Shown in pieces: positions 1-64,000 of a stretch of DNA of 64,000 nt (positions are counted from its first letter, which is position 1; each line of letters starts with the position of its first letter). Made by a program: the position numbers and the translations under genes. The stretch is taken from the NCBI GenBank assembly GCA_965644295.1, contig CBFFRP010000218.1, positions 124,001 through 188,000 on the forward strand. Direction: 5' to 3'. The notes below the pieces were generated by a model. The model was given only the letters and a program-made list of their open reading frames with translations, had not been told where the DNA came from and ran no database searches. The DNA is from Paraphysomonas bandaiensis. Lineage: Eukaryota > Protista > Chrysophyceae.

Positions 1-99
1 ATGTAAGAATATAAAATAATAAAAAAATATATAAATGCTATTGATAAACTAACGTTTTAAAAACATTATAGAATTATTTTTTTGTAATGAGACATTATA

Positions 100-429
100 A
101 TGTCAAAGGCCGAAAGTAATAAATTTTTCTTTATGGAAATGGAAGGTAAAATTTTTAGTGTTAAACGTGATCACAAAACAAACGTACAGGACGAAATAGA
201 ACAAGGCAAAAAGGAAATGAACATTTTAATAGATAAACAGAATAGCATAAAAGAAGAATTATTAAAACTTAACAATAAAATAAGTGATAAAAAAATGTCT
301 TTGTTAACAAAGAGGCAGCTATTAGAATTATACCGCGGCAAGAGACGCATACCGTGCTTGAATTTATTCAAAAAAAATGTTACCGATGTTTATATTGATG
401 ATGACACAGACAGCGACGAGGACTATTAA
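100..429 (+). CDS. Viral hypothetical coiled-coil protein (paralog of 509..793)
   Basis: 109 aa ORF; EGKIFSVKRDHKTNVQDEI...LLTKRQLL aligns with KGEVYSIRKTHMPKIQEEI...LLNERQLI. Confidence 0.65.
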   Translation: MSKAESNKFFFMEMEGKIFSVKRDHKTNVQDEIEQGKKEMNILIDKQNSIKEELLKLNNKISDKKMSLLTKRQLLELYRGKRRIPCLNLFKKNVTDVYIDDDTDSDEDY

Positions 430-508
430 CAACAATTTAAATTTATTTCAATTATTACATATGTAAAAATATAAAATAATTAAAAAAAATATATAGTTAT
501 ATATTATA

Positions 509-793
509 ATGAGTGAGTATTTATTAAAGTTGAAAGGTGAAGTATACAGTATTAGAAAAACGCATATGCCTAAAATTCAGGAAGAGATAAGAAATTTAGA
601 CAGAGAAATAGAAGACATGAAAATTACATTATCAGAACTTCAAAAACAAAAGAAAGAGTTACAAGTAGAGCTATTAAATGAACGGCAATTAATCATATAT
701 GAAAATAAGGACGAAGATAAAAGGACTGAATTATTAAGAAAATATGATTTTCTACACGGTGAATATCGCAGTGATTCTGTAGGATGGAAATAA
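509..793 (+). CDS. Viral hypothetical coiled-coil protein (paralog of 100..429)
   Basis: 94 aa ORF, heptad-like, similar upstream AT motif. Confidence 0.65.
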   Translation: MSEYLLKLKGEVYSIRKTHMPKIQEEIRNLDREIEDMKITLSELQKQKKELQVELLNERQLIIYENKDEDKRTELLRKYDFLHGEYRSDSVGWK

Positions 794-829
794 AATATTA
801 TAATAATATAAATATATGCTATTATTATA

Positions 830-1276
830 ATGCCACACACAGATATAAAATATTTCATATGTTGTGAAAATGTTGATGATGAAGCAAAAGGTGAATGCGT
901 GGATGATAACGATATAATATATAAACATCGTGATTGTTCTGACTGCAAAAAGCATAAATTAAGTAAAACAGTTGATGAAGTTCAGGATGTAATACACAGA
1001 CGTTTTAAAAAACGTTTTGATGTCGCTATGTTACATTATCCTTATGAATTTTCTACATTTTTAAATAATTGTTCAGAACAATATATTAACGATAATAATT
1101 TAAAAGAAAGAAAAAACGAAGTTATTACCAAAGATGGCCGTTATTTATGGGATAAACTCTTAAATGCAATTGAATACATCATAGAAAACGACGGAAATAA
1201 AAGAAAAATGAAAACAAAAAAATGGAAATATTCATTAAATGTTGTTGACAAACTAATGGATGATGATGATGATTGA
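830..1276 (+). CDS. Viral hypothetical protein with Cys/His cluster
   Basis: 148 aa ORF in the AT-rich block; CC...C...HxxCxxC; acidic C-terminus. Confidence 0.6.
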   Translation: MPHTDIKYFICCENVDDEAKGECVDDNDIIYKHRDCSDCKKHKLSKTVDEVQDVIHRRFKKRFDVAMLHYPYEFSTFLNNCSEQYINDNNLKERKNEVITKDGRYLWDKLLNAIEYIIENDGNKRKMKTKKWKYSLNVVDKLMDDDDD

Positions 1277-1544
1277 TAAACTGATAAGGTAAATTAAGGG
1301 ATAAAAACGCGATAATTGTTCGCGAAATTATCCCTTAGATGTAAAATATATAAATATATTATGTGATATACTTATATATGGTGAATATCGCAGTGATTCT
1401 GTAGGATGGAAATAAAATATTATAAAAAAATGCAATTGATAAACTGATAAGGTAAATTAAGGGATAAAAATGCGATAATTGTTCGCGAAATTATCCCTTA
1501 GATGTAAAATATATAAATATATTATGTGATATACTTATATATGG
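1272..1544 (+). repeat. 110-bp direct repeat (1272-1381, 1435-1544) separated by a copy of 758-802
   Basis: Near-identical sequences read directly. Confidence 0.9.
1295..1337 (+). terminator. Stem-loop downstream of ORF 830..1276 (second copy 1458-1500), putative 3'-end signal
   Basis: TAAGGGATAA...CGCGA...TCGCG...TTATCCCTTA inverted arms; function inferred. Confidence 0.45.
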
Positions 1545-1756
1545 ACGGCCTAGAATGGGAAATAGACTATGATAATTATGAATTTCCAAAGAAAAATGTT
1601 ATAGACTTAGACAAAGTAATTAACTTAGACACACCAAAATTAAACAGAAATAATAATATAGATACAGTCATGTTGACTTATGATTTTGCAAATATAAATA
1701 TATCTGATAATGTTAATGGAGAAAATACAGATTGTTCTAAACAGCAAGACAGCTAA
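1541..1756 (+). CDS. Small acidic viral hypothetical protein
   Basis: ATG at 1541 follows the shared upstream motif; overlaps the next ORF start. Confidence 0.4.
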   Translation: MDGLEWEIDYDNYEFPKKNVIDLDKVINLDTPKLNRNNNIDTVMLTYDFANINISDNVNGENTDCSKQQDS

Positions 1757-2447
1757 TCAATACCTAAATAATAAAACTACTGATTGTATTTTTATATTAC
1801 CGAAGATAGACGTTAAACGACGTCATAAAGCCTATATATCAGTAATTGATGCCTCTATCCCATATTCATTTTATAATGTTAATTCAACCAATAACACACT
1901 GAATTATACATTAAATAGTATTCCATATTCACTTACAATTACAAAAGCCAATTATAATATTAGAACTTTAATAAGTTATTTACAGTCCAATTTAGAGCCA
2001 GGATTTACAATAACTTATAACTCATCAACTAATAAATTACAATTTACCCATAGTACTTATGATTTTTCTTTTTCAAATACTTCAACCTGTTTTGAATTAT
2101 TAGGATTTGAAGATAATATACCCTATTATTCAGATTCATTAACATTATTATCAACAATTGGTATAAATTTATTTACAGTAAGAAACGTTTTAATAGCATC
2201 GTCCAATTTTGTTTTAAATAATATAAATAGTGCCACACCTAATAAAGCCTCTATTATTACCTCTGTACCTGTTGATGTTAATGCAGGATCTATTATTAAT
2301 TATAAAAACATTAATAATATTAAGAGCTTAGTACATGATATACATAATATAAATACTTTACATGTCCAATTATTAGACCAAGACGCAGATGTATTGGAAT
2401 TAAACGGTTTACATTGGTCTTTAAATTTATTATTAACTATTGAATAA
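1710..2447 (+). CDS. PLV minor capsid protein (penton, single jelly-roll)
   Basis: Motifs SIPYSFYNVN, ANYNIRTLISYL, ELLGF, LLDQDADVLELNGLHWSLNL are typical of PLV pentons; about 245 aa; located upstream of MCP. Confidence 0.75.
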   Translation: MLMEKIQIVLNSKTANQYLNNKTTDCIFILPKIDVKRRHKAYISVIDASIPYSFYNVNSTNNTLNYTLNSIPYSLTITKANYNIRTLISYLQSNLEPGFTITYNSSTNKLQFTHSTYDFSFSNTSTCFELLGFEDNIPYYSDSLTLLSTIGINLFTVRNVLIASSNFVLNNINSATPNKASIITSVPVDVNAGSIINYKNINNIKSLVHDIHNINTLHVQLLDQDADVLELNGLHWSLNLLLTIE

Positions 2448-2477
2448 AAAATATTTCTCTCAATATAGTATATATAC

Positions 2478-2918
2478 ATGTCAAAACTAGGCAAAAAGCT
2501 AAATCGTAAATTTCGTAAACTAGGACGCAAGGCGGACCATCGCATACATAAACTAGGACAAAAGACGCACGACGTATTAGATAAGGTCCAACATGGAGTA
2601 AATAAAGGTCTTGATAAATCAGCAAAAGCAATTAACGCAGCAGATAAAATATTAGGCGTCGGCGATAAAACTATACACGCTATTAATGAAGCAGGATTAA
2701 ATACAATGCCCGTTGTTGGATCAGCATCTAGACTATTGGAAGCAGGATTACACGAAGGGCATAAAGGCGTACATAAGCTACATAAGCTACACAATAAAGC
2801 CGATAAACACAGTAAACAAGCATTTAAAAAGGCTCATAACGCAGGTAATAAATTAGAAAAACACAACACAAGAAAAGCTTTAGCTAAGTTAACACAAGAT
2901 GACAGCACATTTATATAA
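2478..2918 (+). CDS. Highly basic Lys/His-rich viral protein, putative core/DNA-condensing protein
   Basis: 146 aa, K/H/R-rich termini, between penton and MCP. Confidence 0.6.
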   Translation: MSKLGKKLNRKFRKLGRKADHRIHKLGQKTHDVLDKVQHGVNKGLDKSAKAINAADKILGVGDKTIHAINEAGLNTMPVVGSASRLLEAGLHEGHKGVHKLHKLHNKADKHSKQAFKKAHNAGNKLEKHNTRKALAKLTQDDSTFI

Positions 2919-2966
2919 ATTATATTTTATTATACTATAAAAAATATTTATCTATTTATAGTATAT

Positions 2967-3641
2967 ATGTCAGGATTACCAAAAAACGTATTATATACAA
3001 ATAATATAAATTCAAGTTATGCGCGTAATTATCAGAATAATATAGCTCCACAAAATGGTTTGGGGCCATATGGTGCAGGAGAGACCATAATTATTAATAT
3101 TCCTACCGGTCGTAATCTCGTAATGTCTGGTGCTGATTCACTTTTAAAATTATCATTGATTGTAAACACAGCAACAACTACGGCGGTTTCAGAATTCGTA
3201 AGACTAGATAAAGCCGGTATACATTCCCTAATTTCTAGAGTGCGAGTATTTCATGGCTCTACTTTACTTTCAGATATTCAGAATTATAATAATCTAGTCG
3301 GTGAGCTCATGGCTTTGCAACAGTCTAACGACTCTTTTATTATTAACAAACACACAATTTTATCAGGAACGGAAAGTTTCAGTATTGTTGACAGCACAAC
3401 AAGCACAAACGAGGGTTTAATTGTTGGTGAAAGACTTAATGAATTCACACAAGTTGCAGATGGGGGCAGTACAACTAAACGATATTATACAGTACCAATA
3501 ATGAATTTTTTAAGCTACAGTGATAAATATATTCCACTGTTCGCAATGACCGGCGCACCTTTACGACTAGAAATAGTTCTGGTTAATAATCCATTAGAGG
3601 GCATTTGTTGCGATAAAGCCATAGATTCAGTTGAAGTATAA
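2967..3641 (+). pseudogene. PLV major capsid protein, N-terminal half (truncated by insertion at 3629)
   Basis: IAPQNG.GPY..GETIIINIPTG, GIHSLISRVRVFHGSTLLSDIQNYN, KYIPLFAMTGAPLRLEIVL; the stop codon lies inside the LTR-like segment. Confidence 0.75.
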
Positions 3642-3724
3642 ACTTCGCTTCCGTAGTTTCCCTATTACATACGTACGACGTATATTATTCTCTTTCCACC
3701 AAGTCTATACTTTATAGTTCAACT
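3629..3724 (+). mobile_element. Short LTR-like segment followed by PBS-like TGGTAGCGG (3725-3733)
   Basis: 13/14-bp terminal inverted repeat AGTTGAAGTATAAA / TTTATAGTTCAACT; TGG starts immediately after; gag-like ORF downstream. Confidence 0.55.
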
Positions 3725-3777
3725 TGGTAGCGGATTCTCGCGATCTATAACCTTTGTTTGCCCTTTTACTCATTAGC

Positions 3778-4374
3778 ATGGCACTCCCTGTCTCCAAAAA
3801 CCCTATCCAGGAGTTAACACTGGATCAATGCAAACGATTATCATCCCACCTCGATAATCTGTCTCTTATACTTCCCTCTTGGGATGTTCCGCAGTATCCA
3901 GCACGTCTGCAAGACTTTGAAGCCTTCGAAACAGACTTTCGAGCAATGCTGAAGTCGACAAAACTATTGGACATCATCACCGAGAAGTCCATACGTGTTG
4001 CGACACCTCCTATTGATGCTGATGATGATGTCAAAGCGCTTGCGGAATGGCGTCAATCACTGTATGACGAAAAAAATATGATCGTATACTCTGCATTATG
4101 GCGCGCATTCCAGACCAATCGCTATATCACCATGTCCAATAGGCCGCCCAGACTACTCCCGAGACCCCGTCCGAAACGCAGTCAGTCAAGACAACGTCCG
4201 AGAGTCCTTCGACTACTAGGGGTCCAACGAAGACCCCCACAGCGTCCCCGACTCCAGACACACGTGCACACCTCACAGGTCCTACCCGACAGAGCACTGG
4301 ACTGCCCAGACCTCCACAACGCCGACGGCTTCGACAACTCTATCTACACCCGCGGCCCCACAGGAGCACAGTAA
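3778..4374 (+). pseudogene. Copia-like gag N-terminal fragment
   Basis: LPSWD...DFEAFETDFRAMLKSTKLLDII...EW...YDEKNMIVYSAL resembles Ty1/Copia gag; degenerates after about 4140; no pol. Confidence 0.5.
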
Positions 4375-4859
4375 CACAGACTACAAACCCAACTCCTCCT
4401 CCCAACAATCCCCACCACTCTCAACCCACACATCTGGAACTAGGTGCACTCAGGACCCTAATCCAGAACGCTGAGCCCCCTCCAACACCAATGGAGACCC
4501 ATCCCAAAGGGAGACCCCCAGATCAATAGCGCCGGTGAGTCCACGGACACACGATAAAGGCGAATTCCATATCACACAAAAGAACGGAAGTGGTTGCACC
4601 TTGGTGCTTGCGGCGACGCACAAGCAGCTTTCGTAGCGTTAAATAGTAGGATAAAAGAGTTTGTATTGATTAGTTACGGGTAGTGGTCTAACTAGTATGA
4701 CTAGCATTCTTCTAGCCACTAATTGATGCAAGGTCTCAACGCCTATTGCTAAATAATCAGACATTCACTACTATTCACTACTATAGCCAAGAAGGGCGTC
4801 AAACATGCGGATTTTTCTTGACAAGAGGAACTCGAGAGAATTTCGGGAAATGAAAGACT

Positions 4860-5721
4860 CCACTGGGGCGATTTATTGTCCTTTATAAGAAAGTATCTCC
4901 TTACTCCAGCGAACTTTTGAAAGCTGAAACAATATTTGACGCAAATTGAAAAATTACAGAGTGTTACGCTCGCCTTACAAAGAGATGGAACCAATTTGTA
5001 CCAAGCCCGCCAGTTATTTGATATACTGCAACAGGGATCTCAAGCGCTGCATCCATACCTTTCCCTGAATGCAAGCATTGTTGCCAGTGCAATTTTTGTG
5101 AAGGCAGTGTGGCTAAAATTCAAGGGAACGATGAAAGAGAGTTGACAGGAAATGAGGGAAGAACAGTTTGACATCTGCAACTAGATTCATCCATTGATGC
5201 TGGTGCACCTAACAGAAATAACGAGGATGAGAGTGAAGGAATGGATTTTGAGCAGCGTGTTCTGGACAGAGCCGAGTTCACCAAGAGAGCTCGACTTGGT
5301 ACCTATGAGTCCAACTACCGCTGCGTGTTTCATATTGAAGCACAATCTAATATTGTTGAGAGGCTCTTTATTGTCGTGCAAAGTTGATTATGACACCTGA
5401 GCGTAGAAACATGAATCTATATCGTCTAGAATCGTTGCTACTCCTACGAGCCAATTACATGTTGTGGGATGCTTACCTTCATGAATCCCTGCAAGAAGAT
5501 CCTGATGTGCCAGAAGAGGGCGAGAAGTAGTTTCAGTTACAATTCGTAGTCTGCTATTTAACTAAATATTAGTTATTTAATTAAAAATTAGTAATTATGG
5601 GAGCACTATACTATCTATTATGAGCGGTATTATCTACTTTATGTTAGTAGATATTAATGGCCATTATAATTGCCGGGAATTGGACTACCATAAATGAGCC
5701 ATTAATGGTTACTAAGCCCTG
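4860..5721 (+). mobile_element. Decayed hAT-like transposon 3' end (frameshifted transposase C-terminus plus right TIR ...AAGCCCTG)
   Basis: LQSVTLALQRDGTNLYQARQLFD; SNIVERLF, KLIMTPERRNM, LESLLLLRANYMLWD across frameshifts. Confidence 0.7.
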
Positions 5722-8103
5722 CTCAAGGGTAGGTACGTAGAGTATATACCTGGGCTCGTCCTCTATGTACCCCATAATCTATCCGACATGGGATATTGTT
5801 GTTATTGATATGGTGCAGCCTGAATAATGATCCCTCTAGAGTGTTACAATGTTGTTTGAGCAATTGCACATGACGCGTTTTACCTCACGTGATTTTGCAC
5901 TCAATTTTAAGGTCTTGCCTTTGAAGTGCTCCTCGATCTCAGGCCATGCCCTTTCTTCGTCTCCTTCTGCATTATTTTTTGAATTATGTCGTCGGCTTAC
6001 TCGTTTTGACTGCTCTGGAAAGCAGTAAACATAGTAAGTTGTTGCCCTATATTGCAAATTTTCGTATTAGTTAAAGACTTCACATGAAGTGTAAAGCCTA
6101 AACGGATACAACTAGTATCTTACGTGGACCAATCACATGATGATGATAACTCAGTCGATGGACATTTAATTATATATAGTTGTTTTCACGTGTATGATAC
6201 ATGTTAAGGGGTATTCTACGAGAAGATATTCTAATTATTACTATTATTACTGAATTTCTAGGACTTTTAGCCTTTTCGTACAACACTAATACCTTATAAA
6301 AACCTGAAAATCACTTAAAATGTGTAAAAACTACAACTACTACACTTATATTACTTAATAGAAATGTTTAGACGACTGTGTCTCTTTATGTAAATGAAAC
6401 GTGATGTTTTGATCCTTTAGGCATGGTGAAGTACTTATACCAGAATCTTCATCAACCCGTGTTGAGTTTTGCTACGTAAGAGGAATTAAAAACTGTAGTT
6501 CGAATGTATTTGATTTATGACCGTTACATGAAGAATACAGCAGTGTTTAACAGATTTAAATGAGCACATAAACACATGAACTATTGAGATGATAGAAATA
6601 ATTGTAGTGAAAGTGAAATAAGTTGACTGTCTATATAAGATCGTACGAAAATAATTGGTAGTTAAGATAACATGAATTTGGCGAATGACAATGAGCGCTA
6701 TGTGAAATTGATCATAATTTATATTTTACGCATTTAGTGTGAATTACGCTTAGTTATTAACGCCTTTGCCATCCTATTATGTGAAATCTTGATAACCTGA
6801 ACTTACTATTAACACCTACTTCACAAATATTTATTGTATTATAGCTAGTTAAAATATCATATGATCATCATATCTTCTAAAGTTAATGAGTACTTTTTAA
6901 GTTTTTAAAATTATATTTAATTGACATCCATTTCCACCCAAACTTCTTGTTCCTCTTTGTAATCATGTTTCCCTACATCTACCCTGTCGTCGCATTAATA
7001 CCACATCCGTTTCATCGACATCCTTGCAGACAAATGAGCTACTTCCGAGAAAACAAACTTCCCATGATACAAAACTTCTTGTGCCCGTGTGCCCCCTACA
7101 CTTTTCTCTGGTTCCGAAGACTTGCTCTGTGAGATATTCCATCGTTCGCGCAACAAACTGCTTCGCACCTTTCCATAATTATTCGGTGGGTTTCTGCTCA
7201 GGATGATATGGAGGAGTCACGAATGCACGACACTAACATAGCCCTGGACTCTATAAAAGTGTTCAACTCGGAACAGTCTCTGTAGGTTATCACATCGAAC
7301 TGCTCCTTGATGCGGATGTAATCTCTTGAGACCATAAACGAGGTTGTCTGAGTGAGGATTGACCTCTTCGCATGACTTATCGAGGCTGGCGGTCTATCTC
7401 GCTTCCTGGTTTGACTAAAGGGCTAGTGAGGTATATCACATGAGTATCGCTGTGTTGATAGAGGGTCATGGGCCACACCTAGAAGAGTACTCTATATGCA
7501 TATATCCACATCCATATCCATGCCATAGACGCAGCTACAGCGTTCAGTACTGTATATCTGATGCGGTTATGTGACTGTGTGTCCGTGTGAAGAGTATGGT
7601 ATACTGTATATACGGGTATACACGACTGCAATGAATTGCTGTAGACTGCTATGAAAATTCATGAAACCGTAATCAGGGCTATCAAACGTGCAAACGACGT
7701 GGAAGCTTTTGAAATTTCAATATCCGGCCCGTAGTATGCTGTATGCTGTAGTGTATGAGAAAGAACAGTCAGTGGTTCAGTGGAAATCGTCAGCACATGG
7801 AAATACACTTCCTGGTTCAATAGACATGTGTCGTAGAACTGTATTTCCTCATATATATTCCCCACCCACTACAACACATACACACTATACTGCTGTACTG
7901 TACGCTACACTGCATAGTGACACTGTGTGTCGGGAATATACTGACTGTCCTTCTCCTCTAGGATGACTTACTTATCAGTGTCGCCGTAGAGACGAGACAC
8001 ATAGCTATAATCTGAAGTCGTGTTTTATACCGTATGAGTGGGTGGTGTTGCCCGTGTCTGATCTATAGTCTATAGCTGATCGCCTATATATACATATAGA
8101 GAT

Positions 8104-9747
8104 ATGCAGGATAGGCCGGGGTCGGGTAGAGTGGTGTCTCTGGACTCCTCCTCGTATGGACAGAGATGCTACAGCAGTGACTCAGCGACGAGGTCGTATT
8201 CGGCCGCGTCTGTTATGCAGCCGCTGAGTTTCAATCGTGTTCATGAGGACATCGCTCATCCGCTCTCTTCTCTGCGCAGCTGCAGTGAGTTCGGCCTGAA
8301 CGGACTATCCACAGCTGCTCAACACAAAGAACATAATAGAAAATCAAAGTCTCTCTGGGCGCGATTATTTCATTGGGGATCAGACTACGACAGTGAGGAC
8401 AGAGAGTCCCTTGAGATGTCTCTGCGCCCTCGTGAAGACGAAACTGTCCCGTCGTGTATGTCTCTTCACACTGAGCGAAGCAGTTCCCGATCCATATCTG
8501 GATGCAGTAGAACTTCCTCTTTTGTATCACCTATGAAAACAAAACCAAGGAAGAGGAGACGCCCTGAGCCAAGTGTATCTGCTGAGGTGGCAGCTACCCT
8601 CGACTTCGTGTTTGGCTTTGGATCGAAATCGAAAGACCCACCGAAAGAAATTGAGCTGAAGGACCTTAAGAACCCTTCAGCCCTTGCACAGTTGTCTGCC
8701 CACATGGAACCCACAACAACTATCTTCCCAGACTTACCTATACGTCGTACGGTGTCTCTGCGCAGTTTCCAGCAGATTATTGGCGAAGATGGCCGGTCCA
8801 GTTCCAGTCATAGTAGTGAGACAGGGTCCGTACACAGTGCTGCGCATACATTCAACCCCTTCAGTTTAGCAGACTGGACGGAGGCGGTGGTTATGTTTGT
8901 CGATCCGTATACATCAGCTATGCGCGTAAGGGGCCAAGTAGAAGACAACGAGCTCTTCTACACTCTGCAGGGACAACCCTTTTCTTCTGGCATATACCTA
9001 AGAGGGATGCTCTCAGCTGGTATGAATAACACACTTTTCCACACATATAGTTTGCTGTTTCTTCCGCAACTACATCTTCCTGGGGATGTATCGCTGTCTG
9101 CCCTCTGGTTCCAGCGCGCTGTAGTTGGTTTGCTGGTCCTGCAGGTTCTACTCAACTTAGTAGCGACACCAATTCGCGTACTACTACACTATACCTGTTG
9201 GAGCACATGCCGCTCTCTTGATGCAGAGACTGCATCGCAGGCACTTCAGGACCTAGTACAGTCTGACACGTGGATGTTGAACCGTATATTAGCTTGGACG
9301 TTGGATATTGTTGCTCTTGTTGTACTGGGTATTGGTCAGATATACCTTTGGGCCACCGCTGAGGGATGGGTGGGTAACGCGTCACAGTCCGCTACTGACC
9401 CACTACTTGCTGTCTTGGTCGGTATGTGTGCTACTAATATGCTTTCCTTCCTCATGCGGGCCGCGGTTGCTGTTGTCTATTTCATTAGTTTCATCGACAC
9501 CAGGGAAGAGCAGGGTCGGCGACGCGGGGGACTATCGAACTTTGATCTGGATCGTATGCCCACTTTTGTATACACAAACAAAGAGGAGGTCGTCAACGAC
9601 GAGTGTTCAATTTGTCTAACGCAGTTCCAGATGGGAGAAATGCTAATTTCTCTGCCTTGTCACCAGCGACACAGTTTCCATGCTGGGTGTATCAGAGAAT
9701 GGCTGCACAGGCAAAATGTGTGTCCACTGTGTCAAAAGACGTGTTAA
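8104..9747 (+). CDS. Transmembrane RING-H2 E3 ubiquitin ligase
   Basis: C-terminal CSIC...LPC...HSFH..CI..WL....VCPLC; several hydrophobic segments; Ser-rich N-terminus. Confidence 0.9.
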   Translation: MQDRPGSGRVVSLDSSSYGQRCYSSDSATRSYSAASVMQPLSFNRVHEDIAHPLSSLRSCSEFGLNGLSTAAQHKEHNRKSKSLWARLFHWGSDYDSEDRESLEMSLRPREDETVPSCMSLHTERSSSRSISGCSRTSSFVSPMKTKPRKRRRPEPSVSAEVAATLDFVFGFGSKSKDPPKEIELKDLKNPSALAQLSAHMEPTTTIFPDLPIRRTVSLRSFQQIIGEDGRSSSSHSSETGSVHSAAHTFNPFSLADWTEAVVMFVDPYTSAMRVRGQVEDNELFYTLQGQPFSSGIYLRGMLSAGMNNTLFHTYSLLFLPQLHLPGDVSLSALWFQRAVVGLLVLQVLLNLVATPIRVLLHYTCWSTCRSLDAETASQALQDLVQSDTWMLNRILAWTLDIVALVVLGIGQIYLWATAEGWVGNASQSATDPLLAVLVGMCATNMLSFLMRAAVAVVYFISFIDTREEQGRRRGGLSNFDLDRMPTFVYTNKEEVVNDECSICLTQFQMGEMLISLPCHQRHSFHAGCIREWLHRQNVCPLCQKTC

Positions 9748-12017
9748 CTTCAAAAAATTTGATATCAGTTTGTACAGTCAATTGTAAAGTGTTCGCCTAC
9801 GACGAGATTATATTTGAAAAGTGGATACGAAATTTGAAGTCGTCGATAATGTTCATTAACATTCTAGGTTATGTTAAGTGTACCGGACTGCGGTCACTAA
9901 AATACGTGAAAATAATGTTGTGAATCGAATGTAATTAGGTGACGGATGTTCCATAAAAACAATATCACGAATAATAATTAAAAATTTATTATTTCACTCC
10001 AGCTCTGATGTGTGCCGCACGATAGCTATATAATTATGCGTCATGGCATATTCAAATCAGTGTTTCAACGAGGTGTTGAAACGACAGGTATTACCAAGGA
10101 AAAGTATTATACCATAAAATTTGTGTCATACACTCACTCACTAAATAATCATGAAATTGAAATGTAGATTCTGGATTGTGTAAGTATACAAAATGTAGAT
10201 ATTATTGAAAAAAGGGTATTAGTAGGAGGGTGGCCAGATTGATTATATTCTGACATTAGAAACTAGGAATTTACATTTTCGTGTTATCTACCTCAACTTT
10301 TAGCCAACTAAAAGTGTATGAAATTAATGCATGTAGCATCTTGGATCTTGGTACGTTGAGTATTGCTATTTTGAGCAATTATAATCTGTATTTGAAGGTT
10401 TTGGGGTACATATCTTATTCCTTAATTGCAAAAATTATCGTCAAAAAGGCTAACAAGAGAAGGCCCAGACCAGCGATAATTCAAAAAAGGGCCACAGAGT
10501 GTGGCTAGAGGTGACTCTGAAGTAGTGTATGTGCATGTGCTCATTTGGGCAGGGAATAAAATATACAATATAGTGTCACGCCGATCTATTGAGTTTTCAC
10601 TGCCAGTGGACCACTCATTTGGCAGTCCACTTTACAAGAAGCGACTGTATAGACGCCACCAATGCAGAGTGAGTTTCAAGCTATGTATACTATGGTATGC
10701 AGGAACTGGTGTGGCTTCGGAGGGTGTTGGTCAAAATAGGGCTTTTCGTTTTTGCGCGAACCCACTCCATTTTTCTTAGAGGTAGTCAAAAATTGCGCGT
10801 CATTATTCAGCATTGGACCTCTTATTTCATAAACGTTCGAAGTGTCACCGGGTGAGAGAGCATGTAAATCCAAATGGCCCATTCAACACAGCGACACTCT
10901 TTTATTATACGTTAGTTCACCAAGTAATCTTTTTGTGTTGTGTGTCATTTATGAGAAGCATCGAAAGAGGCGTCTATATAGGTGAAGATCAGAAAAATTC
11001 TAAAGACGTTATAAGAGACAATACTTTTACAAAAAAGGTAGAAAAGCGTTGACTATGGTGAGGCTGGCTCATATGTTGCGTCATAAGTCCACCAGTATCT
11101 TTTAGGTGGTTGCGTATCCATCAGTTATGTCACTTGATGTGAAGATTCTATCTACAAATTTGAATTGAGAGGGAGTGTTGAGTTTTGCTGTCTGTGGACA
11201 ATCAAAAGCTGTATTTATAAGGTATTTGAGTTATGGCTACGTTACTGGAAGACTACATTAGTCGTTCTAACAGTATTACTTGAAGTAATGCGATAATAGG
11301 TATAATAAGTGAAGCTGAAATATATTTACGTATATAAGATTGTGACTATATATATATATTTATCGTATGTATGATATTGATTGATTTTTAGTAAATAGAA
11401 ATGAATGATATGAAGTAGTATTGATTATAATTATAACTATGGAGTATATACATTATTGAATGAATACAACGTTCAGTTGGTTGAAAGTTTAACCACTCTA
11501 AAATGTCTAAGCTGATAATTGATAATCGCAACATCACGACTCTAGACTATAGAAGGTCTGATATATTGACTAGTAGTTAATAAAATTAATTTGGCGACTG
11601 ACAATGAATGATAAAAAATATGGATTATAATTTTACTAATTGATTATTGAGTGCGTTCTACATACAGTGAACTAAGTTTTAAGTTAGTTTATCATCCTAA
11701 TGCTGATGGTTGATGTTGGCTGTGTAAAGTGTAAATTGTACTAACCGTAGAGTTGTAAAACATACACAATGACGAAAAAATAAGACATGTGTGTGTCTAA
11801 GTACATATGTTGATCACACTCTAGTCTCTAGTGATTGTTGAGGAATTGTTTATATACACCAATGTGACAGCAGTGTTATTTGATGGTATCATGCTTATTT
11901 GACATACTATAAATTTAGCGCTGATTAACGAGAAAAAGTATCAGGCTGCACTTTACAGGGCTGCAACTGGCTATATTTTTTAAATATACTATTTGAGAGT
12001 AATATATTACTGCAAAG

Positions 12018-13625
12018 TTAATTTTTATTGGAGCTCCATAGTGACATCTCATCCTCTATGAATCTCGTCGCTTCCGAATACAGGTTCGCTAACTTCACTC
12101 TCCGATTTCCTTGTTCCTCCGCTGTATTGGGGTCATCAGTAGCAAGTTCATCAATAATCCTCGTCGCCGTCATCGCTAGGTCTTCACAACCCATCCCAAG
12201 TACCCCACTCGCAGTGGAGTTGTGTGCTATCATCTCGTCGTAGAGGGCCGGATACCGCCAACTAAACATTTTCTCTTGTATTTGAAGGTCAGACATCGGC
12301 CCAGATTCGACTTGCATGTTTTCGGTTCCATTTTCATCAGCTCCATCACCAGCCGCATGTAACAAGTTTGAGTTTTTTCCGCCAATTTGTTCTGACATGC
12401 CTGAGCATGTTTTGTCCAGTGCGCTGAGAATAGCATCTCTCTGCTGCGTAAACTTATCGGAGCCTGTAGACGTATCGTGCCGTGTATGCTCCCCCCCCTG
12501 CTGAATCTCACTATTATCATTTAAGACAACAACGACGGGCATATCTTCATCCACTAAGTTATATCTGTCATCAGCGTTCACCCCAACTGAACCTAATGAG
12601 GGACAGTCATATAAACCGAACTTCTTGTTTAGGAATACATAGAGTCTGTTCCTGTGTTCAGAAAGGGTGTCATCTCTGCTACTATGTCGACTCAATCCAT
12701 CGAAAAGAGCAGACAACGCAGGTCTCAAAAAGTTATCAGAAGACAACTCTGTTTCAAAAAAATCAGTCGGTGTGTGATGCATCTGCTCGTACAGTACGCG
12801 GATGAAAGTAGAGGCAAAAGTTGGATTCTCAAGTAAAGCACGCTCAGAGTGACAAATCAAATTGATCAGAACTTTCCACTGATGAAGGGCGGGATAGGAA
12901 AAAATCATCATAAATAGAACAAAAGCCAGTTGTAATTCTCCCAAAATGCTTTGCCAGCTTCCAGAGTAGTGATTGTTTATTAGGCACTCTAAAAGTAGAC
13001 TCTTGTCCATGTAGAATTGTGACAACTGAGATCTACTAGTGTTATTATCATCTTTAATGAGCTTTTCCCTAAGTTCCTTTTCAGTTGTGGAAATATCAGT
13101 GAAACTAGCTACCCGCGCGGTATCCGGAAAGTACGCCTGTACGGCTTGGTCTTGTACGGGGGTGGGTAGTGCATCCGCAATGTCTCCCGGGAAGATCGGA
13201 GTATGCGGATGAAGTCCGGCCGAATTCAAGGTATCGATCGAAATAAAACCAGAGAGATTAATCCACGTCTTATGTTGATCAACAGGGTAAGGCCCCATGT
13301 TCTGATCTAGTTCACCACGATTAATGGCTTGCTTCAACGCATCAGTTGAGCGCTCTGAAAGTAAAGAAGTCGCCGATATGTCCTCATTAGAAGAGTTCCA
13401 GTTCTTTACAACGATATCATTCTTCTCATAATGAAGGAAAAAACCTTCTCTAGCACCCATACCAGTGCTGTAGTAGACAAGATGCAGGCCCGGAGGAATC
13501 ATACATACACCACGAAACTTGGACCCTGTTTCATAGTGCATGCAATCTATTCCAAAATCAAAACTATCGGGAGGATCAGTAATGACCAAAACTCCTCCTC
13601 TCTCTACAATATCTGAACTTGACAT
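12018..13625 (-). CDS. AAR2: AAR2 splicing factor homolog (U5 snRNP assembly)
   Basis: FGID....TGSKFRGVCMIPPGLHLVYYS, MGPYP, ILGELQLAFVLF, QWK.LINLIC motifs. Confidence 0.9.
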   Translation of the reverse strand: MSSSDIVERGGVLVITDPPDSFDFGIDCMHYETGSKFRGVCMIPPGLHLVYYSTGMGAREGFFLHYEKNDIVVKNWNSSNEDISATSLLSERSTDALKQAINRGELDQNMGPYPVDQHKTWINLSGFISIDTLNSAGLHPHTPIFPGDIADALPTPVQDQAVQAYFPDTARVASFTDISTTEKELREKLIKDDNNTSRSQLSQFYMDKSLLLECLINNHYSGSWQSILGELQLAFVLFMMIFSYPALHQWKVLINLICHSERALLENPTFASTFIRVLYEQMHHTPTDFFETELSSDNFLRPALSALFDGLSRHSSRDDTLSEHRNRLYVFLNKKFGLYDCPSLGSVGVNADDRYNLVDEDMPVVVVLNDNSEIQQGGEHTRHDTSTGSDKFTQQRDAILSALDKTCSGMSEQIGGKNSNLLHAAGDGADENGTENMQVESGPMSDLQIQEKMFSWRYPALYDEMIAHNSTASGVLGMGCEDLAMTATRIIDELATDDPNTAEEQGNRRVKLANLYSEATRFIEDEMSLWSSNKN

Positions 13626-13672
13626 AACGGGATTGCAAAGTGCTGAAATAAGAACAAATAGCTACCAATCTC

Positions 13673-14031
13673 TACATATACATACATACATACATACATA
13701 CATACATACATACATACATACATACATACATACATACATACATACATACATACATACATACATACATACATACATACATACATACATACATACATACATA
13801 CATACATACATACATACATACATACATACATACATACATACATACATACATACATACATACATACATACATACATACATACATACATACATACATACATA
13901 CATACATACATACATACATACATACATACATACATACATACATACATACATACATACATACATACATACGTACATACATACATACATACATACATACATA
14001 CATACATACGTACGTACATACATACATACAT
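13673..14031. repeat. (TACA)n microsatellite
   Basis: About 360 bp, nearly perfect. Confidence 0.98.
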
Positions 14032-14174
14032 CTGTATGTGCTATTTTTCTGTAAAATGTGGAAGGTACCGTACTCAAGCCCGCACCATAATGGTGTGGAA
14101 CTATATAAGTGGTGATGATGAGTGACCAGTGGTATGTATGGTGTTGCTGGTGAGTAATAGATCCAGGGAGGTGG

Positions 14175-14819
14175 GTGTTGAAGGAGGAGCTCTCTCATCA
14201 CAGCATGGTATCATACATACAGAACATAATAACAGCGAGAACATATCATAGTAGCATGGAATCAACTACCACGGAATCAACTACCACGGAATCAACTACC
14301 ACGGAATCAACTACCACGGAATCAACTACCACAGGGGGCATTAGAAAAGTCGGTGATGGGGAAACCAAAAATCGTAACTCCTCTGCGTTAGCTCAGTTTG
14401 CGAAGTACTTGGAGATGCGGTTCGACGGGAAGAAGAGGTATAAGGAACTCATAGACAGTGATATAAATGTAGAACTATTTCAATGTTTCGGTGGCTTTTT
14501 GATCGATCACGCCGTCCATGGAACAACGAAGAAGCCTTTGACCCTAGGTACTGCTTGGCAGTATTTGTCAGACACGAAGACTGCGCTGACGAAGCGATTT
14601 AAAAGAAATGAGTTATTAAGCAGCTCCAATGAGCTGTGGTACAAAGATGTGAGAGCGGCAGTATCAAAGCATATTATCAAGCGGTGTATCGCACAAGGAG
14701 TGCGTATATCAGAGAAAACAAGTCCAGTGGGGAAAGAACTAATGAAGCGCATAGGTGAATACATTATACATCGGGCATCTGATTTCTCCGGTAAGTGGAC
14801 ATACTTCACATATCTATGA
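14175..14819 (+). pseudogene. Crypton-like tyrosine-recombinase N-terminal fragment (no catalytic domain visible)
   Basis: SALAQFAKYL, FGGFL, LTLGTAWQYLS..K..L, WY...R pattern recalls the core-binding region of stramenopile Crypton-type recombinases; splice donor at about 14791. Confidence 0.4.
14258..14332 (+). repeat. 15-bp tandem repeat x5 (GGAATCAACTACCAC, encoding ESTTT)
   Basis: Read directly. Confidence 0.95.
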
Positions 14820-15364
14820 TTTACTGTATGCTAATAAACTTTATTTAGAAGTGAAGAAGTATTCATTGTACAATCTCTATTTGGTTTTTCACATGTTATC
14901 ACCTATCATTCAAGCACTCATTAACGTGTATCTGCTGCATATGGCTGCCTCGTCATATTACTATATACATATACTCGATGCATGTGATATGATGCACTAT
15001 GCTATGATGCACTCTGCTGATTGGATCACTCGATGGGCGCACTTGCTGTGCGGCCTTTGTGTAAAAACAAGGGTGCGGGATCCCGCACCTGCGGTGCGGG
15101 CTAAATAATTTTTCGATGATATCCACGGATGTACGACATATTCCGACAACAAACAGGCAGAAATGTCCACACTCCATCACTCCATCACTCGTAAAACTTC
15201 TATACTAGCTACCAAAACCACTCTCACTCACTCTAATTCTAACCTATTAATATCATATTATATAGTTAGCTACTTCCATATACACCACTTCTATTTTAGA
15301 TTCAAGCAAAGCAGTATTGTGAAAAGAATGCTCCAAGCTCAACAAGGGTGGTGTTGATATTCGA

Positions 15365-15865
15365 ATGCGAGGAAATCAAAGTCGTCATCTCATAGAAATT
15401 AGAGATCGTCTAAACAGCGGTGTTTTAATCACTCATATTCTTAATGTGAAAATCTCAAATCAACCGCAAAACAAAGCACACGCGAGCCAGATTCGAAGGA
15501 TATTAAAACAAAATATTTGGAATGTTAACTTGACGAGAAACGTTGAATTTCCTCCTGGTAGCAACACTTTTATTCCGATGACAATTCGTTGGGAAATGCC
15601 TAATGTTGGCAATCAATGTGCCTATTATTTTTGTGTTACTCCATTTAATGATATTGCTGTGGCACATCATACAAAATTGGCAATTTCATCGATTTGCGAC
15701 CTAATCCGTGCTGCTAATCCGCAGTTTGGTGTCGATTGGGGAGTTGCATATTTGTTGACAAAGCCTCTGGATTTTTTGAACCAGCAAAATCCAGCAAATG
15801 CTAATGCTATGCTTTCTCGTTCAGATGCCGAGAGTGATGACGATGATGATGAAGAAGAAGAGTAG
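15365..15865 (+). CDS. Hypothetical protein with acidic tail
   Basis: 166 aa ORF; no recognised domain. Confidence 0.4.
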   Translation: MRGNQSRHLIEIRDRLNSGVLITHILNVKISNQPQNKAHASQIRRILKQNIWNVNLTRNVEFPPGSNTFIPMTIRWEMPNVGNQCAYYFCVTPFNDIAVAHHTKLAISSICDLIRAANPQFGVDWGVAYLLTKPLDFLNQQNPANANAMLSRSDAESDDDDDEEEE

Positions 15866-15964
15866 ATTGAGACACAGACATGTACGAAAATAGTATATCT
15901 CGAATAAGTATTAAGCAAATTATACCACCACATTTAAGATAATTGAACTATAGTGTCAGCATCT

Positions 15965-16410
15965 CAGGGCCAGTCAAAATTATATTGGATTGCAATATAC
16001 TGCAATATATTGCTATATAAATGCTGCAATTATTTATTTTTGCTAGCTCCAATATATTGATTATTATTTTAGCAAATTTTGGCCTCGCAATATATTGCAA
16101 TATATAGATATCAGGGCTAGGAAACAATATATTGCAATACTATTGTTAGATAGCGTTCCATCAATACTATTGATGGAGATTTTAAACAGGCCCAACAATA
16201 CAACTACAATATATTGACAATATATTGCAATATATTAGTATGACCAAACAGTATGTAAACACATCAGTAGATTCCATTTTTCGTATTAGTCATTAAAAGA
16301 TCACATGACAACCAAACCCACTACTGCTTATAGATTATAAAAATCCGCCTCGTCCTCATCCTCTGAGCCATCATCGGTGACGTCAACATCAACATATTCA
16401 TCTAGAATTT
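15965..16410. mobile_element. Partial hAT-family ends (CAGGG... at 15965 and 16112) related to 16538-17338
   Basis: 16112-16400 closely matches 16538-16830; CAATATATTG subterminal repeats. Confidence 0.75.
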
Positions 16411-16537
16411 AACATAAGTTGACATTATTTAGTTGCTAACGCTCTGCTCAAACATGTCTTGCTATTATACTATTAGGCCTTATCGTTCAATCTTTATCTC
16501 TAATAATATCAAGTATATTCTTACTAAATATCAAGAC

Positions 16538-17338
16538 CAGGGATAGGGAACAATATATTGCAATACTATTGTTAGATAGCGTTCCATCAATAGTATTGAT
16601 GGATTTTTTAAACCGGTCCTACAATACAATTACAATATATTGCAATATATTGTCAATGTATTGCGATATATTAGTTTGACTAATCAGTAGGTAAACACAT
16701 CCGTAGATTTCATTTTTAGTATTAGTCATTAAGATCACATGACAACCAAACCAACTGCTGCTTATAGCTACTAAAATTTCACCTCGTCCTCATCCTCTGA
16801 GCCATCATCGGTGAAGTCAACATCACCATATTCACCCACAGAATTAACTGAAATATGCTAGTATCCGGCCATAACTGTCGAAGAGCTTTCTAAAACAACA
16901 GCATATTAAGTAGGATGGATACTTTTGCGCAACACTGATATAATATGTTTAGCTGTGCTGAACAGACGTTCCCATGTATTGGAAGCACATACCAAGGCCA
17001 GGCAACCGTTAATGACTCTTGGATCTGTACGTTTCTTAATTTTTTGAGCTGACTGAAGATTTTTAGTCGCATATAGTCAACATCAGCTTCATTATCCTTT
17101 GTAATGTTGTAATCAATTTCTCGGTTATTTATATCCATTTTGCACCCTACAGTTGAGAATCTTCTCTTATATGACTATCATAATATTGATTGCAATATAT
17201 TGCAATAGTATTGTGAGCTCTTTTAGCAGAAACACTATTGATGGAATATTTGACCAGTCCACCAATCAATATATTCTACAATATATTGCAATATATTGTA
17301 CAATGTATTGCAATACAATATATTGTTCCCTATCCCTG
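16538..17338 (-). mobile_element. Non-autonomous hAT element (801 bp), internally deleted
   Basis: TIR CAGGGATAGGGAACAATATATTG at both ends; 8-bp TSD ATCAAGAC; remnant ERLFSTAKHIISVLRKS on the minus strand. Confidence 0.92.
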
Positions 17339-17894
17339 ATCAAGACTAACCTTAAATCTTATTTATGTTAGTTAAATAGCTAAATTAGTTCTGACTCTTA
17401 AACGCATATATTGCTAATAATACGACATTCGCTGCTACAGTGAATATATTCTAGTTTCACCACTGTTATTTCTATCATATCAATAGTTCAGGTAATACTG
17501 TTAATCACAACTGCATTCATCAAGTAACATCATAATGTAAATACCTTAGAACTACAGCTTTTAAATGATTTAAATCAGCAAAACTCTATAGATTCGATCG
17601 AACAAAAAACAATGAGGCAAGACAAGCATTTCTGGTTTCAATATATCAAAAAAACAGTATTAGATATTCCGTCACCAGTATGATTTCTACTGACTCTCAT
17701 TGGAGTAAAACGTTGGCTTGTCAATAAACAGCTGTACACTATACATACTTCAGACTGCACAAGAGACCACAGCCTTCCACTACAATTCAAGCATTATTTA
17801 CAGACAGTATATTTTCTTACGCACACATACTTCTTAGCTACCATCACGGAACCACTATATCTATATTTAAAGCGTGACTGGTCAATACACTGTA

Positions 17895-20800
17895 TCATGT
17901 CTCAATTAAGGGTGTGGGTTCTGATATTTCCCTGTGAAATACGATGTCGGTCAAAAAAATTAGATCACACTCGAAGAGAGCTTTACCTCTTTCCTTTCCA
18001 AGAGCCCGTAATCTCTCGAATAAATATGGAATGCTCAATTATTTGTGATACCTGTGACCATTAAATTAGGATACTTTGTACGAAGGGATGACACGTGAAC
18101 CTTGTGTTGAAACCTTATCTTGTATGGCTCAGGTGGCATGCAAGATATGCCATTGGCCGATTTCATTAAAAAGTTGACTTTAAAAAACCTAAAAGACATA
18201 TCACAAATAGACGGTTAGAGATAAATAATACGTTAGCACCTCTCTAGTCGTTTCTCTAAAGTCCACTTTTGCAGTATGTCTATAATACCCATGTAGTACA
18301 CCCCTGGTGCTATGACAGACCTAGCAAGATATCCCCCAGCAATCTCTTCTTCATATATTTCCATGAGATTCGTACCACTATCCAGAGAATGAATGTCCGA
18401 TAGTCGTCCATCCGTATCGTTCTTCGTTTCTGTACGAAACTTGGAGCCATTGCTGATGCTGTCCTGTGGGAGACGATAAGTGCTATCAGTTTGACCACAG
18501 TCCGCTGGCGTGTAAACGCGAGAGGGCTCATGCTGCAAGGTCTGTCTACGCCGCCGAGAGACAGTGCTGTTACACACTGTTTTTTCAGACTCAAAACTCT
18601 CACGGGTAGACATTTTGACTGGTGTTTCCAAAATATCATTGCAGGACGCTGATACTGGATCGACATTGCTGGAAGACTTAGTGATACCGCGTTGTCCATG
18701 TGGAAAGGGCAGAGGTGTTGTCGAGGGTTCATCCACTACAGAATCTACCACAGGAGTTCCCATGCTCTGTCTACTGCTGTACATAGGACCCTGCGACAGC
18801 ACACTGTCTCGTGAAAACACTACAGAATTGCGCCTGGATGCCACACACTCAGCCACCGAAATAAATCGATATTTTACACATACCTTCTAGATATAACCCT
18901 TTCCGGGTCCACCTCGTATTGAAGATTTCTGACTCCTACAAGGAGACTATAGTCTGTAATTCCCATGGCACAAAGAGCATCACTGTCCTTATTTAGTATG
19001 TCAATAGTACTGTAAGCATCTTCCGGTCTTAAACGTATCTTGGATGTGAAGTCGTTGTCTTTTAGAACAAAATTAGGTTCGTGTACACCAACAATATCTG
19101 GACAAGGGGTCTGCGATCCACTCACAAAGAGCTCTCCACAATGTCTACAAAAAATTTTCTTTCCTGGAGGAACAACGCCACCATTTCGAGACACCCAGCT
19201 ACCTTTAATGTCGTAGCGTTGGTTAATAGTGGCATGTGGTGGAAATATATTTCGCATCACCACGAATCGGAAAGTCTGATTATACATCTTCAGTGAATGT
19301 AAACCGAGGAAACGAACAAGCAGTGAAGAAGGATTGTCTGCAAGGTGCTTGTAATACTGATCGAGAATATCCATCAGCACATCGGCCTCGTCCGAACTCA
19401 CCGTCTTGACAACAAACTCTCCAGAGCCACAAAAGAACATGAACGCACCACTCCCTCCTTCAGTCAGTCTTTCCTATATTGCATATTTTACTATATATAC
19501 TATTTACGTAGAAAGTAATATACTGAGATAAAAACCTATGAGGCTTAAGAATACCACACCTTAGCTGGTTGCGATATTTGGGTCAGATACCACTCCTCGG
19601 GAATATCGTTGATATCCCTTAGAGCCCTGAAAATATCCGGCTGATAATCAGTGAAAATGTGTCTCTGGTCAATATCAAAGCTGCGCTGTGTTTCTGATAT
19701 TGGCACTGCTGCAAGTTCAACTGACCGCATAATTCCACGCGTCGTAAAGTGCACAACCTAGATTATATCCAGTATTTACAAAGTAGATAGCAACAATGGT
19801 GGTCAATATATGTACGCACCTCTTCTCTCAGAGCCATGTTTAGCTGAGGTGAGAGGTCTATATCAACACCAAAGTCCTCTTCGACTAGGACACTTGGAAC
19901 GTCCTCCTGGAAGTTAACTTTGGTCGACCGCCCGTCACTCGCAGAGGTAGTTATAGTCGCACGAGATGGTTCCTTCTCTCTCACAAGAGGCGAAGTCCAT
20001 TCCATCCATCGAAAAGATGGTTTGTTTCCTACCCCGGCAAGAGCTTTCGAGTTACTCATACTTGTGAAATCTCGCATACTAAACCAGAGTGCGCCATCGA
20101 CGAAACCACTACATCAGCGGTTAGTATTACCACAGGACAACATATTAGATACCGCACTCACCGCAAAGCTAAGAGGTAAGCAATTACGTTTTTCATGTGT
20201 CTCGCAAAATTCGAATCAAATTGCGCACTATCATGACTTACTGCATTCTCATGGGCAATTACTACAATATATAGAACACAAACCAGAACTGAATATGCGA
20301 TGTACGTAATAACCACCGTAAATGTGTCTTGGACACACGCCCGGCGGGTGCGGTAGGTCCGTTCAAGACCGCGGGATATGCGATATGTTGCAAAGCATAT
20401 TGAGCCAATGCAAAACGCATAAAATACAAGAACCCTATGCGTACATTATTAGCGGGAAATATTATGTACTGATATTCATACCAGGAGAGGTAGAATCCCC
20501 ATATACAGGTGGAGAGAGGGTTGTCAACATGGATCCAACATATATGGTTAGCAAACGTTCCCTGGCAGGACGAATTCTCTGCTAATGATAGAGCATTCAT
20601 TAAACCAAACGACCATACCACAATGTGGTACTTATTGATATTTCCTTTGTATGATGTGAAAGGGTTGGATAGAGAAAGTATAAGATCAACACCAATCGTA
20701 ACCAACCAACTCTCACCAGTAAAGAAAGTAAATTGTGTTAAAAATGAAAGAATTTTACATGATGATGAATGTTCATCATTTTTTTTTTCAAATGCATTAA

Positions 20801-21164
20801 TCATCAATATAATAGAAAATATAAAATGTACTAATGTACGTAATATAATTAATGGTGATGGATGTTTTCTCCATGGCAATATCTGTATATAACTTAATAT
20901 AGCCAATCCACATGATAAAGCTGATAATAAGGAACCACAGAGTAAGTAACCAGGTAATGTATTCATTGTTGTTAAGGGAATAATGTACATGATAATGAGG
21001 AATAGTGGGGATATGTATGGAAACCATAGTCTGAAGTAATACCAGTAGATAACGCCTGTGATTTTACCCACAGTGTTTTCGTTTCTACGTAATATACGTA
21101 CAGCTGCTGGAGCTTCAGAGAAAAGGGATCCACGAGTGGTAGTACGACGGAGTGTTGAGTCCAT
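17895..21164 (-). CDS. GPCR-PIPK: 7TM receptor-like domain fused to phosphatidylinositol-phosphate kinase (multi-exon; 3' end approximate)
   Basis: TM region WRKHPSPLI...LTQFTFFTGESW...LSLSNPFTSY; kinase motifs FTDYQPDIFRALR, GGSGAFMF, VKTVS, YDIKGSWVSR, LKDND, TDYSLLVG, YYMGIIDILQ. Confidence 0.88.
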
Positions 21165-21236
21165 GTGATGTGATGAGGTTGTGCATGTGGTGAGGGAGTG
21201 AATTGTAAGAGAGAGACAATATCTACAGTAGATATG

Positions 21237-22019
21237 ATACATACATACATACATACATACATACATACATACATACATACATACATACATACATACATAC
21301 ATACATACATACATACATACATACATACATACATACATACATACATACATACATACATACATACATACATACATACATACATACATACATACATACATAC
21401 ATACATACATACATACATACATACATACATACCTACATACCTACATACATACATACATACATACCTACATACCTACATACATACATACATACATACATAC
21501 ATACCTACATACATACATACATACATACATACATACATACATACATACATACATACTACATACATACATACATACCTACATACATACATACATACATACA
21601 TACATACATACATACCTACATACATACATACATACATACATACATACATACATACATACATACATACATACATACATACATACATACATACATACATACA
21701 TACATACATACATACATACATACATACATACATACATACATACATACATACATACATACATACATACCTACATACCTACATACATACATACATACATATA
21801 TACATACATACATACATACATACATACATACCTACATACATACATACATACATACATACATACCTACATACATACATACATACATACATACATACCTACA
21901 TACCTACATACATACATACATACATACATACATACATACATACATACATACATACATACATACATACATACATACATACATACATACATACATACATACA
22001 TACATACATACATACATAC
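21237..22019. repeat. (TACA)n microsatellite with TACC variants
   Basis: Read directly. Confidence 0.98.
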
Positions 22020-22199
22020 TATACAGTCTAAATTGCACAAACACATAAATCTGCATAAAATAGGCTGCATAAACTCATGAATTTATGCAGATTTTATGTT
22101 TTTTTAGGAGACCCCCCCGGACCCCTCGTACAAACTATCCTATATGCATAAACATATGCATAAACTATTTAAAGAGCTGAAGCTATATAAAGTAGACAT

Positions 22200-23330
22200 A
22201 TGCTACCCAACTGTAGCTTAATCGACAGGAATGAATCTAAGCAGAAGTTACTGTGCGTACTTCTCTTGTTGCTATTGTATAACAGCTGTAGAAGTCGTGC
22301 TAACTTGACGAGATCGGCAGTTGTTTCTCCTCGTTTCGCACCATGGGTTCGTGTGTTGCATGGGGCAGATGATCAATCTTTTCTACTACTGACAGGGATG
22401 ACGAGACCGGTTTTTAAGTTGTTGAGGGGTATCTTATTTGCTGAAGATGTTGTCCTCAAATCCGGTCGACCTAGTAGCCTTGACAATGATGGTAAACTTG
22501 GCCTATTTCTGTTTTATGTGAATTCTAGTATGCGTATAAAGCACCTATGTTTACTGTTTGGGGTGGTTCCTTCAACCGCATCCAGAGTAATAAAGACTAT
22601 GTTATATGAAGTATGTAGAATTCTTGCAAAAGAGGAGCACAGTCGCATAAGATTTCCCGATAGGGAGCAGATGTCTGAGTTCGCAGCTTTAGTAGAGAGA
22701 CGTGAGCCCACTTTAAAAAATATTATCGGTTTCGTTGATGGCGTGAGTCTGCCTGTACAATGCAGTGATGACGACCACGAACAGTCCGTCATGTACAATG
22801 GATACTATCACGATACCATGACTAACAATGTACTAGCCTTTTCGCCTAAAGGTATAGTTCTATACGCTTGTCTTAACTTTCCCGGTTCATGGCACGATTC
22901 ACAAGTGGCAGCTTCTTTTATAGAGAAGGTCAGAAGAGACATTGGTGTATACGCCTTTTGCGTTGATCAAGGATTTCCGCGCTCTGGTGATCTCTATGAC
23001 AAACTAGTAGGTCCTTTGTCAAGAAAAGCTAGAGCTAAACTGGCTCCAAATTTGCGGCATGCTCTACTAAGAAGGCATGCTAAGTGCATATCATTGAGAC
23101 AGGCGGCTGAATGGGGTATGCGAGCACTACAAGGAACGTTTTCTCGATTGAAGAGTCGTCTACCCTCGTGCAAATTTATTCGAGGGAAAATATTACTAGC
23201 TATTGTGCTGGTTCACAATTTTCGCACTCACCATGTAGGACTTAATCAAATAGCAACTGTATTTAATCCTTTGTATGAGGAGTACGTAAATGTGGAAGGT
23301 TACGACCACATTGCAAGATACTTCATGTAA
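22200..23330 (+). CDS. Harbinger-type DDE transposase (DDE_Tnp_4-like)
   Basis: GFVDG, NFPGSWHDS, VDQGFP, RQAAEWGMRALQGTFSRL, LVHNFR; intact 376 aa. Confidence 0.9.
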   Translation: MLPNCSLIDRNESKQKLLCVLLLLLLYNSCRSRANLTRSAVVSPRFAPWVRVLHGADDQSFLLLTGMTRPVFKLLRGILFAEDVVLKSGRPSSLDNDGKLGLFLFYVNSSMRIKHLCLLFGVVPSTASRVIKTMLYEVCRILAKEEHSRIRFPDREQMSEFAALVERREPTLKNIIGFVDGVSLPVQCSDDDHEQSVMYNGYYHDTMTNNVLAFSPKGIVLYACLNFPGSWHDSQVAASFIEKVRRDIGVYAFCVDQGFPRSGDLYDKLVGPLSRKARAKLAPNLRHALLRRHAKCISLRQAAEWGMRALQGTFSRLKSRLPSCKFIRGKILLAIVLVHNFRTHHVGLNQIATVFNPLYEEYVNVEGYDHIARYFM

Positions 23331-23387
23331 TAAATATTTCTTAATTATGCATTGCTTACTTTCACATTAGTAATCAACCCTAGCTGT

Positions 23388-24255
23388 CTACAATACTACA
23401 CTAGGATTTTGAAATGAATTTGATGGATTACTCCCACATGAATCTGATGAGTTGCTGCTCTGTGGTGTACTTGTGGTGGACATTTGCAGCGGGGTACCAG
23501 GAGTAGTATTCTGTGATGAACCACGATTTCCCATCATGAACATCATCATCTGCATCATCTGCTGATTTTGTTGCTGCATCATCTGCTGATTTTGTTGCTG
23601 CATCATCTGCATGCAAGATAATAAGACGTTTGTATTATTGCTACCTTGCAACCCGTCCACGCAAGTCTTAATTGCTTTCGAGACGGAAGTTCTAGCCGAG
23701 ATGCCATTTCGGCAGTTCTTCGACTTTTCGGTTCTACGTTTCTTCTGTGGAGGCTCGGCAACTGGTTCGTTGTTTACTGGTTGGTCAGCAATTTCGTCAT
23801 TATGCTCGTCGTCGGAGTTGCTTTCCGGTCCTTCGAGATTTCCCATTTCTGGAAACTCCTCCTCAAAATCCAATGGACTGTCAATGTCTGAGTCGTCTCC
23901 ATAGATGCCGACATTTTCCTTGCACAGAATACGTTGATAAATCTCTTGGGCACGACGAGTGGTATCATTCGTCCCACTGTTTCCAGTGGGCTTGCGCCCA
24001 TTGTTGCATAGTTTCTGTATGAAGTATCTCTTCATATCAGGACCTTCACGATCAACAGTCTCTTGGGCAGCAATCTTATATCTGTACAACTGATAAATAT
24101 AACTATTCAGTGTATGCACTGCTATCTGACCTCTCTGCCACAGCTACCCAGTCTAGACTAGAAGACGGAAGAATGTCATTGACTATATTCAAGACAATTC
24201 CCTTCTTGTAGTTCGGGACACCTGCCCGTCGACCACTGCTAGATGAAGTTGTCAT
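23388..24255 (-). CDS. Transposon accessory Myb/SANT-like (DUF6818-like) protein; intron 24082-24130
   Basis: GRRAGVPNY..LNIV..ILP...W..VAER|YK...KLCNNGRKPTG; GT-AG intron restores the frame; Q/M-rich tail. Confidence 0.7.
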
Positions 24256-24492
24256 ACTCGACGAATTCCTTACTTTACTATTTTAAAAATATCCACTCCA
24301 TATGTCTCACTCATCACTGCAAGAGACTTCACTATTTTTAAAATTCAAATATGCATGAAATCTGCAATGGCCATTTTATTATTTATGTATTTATGCAATT
24401 AAGGAAGTCACACCCTGCATAAATACCCAGATTTCTATAATCCCAGATTTTTTATGCATTTATGTGTTTGTGCAATTTAGGTAGTCACCCAC

Positions 24493-25068
24493 TACATACA
24501 TACATACATACCTACATACATACATACATACATACATACATACATACATACATACATACATACATACATACATACATACATACATACATACATACATACA
24601 TACATACATACATACATACATACATACATACATACATACATACATACATACATACATACATACATACATACATACATACATACATACATACATACATACA
24701 TACATACATACATACATACATACATACATACATACATACATACATACATACATACATACATACATACATACATACATACATACATACATACATACATACA
24801 TACATACATACATACATACATACATACATACATACATACATACATACATACATACATACATACATACATACATACATACATACATACATACATACATACA
24901 TACATACATACATACATACATACATACATACATACATACATACATACATACATACATACATACATACATACATACATACATACATACATACATACATACA
25001 TACATACATACATACATACATACATACATACATACATACATACATACATACATACATACATACATACA
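24493..25068. repeat. (TACA)n microsatellite
   Basis: About 575 bp, nearly perfect. Confidence 0.98.
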
Positions 25069-25216
25069 CCCCTCTGTAGAAACATCTGTGTATATGTGTG
25101 TATCTATGTATGTATCTGTGTATATGTATGTATATCTTGTTATGTGTGTATGTATCTATATGTATGTTCATATATAAGCCTCACTCTAACATTAACACAC
25201 AAACATCTCTAATCTC

Positions 25217-27597
25217 ATGCATTTCTATCTCACTTCTCTTCTAACCCTCCTATGGACTGTACATGCCCATAGCACCGCATTGGACGGTAACTTTCTCATG
25301 TGTTTCACTGTAGTTTAACTAACATATGAATATATACGTAGATTATGTATGGCGTCAAGATGATAACTATGGATGGGTATGTACCGACCGGATTATATAG
25401 AGAATTCACGTATCTTATCTACATACAGGTAGATATGGGTGAAGAATGGATACTTCATGGACATAATATTGACCAGTCACATTCATGGACGAGTTATACA
25501 CTGAATTTAACATCACAAAAATGGTTAAATGATTCGGATTATTCACCTAATTCAGAGGCGAAATCGATATGGTAATACACTGTATTAGTGTATACTCTTT
25601 TTGTCTCTATATTATTAAGTTTTGTATTATTACTTGGATGGTATTTTTAGTTGATGTGTTAGTTTTGTTTATTAGATTTTTAGTTTTTTTGTTAATTTTG
25701 TTATTAGTTTTTGTATTAGTTTTTATGTTAATTGTTATTAGTTTTTGTATTAGTTTGTTAGTTTTATGCTAGTTCGTGTATTCGTTTATGTGTTAGTTTG
25801 TTACTTTGTTAGTTTTATGTTACTTTATTTGTCAGTTTGCTTAGTAGCGTATATGTTAATTTGTTGTTATTATATTAGTTTAATTAGCACCACTGTGTAT
25901 TGTTTAAGTAAAGCTACGAAGAGGAATCTTATCTTATTATCAGGTGGCATATGTTAGTGGTTATTGTGCCGGATACGATTAAATGGAAGAACAATGGTAC
26001 GTTATGGATAACAGGCCATGGTATGGGGTATCGCCCCACTAGCAACCGTGATGAAGATATCGCCCTTGCGGCGTCTTTAGCAATGGGCGTGGGGACTGTT
26101 ACCGGTGTGCTCTTCCAGGTAATAATCCTGCTTGGATATTTGGAGGATTTATATTAATAATGCGTGTTTGTATTTACGTTTAGGTTCCGAATGAGGACAT
26201 TACCTTCTCGGCAGATGCTTTGCAGATGTCACGTGGAGAGGATGAAATCATTGCATTCACTTGGTCCTGCTTTCTTTATTTTAGTTGTCTCAGTAATAAG
26301 TTGTGTTAGGGATCATTATCTAAAGGACACTTCCCAACCGGACTGGCTGGTCAGATTTCCTATGGTCAAGGCATCTCTGCGAGCGATGGACGCAATAACG
26401 GAGTATATCTCTAAAGTCCACCCTGATTTGGGTGTACAGTTAGACTACTACAGCGTTGCGGGAGCCTCGAAAAGAGGGTGGACAACATGGGATGTTGGGG
26501 CAGTTGATCCTAATCGGTACTCTAATAGTAACTCAGAATATATTACATTACTCATTAACTGTGCTTCATTAGTGTGGTTGCTATAGTTCCTATCGTTCTG
26601 GATGCCATTAATTTCGTCGATGTGAGTGCTATATATATGTTTTATGTGTATACATAATTCATATTGTGCAATTAATTGTCAGGTTGAGCACCACCAATGG
26701 AGATCTTATGGAGGATGGAGCTGGGCACTAAATGACTACTACGAGATGGATATCATGACCCGCCTGGACACACCGGAGATGGAAATGCTGCAGGAACAGG
26801 AAGATCCATTTTACTACAGGGATAGACTCACAATGCCAAAACTAGTTGTCAACGCAGTTCTGGACGAATTTCAGCAGCCCGATGAGTAAGTGTATGTCAA
26901 ATTGTGTTCTTCCTGGTAGTGTTTTATATTAATTACTTTGCTCTTCCTGTTTCACTTTAGTACCCATTATTGGTGGAGCGAGATGCCTAATCCCAAGCAT
27001 TTTATCATGACTCCAAATGCCGAACACTCCGAGGCCACTGGTATTCTGGAAATCGTCCCTGCGATTGGCACATGGCTGGAGTATCTGCTGCACGATCAAA
27101 AAGTTCCTACATTTACTTGGTCCATTAATGCTTCTACGGGTGAAATTGTTGCCACACTTGATGGAGAAGGCGATGTGCACAAGGCGTCAATGTGGTGGGC
27201 GTACAGCTGTGGTAATAACCCAGATGGTGTCAAACGCCGTGATTTCAGAATTATGAGCCTGGATGATCCTTGTGAATGTGGAGTTGCATCTGATGGGTAC
27301 TGTGTCAACCTTAAATCTTTCTGGACGGAAGAGGAGCTTGTGGCCCATGTTGATGCTGATGGGGTGCGTACTTATCGTGCCAGTATTGATGCGCCAGCTG
27401 ATGGGAGGTATGCGGCTTTTTTTATCGACATTAAATACGAAAAAATTGACTTTGCGTACAAACCTCATGACCGTGTGGAAGGTATACCTTATGACAAGCC
27501 TGGACAGCTTGAGTTCACCACCGAAGTATCAGTGTGGCCGAATACTTTTCCTTATGATTCTTGTGAAGGAGAAGCATGTGCCGGTGAACTTCTATAG
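25217..27597 (+). CDS. PqaA / AprA-family secreted alpha/beta-hydrolase-like protein (multi-exon)
   Basis: Signal-peptide-like MHFYLTSLLTLLWTVHA; LNLTSQKW, FPMVKASLRAMD, VAGASKRGWTTW, DPFYYRDRLTMPKLVVNA..DEF.QPD, PNAEH. Confidence 0.88.
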
Positions 27598-29117
27598 TGA
27601 ATAACTCCCTATATGAAGTATAAAAATATATATTGCTGGAATGGCTAAATTTTTATATTCGTATTACCGTAATGATAAATGAATGAATGAATGAATGAAT
27701 AGCCACTGGCAAGCTATATACGATAATAATAATGTACTCTTCGCGATATATTTTGAAATGCTGTTTTAATCAATTATTGAAAGCATAGAATTTTATCAAT
27801 ATGAATTCTAGTACAGCTTTTAACAAGACAATATGTTCGTAGCACTACACATCGACACAGCATCAAGTATAATCAAATGTGTAACAATGATTAGTTGTAG
27901 ACACGATATAGATTTAGCGAACTCTAAAAAATGCGAGTAAGCTCCGCAAGAAATACCTTTAATGCGCAGTAATCAAGCAAAACTTCAGGGGGGGCTTAGC
28001 ATTGACATGATTGACCGCTCTTTGCTTTTATCTGGCCACCTGCGATCAAGTCAGTTTGGTTCTGACATATTAAGGGCAGTCTAATTCCAAGTGAAATAGA
28101 GCATTCCAAGCCGCTGCAATTGGGAAATATTATTCAACCTAATCATATTGGTTGAATTACCTACTGCAATTACGGGACGATTTGAAATTCTTTCAGTATG
28201 TTTAAATAGAACTACAGAAAGAAGGTGAACATCAGCTCGATCTTCACGACGTTCGTACATTGTTTGACGAACATCATATTCATAGCGCTGCTTTAGAAAA
28301 GACAATCGTGAAGATTCAATGTGGCAACGAAGTCTCACTTACAGACAGGAAAAAAGAATTACAGACATGATGACAGCGAGAGTCTAGTACAAAAGGACAA
28401 CACAGCGCAACGCTTGATTGATGGTAACAGGCAGTGGAAGCGAGCACATCTTATCAAGCAAACTCGATACTGCAGCATGAAGCTCTAGAATTCCACAAGC
28501 AATAAGGTTGACATATTATTCAGTAGAGCTATGATTGTTATGACTGATTCGCGCAAAAGTCTGACCCCTCGGCATTACAGTTGAGCAAGCTATGTTGGCA
28601 GCTAATGTATAATGTATACCTACTTGAGTATACGTGGTTTGTAGTTTGGCATCAATTAATGATAATTCAATTACGATGTTAACTATAATTATTTAGTAGA
28701 CGTGCAAACTACCTGCTGAGAAGAAAAAACAAGAAAAGTGACGGAAGATAATCGACTAGATTATATTATGACACCAAACAAGAAACCAAGTTATGAACTA
28801 TGAACTACAGGTCATAAGTGTGAATATAAAATGACTCTTCAGGTCATATATGTGACACTATGTGAACCAACACCTGAATTAACAAGACTCAACCGTAGTA
28901 CTGTGAAATGTGTCTGTACTTAACGTATCTGCTGTATACTGTGTAATACTGTATAGTCCAGATGTCCAGATGAATACAGTTGAGTATACCACGCATGAAG
29001 GGTTTCATATCTCAATTTATTTATTATGTCTAGTATCAACAATAATATGAAACCTCCATATCAATTAACTTCTTGAGTGTTCCTCAGTGATATTATACCC
29101 CACCATATATAACGGTC

Positions 29118-32100
29118 TCATACTGGTGGGCTCCATGGGTCGTCATTGAATTCACCATTGTCCACGTTATCGTCACTTTCGTAAACAATATCCTTAACAA
29201 CTCGGTTCTGAGATCTAGCTTCACCAATGTTTTTAGACTCAGTCCGCCTGGCCGCTTCCTGTAATTCCTCCAGGTATCTTTGCTTCATATCAACCGCGGA
29301 GGTGTAGTTGGGGAGTTCCTCTCGATCTTCAACTCTTTCTTCTCCCTCGTCATCGTAGTCTAGACTTTCTTCTTCATGAACACGATTATGCTCTTCAGAT
29401 AGTTGCTTCTGTGAATTCGCAATAGTTTCAATGATTTCATCCACTGCACTTTCATCGACAGATTCCAAGCTACTAACACGTCGGTATCGTTCTTCCAATC
29501 GTCTGGTGCTGTGTCTGCGGCTACTTCTGTGATGACGAGATGATGAACTCTCGAGGCGATGAAGCGATGAAGATCGCCTTCGGAAACCATCGCTACTTCT
29601 GCTTCTCCTATATTCGTCGTGACTACTCCGTCGGTGCAGGTCTCGGCTGGAGCTTCTACGATGCCTATCTCGGTGACTACTACTCCTACTCCTCCTATAC
29701 TCGTCATGACTACTCCGCCGGTGCAGATCATGATGGGAGCTCCTGTGATGGCGGTGATGACCACTACTGCTTCTGTGGTAACTATCACGACTGCTTCGGC
29801 GATGTAAGTCACGACTGCTGCGGTGATGCCCATGCGCCCCACTGCTACTGCGCCGATGCAAGTCTCGACTACTGCTACGGTGACTAGAGCGTCTGTGGTG
29901 GCGATCGTCATCGTAGTGACTGCTGCTGCGTCTACGTAGCTCACGTGATGAGCTATGCCGACGACCATAGTCCCTATCCCGAGTACGCGAGGAGGATCGA
30001 CGAATATATCTGTCTGAATCAAAACTCAACTGGCCTTTATCTGAGTAATCATGCTTTTTCTCAGAGGAGGATAGTAACCCAGGAGACATTTCTCTAGGGT
30101 CGACAGACTCCGGAGCCTCAACATCCTTGTGGACTGTGTGACCCATGCCATGCTGTATTATATCTCCATTCTCAAGCATATTTAGTTTCTCAAGGGTCGC
30201 CGCATGGTCATCTTGTTGGATGGCGTTAAAGTCAGATGCTGTATCAAATTTAACACGGACAAAAAGCCCAGAATGTGGAAGTTTTTGAGCGGCGAAATTT
30301 TTTTCCTCTAGCTCTTCGAACAACGTGAGATTTCTGAATCCCTGGCGCAGACATGTCACGGGTATTGAAACAAATGCCTTGCATTCATCGTTCGAAAACA
30401 CCCTTAACGTTAATTGTCCTTGTGTCTTATCTTTCAAAGCAAATGAAAACACCTGAAACGACACGATACATTAGTAAGCGAAGGGCATCAACATATACAG
30501 CACACCTCGTTCCAAAAAGGATTCCTTCCGTGCTTCTTGATACACCGCGTCTTCTGCTGCACTTCATCACAAGGAGTTCCATTCAAATCAACGACTACAT
30601 AGAAGCCCTTATTCCTAGGCTTTCGGTGTCGGCAATGTGAATCAAACTGCAAAACAAAAGTAAGAATAGTACACACATCACTGAGTTGATCTCTACCTCA
30701 GATTCGCGAACACTATTCACTGGATGATGGCTGTCGTCGTCACTAAATCTCCCATCATCGTAATTCATTGACATTGACTTGCTTTGGAGCAAAGGGTTCG
30801 TCATCATCTTGCTTGGAGTGTCATGCATGTGGGAGGCAAGTGCTGTTAGCGAAGATGTAACTGGAAGCTCGTGTCCACTGATAATATGCAGGGTCAAGAC
30901 GTACGGCATTGAGGGCTGACACTCCCTCAGTGTGCGAAGTGCGATAGGCTTCAGGACATACCCACATCCACCGTTCATTCGAAACCGTCCGTGGTTTATC
31001 TTTGTTCCCAGCGATGGATACTGGTGGCACAGTGAAAGGAATGATATACCACTATCCCAGGCAGTAACCATACTTCCATATGAGCCAAACTTTTTGGTAT
31101 TAGAATCCATATAAATAAAACTGCACATAGAGTGAAAAAAATACGTAGAATGAAAAAAATCCTACCAAAACTTCTTCATATTAAATTTAACGAGTGATTC
31201 TTCAGCATCTGGATACTCAGCAATTCGAGCAAGCATATCTCTTAGACTATGACAGCCAACACGCATTCCATGCGAATAGTGAAGTAAACGCATTAAGTTG
31301 GGATGAATCCCACGCGCATTGTCACCAATCCCACTGTGCCTCCTATGTCCCGGTCGCAAGGTCGACTCAACATCAACAATACTATAGTTGCGAGGAACCG
31401 AGCTGTTTTGAGAATTTTCCTCCACTGTATTAAGCTTCGTATTGAGAGCAAAATCTCTTTCGGAGTCATACTCAGCCGCCTTTTCTTCCTTATCCCCGTT
31501 ATAGGGGGCTACCCTGTCGACCATTCTGTTTCCGTTGAGAACGAACGATTCATAAGGAGATGGTGCAGCAGCAGTTTCTGAATTGTCCACTCTATACGCG
31601 GTATGAATATCTTTTTTCCGGTGGGTTAGAAACATAATGACCCTATTACTCAGCTCGGCAGGGGAGGGAAGAAGTTGGTTCTGTACCTCAGAGGGCGTAA
31701 ATATAGCATCACCGAATACTTTTTTAAGTAGTCTGGCGGCACGTTTCTGTTGAGCAATGCCACACGACACTTCAATCATTAGAATAAGAGGGAACTTACT
31801 ATACACAAAGGCAACCCGTTGAATGAATAGTAGAGTTTCTGATAAAAAACATAAAATATATTACCCATAAGATATCCTACTTTACCTTTAAAAAGTGCTC
31901 TCTCTTTTCCACGACTAGACCCGACATATAATTCAGTCTGTTCCCCATCAGGATGGATGCGGTCTTCGAAAATTCGCAACTCAAGCGCCCGACATCCTTG
32001 CTCGATTGCTGTTGAATAGCAGTTCGGTCTATAGTCCTCCTCCAGTAAAGAATTTTCACTTATCTGTCGATAAGGAGTGTCCCCGGTTAGTCCTTCAGAT

Positions 32101-35100
32101 GTCGATATATAGTAGTGTTGGAGTGGATGCGACATGTCCTCATTTGATAGCAAAGATTGCATAGGATCGAACCCATCGTTTTTCTGGCTTGTCATGATAT
32201 TCACGAAACCATTGTAAGATAAGACCGGGAAATCTTCACAATGCATTTCCCCCATCCCCTCCGAAATCATCTTGTGTGCTTCCTCAACCGTTAGTTTTCT
32301 GCCCTGCGAAACTTCCCAGAAGTGCTGAAATGTTGGTACACCAATAACCTCATGTAAAACGGACGTGTCAAACTCGTCATCCACTTCTAAAGGAAATATA
32401 TCACTGGTAAAGTCATGTCCAGCGCGGATTTTATTCCATACAATCTCCAGATCCGGTCTAGAATTAACACATTAAATCTAACATTTTCAGATGACAGGTA
32501 CTAACCGTCGTCGCAGCTGGTATACTAAACTATCGAATTGTGAGAATGTAATTTCATCATGTGTTGAATTGCCAATAGTACTTCGCAATAGCGCCGAGGT
32601 AAAGCTTGCACGATCAAACTGAATACCTAAGTTGGACACGAGCTCTATAACCTCTCTACGAGATAAAAAGCCGCGATGTTTGGTATCCAAAAAATTCCAC
32701 TTTTTTCGTAGCAATTGGCGGTCCAGTCCAGCTTCTTGAATGTCAGCATTAATAAGTTGCAATATAAAGCGCAATCCAGTGAACCAATCTTCAAATGAAT
32801 CATCGTCGGTTGCGCATAAATCAAGTGAACGGAAGCCATAAACCAATGAAAACGATCGAGACGGTGGCATAGGTCCGTGAGATACACCCTTGTAAGCATC
32901 AAAAGGTGGGGTCGACTGTCCAGCTACCAGTCTCCACACCAAACGCAAATCCACTAAAATAAACATAAACGACTACATACCAATGGGCTGCTCACATACC
33001 TTGGCAGTCACTGCTGGGTTTCAGTATGTTTTTCGGTTTCCACTGTAGATAATGAAAGTCAGGGGTAATCACTATCACAGTTTTCCGCACACTTCCATTT
33101 CTTCCAAATTTATAGAAAGGGGTAGCTAAATGCAAGACACATAACAATTTATAATGCGATAAAATAAGTACTTACGCTTCAGCAAGTAGGAAATATCATC
33201 TTCAATAGCTTTCAGAGTGCTTGAAACATACATTTCATACTCTTTACTTCTCGACTGGACCTTTTGTAAGGTATATGGGCTGGCATACTCTCCTCCATAG
33301 ACACTCTCACGACTGAACTCGTCAACTGTTGACTGTCGCTTCGAGAGCACTTTCCGGTAAGGACCCATGTTCCGTTCCGGCTCTCTTTCCTCATAATCCT
33401 GATCATGAGAACCAGGAGATTCCACTGTTTCTAGTTTCCTCTTGAGGCGAGAGTTCTCCGCCTCTAAAGCTTGTATGGTTGCTTGTAACTCCGTAATTTT
33501 TGTGTGGTGGATACGATTCACTGGTGCAGCAAGAGGGTTAAATGACGCTCGTCTAGTTTCCGACCCCAACGAGTGTTGAGAAACAATTGTAGTACATCCC
33601 TTAACAGTTATATCCTCCTGAGGTATGGAGGTGACATTGTTATCTGACTTTTCAATATTAGACTGGTGGACATGGAGTGTATCCGCAGTGAGCGTTTTCG
33701 GTTTCTCTGATGCAGTTATCGACCCGGTGATTTGAATTGGATCAAGGGAGACGCCATCATCATGATCACATCCTCCAACATTTTCTTCGCTATCTTCACG
33801 TAAAGAATCTATATCAATATCAATATTACCCTCGTCCATACGATTACTGTTAGTTGTTCCGAAAGAGCCACATGAATCACGGGAGCTTTCTGGTCTCGTA
33901 GCGATTGCACATCGGTTTCTTACGCTCCTTCCTCTCCACAACGCTTGAAGCTTGGCGACTCGAGAAAAGATAAACTCGTCGCGAGCGTTTTGGGACTCAC
34001 GGATTCGTTCTAGTCGTACCAGGAAGCCACGCATAAGAGACTGTATACGAGTAGCAGCACCTCTTCTCTTCCTCAAATTTATCACTCGCAATTTGGCAAT
34101 AAAGCAACGGACCAAACACTGCAATCGAATCGCAGCCGCTCGTATCGCACCATCACGTAGCCTCCGGTAGAAGTGCAAAATTCGACAACCGATCAATTTC
34201 ACAGCCAGCTGTTGAGCTGCATTTAAATAAAAGTAGGCTACAGCCGTCATCATAACACAGTTGTTCCCAACATAAATGCCGGAAATAATATCGTCCATCG
34301 AATACCCAACACTTTCCTGAACACCCTTCACATTGGCACATTGTGCCTTTAGTTCTGGAAGATACGGAAGAAGCTGCACTAAGCTAGTAGCCACTTCGTT
34401 CCATTCCTTTAAGGATGGGTTGTCCAGTCCATGCGATCGGTAGTCCCATAATGCAGTCAAAAATTGAGATGTCAACTGGTTGGACTTCTTGGCAAGCACA
34501 GCAATAGGGCTATAGCGGTTAACCCAGGACACAGAATCAGCACGGTAAGGGTAAGTCTTCTTGTAAAATGTCAGGATACTATCCAATCCAAAGGGACGTA
34601 TTTGTCGCAAAACTATTTTTTGGTCAAACAAAATTGGATTTTGGGAGTCGTTCGGCTTTATGCATAGCATGAACGACGTGTCCGATGTCTTAGCTTCTGC
34701 TAGAATCTCTGCCATTTGAAGAGAGAAAAGCGACGTCAACGTACACACTTTCACCCCGCCTCTGTTCATAACGGATGAGGAGCGAGCACCCATACCCGGA
34801 CGACTGGGCAGAGGACTTGGGCTGTCTTGTAACAGAGAGGGATGTGCAGACCGGGACCGTAAGAATGAGTCGCGCCGATTTTGAGTCGGGGGAGTGCTGC
34901 TAGCAGCCATTTCAAAGGAGTGGCCACGCAGGCTCGGTGATCGCTCTTGCATCACATTCCGCAGACTAGGAGATCGGGAGTGTCCTCCAAGAAGATTACG
35001 GGAACTGGGCGTTCTGCCAGCCCCAAATGAAGCCCTCGATGGAGACAAATCGAGGGAGGGAGGGGGGGTGAGACCTGATGAGTGAGTCTGGTTAGACAAT

Positions 35101-37130
35101 GTCCGGACGTCGCAAAACATCGCCAGCTCCTCCTGTACAAACGATAGAGTAGAAGATCGAAGACACTCTAAAATCTCCATTGCAGGCTCGACTTTATTAC
35201 TATTCGTAAATCCATTGATATCATATCGAACGGATGATACGTAGTGTTGAATCAGGAACTCATACTTCTTCTGCTCATTGCGACCAGCAATAAACATTTT
35301 GTTATTCGAGTGTTGCGTGTATAGGATGCTTGCTAGTTTCTCATCAGAGGTGGATGATTTTAACTTCAATTGGTCATCGCAGATTGTAAAAATGCCATTT
35401 GATTTGTTGTCGAGGAGACGGATTGTCAGAGCATTATCAAAAAAATTAACTATCCCCACATTAACACTCTCCGAGTAGAAAAACTCCTTATCAAGAACGA
35501 ATACCATTTGGTTGAGGAACTGAAATAGACGTTCATTTGAGTAGTTCACACACAACTGCTCCAGGGAATTCCTGTCAAAACACTCAAACCCAGTAAAGTC
35601 ATATATATTAAATTGGTTTTGAGCTATAGGGGTCGCTGGACTACAGTCGAATACATTTCCCTGGTCAGATAATGTGGTATCTGACTTTGTGGGAGTTCCC
35701 TCCGCATTTGCGGCACAGAACAATTCCGCGATTCCAGCATTCACTTTGCTCACGACCCAGCGAAATAAAGAGATGTATAGTTGACTTGCGAATGCATCCC
35801 GTGCCACAAGAGACTCAGCTAAATCCAAATTTTTCTCCACGATGTTTCCAGCAAAGTTGAGACTCCTTTTGGCGACTACGGCTAGGAGGGATTCGAGTGT
35901 TATACCCAGCAACTTGAAGACTCTATTCATATGATCCACACTGGCTGGGTCAGAAGAAAACACTGTAGATACATCCCCATAATTATCTACTTCCTCCAAT
36001 TCAATTTGCCCAAGATGCAAAATCCCTGCAAGTACAGCAAATATAGACGAGTTTTGCTTCGCCTTATTTATTTTTGCAATAGAATCCAAGGCAGCGGCAA
36101 GATCCTTGTAGCTGGACTTCCCCGGACGGAACACCGTTTTCGGTCGAGTCATGGCATATCGGAAGGTAGTAAGGTTGTCAATACCGTACTTGCTCATTGC
36201 TTGAGCCGCGAAATATATGTCGTCAAAAACGTCAAAAAATACATTGTAGTTGGACTCGCCAGGGCGCTGGATGGTGGTCCGATCCATTTCCAGGTGAAAA
36301 CAGCGGAATATGACACCCTTTATGGCTCCTGTTTTTTCACTGAAAGTTATCTTTATCGCTTTGGAGAACCTCGATGATGTGATATTACTCACAGTCTGTG
36401 CGTGACCAAAAGACTCTAGAATAGTGTGCACATGATCAAAGAACTTTATATCTGGAGTAAACGAAGTGTCAGTATCTAGTCGTCGTTGAAGCTTAGCTGC
36501 AATTAATGCAATGTGACTACATAGCTCTCGGGTGCAACGGGACTTGCCCCCGCCTGATTCCCCCAACATGATGACTGCTTGATTCCCAGAGCTTCTGAAA
36601 CTTACATTGGAGGGATGGAGTTTGAGGTACTTTTCATATGCCATTTTTATAATATCTGCTCGGATGGGATTAACGATATCTTGTCGCGCTTTGTCAACTA
36701 AAAAGTAATTTTTGTACATCTTTTCGTTAACAACGCTTGGGATGACCTCGTGACGATTTATAGACAAGAGTACAGGACCCACAGACAAATATCTCACATT
36801 TTCAGCAAAACAATGACGTAAACACTCCACTATCTCAGGTTCATTAATAATCGGTAATGCTGGTAAATCAATATCAGTAATTCTATTAAAATGAGAGTTA
36901 CTCCTTGGTTTAATATGTTGAAACTCATGAATCTCATCATCCTCATATTTAGTCTTAATAATTTCTCTTTCACCATCTAGTACATCAACATGAACTTCAA
37001 CTTTCCCCCCTAATTCTCCTATATGACCAATATCTTTAACAATTGATTTCTTCCATATAGAATCAATTTCATCTGTATAACTCCATACATCAGCACCTTC
37101 ATATATACTACATTTACTTTCATCAACCAT
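29118..37130 (-). CDS. Myosin motor-IQ-coiled coil-PH-EF-PI-PLC(X/Y)-like-C2 fusion protein with RS/H-rich tail (multi-exon)
   Basis: Myosin GESGGGKS, NITSSRFSK, DFTGFE, SLEQLCVNYSNERL, 3 IQ motifs; introns 33126-33175, 32954-32999, 32458-32505, 31839-31885 join in frame to PH, EF, DMSHPLQHYYIS, GCRALEL, NGGCGYVLKP, NPFWNE, LRQGFR. Confidence 0.8.
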
Positions 37131-38303
37131 TTAATACATAAAATAGAAATAAAAATAGATTGAAATTATATGAAACTGTTCAAGAGAGTGTTTCTTATGA
37201 TAGTAATGAGCTTGAGTTGGTTAATGTGGAGTGTGGTATCGTCGTAGTATGTATGTGTATATGGAACTCATCTTGTAATTTTTAACGCATATTTTCATAT
37301 AAAATTTTAATTATTCGCTAAAAAAACACACATATAAAAATAAACAGAAATGTACCTGTATACGTATAGACAACCAGTAGCAGTACACTATGTGTACAAT
37401 GTCATACTATAGCCGTACTGTAGGTACATACTTATATGTACGTACATACAGAGTATCATAGTACAGGTAGAGTGGTACTGCTCTATATATACTGTATATG
37501 CTACGACGTACTACTGTTGAAGTATGTGTAAAAAACGGCTACTCTTTTAGCGAAGTTTGAGGGTATTATTGAAAATACGGTACTATATACAGAGCATACC
37601 TTAACCGCTCAATCAGAGAGTGGTGCCGCACATGCACGTGCATAGTGCCATAAGATATAAGATCCATGATGGTTGGGAAGATGTGAATTCTGAATTCCTT
37701 GATTGCTAAGCTCGTAATCGGATGAAACATGCGTAACTAGACTAACACTACTTAGCTGTAGCTCATGATGGAATGTATGTGGAATACTGTTGCATTGTGA
37801 TGCAGAGATAGTACTGTTGTGGTACCAACGTGCTCAACATCACTGCCATTATCTTATACCCTCCAGAATCGAAGATACACGTCCCAAATGAAGAATAGAG
37901 TTTGTAAGTGTTGGTGATTGAAATATCACGCTGACACGATTAAAGCGTACTCTCTCCCTGTCATGCCGCTTTTGCAATTCACAGCTCTCACACTAATATT
38001 TGCTGAATGCTGAATTCCACATACAGAGGAGCTCAAAGGCAAGTACCGATCTCGCTTTTATATACAATAACTCCTGGATATGCGCTACTTGTTAAGGTAG
38101 TGTTACTGCAGTTATGGGGTCATATTTTCTATATACATTTTGCAATAAATCCTATTTTTAGATATAGACTTATTTTTCTCGATCCATGAGTTTCTTTGAG
38201 CCTATGTTGATAAAAAACGACTAGATTTTGGATTAGAAAGTCTTACGATCTAGGTAGCTGGTTTAGTAGTTGTGAAGAACAAAATCGTGAATAGAAATCT
38301 AAT

Positions 38304-40363
38304 GGGAAATATTATTCAACCTAGTCAAATTGGTTGAATTACCTAGTCACGCTATTTTTGGTGGAATAACCTAGTCAAAGTAATAAATGACTCAACCTAG
38401 TCAACTTTGGTATTCAACCTAGTCGTTCTTATATCCATTGATTACACACTGTGACTGTCTAAGATACCATCTCACACCACACAATATATTAGTGGCTTAC
38501 AGAGCATCAAAACAAACACTCAAACATAACAATAAGCTCATATATACATATCTACATAACATAGATGTACGTGTATGTCTATCTAGCCTATCTGTAGCAT
38601 GTATGCATATAGCGATGGTCCCTGTGAGTGTTATGGGGAGGAGGGTGCATGAAGCTGTGGGCATAACTCACTCTATGATCCGCAGGACATCTTGAGATCT
38701 TCATATGCTGTGAGTGATGGCGCTCATCTTCCTTCACTTCAGAACTGAATGAATGACTTCGATTGCTGCATTGGCTTTCAGGGGTGCATAAATCTCCCTA
38801 TTTTTAGTCCAACGGAAAAAAAAGGAGGTTTTCAGGGAACAAACTTCTAAAAGCAGTATCATTGAAGTGGACTGTAGAGCAGCATCAGAACATCAGCATC
38901 ATGAGTGTGTCATCAGTCTTACAGCATCATGAGTGTGTCATCAGTCTTACAGCATCATGAGTGTGTCATCAGCCTTACAGCATCATGAGTGTGTCATCAG
39001 TCTTACAGCACCATGAGTGTGTCATCAGTCTTACAGCATCATGAGTGTGTCATCAGTCTTACAGTATCATGAGTGTGTCATCAGTCTTACAGTATCATGA
39101 GTGTGTCATCAGTCTTACAGCACCATGAGTGTGTCATCAGTCTTACAGCACCATGAGTGTGTCATCAGTCTTACAGCATCATGAGTGTGTCATCAGTCTT
39201 ACAGCATCATGAGTGTGTCATCAGCCTTACAGCACCATGAGTGTGTCATCAGTCTTACAGCATCATGAGTGTGTCAGTAGTCTTACAGTATCATGAGTGT
39301 GTCATCAGTCTTACAGCATCATGAGTGTGTCAGTAGTCTTACAGTATCATGAGTGTGTCATCAGTCTTACAGTATCATGAGTGTGTCATCAGTCTTACAG
39401 TATCATGAGTGTGTCATCAGTCTTACAGTATCATGAGTGTGTCATCAGTCTTACAGCATCTTGCTTTCAGACTGGCTTATGGGTATGTCGTATTTTGGAT
39501 TCAGGTCCTCTGAACTGTAAGTATATGACTAGGTTTTATATTGTACTGATGCGTTTTAGTGGAGTACGGATCACTGTATTATAGGTACCACAGCATATAT
39601 ATGCTGTAAGGGAGGAAGCTTACAAAATCAAGAGCGAAACCTATATTATTATCGTTCTTGTCTACAACTGCCCGCGCTGTGGGTACTAGCAGCTATTGAT
39701 CCTACCTCTAGTGAGGTATGTGCAATAGATATGTACTCTGCATTTATATATTACAATATATTTTGCGTTCTTGTGACTGTTAATCATTGTATGACACAAT
39801 ACTTTTTACAATCTTGTGAGTGCTAATCATTGTATGACAGACATCACAGTATAATATTATGTATGTTGTACGGGAGATCCCTTGATAATCAAGTGCAAAC
39901 CCAATATCGCTTGTGAGGTATGTAAAATACATTTATAACTCTCTACATATCTTAATTATGTGCTCAGGGAACATTGATGTGAAGCACATGTTGATCTCCA
40001 TCAAGACTCACAATGCAGCGAGGTCCCTCATCAACGGTGAACCCACCGATGTCATGGCCCTTGGGAAGCTATGGAATTGCACCGGACATGGTCACCAATT
40101 TCTCATTGGAATGCAACGTTATAATGTTATGTATTGCATGTATACAATATCTACATTTATCAATTGATGGATAGAGTATGCTCCCATGTTTGAATGAAAA
40201 TTTTTATTTTTGACTAGGTGAATACCATAAAACCTAGTCATTGTAAACTGAAAATATGAATTATTAAATGACTAGGTTTTTCAACCGCTTGACTAGGTTT
40301 TTACACCAATTTTGGTGTGACTAGGAAATTACTCCAATTTGACTAGGTTCAATAATAGATCCC
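38304..40363. mobile_element. Non-autonomous Mutator-like (MULE) element, 2060 bp
   Basis: Imperfect TIRs GGGAAATATTATTCAACCTAGTCAAATTGG / CCAATTTGACTAGGTTCAATAATAGATCCC; 9-bp TSD AAATCTAAT; subterminal CCTAGTCA repeats. Confidence 0.88.
38897..39456. repeat. 28-bp minisatellite x20 (CATCATGAGTGTGTCATCAGTCTTACAG)
   Basis: Head-to-tail units with few substitutions and no spacers. Confidence 0.95.
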
Positions 40364-40915
40364 AAATCTAATTTACGCCACGTCAACAATATTTCGTCAA
40401 GGCGCGACACTTCAGCTTCGTGTTTCTTACAATTTATTGCTAATGAAGTATACAATATAGTCCTTTTATCCTGGTACTATATCTCACATTTCTGTTATTA
40501 AATTTCGTTTGGACTTGATATATGCTGCATTAGTTTCATTGTTAAAGTGACGACTCGGTTTGTATCTAAAACAGGCTCGTTAGAATCATATATTACTTTG
40601 ACATGATATTCACACCAGAATTAGTGCGACTAGGAAATTTCACTATTTGTCAATGTTGAATATATTTCCCGTGTAGGACCACATGTCGAAACATCGACAC
40701 TGTAGTTGAAACAGACGAACCATTGTTGACAGAGTTAATATTGTATTGGTTTTGTCAAATTATATTAATTTTGGGTTGAAGGGTATTCAACTACACCATG
40801 TATATATAAATGGTGCCATACTGCACAATTGCAAATTCTTCAGTAGTCAAACATACTGTAGCCATGCGATGTGTAACTAACATTGCAATTACTATTCGTA
40901 AAGTATTTACAGGAA

Positions 40916-41800
40916 CTAATCTCTTTTCAATCCAGTGGATGTTCCTATTATTGGTTTAATCTCAGTCCCCTCACTCATTAGCACTCCCTTCAAGGCATTC
41001 CATATAGTAGAATAATAGTAGAAAGGAACATACGGCGCAAGGTGGTGAATATTATGATAATTTTGGTGAAGCAGAGGCCAGGTTAGTAAGGATGTGTTGC
41101 TACCATACAACGATATCACACTCGTTGCCTTGTATTCACTCTCAGTTCGTGGAATATCGTGAGATCGGTGAGGTAAATAATCGAAGAAATACGCCAGCAT
41201 GGTTAGAGCAAGTCGGCCGGGTAGTAGGACAGTCCATAGAACCGGGCGTTGAAATCCATTGTGATACAAAATATATAACGCAGAATAGGACCCGAAAAGT
41301 AAAATTAGTGAGATAACAGATTCCATCAACGGACGCTGAAATGTGAATAGTTTAGGAAGATAATACACATAATAACGCAGCTCAGTGGTTAGCCATTTTA
41401 GGGGCAACAGATACGATGGACCAGTTCCAGCGTATGCGTCGGGATCTTTCTCGTGATCATTAGTATGCTTATGATGTTGCAAGTGCATATGCTTAAAAGC
41501 AAAATACGGGAGAGGAAAGCATAATCCACAGATTACACCTACAGTATCGTTTAAACTGCGCATACCGCTACTCACAGTAGCAATTGATCCATGACATGCA
41601 TCATGCATGGGAGTAAACACCGCAAAGATACTGGCTGTCGATACTACAAATGCCAAAATAATATTAATTTTCCCCCAATGTAACAAGAAAAACATGGACA
41701 GTTGAGTGATAATGCACACAATAGCCAACAGAAGAGTTAATACAGCCACACTAGGTATACGAATAATCTCCTGAACTTTCTTTGGGGTTAAGAGATGCAT
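40916..41800 (-). CDS. Membrane fatty-acid desaturase superfamily enzyme, CrtR (beta-carotene hydroxylase)-like
   Basis: His boxes HDACH, HLQHH..TN...DPD, FFDYLPH, QNYHNIHH; intronless. Confidence 0.85.
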   Translation of the reverse strand: MHLLTPKKVQEIIRIPSVAVLTLLLAIVCIITQLSMFFLLHWGKINIILAFVVSTASIFAVFTPMHDACHGSIATVSSGMRSLNDTVGVICGLCFPLPYFAFKHMHLQHHKHTNDHEKDPDAYAGTGPSYLLPLKWLTTELRYYVYYLPKLFTFQRPLMESVISLILLFGSYSALYILYHNGFQRPVLWTVLLPGRLALTMLAYFFDYLPHRSHDIPRTESEYKATSVISLYGSNTSLLTWPLLHQNYHNIHHLAPYVPFYYYSTIWNALKGVLMSEGTEIKPIIGTSTGLKRD

Positions 41801-41923
41801 CTTATCAATGATGTTATAATCTGTCTAAATCCCTTCTTTCCTATTGATATATTCACAATGATTGCACGTAAATAGGTTATGGTTTAGGTACACAGATATG
41901 CTACTATATCTTTGCTTGCTGCC

Positions 41924-42225
41924 GTATTGGCATCCTTTGTATATTTTTGTTCCAAGATGCCTCTAATATTGAGACAACAATTATATGTATTCCTGCCGCA
42001 GTTGTACTTCAGTATTATAGAAGCTTTCTGCTTCAATTATTTTCCGAAAAATAAGATGCTGACTGCCGATACGCGCGTATAGGCTGTCAGCATCTTATTT
42101 TTCGGAAATAAATTGAAGCAAAACTAGTGTATATTACTGCAATACAACTACAGCTGGAATACAGATATTTATTGCCTCAATATTAGAGGCATCTTGGAAG
42201 AAAAATATACAAAGGATGTCGATAC
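41924..42225. mobile_element. Two MITE copies (about 149 bp each) in inverted orientation forming a roughly 300-bp imperfect palindrome
   Basis: 41924-42072 mirrored by 42077-42225 around GCGC; termini GTAT(C/T)GGCA...TGCCGATAC. Confidence 0.85.
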
Positions 42226-42733
42226 GTCGTGTGCTGCTGTGTAGAAGTACATACCGTGTATATACTATACTGCTGTAATAGTGCTGTAGGAATTCCTATA
42301 TGTATAAGCTACAGAATGTATATGAATGATTTTGTACAGTGTTTTTCATAGTTAAACAACTTCTATATGGAACAATGTGTATCATATGTATCAAACCAGT
42401 CTGTTATACGTATAATACAACAGTATTCATATGACATACTCACCCATATTATAGTACGTACAAATGAACCAATCATAATTCTTAAGGAAAACTTGATTGG
42501 ATGTAATGCATTGGGTAACTATTAGTAGGCATTGGACCAATCATCATGACTGGTGGAAAGAGATAGATACGAATTAGCATGCTTGACAAGCGTTACGTGC
42601 GACACCAATGCTTTAATATCTTTGATAACGACGATAACGATTGATTGTGATGTCTTGGACATATTATCATTATTATTGTGTGGTTATACCTTTATCAGTT
42701 CATATTATATCAATTCATATATAGTTATATATC

Positions 42734-42856
42734 ATGAAACTGCATCACATTATCTGCTGGATACTTCTATTGACCCAAAACTTTGTTAGCTTTATAGCTG
42801 CAACATCTGCTCCGACATCGGTACCATCCGGAGAACCTTCTGGTCAACCCACTGGA
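42734..42856 (+). CDS. Original 5' end (signal peptide) of the PTGQ-repeat gene, separated from the rest by the Gypsy insertion
   Basis: [41 protein letters not shown] joins in frame to LPTGQPSGQ at 48392 when the element and one TSD are removed. Confidence 0.88.
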
Positions 42857-45800
42857 TGTAGGACTATCCACTTACATATAGAATATATACGTGTACATGT
42901 CCTGTATTATATGATTAGTAGTACAGTACTGTATTGTATACGTGTACCATGTAGTTAGGAATACAAACTGTAGGGAATGTGATTGTTGTTGGGATTAGCA
43001 ATAGCCGTTGATATTGTAGACAGTATTATTAGCCGTTGATATTGTAGACAGTATTATTCATGATTCATTATACGATAATAATCATTATTTTGTACTTCTG
43101 TACTTGGGTATTGCTTTGCACACATACACATATGTATGCAAGCCCACAGTAATATTACTTAATAAGTAGTACTCAATCTCTGTGATATAACAATATTATG
43201 GGGGAAAGTAAGAGAAGCAAAATAAAAGCAGCTCCTCAAATAGAGGAATTGTTAGCTGCTTCGGGTTCTTCGTCTAAAAAGACGAAAAGAGAGAGAGAAT
43301 CCTCTCGAAAACGAGCAAGAGATGCAACAACATCATCTCAAATGCAATCTTCTCCTCAAACTGAGACATCAGTAGAGGCTGAAGGAGAATTGAGTGGAGT
43401 ATCATTTCGTGAGCTCTCTTCTTCTCAACCAAAGAGAAAGAAGCAAAGGAGTGGAGATCCGCACCCCAACAGGAGTGAGCGCATTGACTTGAATGAAGTC
43501 ATTGCGACGGAATCCACTCCACATGAAGTAATCAATACCGACTCTATTCCCTACTTAGGTAGTGTGCAAGATGAGGATATCATCGAATTTTGTGAAAATC
43601 TCTCGAAAAGAGATCCTAAAGGGACAAAATTCATAAGGTCAGAAATCATGGCACCAACAGTGCGTGATATGCTTCAGTTTCAGCGACAGCAGGATTTTGG
43701 AGATGAGTCTGACGAGGACTGGCTAGATCCAAACATTGTAACTACTGAGGAATTGATTCAGTGGTTAAAGCAAGCCTTTCTAGAGGAAGAGGAGCGATAC
43801 TCTGATACATTGGAGCCTCTTCCTAGGTTCATAGATAATATCATTGGACCAAAGGTTAAGGTGGATATTCATGTTCCTAAAGTATTCTTAAAAGAATATG
43901 GACGTCTGAATGAGCTTTATAAGCTCATTCCGGAGGCAAGTCTCACAGAGGTAGCCTCGGATACCATAGTCAAAACCCTCAAGAAAAACATTAAACTTGT
44001 GGGCGGACATTCCTTCAGAAAGGATGCCAAAGAGAAATTTATAGCGGATATAGGCCAAGGTCAATCTGCACCAAAAGATTTCGGAGCATTCTGTAGAAAG
44101 GTGCGAGAGCTTAACAATGACTATAGTCAAGCTGTGAGAAAAGTAAAGAGGATGGAAACTAAATTGGATTCCAAAGAAACATCTAAGTCTAACAAGACTA
44201 AGAATACAAAAACTTCATCCTCCAGCTCATCCTCAAGTACTAAAGCAACAACTGATACTAAGGAAGCATGTTGGATATGCGGTAATCTTCATAAAGGTGA
44301 CTGCACCCGCAAAACCTGTGCATGGGCTAACCATGAAAAGAAGCCATGGAAAGATTCCACACAGGGCAAAAAATATGCGGTTATGGGTTGGAGTACCTGC
44401 CCTTATGTGGAGAATCCTGATGGTCCTCCAAGATCGAAAACAAGTAAGTTATCATGCCCTAAGTGTTTATATATAAATGCTATTGACATGAATAATGATA
44501 TGCTCGATGTCTTTGTATATCCTAAAGCTGATGTCAATGTACAACAGGTAAAGGAAAATCTAAGAGCTAAAGCCTTATTGGACACGGGGGCTACTGGGAA
44601 TAATTTCATTAACCAAGAACTTGCTGATATGTTAGTTGCTAGGTATAGAATTCCATTGCACGAGTGTAACATTAAAATTTGTAGTGCGCTTGATAATGCT
44701 TGTTGTAGTAGCAAGCAATATATGATAATAACTATAAGATTAACTGATGAGTATAACAATACTCTTGATATTGAGTTGCAATGTTTGATAATAGATAGCA
44801 CCTTTGATATCATAATTGGTAGAGAAACTATCAAGAAATATAGATTAGTTGATCATTTTCCATCTCACTTTATGGAAAGAGAGTTAGCAGGGAAAATGCT
44901 AGCTACGGCCGCGGGCCATGCTGAGAAGACTCAGCTTCTCTCGGAACATATTAGTGAGAGAGCCACATGTTATAATAACATGGAAACATTAAGGCGCCAA
45001 GCTAAGGAACACCTTAGTTATAATAATAATTTACTTACAAGTAATAGCTTGGTTAGTACTATGTATTCACCTCCAATATCATCCATGCGTATAAGTGCAT
45101 ATGAAAAGGAAGATATAGGCGAGATTAGAGATAACTATCTGGAGTCAATCCCAGAAGAAATAGTTACAAATACTCAGGAAAAAGTAGAAGGTACTACGTT
45201 ACCAACTAAAATCTCTGGTCCCGAATCTTTACAAAGGAGGGTGAGAGAAATCCATGAAATCTATAAGGATAGATTTAGAACCACAGTGTCGGATATGCCA
45301 ATGGATGTTCCACCTTTTGAATTAGAGGTAGATAGGGATGCTTGGGAACAACCAAAACATTGTGGTCCGCCACGAAAGATGGATCGAGTACGACAGTATG
45401 CTTGTAAAAAGCAAATCGATACATTTGTGGAGCATGGAATAATACAACCAAGTACGGCTCCTTATTATAGCCAGGTATTATTAGTTCCCAAACCAAATGA
45501 TAAATGGCGATTCTGTGTAGACTATAAAGGTCTAAACAAGCACACACAGAGGGAACGTTGGCCAATACCTAACATCAAAGAAATGTTAGAACGTATTGGG
45601 TCTAAGAAACCCAAATACTTCATAATTCTGGATTTAGTATCTGGTTATTACCAGGCTAAAATTTCAGAGTACTCGAGAAAGTGGACGGCATTTATAACCT
45701 TCTGGGGAGTATTCGAATGGCTCCGACTACCCATGGGTTTGAGTGGTGCTCCATCATACTTTCAACGAGTATTAACAACAATTGTGCTTGCCGGGTTGAT

Positions 45801-48387
45801 TATGTTCATATGTGAATTATATCTAGATGACCTGATTATATATGCTTCTACAGAAGATGAACTAATTGAAAATTACGTTAAAGTTCTAGAACGCTTCAGG
45901 AAATACAATGTTTACATTAATCCTGAGAAAGTGAAAATAGGAGAGTCCGAAGTACAATATGTAGGACATACTCTAAATGAGGAAGGGTTACACTTTACTA
46001 GAGAACGTCTGGATAGTGTATTAAATTTCCCAAAGCCTGAAACTATGAAGGGTCTAAAATCTTTCCTCGGATTGGCAAATTATTTTCGGGATCACGTGCA
46101 CAACCACTCCTTAGTGGTGAGACCGTTAAATAAAATGCTTCTCAACTATCATAGACGTAAACGTCTACAATGGACAGAGGATGCCAATGAAGCATTTGAA
46201 AAGATCAAATTGATGATCCATGAATGTCCAACATTATTTTTCATTGATGACGAGTCACCAATATATTTATTGACCGATGCATCTGATTATGGAATAGGAG
46301 CATACCTCTACCAAGTAGTAGATGGTGTAGAACGTCCAATCGGATTTCTCAGTAAAACATTCGATGAAAGAATGATGAATTGGGATACACCTCAGAAAGA
46401 AGGATATGCTATATACTATGCCTTAGATAAATGGGACTACCTATTAAGGTATAGATACTTTACGATCAAAACAGATCATAAAAATATTACTCAGTTGAGA
46501 ACTGATTACGCTAAGGATAAGAAAGTTCAGCGATGGTTGAAATGTTTCCAAGCATATGATTATGATCTATGTGATATTAAAGGATCTGATAATGTTGTTG
46601 CTGATGCATTTAGTAGACTATGTGCATTAGAATCTAAAATGGAAACAAAATGTGCTTCCCTAATTCCCGATATTAAAGTTCCAAACAAGGAATGGGAAAT
46701 TATTAAAAGATTTCATAACAATGTTACAGGTCATCATGGTATTGATCGTACAATACAAAAATTACGAGACAATGGTCATAAATGGTCAAAGCAAGGGGCA
46801 CATGTGACAAAATTTATTAAAACTTGTCCTTGTTGTCAAAAGATGAGTAGAATTAAACCAATAATTAATGCTCATCCCTTTACTGTCTCAACATATGGCC
46901 CGATGCAAAGAATAGCAGTGGATTTTATTCAGAGTCTGCATCCAGATGAGGATGGATACACTAATATATTAGTGATTATCGATTCTTTTTCTAGGTGGGT
47001 AGAATTAATCCCTACTAAGAATCTCACTGCCATGGCGGCGGCAAAGGGATTGCTTCAACACCTGGGTAGATATGGAGCACCTATTGAGATTCATTCGGAT
47101 CTTGGACCAGCATTTGTGGATGATTTAACAAAATCATTGATAGAAATGGTTGGAAGTAATCAATCATTTTCGATGGCGTATTCTAAAGAAGAAAATGCTA
47201 TAGTGGAACGTGCTAATAAAGAAATTTTAAGGCACTTAAGAAATATTATATTTGATAAAAATGTACTAAATAATTGGTCAATGTATCTACCTTTAGTACA
47301 AAGAATTATGAATTCTTCTAAACATAGAAGCACCGGCGTTACTCCCGCTAGTATTCTATTTGGGAATGCAGTAGATTTAGATAAGAGTTTATTCATTGAA
47401 CACAATGAGAACTTGGACGGGAACGAACAAAAGCTATCACATTGGATAGATAGAATACAAAAGGTTCAGTCCACTATTATGGATGTTGCAAGACGAAATC
47501 TTCGCAAACATGATGAAATCCACATGGCAACTGCACCAAATATACAAACAAAAGAATTTCCAATAAATTCTTATGTGTTAGTTGAGCATAGACAAAATGC
47601 TTTACGTCCTGGACCGGCAAGTAAGTTATTACCATATCTTAAAGGTCCAATGCGAGTAGTCAATGTTATTGGAGACAAATATACTCTTCAAGATATTGTT
47701 ACTAAACGTAATAAAGACTATCATATAAAGAAATTAAGGGAATTTAATTACGATCCCTCTACTATTGACCCCTTACAAGTGGCATGTAAAGATGGTGGAA
47801 ACTTTTATGCTATTGACCATATTTCAAAAATAAAAGGTCGAGCTAAAGGTCCGAAAAGACAAATAAAATTTCTAGTACATTGGATAGGGTATGAAAAACC
47901 TACATGGGAACCATGGGCTAACGTTAGAAAAACGTATGCTCTACAAAATTTCCTAACTCAACATCCTGATGAAAATGTAAGAAATTTACTACCTCGAAAT
48001 GTGGTTTATTCTTCTGATGAAGAAGATTAATAACAAAGTTTACAGAATTGAGTGTCAATATAACACATTAACACATCAATTATAAGGGGAGGTAGTGTAG
48101 GACTATCCACTTACATATAGAATATATACGTGTACATGTCCTGTATTATATGATTAGTAGTACAGTACTGTATTGTATACGTGTACCATGTAGTTAGGAA
48201 TACAAACTGTAGGGAATGTGATTGTTGTTGGGATTAGCAATAGCCGTTGATATTGTAGACAGTATTATTAGCCGTTGATATTGTAGACAGTATTATTCAT
48301 GATTCATTATACGATAATAATCATTATTTTGTACTTCTGTACTTGGGTATTGCTTTGCACACATACACATATGTATGCAAGCCCACA
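42857..48387 (+). mobile_element. Full-length Ty3/Gypsy chromodomain LTR retrotransposon
   Basis: 292-bp LTRs TG...CA (42857-43148, 48096-48387) appearing identical; 4-bp TSD TGGA; PPT AAGGGGAGGTAG at 48084-48095. Confidence 0.96.
43198..48030 (+). CDS. Gag-Pol polyprotein (Zn knuckle, protease, RT, RNase H, integrase, chromodomain)
   Basis: CWICGNLHKGDC; LLDTGA; LPMGL, YLDD; TDASDYGIGA; H..GHHG..C.CC; GPMRV; FLVHWIGYEKPTWEP. Confidence 0.96.
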   Translation: MGESKRSKIKAAPQIEELLAASGSSSKKTKRERESSRKRARDATTSSQMQSSPQTETSVEAEGELSGVSFRELSSSQPKRKKQRSGDPHPNRSERIDLNEVIATESTPHEVINTDSIPYLGSVQDEDIIEFCENLSKRDPKGTKFIRSEIMAPTVRDMLQFQRQQDFGDESDEDWLDPNIVTTEELIQWLKQAFLEEEERYSDTLEPLPRFIDNIIGPKVKVDIHVPKVFLKEYGRLNELYKLIPEASLTEVASDTIVKTLKKNIKLVGGHSFRKDAKEKFIADIGQGQSAPKDFGAFCRKVRELNNDYSQAVRKVKRMETKLDSKETSKSNKTKNTKTSSSSSSSSTKATTDTKEACWICGNLHKGDCTRKTCAWANHEKKPWKDSTQGKKYAVMGWSTCPYVENPDGPPRSKTSKLSCPKCLYINAIDMNNDMLDVFVYPKADVNVQQVKENLRAKALLDTGATGNNFINQELADMLVARYRIPLHECNIKICSALDNACCSSKQYMIITIRLTDEYNNTLDIELQCLIIDSTFDIIIGRETIKKYRLVDHFPSHFMERELAGKMLATAAGHAEKTQLLSEHISERATCYNNMETLRRQAKEHLSYNNNLLTSNSLVSTMYSPPISSMRISAYEKEDIGEIRDNYLESIPEEIVTNTQEKVEGTTLPTKISGPESLQRRVREIHEIYKDRFRTTVSDMPMDVPPFELEVDRDAWEQPKHCGPPRKMDRVRQYACKKQIDTFVEHGIIQPSTAPYYSQVLLVPKPNDKWRFCVDYKGLNKHTQRERWPIPNIKEMLERIGSKKPKYFIILDLVSGYYQAKISEYSRKWTAFITFWGVFEWLRLPMGLSGAPSYFQRVLTTIVLAGLIMFICELYLDDLIIYASTEDELIENYVKVLERFRKYNVYINPEKVKIGESEVQYVGHTLNEEGLHFTRERLDSVLNFPKPETMKGLKSFLGLANYFRDHVHNHSLVVRPLNKMLLNYHRRKRLQWTEDANEAFEKIKLMIHECPTLFFIDDESPIYLLTDASDYGIGAYLYQVVDGVERPIGFLSKTFDERMMNWDTPQKEGYAIYYALDKWDYLLRYRYFTIKTDHKNITQLRTDYAKDKKVQRWLKCFQAYDYDLCDIKGSDNVVADAFSRLCALESKMETKCASLIPDIKVPNKEWEIIKRFHNNVTGHHGIDRTIQKLRDNGHKWSKQGAHVTKFIKTCPCCQKMSRIKPIINAHPFTVSTYGPMQRIAVDFIQSLHPDEDGYTNILVIIDSFSRWVELIPTKNLTAMAAAKGLLQHLGRYGAPIEIHSDLGPAFVDDLTKSLIEMVGSNQSFSMAYSKEENAIVERANKEILRHLRNIIFDKNVLNNWSMYLPLVQRIMNSSKHRSTGVTPASILFGNAVDLDKSLFIEHNENLDGNEQKLSHWIDRIQKVQSTIMDVARRNLRKHDEIHMATAPNIQTKEFPINSYVLVEHRQNALRPGPASKLLPYLKGPMRVVNVIGDKYTLQDIVTKRNKDYHIKKLREFNYDPSTIDPLQVACKDGGNFYAIDHISKIKGRAKGPKRQIKFLVHWIGYEKPTWEPWANVRKTYALQNFLTQHPDENVRNLLPRNVVYSSDEED

Positions 48388-51300
48388 TGGATTGCCCACT
48401 GGTCAGCCTTCTGGACAGCCCACATGTGTACCTACTGGTCAGCCATCTGGACAACCAACTGGACAACCCACTTGTGTTCCTACTGGTCAGCCATCTGGAC
48501 AACCAACAGGACAACCTACTGGGCAACCCACTTGTGTTCCTACTGGCCAGCCTTCTGGACAGCCAACATGTGTGCCTACTGGTCAGCCATCTGGACAACC
48601 TACGGGACAACCTACTGGACAGCCTACTTGTGTTCCTACTGGACAACCTAGTGGACAACCCACATGTGTTCCTACTGGTCAGCCATCTGGACAACCTACG
48701 GGACAACCTAGTGGACAACCCACATGTGTTCCTACTGGCCAGCCTTCTGGACAGCCCACTGGACAGCCTACTGGTCAGCCGACGGGACAACCTACGGGAC
48801 AACCTACGGGACAACCCACTTGTGTTCCTACTGGTCAACCCTCTGGCCAACCCACTGGAGAGCCCACTGGACAGCCTACTGGTCAGCCGACGGGACAGCC
48901 TACTGGGCAGCCCACAGGACAGCCTACAGGGCAACCCACTGGCCAGCCTACTGGGCAGCCTACAGGCCAACCCACTGGCCAGCCTTCAGGGCAGCCAACG
49001 TGTGTTCCCACAGGACAGCCTACTGGACAGCCTACTGGAGAGCCGACGGGTCAACCCACATGTGTTCCTACTGGTCAACCTACTGGACAACCTACTTGTG
49101 TTCCTACCGGTCAGCCTACAGGACAACCTACGGGGCAGCCAACGGGACAGCCCACTGGGCAGCCTACCGGTGAACCATCTTCTCACCCCACTTATCAGTA
49201 TCCACTCTCTCTGGAACTATTTCAGGGTGGGAATGACTCTGTTCCTATAGTGTGGACACCTGACAGCCTTGCCTGGGCGAATTCGCCCTACCCCCTCTAC
49301 TTAACGGTTGATGTTTATCCAACTAACTTTGAGTCTAAAGCTATGTCCTGGGTAACCGTCAAAGTCGACGGTAATACTCTAATGGGGTTCTGTACTCCTG
49401 ATGAAGAATGTGGAACATCTTACTTTAATTGTTTTTACGATATGGATATATCCAGCTATATCTCAGAGCCTTTGGGAGGCACCTTAACAATTGAGGTATC
49501 AAGTACTGGAGTTACGAGTAGTCCATGTGACTACATGGGGTACCCCCTATATGCACATCTACAGCTAAGAGGGGCCACACCAACAAGCCAGCCAACTGGT
49601 GAACCTTCAAGTTATCCATCAGCGCAGCCCACTGGACAGCCTACAGGTCAACCTACAGGTCAACCAACTGGTCAACCAACCGGACAGCCCACTGGACAAC
49701 CAACTGGGCAACCTACTGGACAGCCAACTGGTCAGCCTACCGGTCAACCTACAGGTCAACCAACTGGTCAACCAACTGGACAGCCCACTGGACAACCAAC
49801 AGGACAACCGACCGGACAGCCCACTGGACAACCTACAGGACAACCGACCGGACAGCCTACTGGTCAGCCTACTGGTCAGCCCACTGGTCAACCCACTGGA
49901 CAGCCTACTGGACAACCAACATCTCACCCTACTTATGAGTATCCACTTGGCTTTCAATTCTCTGGAGGAGGCAACGACTCCTTTCCTGTTGTATGGGAGG
50001 TAGACAGTCTGTCCTATGTTGATAGTGTGCATCCTTTGTACCTTACTGTTGACATCTACCCTACTAACTATGAGGTGAAAGCGAATCAGTATGCCACTAT
50101 TACTGTCAACGGAGTTGTTATTGATTCCCACTGCACACCTGATGAGTCGTGTGGGGACACGTGGTATATGTGCGTAGGCGAATTTGACATATCGCACCTT
50201 GTGGAAGAGCCACTTGGAGGTTCTATCACAATTGAAGTATCAAGTACTGGTGTTAACTCTGGACCATGCGATTACAGTGGGTATCCCTTGTACACCCAAA
50301 TGTTTCTCCACGAAGCGATGCCAACTGGGCAACCAACTACTATTCCTAGCGGGGAGCCATCTGGTCAGCCATCAAGTATACCTTCTGGTCAGCCGACATC
50401 TATTCCCAGTGGACAGCCTACCGGTCAGCCCACAAGTCAACCAACTGGTCAACCAACTGGACAGCCCACTGGACAGCCTACAGGACAACCCACTGGACAG
50501 CCTACTGGTCAGCCTACTAGTCAGCCCACTGGTCAACCCACTGGACAGCCTACAGGTCAACCCACTGGACAGCCGACGGGACAACCAACAGGACAGCCTA
50601 CCGGTCAGCCCACAGGTCAACCAACTGGACAGCCTACAGGACAGCCCACTGGACAGCCTACTGGTCAGCCAACTGGTCAGCCCACTGGGCAACCCACAGG
50701 TCAGCCTACTGGACAACCAACATCTCACCCTACTTATGAGTTTCCACTTGGCTTTCAATTCTCTGGAGGAGGCAACGACTCCTTTCCTGTTGTATGGGAG
50801 GTAGACAGTCTGTCCTATGTTGATAGTGTGCATCCTTTGTACCTTACTGTTGACATCTACCCTACTAACTATGAGGTGAAAGCGAATCAGTATGCCACTA
50901 TTACTGTCAACGGAGTTGTTATTGATTCCCACTGCACACCTGATGAGTCGTGTGGGGACACGTGGTATATGTGCGTAGGCGAATTTGACATATCGCACCT
51001 TGTGGAAGAGCCACTTGGAGGTTCTATCACAATTGAAGTATCAAGTACTGGTGTTAACTCTGGACCATGCGATTACAGTGGGTATCCCTTGTACACCCAA
51101 ATGTTTCTCCACGAAGCGATGCCAACTGGGCAACCAACTACTATTCCCAGCGGGGAGCCATCTGGTCAGCCATCAAGTATACCTTCTGGTCAGCCGACAT
51201 CTATTCCCAGTGGACAGCCTACCGGTCAGCCCACAAGTCAACCAACTGGTCAACCAACTGGACAGCCCACTGGACAGCCTACAGGACAACCCACTGGACA

Positions 51301-53174
51301 GCCTACTGGTCAGCCTACTGGTCAGCCCACTGGTCAACCCACTGGACAGCCTACTGGACAACCAACATCTCACCCTACTTATGAGTATCCACTTGGCTTT
51401 CAATTCTCTGGAGGAGGCAACGACTCCTTTCCTGTTGTATGGGAGGTAGACAGTCTGTCCTATGTTGATAGTGTGCATCCTTTGTACCTTACTGTTGACA
51501 TCTACCCTACTAACTATGAGGTGAAAGCGAATCAGTATGCCACTATTACTGTCAACGGAGTTGTTATTGATTCCCACTGCACACCTGATGAGTCGTGTGG
51601 GGACACGTGGTATATGTGCGTAGGCGAATTTGACATATCGCACCTTGTGGAAGAGCCACTTGGAGGTTCTATCACAATTGAAGTATCAAGTACTGGTGTT
51701 AACTCTGGACCATGCGATTACAGTGGGTATCCCTTGTACACCCAAATGTTTCTCCACGAAGCGATGCCAACTGGGCAACCAACTACTATTCCCAGCGGGG
51801 AGCCATCTGGTCAGCCATCAAGTATACCTTCTGGTCAGCCGACATCTATTCCCAGTGGACAGCCTACCGGTCAGCCCACAAGTCAACCAACTGGTCAACC
51901 AACTGGACAGCCCACTGGACAGCCTACAGGACAACCCACTGGACAGCCTACTGGTCAGCCTACTGGTCAGCCCACTGGTCAACCCACTGGACAGCCTACA
52001 GGTCAACCCACTGGACAGCCGACGGGACAACCAACAGGACAGCCTACTGGCCAACCCTCAGGTCAACCAACTGGTCTGCCTACTGGACAGCCTACAGGAC
52101 AGCCTACTGGTCAGCCAACTGGTCAGCCCACTGGTCAGCCCACAGGTCAGCCTACTGGCCAGCCAACGTCCGGTCCAACACTTTTATCACCCTTTTGGAT
52201 ACGCGAGGTCGGTTGGGGAAATAACACATCACCTATATATTGGGATGTCAGCAACCTTGGATATGTGAATAACAGTAATTCATTATATCTTACTGTTGAT
52301 GTTATACCCACAAACTATGAAAACCGAGCTAATCAGTGGGTATCGATTTCTGTGAATGGTGAAACTATTGTTGAGCATTGTACTCCTGATAAATCTTGTA
52401 GTAGACGTTGGTTTACTTGTGCAAGCAATATTGATGTTTTGGATATACTATCTCCTATATATGGTGGATCCTTGACAATCGAAGTAACATCATTCGGAGT
52501 TCACAGTGGTCCATGTGACTATGAAGGACACCCATTGTATGCACAGATGACTTTGAGAGAGGAGCTGCCGTTAGGTGATGACAAAGAGTCAAATTTGGTG
52601 TGGATAGTTGTTGGTTCTTGTGGTGGGTTTTGTCTTTTGTCCTTGTTCGCCGGTTTCTTATATAAAAAGGAAAGCAAAAAAACGAATGAAAAGAAGTATA
52701 ACCCACCATCAAGTGATGGTGACGATATCCCGGCGGAAGAAGTTATAAAGCCTAAGGCGGATATTTCCTCCTCTATTTTACCGGCAAATCAAGCCAAAGT
52801 CATTCCAGTCGACACTTACGAACCCAGCCAACAATACCCACAGATTCAATCATTTGAAGATGCTTCGCTCGATATTGAGAGTGCGCCTATATCCCCTCCC
52901 GGAAAGCTTCCTGAAGAACAAAGTGTCGAATCTAACGGAGATGTGGAGGCTAATATTTCGGAAACAAATGGTAATACAGGAGCGCGAACTCCACCTGAGG
53001 TAGGATCAATTAGCAGTGAAAAGCAGAGCTCACTGTCTGAGCACGTTTCTCACCCACAGCAGGTAGGATATGTTTCTGTTAAAGTATTGCTTAATGTAAA
53101 TTGCTATATTTCAGGGCATTAACTCATTTAACAATGATGACTGTGATGTTGACGATATTGAGGAGTCAACGTAG
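48388..53174 (+). CDS. Mucin-like PTGQ-repeat type I membrane protein with five Cys-containing repeated domains (body of the interrupted gene; intron about 53062-53113)
   Basis: PTGQ tracts alternating with about 130-aa domains (LYLTVD.YPTN.E...CTPD..C...PCDY.G.PLY); [25 protein letters not shown] followed by KK. Confidence 0.85.
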
Positions 53175-54130
53175 CGTTACGCTAGTACAGTATAGCTCGT
53201 AAATTGTTTGAGCAGAATAAAGTTTTTCAAGATACTCATTTTTTCCGCTGGTTTTATATTAGAAATGATATTTGGCTGTTACTCTAACAAGTGCTGTACC
53301 TTATTTATTGATAATTATGCCGTGGTTGTTTGATACGATTTGCGTTGAAGTTTTCTACTTTTAAGAATTGTCTTGATATTAATATATACTGAGATGACGT
53401 GGTGTCACTTTTCCTACCTTCTTTAAAGTGTAATCATCGTGTCATACGTTTACATTATTGTGTACAAATAACAAATACAAATAATGTACTTTGTACTATG
53501 GACATACTTTAACCAGATGACAGAAATGAATGAACATGATAATGCTTCTTCCATTGGGTTTTTATCAGAAGTGTTAAGTTAACAACTGAAAACAAATTAC
53601 TCAACGCTGTTAATTATGATCAATATCTCTTTTCATTCACCAATTTCATATTATCTCTACAACCACTCATTTCTCATACGATCTTACTTCATCACTAACT
53701 TGCATCGTCATGATATTTATTCTCATCTTACGGGTAAACACAACTGTATACTACTCGTAACGGTTATAATTTATAAAATAAATGCCTTAAAACTGTAGCT
53801 TTCTATTGTTCTCAAACAGCAGAACTCGACATGGGTTTCATGGAGTACACCTTCAGATTGTCGGAACCAGTGAGAAACACAACAATATATATTGTGGATT
53901 ACACAGTGCACAGTTGAATTGATATGGAATGGTTTGACGAATTTAATGAGAGTCTAAGGTTGAGGTGATAGTAAGTGGTAAGTGGTGAATTTATACGAAT
54001 AATAGCTAACAGCTAGAACTGTTGAAGAAAGTATAAGGCCTAATACCTTAGAATTGCAAGTAAACTGTACTATGCAGTGTAGTTTTATTGGAAATAAACC
54101 GAAAATCAGCATTCAATTTTATATTTCATT

Positions 54131-55284
54131 CTAATCGCAGCCTATGCTAATAACTTTCAGCCTTCTGTTCATAGACTTCAATATCCCTGCACATACGCGA
54201 CCAGGGCCTATTTCATACGCTCGCTGAAATTCAGAACTCTTAATTATCTTTAACATTGACGACTCCCACTGCACAGGCCTTACAACTTGCTCTAATAATG
54301 CCTGCTTCGTGCTGTCGACATCATTGTGCATTTCTGCATTCACGTTGGCTACCACGGGAATTCTAGTGGGGTGAAAAGTTACAGAATCTAATGCATGACA
54401 AAGTTGTGCCTGTGCACTGGCCATATAGGAAGTGTGAAATGCACCAGCAACAGGAAGGGGAATCACTCTTCTGGCTCCATGAGTGTGCATTGCCCGGTCT
54501 GCAGCGAGATTAAGGGCGCCAGCGCTACCAGAAACAACGTAGTTCTTGCTGCAAAGATAATTTCCTATCGAAATATGCTGTCCTAACTCTACTTCGATGG
54601 ATTTACACATATTTTCTACAACTTCAGCCTCGAGACCCAGTATTGCCATCATTCCACTGGGCTCCCGATCTGAAGCTACTTGCATTGTTTTCCCACGGAC
54701 ATGCGTGATGCGAACCCCATCAGCAAAAGAAAAGGCTCCAGCAAAACATAATGCCGAGTATTCACCTAAAGATAGTCCAGCAGCAATCTATATAGTATAT
54801 ATAAGTAAGATATATAGTATCAATATAATAAAATCAGAACATACAGTGCATGAATCATAAGTTTCTCTATCCTGATGTTTTAGTTTTTCAAGTGTAGCCA
54901 TACTTGAAACAAAGATAGCAACTTGTGCAATTTCCTATACAATCAGTTACATATATATATAAATGAATTGTTTTATACTAACAGTCTTATCTAGATAACT
55001 CTGTGGACCATCCGTACATGCTGATAGTAAATTATAATGAAGTATAGAGCTGGCCTCTTCAAACATATCATACGCTGGTTGATATTCTTTACATAAATTA
55101 TATGCCATTCCTTTAATTTGTGAACCTTGACCAGGAAATAAGAAAGCAACCTAAAATATATACAGTGATATATATATATATATATATGTATGTGTGTATG
55201 TGTATATACCTCACATGACAAGCATCTTTGTATACTACCAACTATAGTATGGTGTATTCTACGTGGAGTATATATAGAATACAT
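54131..55284 (-). CDS. fabD: Malonyl-CoA:ACP transacylase (multi-exon)
   Basis: LFPGQGSQ, AGLSLGEYSAL, MMAILGL, LPVAGAFHT, QVVRPVQWE, EIGPGRV. Confidence 0.9.
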
Positions 55285-55376
55285 TAATCTTTAATGCTAA
55301 TGAGGTTCTTATAGTGATGATATGAATATATGGACCTTCAATTGAACGATGAAGTGAGTAATACAGCTATAGCTAA

Positions 55377-55515
55377 GTATCGGCATCCTTTGTATATTTT
55401 TGCCTCTAATATTGAGTCAATAATTATGTGTATTCCAGCCGTAGTTGTATATCAGTAATATAGAGGAATTTTGCTTCAATATATTTCCGAAAAATAAGAT
55501 GCTGACTGCTGATAC
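55377..55515. mobile_element. MITE copy (same family as 41924-42225)
   Basis: GTATCGGCATCCTTTG...GATGCTGACTGCTGATAC. Confidence 0.85.
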
Positions 55516-56699
55516 ACCTATGTGTTTATATGCGGCAGTGTTATCTACTGCTGTGTGTATGTATGTATCACTGTATGAAGATACTAGAAACTACATTTTG
55601 TCAGGATTTTAATGTGATATCCTGATTTCTAGATTCCAAAACCCTTAAAATCCGGTGTTTTGATATGGTAACCTACAACGTCGTAAGGTATACAAGTTCT
55701 TGGACCAGATAATCATTAACATGCATATAGAACATACAGTTAATATTAAAATTATCACAGATGCTGATTGTAAAACTATATTTTCGGTAAACTATGCAGT
55801 ATATATACCTTCTGTATCAGTATCATACATCAGAAGTTGTCTCGGTGTAGGATCCACATACCGCAGAGTGACTGCTGTGTATGTGTTCTGGATTGAGAGC
55901 AGTGCTCTTAGGGTGTAATGCGCAGGTAACCAGGCCAACGGTGGTGCCCCATCCAAAGCTAGACTTCCAGCGACTCGCCAGGTATTTCGGACAAACAAGA
56001 TTATACGTAACCTCAAGGTTAACACTTCTATGTGTAAATTACATCCCCTCATATAGTAAAGTGAAGGGTGGATGTGGCCGCTGCATAAAAGAAGGCCCTG
56101 GAACTGGTTCAGATGCATTTTCTCAACGAGGTAAAACAAGTCATTGTAATCAGAAGATTTCACAATCACTGGAACCTCGCATGATTTTACTACTGTTTTA
56201 TCGGAATATTTAGCATCAGCGAATACCATGTCGACTACTGAGTTACCACCATGGTGAGCAGCATCACTATTGAACGTATACTAAAGTTGATGACTCATAA
56301 AGGCGTATTGAATGTTTATTTGTTGTTGTCTTTGTACTGTTATGGGCACCTGATTTCTTTCATTCTGCTGTTGCATGTGCATTTTATATTTTATATACGT
56401 TAGATGTGCAATCACGGGCCACCTAAATACTTTGGCAGTGTATGTGAATGCAGATTTAAGCTTAGTAATAGTAATAAGAATTTTGTGACTATGAATACTG
56501 AAATGTAAGAAAGTGAATAATGATGTAGAACATACAACGGAAAAATTAGATATTTTATTATTTTATGTGTATACAATATACTGCAGTAGAGTGTAAGCAT
56601 AAAGAGCAATATACATGTATGTGTTACTAAGTGTCACTGACAATGACAATCGTTGTAATGACAATCATGAATTCTGAACAGATACTATAATTAAATTAA

Positions 56700-56807
56700 A
56701 TATTGAAATAGTATTGTAGGGCCGGTTTAAAAAATCCATCAATACTATTGATTATTGATGGAACGCTACCTAACAATAGTATTGCAATATATTGTTCCCT
56801 ATCCCTG
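56700..56807. mobile_element. Solo end of the hAT family seen at 16538
   Basis: Reverse complement of about 16538-16640, ending TTCCCTATCCCTG. Confidence 0.85.
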
Positions 56808-57046
56808 GCTTGTGATGTATTTGTCCTTGAACAATATGATTCATATATGTATCTTAGATTAAGATGATCCTTGTAATGTGTGTACTGAATGTATATGCAG
56901 TGTACTTTACTACAAACCCTTGTAGTAGTAGGTGCATTTATTTTTCCCAACAGCATAGATAGGCGGCCTGAAAACACATAGCATTTATAATAACCATTAT
57001 CACATTGGTTATTCAAAACTAGAAAAAGATTCAGCAATGAAGAAAT

Positions 57047-57328
57047 AGCATGGCGAAGAGCAAATTGTCTCTTCGTACCTGATCCTTGATGCTTCTAATA
57101 AGAAAGGTACTAACATCAACCTAAAGCCACTTAATACTCGTGGAGAGTTACTCAGAACTCCCTTGATGCGGATATTGTGTTTTCCATGGGAGAAAACATC
57201 AAGGGGCTTCTGAGAAACTCTCCCATTCCTTCAACGAATATTCAGTGGCTTTAGATTGATATTGTTACCTTTTTTATTGGGAGCATCTAGGATCAGGTAC
57301 GAAGACACAATATGCTCTTCGCCATGCT
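57047..57328. repeat. Long imperfect inverted repeat (fold-back), arms about 120 bp
   Basis: AGCATGGCGAAGAGCA...CTTCGTACCTGATCCT mirrored by AGGATCAGGTACGAAG...TGCTCTTCGCCATGCT; inner CCCTTGATG / CATCAAGGG. Confidence 0.88.
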
Positions 57329-58234
57329 CCGGGACAAATTCTGCACTTAAATGTGCTGCAGACCTGGCAGCAGCATCCCCCATGGTGTCGGCGCTATGAA
57401 TCAAAGATTCTATGATCTCCCCATGGTGTCGGACAGAACACCGAAAAACATCGCAAGGACTATTGAAATGCACAGACTCATTTTTTCTAGTGACACCCCG
57501 CATACCTAACATTGCCATCTGTTATCACGGGATCGATAGCTATTTCACCCGGTGCGTTGAGCTCTTTGACGATAATCCTTTGGCAGAGTGTAAGACTGAA
57601 TGATAAAGGAAGAAGATCTTCAGAGTTGGGATGATGTATATTATAAATTAGAGAGTACTATATGACCATAAGGAAAGATATGACACAGAGATCATTTTGA
57701 GTCCATTTTGTCATTAGTTTCCTCAGACAAAAAGACATTTAAATGCTATGAAAATCAATGTTCTCGCGATATATCACGATCTCACTTCCTCATGTGGACA
57801 ACACTTGCACTGAACTGATGTGTTGTTGGGACATACAGCAGTATTTTCTTCCATATATTCGTCAAAAAACAACATGTATCAAAAAAACCTGGATTTTTTT
57901 TGCTGGATCCACTTATTCGTATTGTAATACTGTATATACCACCGTATAAAGGTACACAACACATACTGTAGCTATGTAAGAGGTACAGTACAGTGCTAGG
58001 AATTCCTACCAGCAGAAAGAATATACTGCTGTACGACACTCTGCTGCTACTGCTGTATAGTATGAAAGAATCTGCCTGATACGAACTTTACCATATACAG
58101 AGCAGAGTGGATCTATCCATCTATCTGCTTATGTATGCACACAACTCTCATTCAATTCAATTATTTACCTCATCCTATTCATAACCATAGATTCTTCATT
58201 ACCCCCCCCCCTCTCACAGACGACTGTAAAGAGC

Positions 58235-59485
58235 ATGGACAGTGTAGATCACCTTGATATCAATATACCAGATGACTTCCATCATCATTTAAGGGACAAT
58301 GACTGTATAGGGAGTGTATTAGTACATGCCAGTCAAAACTTTGGAAGAATAGTAAGTTATTTTAGATAATTATGATGTAGGATGTAACGACTTGTTGTGT
58401 AGATCGCAATGCCGAATACTGTCCCACCTATTCGCACTGTGGACGATGCACTCGCATATCATGCAGTATGTGTTATTGTCATATAGATATTACTAAGTAA
58501 TATTGGTATAGAGAATCATGGACCAGCTTCCTACATCCAGTAATCTGAAAGTGATGATGACGTTATATTTAACTGATAAAACGACGTAAGTTCCTACACA
58601 TATCCGCTGTCGTAATGATGTGATAAGATAGCCCTGAAGAAATACGTCGAGCAAAGGAAACAGGAATTGTATATGCCGTGAAACTTTATCCTGCGGGTGC
58701 CACGACTAACTCTGAATTTGGTGTGGAGAATATGGGAAGTCTCAAAGAAACCCTACTTGCGATGAGTGATATCAGTATGCCGCTTCTAGTTCATGGAGAA
58801 GTACCTGACCCAACAGTAGATATTTTCGATAGGGAGGCCGTATTTATAGACAATATTCTGAGGCCTATGAGAGCTGAGTTCCCTAACTTGAAGGTATAAG
58901 ACCCAATTTTTATTTCATCCTCAAACTTGACGGATATGCTTGCAGATCGTCATGGAACATATTACTACTTCCCACGCTGTTGATTTTGTTCTCGAAAGTG
59001 GCCCAAACACGGCTGCTACAATTACAGCCCACCACTTACTGTACAACCGGAGCGACATATTCAAGGGAGGCAAGATTCATCCGCATCTCTTTTGTTTGCC
59101 TGTACTTAAGCGAGAGAGGCATCGTCAGGCACTTGTTCAGGCAGCAACGAGTGGAAATCCCAAATTTTTCCTAGGTACTGATTCAGCCCCTCATGGTGTA
59201 GAGTCGAAGGAATGTGCGTGCGGATGTGCTGGTGTTTTTACAGCGCACGCAGCCATGGCGTTATACGCTGAGGCTTTTGAAGAAAACAATGCCCTGCAAA
59301 ACTTGAACGCATTTTCCAGTCAACATGGAGCAGATTTTTATGGTATTGAGAGGAACACGGGAACCTTGAGGCTGAGGAAAGAGTCTTGGACTGTACCCAG
59401 AAGTTACCAGTTTGGAAGTACAGAAGTGATACCCCTGAGGGCAGGAGAGACTGTGAAGTGGAAGATTGTAAGTAAATCGTTGTGA
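58235..59485 (+). CDS. pyrC: Dihydroorotase, homodimeric type (multi-exon)
   Basis: [66 protein letters not shown]. Confidence 0.95.
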
Positions 59486-60159
59486 TAGTTTTATTTTGAA
59501 GTCGTATAACTTTTCGAAAATCTTTTATCTTGTTCCGAAACAGTTTACGTTGCATCACATTAATTATAGTAATCACTTAGTAATGCTTCGTGTGTTTGCC
59601 GTGAATATTGTTATATATTTTTGCAATCTAGAGGGGCATGCTGTTCTACGTTAGAACATTATGATTCCTTGTTGAGAGCTAGAAAGACAATAGTAACCGC
59701 TACTTTGTCGTCTTTGCGTAAGACCTCTTGTGTATTCACCAAGTAGTATATATGGCGCAAAGTCTTTGGCCTAATTCTAAGCCATTTCAACTGCTCTTAG
59801 GAACACTACACCAGGTAACGGCTGTGTTCCCCCATCCCGGAAAAAACTGTAAAAGAGGTAATTCGAAGCTTGTAACACTATGGTTACGACATATGCCTCT
59901 ACTACAATTACAATTATACAAGCATTTTTATATAATAATACTGTCAAATATGATGAAACATTTTATTATTATAGAATTGATTTATAAATATATACTCCCT
60001 CATGAAATGGCATTGTAGATTATAACACACTTCAGTAACCATATCACTAAGTGTATATAGTAGCATGCTGATTGACATCCATACGAAGGAAAAGTACATC
60101 GTGTAACACGATGCACCCACGTTTATACTTACATATATTATCACTACGAGTATACGCAA

Positions 60160-60435
60160 TCATGCAAAAGAGTTTCCGCTATACATCCATTGTGTATTTT
60201 CTATTTCTTTCAGAAGACCATATAATTTCTCCTTTGTAGCTTTAGCAACTTCTTCTTGAGCTGAGTTTACATCAGGTTGACTATTGGCATCCATTTTAGT
60301 AGCTATAGCTGACCAAGAGTCAATCACAGATTCCGTTTGTAAAGAATTAATAAAATGTGATTTTCTTCGTGATGGTGACTGTGATAATCTTACACCACTG
60401 AGTCGTCTGTTTGATGGACTTCTAGATGAACTCAT
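60160..60435 (-). CDS. Small protein, possible APC16-like
   Basis: 91 aa; C-terminal EKLYGLLKEIENTQWMY recalls the ANAPC16 helix EKLAGLVEELEADEWRF (from memory). Confidence 0.45.
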   Translation of the reverse strand: MSSSRSPSNRRLSGVRLSQSPSRRKSHFINSLQTESVIDSWSAIATKMDANSQPDVNSAQEEVAKATKEKLYGLLKEIENTQWMYSGNSFA

Positions 60436-60880
60436 TTCGTAATAATTCTATGAATAATATATCCTTGTAATGGCATTACTTGCAACTATGGGCCTGCTTG
60501 TCATAGAGACACAACCATGCATGGTATACTCTGTGTGAAATATACCATATTTGAACGGTTATTAGTTTCATATGTTAACATTTGCTGTATTTTCCCACAA
60601 AAATAGGAATTTTTATCTACAAATCTTATAAATATTGGGATTTCAGTATTCCGTATTGCAAACGTGTACATACAGATATCCCCCTCCCCATATACAGGGC
60701 AATATACTGTACGAACGAACCGGATTACTAGTAGAATATTCACCACGACAAGCAAAAGATCCAAAGCGATCAATTTGCTATGATTGCAATTGCAATACAC
60801 TCATATATCAATGCAATACATAGTAAACAACACATCATATAATCTTATCAATCATACATACATATATATCTAGATAAGAT

Positions 60881-61750
60881 ATGACTGATCAAACTTTTAA
60901 TATTGAAACTGCTACAGCACAAAATGGTGGACTGGAGTTCATATTTGAGAATGGCAAACGTGAGGGCTGGGAGCCGGGGATTGACGATATGTCTGTGTTC
61001 CCAGCTGTCGATCCCACTGGCTTTTTCGTCGGAATTGTGGAGGGAAGGATAGTTGGATGTGTTTCTGGCGTTAAGTATAACGACGACTATGGATTTATCG
61101 GATACTACATCGTGCTGCCTGAAGAGAGGGGAAAGGGATACGGACTAAAGCTCTTTCAGCACGCAGTGAAGTATCTTGGGGATAGAAACATCGGCCTTGA
61201 TGGACTCCTTGTACAAGTTCCTAACTATCAGAAGAGTGGATTCCAATCATACCACGCAACTCCTCGTTTCCAAGGAAATGGTACTGGCCCGTCAGAGAGT
61301 GCAGCTGAAAATATTGTTCCTCTTTCGGCAGTAGACGCTGCTCAGCTGGCTGCTTATGATCGCAAGCACTTTCCTGCGCCCCGTGCTCCGTGGCTGCAGA
61401 AATGGATGGGAGGGATCCCTGGATGGCACACGGGCGCTTATATGGAAGGCGGTTCAATTCGTGGATACGCGGTTATGCGTCCTTGCATTACCGGTTTCCG
61501 CCTCGGGCCCTTGTATGCCGACACCCCTGATATCGCACGTAAATTGATGGCCTATATGCGCGCTCAGCTTGCAGAGAATCAAACTTTCTTTATTGATGTA
61601 CCGGAATGTAACCAAACTGGAATTGCTCTCGCAAAAGACGAACTCGGCCTTACCAAACTCTGGGACTGCATTCGTATGTACACTAAGGGTGAGCCCGAGG
61701 GAGTAAATTGGGGAGAAGTGTACGGAGTGTCGTCCCTTGAGCTTGGCTAA
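60881..61750 (+). CDS. GNAT-family N-acetyltransferase with YitH-like C-terminal domain
   Basis: EGWEPG..D, FIGYYIVLPEERGKGYGLKL, IGLDG..Q..NY.KSGF, GFRLGPLYAD, SSLELG; intronless. Confidence 0.9.
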   Translation: MTDQTFNIETATAQNGGLEFIFENGKREGWEPGIDDMSVFPAVDPTGFFVGIVEGRIVGCVSGVKYNDDYGFIGYYIVLPEERGKGYGLKLFQHAVKYLGDRNIGLDGLLVQVPNYQKSGFQSYHATPRFQGNGTGPSESAAENIVPLSAVDAAQLAAYDRKHFPAPRAPWLQKWMGGIPGWHTGAYMEGGSIRGYAVMRPCITGFRLGPLYADTPDIARKLMAYMRAQLAENQTFFIDVPECNQTGIALAKDELGLTKLWDCIRMYTKGEPEGVNWGEVYGVSSLELG

Positions 61751-63185
61751 TTGCTTTTTAATTGTTGAACTCTATTTTATGAGGTGAAACGTTTTCACAT
61801 TCTGTCGTCGTACTCTTATGTATTTGACTGATAGTGACAACTACTTCTGTGTGCGTTAACTCAAAGAAATCAATAGTTTTGACAACCAAATTGTTTTGCA
61901 ATTAAATACTCGTTGGTATCCATGGTAGTATCTCTAACTTTAACTTCGTTGGGACTACCAGCAGACCTTACATATTTAGATTATTATTAGACGCCATTAA
62001 TTTTGATGTTATTATTCATCCCCCACAATCTTCACATTCATATATGCTTAACAACAAGGAGAGGCCATTGGCTTCTAGATTGACAATACCTTTCCCTACG
62101 ACTAGAAAGGTATAACCTATTAAGTGATTGCTAGAAATTTGCAAGACAATCACACTTCGTACTAATAAGAGAGTACTGATTTCATTTAAATTCACGATAA
62201 TATTATCCCCATTTTGTCTCAAAAAAGTGTTTTTTACCTGAATTAGGCTCAAACCTCAACTTTATTATTATGTTCGAACAGACACTAACTCCTATCTTAA
62301 TTATGATATATACAGTAATTTGAAAATGATTTCATGATAATAAAATTTTAAGCCAACCATAATTTATGAGCCATACTCAAAAGCAGATCACCAAATACTC
62401 CAAGTTTTATTCCATGTAAAGGATCATAATAGTATCAGTGATAGTGAATTAACCTCATTTACAGAACTTTGAAGCAATAGTTTTTACATGAGCGAGAGTT
62501 CATGTCTTCCTTTTCAGGGTTTGGGTCTTTCATATCAAGACTTTCATACATTATACACATAGCATTCGAGTGAGTTGCGCGAGCAGGGCTTATGCGTGAT
62601 GTACATGAGTGTAATTAAGATGCTAAAAACCAAGAAACCTCAAGTGACTACAATTTTTCATATTCATTATTACGTTTGTGCATGAAATGCGATACCTTGC
62701 AGTTGCTATTCCATAAGCAGCCTTCCGTGGTAAGGGTACATTCGTTGTAGCTATTACTATTGAAGTAGAGGATTTATTGTTTGAGTTAGCCTAGTACAAT
62801 ACTCATTCCCCTAAGCATATGTATAGATACTATTGATTTGAAACAATACTTTGCTCTTTCATTTGTTTAATCAGCAATCCAGCTACAAATTGCTATAAAT
62901 ACCTGTAAATTCTAGATATATTCGGTTTTCAACGCTTGCAAGATAAGGAGTAACATCCCTTGTCCATATTATGGTTAGAACTTGGGAAGATATAGCCTCC
63001 TTCTTACCTGTGGTTTCATGTAACTGAAAGATATCGCTCTCAAAAGATTCATCACAGTATACTGATGTATTATGCGGCTGTATACCGGTATATGATACAT
63101 ACATAGAGGTACTGCTGTACATCACTGTACATGTATGTATATATCTTTCTACAGAAGTTTTTTTAGTGGAGAACTTCACGACATT

Positions 63186-63319
63186 ATATATTTTTGTTGA
63201 AAGATGCCTCTAATATTGAGGCAATAATTATCTGTATTCCAGCCGTAGTTGTATTACAGTAATATAGCGTATTTTTGCATCAATATATTCCCGAAAAGTA
63301 AGATGCTGACTGCCGATAC
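63186..63319. mobile_element. MITE copy (same family as 41924-42225), left end degenerate
   Basis: AAGATGCCTCTAATATTGAGGCAATAA...GATGCTGACTGCCGATAC. Confidence 0.82.
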
Positions 63320-63451
63320 AGAGTCTGTACCATTCTGTTGCTGTCTCTTGTATGTATGTATGTTATCATATGGATCTCACCGTATCACTCCATCAGTATC
63401 ACAGTGATATCTATATTAACCATCATTACTTCATATATTTAATTAGATAGT

Positions 63452-64000
63452 ATGGAAAACATTGAATCAGAGAGATTGAGACTTCGGAGAACATTTCGAA
63501 GTGGTAAGACCAAATCATATGAGTGGCGAATGCAGCAGGTAATGTACATACATACATACATACATACATAAACATACATACATAGATACATACATACATA
63601 TCGTATATATATCTTATTAATTCATATATGATATATTCGTTTAGCTCGAGCAGTTATTGAAGATGATAAAAGAAAATACTGGAGCGATGGAGGATGCATT
63701 GCGATTGGATCTAGGCAGACATCCATTTGAGTCTTCAGGACTTGATATCGCCATAATGGAGATGCAAATCAAATACATTATGAAAAACTTAAGGCATGTT
63801 TTGTATTTATTATCGTTCGTATACATATGTCACTGAGATATAGGAAGTGGATGCAGCCGTCGTATACTGGAGTAGAAGCTGTTGCTGCTCCTGCGGTGTC
63901 CGAAATGGTGTACGAGCCGTATGGTGTGTGTCTCCTAATCGGACCGTTTAACTATCCCATACAATTAGTGGTGAGCCAATCCTTTGTATTATGATTTACT
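63452..64000 (+). CDS. Aldehyde dehydrogenase family 3, 5' part (runs off the window)
   Basis: TFRSGKTKSYEWRMQQ|LEQL, DLGRHPFE, KWMQP, YEPYGVCLLIGPFNYPIQL; first intron contains (TACA)n. Confidence 0.9.

What the first reader, a model, noticed from the sequence alone, without database searches (positions are those of the whole stretch)
29118..37130. Myosin motor fused in frame to a complete phospholipase-C-delta-type module
Seen: the 1334-aa myosin ORF has a donor (AAGC|GTAAGT, 33176) and an acceptor 50 bp on (TTTAG|CTACC, 33125). Splicing gives ISYLLK-PTPFYKFGRNGSVRKTVIVITPDFHYLQW, the start of a PH domain, so there is no intergenic gap and no separate start codon. Further short introns continue in frame through EF-hand-like, X, Y and C2 regions. 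Known: PH-EF-X-Y-C2 is the PLC-delta layout. I do not recall a myosin class with this tail. Inference: an actin motor that carries or is targeted by a phosphoinositide-binding PLC scaffold, possibly a new myosin class.
Basis: partly seen in the sequence, partly recalled or inferred. Interest (0 to 1): 0.9.

Follow-up and report, generated by a model that had tools for sequence, protein, structure and literature searches.

The report
Myosin with dead phospholipase-C tail
One expressed gene of a marine, apparently non-photosynthetic stramenopile joins an actin motor (myosin) to a whole phospholipase-C-delta-shaped module that has lost its catalytic residues; I found this tail in no myosin survey or paper searched, though the scan had already met sister genes elsewhere in this genome.

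Summary
The 1334-codon myosin ORF ends in a stop that lies inside a 50-nt GT..AG intron (33175-33126). A single 8126-nt transcript contig lacks exactly this intron and six more (45-53 nt). A DNA run of the same organism keeps all seven.

The CDS has 8 exons, 7674 nt and 2557 codons: motor, 3 IQ motifs, short coiled coil, PH, EF-hands, X, Y, C2, then a long Ser/Arg/His-rich tail.

Two environmental relatives carry the same junction inside one uninterrupted genomic ORF, so the fusion does not depend on my splice model.

The PLC module keeps the PLC-delta fold but has lost His311, Asn312, Asp343, His356 and Arg549. A stand-alone PLC in the same genome keeps them.

The genome holds at least three more such loci (contigs C84, C188, C255). 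Motor and tail trees allow a single origin.

Neither three myosin surveys nor my full-text searches mention a PLC tail.

The scan found this before on other DNA of this genome (s1-448322, s1-452768).

The membrane-targeting function is inferred, not shown.

The parts
28740..37204 (-). Transcribed region. About 74 nt of 5' UTR, 7674 nt of CDS and about 378 nt of 3' UTR after splicing.
   Evidence: The X1 contig of 8126 nt lies on 29100-35000 at its positions 361-5922. The two ends are extrapolated from the contig's length; 74+7674+378 = 8126.
33176..37130 (-). Exon 1: ATG at 37130, motor, neck and coiled coil. It ends in phase 1.
34488..36869 (-). Myosin motor domain. P-loop GESGGGKS, switch I SSRFSK, switch II DFTGFE.
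   Evidence: Pfam 3.3e-96. Three profile stretches. Alignment to myosin Va. Motifs.
34755..35096 (-). Ser/Pro/Arg-rich insert of about 114 aa at the loop-2 (actin-binding) position of the motor.
   Evidence: Gap between the Pfam and PDB-aligned stretches. Composition. Also present in P0001-P0003.
33906..34124 (-). Three IQ (light-chain-binding) motifs, aa 1003-1075.
   Evidence: Pfam IQ 24.1 bits against a cut-off of 20.3. Motif scan.
33420..33497 (-). Short heptad-like helix (ITELQATIQALEAENSRLKRKLETVE), conserved in relatives. A possible coiled coil.
   Evidence: Read by eye; no coiled-coil predictor was run.
33126..33175 (-). Intron 1 (50 nt, GTAAGT..TTTAG). It holds the TAG that ends the 1334-aa ORF.
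   Evidence: Skipped in the X1 and X4 contigs, kept in the DNA run X18.
33000..33125 (-). Exon 2: start of the PH domain.
32954..32999 (-). Intron 2 (46 nt).
32506..32953 (-). Exon 3: rest of the PH domain (to about 32754) and the first EF-hands.
   Evidence: The relative's model matches the PLC-delta1 PH domain 1mai (TM 0.79 by the target).
32458..32505 (-). Intron 3 (48 nt).
31886..32457 (-). Exon 4: EF-hand-like region and first half of the X box (from about 32135). It holds YISTSEG in place of the catalytic SSHNTYL.
31839..31885 (-). Intron 4 (47 nt), inside the X box.
31166..31838 (-). Exon 5: second half of the X box (to about 31633), the X-Y linker and the start of the Y box.
31121..31165 (-). 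Intron 5 (45 nt).
30697..31120 (-). Exon 6: Y box (to about 30946) and start of C2.
30647..30696 (-). Intron 6 (50 nt).
30506..30646 (-). Exon 7: C2 domain.
30453..30505 (-). Intron 7 (53 nt, GTGTGC..TTCAG).
29118..30452 (-). Exon 8: end of C2 (to about 30228), then a Ser/Arg/His-rich low-complexity tail, an LPNY motif, the conserved C-terminal DPWSPPV and the TGA stop (29120-29118).

Best explanation
This is one protein-coding gene of 8 exons and 2557 codons for an unconventional myosin heavy chain. In order it has a motor that looks ATPase-competent and carries a long basic Ser/Pro/Arg-rich loop-2 insert, three IQ motifs, a short coiled-coil-like helix, and a complete PLC-delta-like module (PH, EF-hands, X/Y barrel, C2). 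The module has lost its catalytic residues. A long disordered Ser/Arg/His-rich tail follows and ends in a conserved DPW(S/T)PPV.

Shown: the gene structure, its expression as one spliced mRNA, the conserved architecture, the fold, and the loss of catalytic residues.

Inferred: the pseudo-PLC no longer cleaves lipid. It acts as a membrane-binding and signal-sensing tail (PH for PI(4,5)P2 or IP3, C2 and EF-hands for Ca2+ and lipid). It would place or regulate the motor at phosphoinositide-rich membranes, as the TH1 or PH tails of class I and class X myosins do.

My odds: fusion real 0.97; pseudo-enzyme 0.9; lipid- or IP3-directed targeting as the main role about 0.55.
For: Splicing.
- one 8126-nt contig of run X1 crosses the myosin/PH junction with all 7 introns removed at the predicted bases.
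- Run X4 bridges introns 1 and 2, and a polyA metatranscriptome (X5) bridges introns 5-7.
- The DNA run X18 shows none of these joints.

Relatives.
- P0001, P0002, P0003, P0011, P0012 and P0017 all combine Myosin_head with PI-PLC-X.
- P0001 (L001:3001-9138) and P0003 (L024:2361-9143) are single uninterrupted ORFs in genomic contigs across the same junction.

Module and residues.
- domain order by Pfam.
- 2e-29 to PLC-gamma1 and 2e-19 to PLC-delta1.
- the model of the relative's tail (pTM 0.68) matches PLC-delta1 (TM 0.77-0.79 by the target) and its PH domain 1mai.
- His311 to Glu/Asp, Asn312 to Gly, Asp343 to Arg, His356 gone, Arg549 to Phe/Tyr across the clade. The genome's stand-alone PLC (contig C308) is canonical.

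Selection.
-, against the paralog on C84: pN 0.04-0.25 with synonymous sites near saturation (pS 0.66-0.82).
- The PH/EF exon is the most conserved part (93% identical against 82% for the motor).

Motor.
- motor motifs are kept.
Against: - No lipid-binding, ATPase or localisation data exist.
- Switch I has Ser where most myosins have Gly (SSRFSK).
- In the window itself the PH and EF-hand Pfam hits fall below the curated cut-offs. PH_12 passes only in the relatives P0012 and P0017.
- The structure was predicted for the relative P0003, 64% identical over the best aligned stretch (PH to first half of X), not for the window protein.
- Contigs cannot show rare isoforms, so an intron-1-retaining, tail-less form is not excluded.
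Confidence: 0.8

Rival explanations
1. There are two neighbouring genes, a 1334-aa myosin that ends at the TAG at 33126 and a separate PLC-like gene. The apparent fusion is read-through or an assembly chimera.
For: The myosin ORF closes with a stop. Contigs across two genes need not be single transcripts (caveat printed).
Against: - The stop lies in an intron that is removed precisely in two runs.
- Exon 2 has no start codon and continues in frame.
- P0001 and P0003 are uninterrupted genomic ORFs across the junction.
- Six environmental relatives share the architecture, and three further loci of this genome carry the same co-linear domain order; C188 is confirmed by one continuous 1795-aa product, P0165.
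Confidence: 0.02
2. The tail is still an active PI-PLC, with other residues doing the chemistry. The motor would carry lipid hydrolysis along actin.
For: The whole X/Y barrel, Glu341, Glu390 and Tyr551 are kept, and the module is under purifying selection.
Against: Both general acid/base histidines, two Ca2+ ligands (Asn312, Asp343) and the phosphate-binding Arg549 are replaced in every member of the window clade. The C188 and C255 copies have also lost the His-Asn pair, Asp343 and His356, though C188 keeps Arg549. The stand-alone PLC of the same genome keeps them all.
Confidence: 0.05
3. The pseudo-PLC is mainly a regulatory or protein-binding scaffold, like the mammalian PLC-related inactive proteins. 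It would be an IP3/Ca2+ sensor or an autoinhibitory domain that folds back on the motor, rather than a membrane anchor.
For: - The EF-hands and the complete dead barrel are conserved, not only the PH domain.
- The conserved C-terminal motifs (LPxY, DPW(S/T)PPV) look like docking peptides.
Against: Nothing speaks directly against it. It overlaps the best explanation and differs only in emphasis. No partner is known.
Confidence: 0.25
4. Regulated retention of intron 1 yields a second, tail-less myosin of 1334 aa, so the locus encodes two products.
For: Retaining the intron closes the frame 16 codons later. The paralog C84 keeps introns 1 and 2 in frame and free of stops.
Against: No unspliced RNA contig was seen in X1, X4 or X5. 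Contigs drop rare variants, however.
Confidence: 0.1

Closest known systems
PLC-delta-type phosphoinositide phospholipase C (rat PLC-delta1, PDB 1djx/1qas, PH domain 1mai)
   Same: Domain order PH, EF-hands, X, Y, C2. The predicted fold of the relative's tail matches (TM 0.77-0.79 by the target). Sequence match 2e-19.
   Different: The catalytic His311, Asn312, Asp343, His356 and Arg549 are replaced. The X box and the C2 domain carry inserts. The module sits at the C-terminus of a myosin and is followed by a disordered tail of about 370 residues.
PLC-related catalytically inactive proteins of mammals (PRIP / PLC-L1, PLC-L2). Recalled from my own knowledge, not tested here.
   Same: A PLC-delta-like layout that has lost catalysis and is thought to act as an IP3/PIP2-binding scaffold.
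   Different: Probably an independent loss. The tail groups with protist PLCs (P0022-P0030) in my tree. PRIPs are not fused to a motor. No PRIP sequence was included here.
Myosins with lipid-binding tails: class I (TH1 with a PH-like core) and class X (PH domains); stramenopile classes with PX or FYVE tails (Odronitz and Kollmar 2007, PMC2375034)
   Same: A motor plus IQ neck joined to a phosphoinositide-binding module. The likely logic is to tether actin-based force to a defined membrane.
   Different: Here the lipid-binding part is a whole pseudo-enzyme. The motor is only about 26% identical to the nearest myosins without a PLC tail that the search found and forms its own clade.
Sister genes in the same genome (contigs C84, C188, C255) and environmental proteins P0001-P0003, P0011, P0012, P0017, P0165
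   Same: Same architecture and the same kind of dead active site. C84 is 83% identical in the motor.
   Different: C188 and C255 have more conventional motors (Pfam 579 and 390 bits against 323) and shorter tails. P0011's gene seems to add EF-hands in front of the motor.

Membership tests
Myosin superfamily | Myosin_head domain above Pfam's curated cut-off | tested here: met
   323.5 bits against a cut-off of 33.3. 2e-57 to myosin Va and myosin II structures.
Myosin superfamily | Nucleotide-site motifs: P-loop GESGxGK(T/S), switch I SSRFGK, switch II DxxGFE | tested here: met
   GESGGGKS, SSRFSK (Gly to Ser, shared by the clade) and DFTGFE.
Myosin superfamily | IQ neck after the motor | tested here: met
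   Pfam IQ 24.1 bits against a cut-off of 20.3. Three IQ-like motifs at aa 1003-1075.
Myosin superfamily | Actin-activated ATPase and motility | not testable with these tools
   Needs biochemistry.
One of the 79 named myosin classes (Kollmar and Muhlhausen 2017) | Motor domain groups inside a named class in a tree with the reference set | not tested
   No reference sequences of the named classes were on hand. Among 32 motors (own genome and search hits) the window clade is 100* on a stem of 1.27. Within the files held as text, neither the main text nor the supplements mention a PLC tail, and chrysophytes are absent from the species list.
Eukaryotic PI-PLC (PLC-delta type) | Domain order PH, EF-hands, X, Y, C2 and the fold | tested here: met
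Eukaryotic PI-PLC (PLC-delta type) | Catalytic and Ca2+-binding residues His311, Asn312, Glu341, Asp343, His356, Glu390 and Arg549 (rat delta1 numbering, from my own knowledge of the family) | tested here: not met
   Only Glu341 and Glu390 (and Tyr551) are kept. His311 to Glu, Asn312 to Gly, Asp343 to Arg, His356 absent, Arg549 to Phe. It is therefore a pseudo-PLC, not a PLC enzyme.
PRIP / PLC-L pseudo-enzymes | Orthology to the animal PLC-L genes | not tested
   No PRIP sequence was included. The tail groups with protist PLCs, so independent inactivation is the likelier reading.

The most novel reading that the evidence does not exclude
The PLC-tailed myosins are an undescribed myosin class. 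It arose once, by fusion of a motor to a stramenopile PLC-delta gene that then lost catalysis, and it diversified into at least two subfamilies in silica-scaled heterotrophic flagellates and their uncultured marine relatives. The pseudo-PLC would work as a PI(4,5)P2/IP3/Ca2+-sensing cargo adaptor, for example for phagocytosis or for traffic of scale-forming vesicles.
Probability: 0.5. Interest if true: 0.65.

Novelty: new variant of a known kind. Interest (0 to 1): 0.55.

Why it matters
Myosin classes are told apart by their motors and tails, and the tail decides what the motor pulls. A whole pseudo-enzyme used as a tail is unusual. It gives a natural example of a dead PLC reused as a binding module, in parallel to the animal PRIP proteins. 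Between the two paralogs the PH/EF part is conserved more strongly than the motor itself.

The gene family sits in a poorly sampled branch of heterotrophic stramenopiles that the large myosin surveys did not cover. It therefore adds to the predicted pool of undescribed classes.

The claim is directly testable with lipid-binding, PLC and motility assays on recombinant fragments.

It is not a one-off. Orphan myosins with new tails are common, and this scan had already reported sister loci in the same genome.

Tried and rejected
- **Joined protein.** I left out the step of joining the exons into one protein. CDS length and frame were checked by arithmetic on the coordinates.
- **C84 introns.** I first read the 1565-aa ORF of paralog C84 as lacking introns 1 and 2. 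The residues around the junction show that both introns are present but happen to be in frame and free of stops, so I dropped that argument.
- **PH domain alone.** A sequence search of the PH domain alone against solved structures found nothing meaningful. The PH fold shows only in the predicted model and in Pfam PH_12 hits of relatives.
- **Tandem repeats.** Tandem Repeats Finder found no DNA repeat in the Ser/Arg/His-rich tail.
- **Long PLC hits.** Other long proteins among the PLC hits (P0068, P0078, P0156, P0134, P0138, P0075, P0027) are PLC-epsilon-like or other PLCs without a myosin.
- **Atlas.** The Atlas feature search returned only generic myosin clusters.
- **Diatom origin.** I found no light-harvesting protein and no PsbO in the genome, and the named myosin hits are not diatoms. 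A choanoflagellate origin is unlikely with only 3 SH2 matches.
- **Literature.** Searches for myosin together with PLC terms gave nothing relevant.
Full report
**1. The observation**

On the minus strand, ORF 37130-33126 (1334 codons) is a myosin: Pfam Myosin_head 3.3e-96 plus IQ. Its last 16 codons and its TAG lie in a stretch that starts GTAAGT at 33175 and ends TTTAG at 33126.

The open stretches downstream carry Pfam hits in this order: PH_12 (weak), EF-hand_7 (weak), PI-PLC-X in two pieces, PI-PLC-Y and C2.

**2. Gene model**

A search with the motor returned three long proteins that combine Myosin_head with PI-PLC-X and PI-PLC-Y: P0001, P0002 and P0003. Laying P0003 and P0001 on the window with tblastn and reading the splice sites gave 8 exons and 7 GT..AG introns.

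| Intron | Window coordinates | Length (nt) |
|---|---|---|
| 1 | 33175-33126 | 50 |
| 2 | 32999-32954 | 46 |
| 3 | 32505-32458 | 48 |
| 4 | 31885-31839 | 47 |
| 5 | 31165-31121 | 45 |
| 6 | 30696-30647 | 50 |
| 7 | 30505-30453 | 53 |

The exon lengths sum to 7674 nt, which is 2557 codons plus a TGA stop.

**3. RNA evidence**

This model was fixed before the reads were laid (note).

- In run X1, one 8126-nt contig covers 29100-35000 and skips exactly these seven intervals. Their ends read CT..AC on the plus strand, which is GT..AG on the gene's strand.
- Run X4 carries another organism label and a few base differences. Its contigs bridge introns 1, 2, 3, 4, 5, 6 and 7.
- A polyA marine metatranscriptome (X5) bridges introns 5-7.
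- The DNA run X18 holds the whole stretch unspliced.

The contig's length equals 74 nt of 5' UTR, 7674 nt of CDS and 378 nt of 3' UTR. This fits one collinear mRNA from about 37204 to about 28740. The two ends are extrapolated, because I laid only 5901 bases.

**4. Evidence that does not depend on splicing**

- P0001 is one uninterrupted ORF in a genomic metagenome contig, L001:3001-9138. Genes lie on both strands of that contig.
- P0003 is one uninterrupted ORF, L024:2361-9143, running from mid-motor to the C-terminus.
- Both read ...SYLL-x-(P/G)(T/A)PFYKFGR... with the same spacing as the window's spliced product.
- Further fusions are P0011, P0012 and P0017.
- Among the 150 best hits of the PLC module in 1.84 billion representative proteins, the only long proteins with a myosin belong to this group. 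The other long proteins that I scanned are ordinary PLCs.

**5. A gene family in this genome**

The genome (62.6 Mb, 669 contigs) has PI-PLC-X matches at six contigs.

- C308 and C331 carry a stand-alone PLC with canonical motifs.
- C84 carries a paralog of the window gene, 83% identical in the motor. It shares introns 1 and 2, which there happen to be in frame and free of stops.
- C188 and C255 each have a Myosin_head followed on the same strand by IQ, PI-PLC-X, PI-PLC-Y and, on C188, C2.
- The C188 gene is matched at 100% by a continuous 1795-aa protein on a 5881-nt JGI contig (P0165) with Myosin_head, IQ, PH_12, X and Y. Since the genomic copy has introns, that contig must derive from spliced RNA.

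Trees:

- In a motor tree of 32 rows, the window clade (window, C84, P0001-P0003, P0011, P0012, P0017) has SH-aLRT 100 on a stem of 1.27.
- The free tree does not unite all ten PLC-tailed motors. An AU test does not reject uniting them (p = 0.29).
- In a tree of PLC modules, the seven myosin-borne modules form one group (99). C188 sits on a long branch, so attraction is possible.

A single fusion followed by duplication is therefore allowed and mildly favoured, but not proven.

**6. The tail is a pseudo-PLC**

Sequence and fold of the relative P0003:

- Residues 1040-1990 of P0003 are 64% identical to the window over the best aligned stretch, from the PH domain to the first half of the X box.
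- They match PLC-gamma1 at 2e-29 and PLC-delta1 at 2e-19.
- Their AlphaFold model (mean pLDDT 73.6, pTM 0.68) has low confidence only in the X-Y linker and in an insert in the C2 domain.
- The model matches PLC structures at about 1e-34. It matches PLC-delta1 with TM 0.77-0.79 by the target, and the PLC-delta1 PH domain 1mai with TM 0.79.

Aligned motif blocks, with rat delta1 numbering taken from my own knowledge of the family:

| Residue (rat PLC-delta1) | Canonical motif | Window |
|---|---|---|
| His311, Asn312 | SSHNTYL | STSEGLT (His to Glu, Asn to Gly) |
| Glu341, Asp343 | ELDCW | LELRIF (Glu kept, Asp to Arg) |
| His356 | YHG | no counterpart |
| Glu390 | IENHC | IEVSC (Glu kept) |
| Arg549, Tyr551 | RIYP | FIYM (Arg to Phe, Tyr kept) |

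All relatives in the window clade show the same kind of changes. C188 and C255 have also lost the His-Asn pair, Asp343 and His356, though C188 keeps Arg549. The stand-alone PLC on C308 keeps every motif.

**7. Selection**

Against the C84 paralog, synonymous sites are near saturation (pS 0.66-0.82) while pN is 0.04-0.25.

| Part compared | Amino-acid identity | pN |
|---|---|---|
| PH/EF exon 3 | 93% | 0.038 |
| Motor | 82% | 0.106 |
| X, Y and C2 exons | 75-80% | 0.11-0.14 |
| Neck and linker | 59% | 0.245 |
| Exon 8 (end of C2 plus distal tail) | 68% | 0.198 |

The dead module is thus under clear purifying selection. The PH/EF part is the most constrained part of the protein.

**8. Other features**

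- The motor keeps its P-loop, switch I (with Ser for Gly) and switch II.
- It carries a Ser/Pro/Arg-rich insert of about 114 aa where loop 2 lies.
- After three IQ motifs comes a short conserved heptad-like helix.
- The last exon holds a Ser/Arg/His-rich low-complexity region and ends in DPWSPPV. P0003 and the L001 relative keep this ending as DPW(S/T)PPV, and an LP(N/S)Y motif is shared with P0003.

**9. Mechanism**

These steps are inferred. The motor binds actin and light chains. The pseudo-PLC no longer cleaves PIP2. It retains the parts that in PLC-delta bind PI(4,5)P2 or IP3 (PH), Ca2+ (EF-hands) and Ca2+ with lipid (C2).

The simplest reading is a membrane-directed or signal-gated tail. 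It would couple actin-based force to phosphoinositide-rich membranes, or switch the motor with Ca2+ or IP3. A PRIP-like scaffold or autoinhibitory role is a close rival.

**10. Organism**

The genome has about eight silicon-transporter loci, no light-harvesting protein, no PsbO and only three SH2 matches. The named myosin relatives are stramenopiles: oomycetes, Ectocarpus, Fibrocapsa and Phaeomonas. This fits a colourless, silica-using marine stramenopile.

Another agent of the scan names Paraphysomonas (s1-445062). I did not verify the name. The 'probably diatom' of s1-442369 does not fit the lack of photosynthesis genes.

**11. Known or new**

- The words PLC and phospholipase do not occur as a tail domain in Sebe-Pedros et al. 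2014 (PMC3942036), in Kollmar and Muhlhausen 2017 (PMC5583752, including the held supplements) or in Odronitz and Kollmar 2007 (PMC2375034).
- Chrysophytes are absent from the 2017 species list.
- Full-text searches found no paper on such a fusion. Figures are not held, so a cartoon could have been missed.
- No named NCBI or UniProt protein with the architecture appeared. The window's own records are hidden from me.
- The scan has already reported sister loci of this genome with the same conclusion (s1-448322, s1-452768; also the notes s1-456018 and s1-448429).

**12. Verdict**

I rate this a new variant of a known kind: a myosin with an undescribed pseudo-enzyme tail, and probably an undescribed class. 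Interest is moderate to good. It is lowered somewhat because orphan myosins with novel tails are numerous and because the family was already noted in this scan.

Noticed in passing
window 32060-32061: All four runs, including the DNA run X18, read CC where the window has TT. On the gene's strand this changes Ile-Ser to Met-Gly in the insert of the X box. It is either an assembly error or an allele.
   Followed up: partly
G000 whole genome: Myosin_head matches fall on about 45 distinct places. There are about 8 silicon-transporter loci, no Chloroa_b-bind match, no PsbO match and only 3 SH2 matches. This points to a myosin-rich, silica-using, apparently non-photosynthetic stramenopile.
   Followed up: partly
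L019 (G000:C36:137000-142049) against L018 (G000:C84:2000-11999): The end of contig C36 repeats the start of the C84 myosin-PLC gene, with the same upstream ORFs, but has a frameshift just after the P-loop. It could be an overlapping contig end, an allele or an assembly error.
   Followed up: no
L018:1850-6544 (contig C84): In the paralog, introns 1 and 2 are in frame and free of stops. A mechanical ORF list therefore shows one 1565-aa ORF running through them, which is a trap for anyone arguing that the introns are absent.
   Followed up: yes
window 29121-29141; L001:9215-10435; end of P0003: The C-terminal heptapeptide DPW(S/T)PPV is conserved in three relatives, although the tail before it is low-complexity and fast-evolving. 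An LP(N/S)Y motif is shared with P0003. These may be docking peptides.
   Followed up: no
L023:1718-3916: In the relative that encodes P0011, the ORF just upstream carries EF-hands and the first part of the motor. That member may therefore have an N-terminal EF-hand extension.
   Followed up: no
window 34755-35096: A Ser/Pro/Arg-rich insert of about 114 aa with repeated RSPS-like motifs sits at the loop-2 position of the motor and is conserved in relatives. From my own knowledge, it recalls the long loop-2 inserts of class IX myosins.
   Followed up: no
L002 (G000:C308:28252-31461) and C331: A stand-alone, canonical PLC-delta-like gene (PH, EF-hands, X, Y, C2 with all catalytic motifs) lies on two contigs that may be alleles. 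Its PH domain resembles that of the myosin tails.
   Followed up: partly
window 43198-48030 (+): A 1610-aa ORF lies downstream of the gene. I did not examine it.
   Followed up: no
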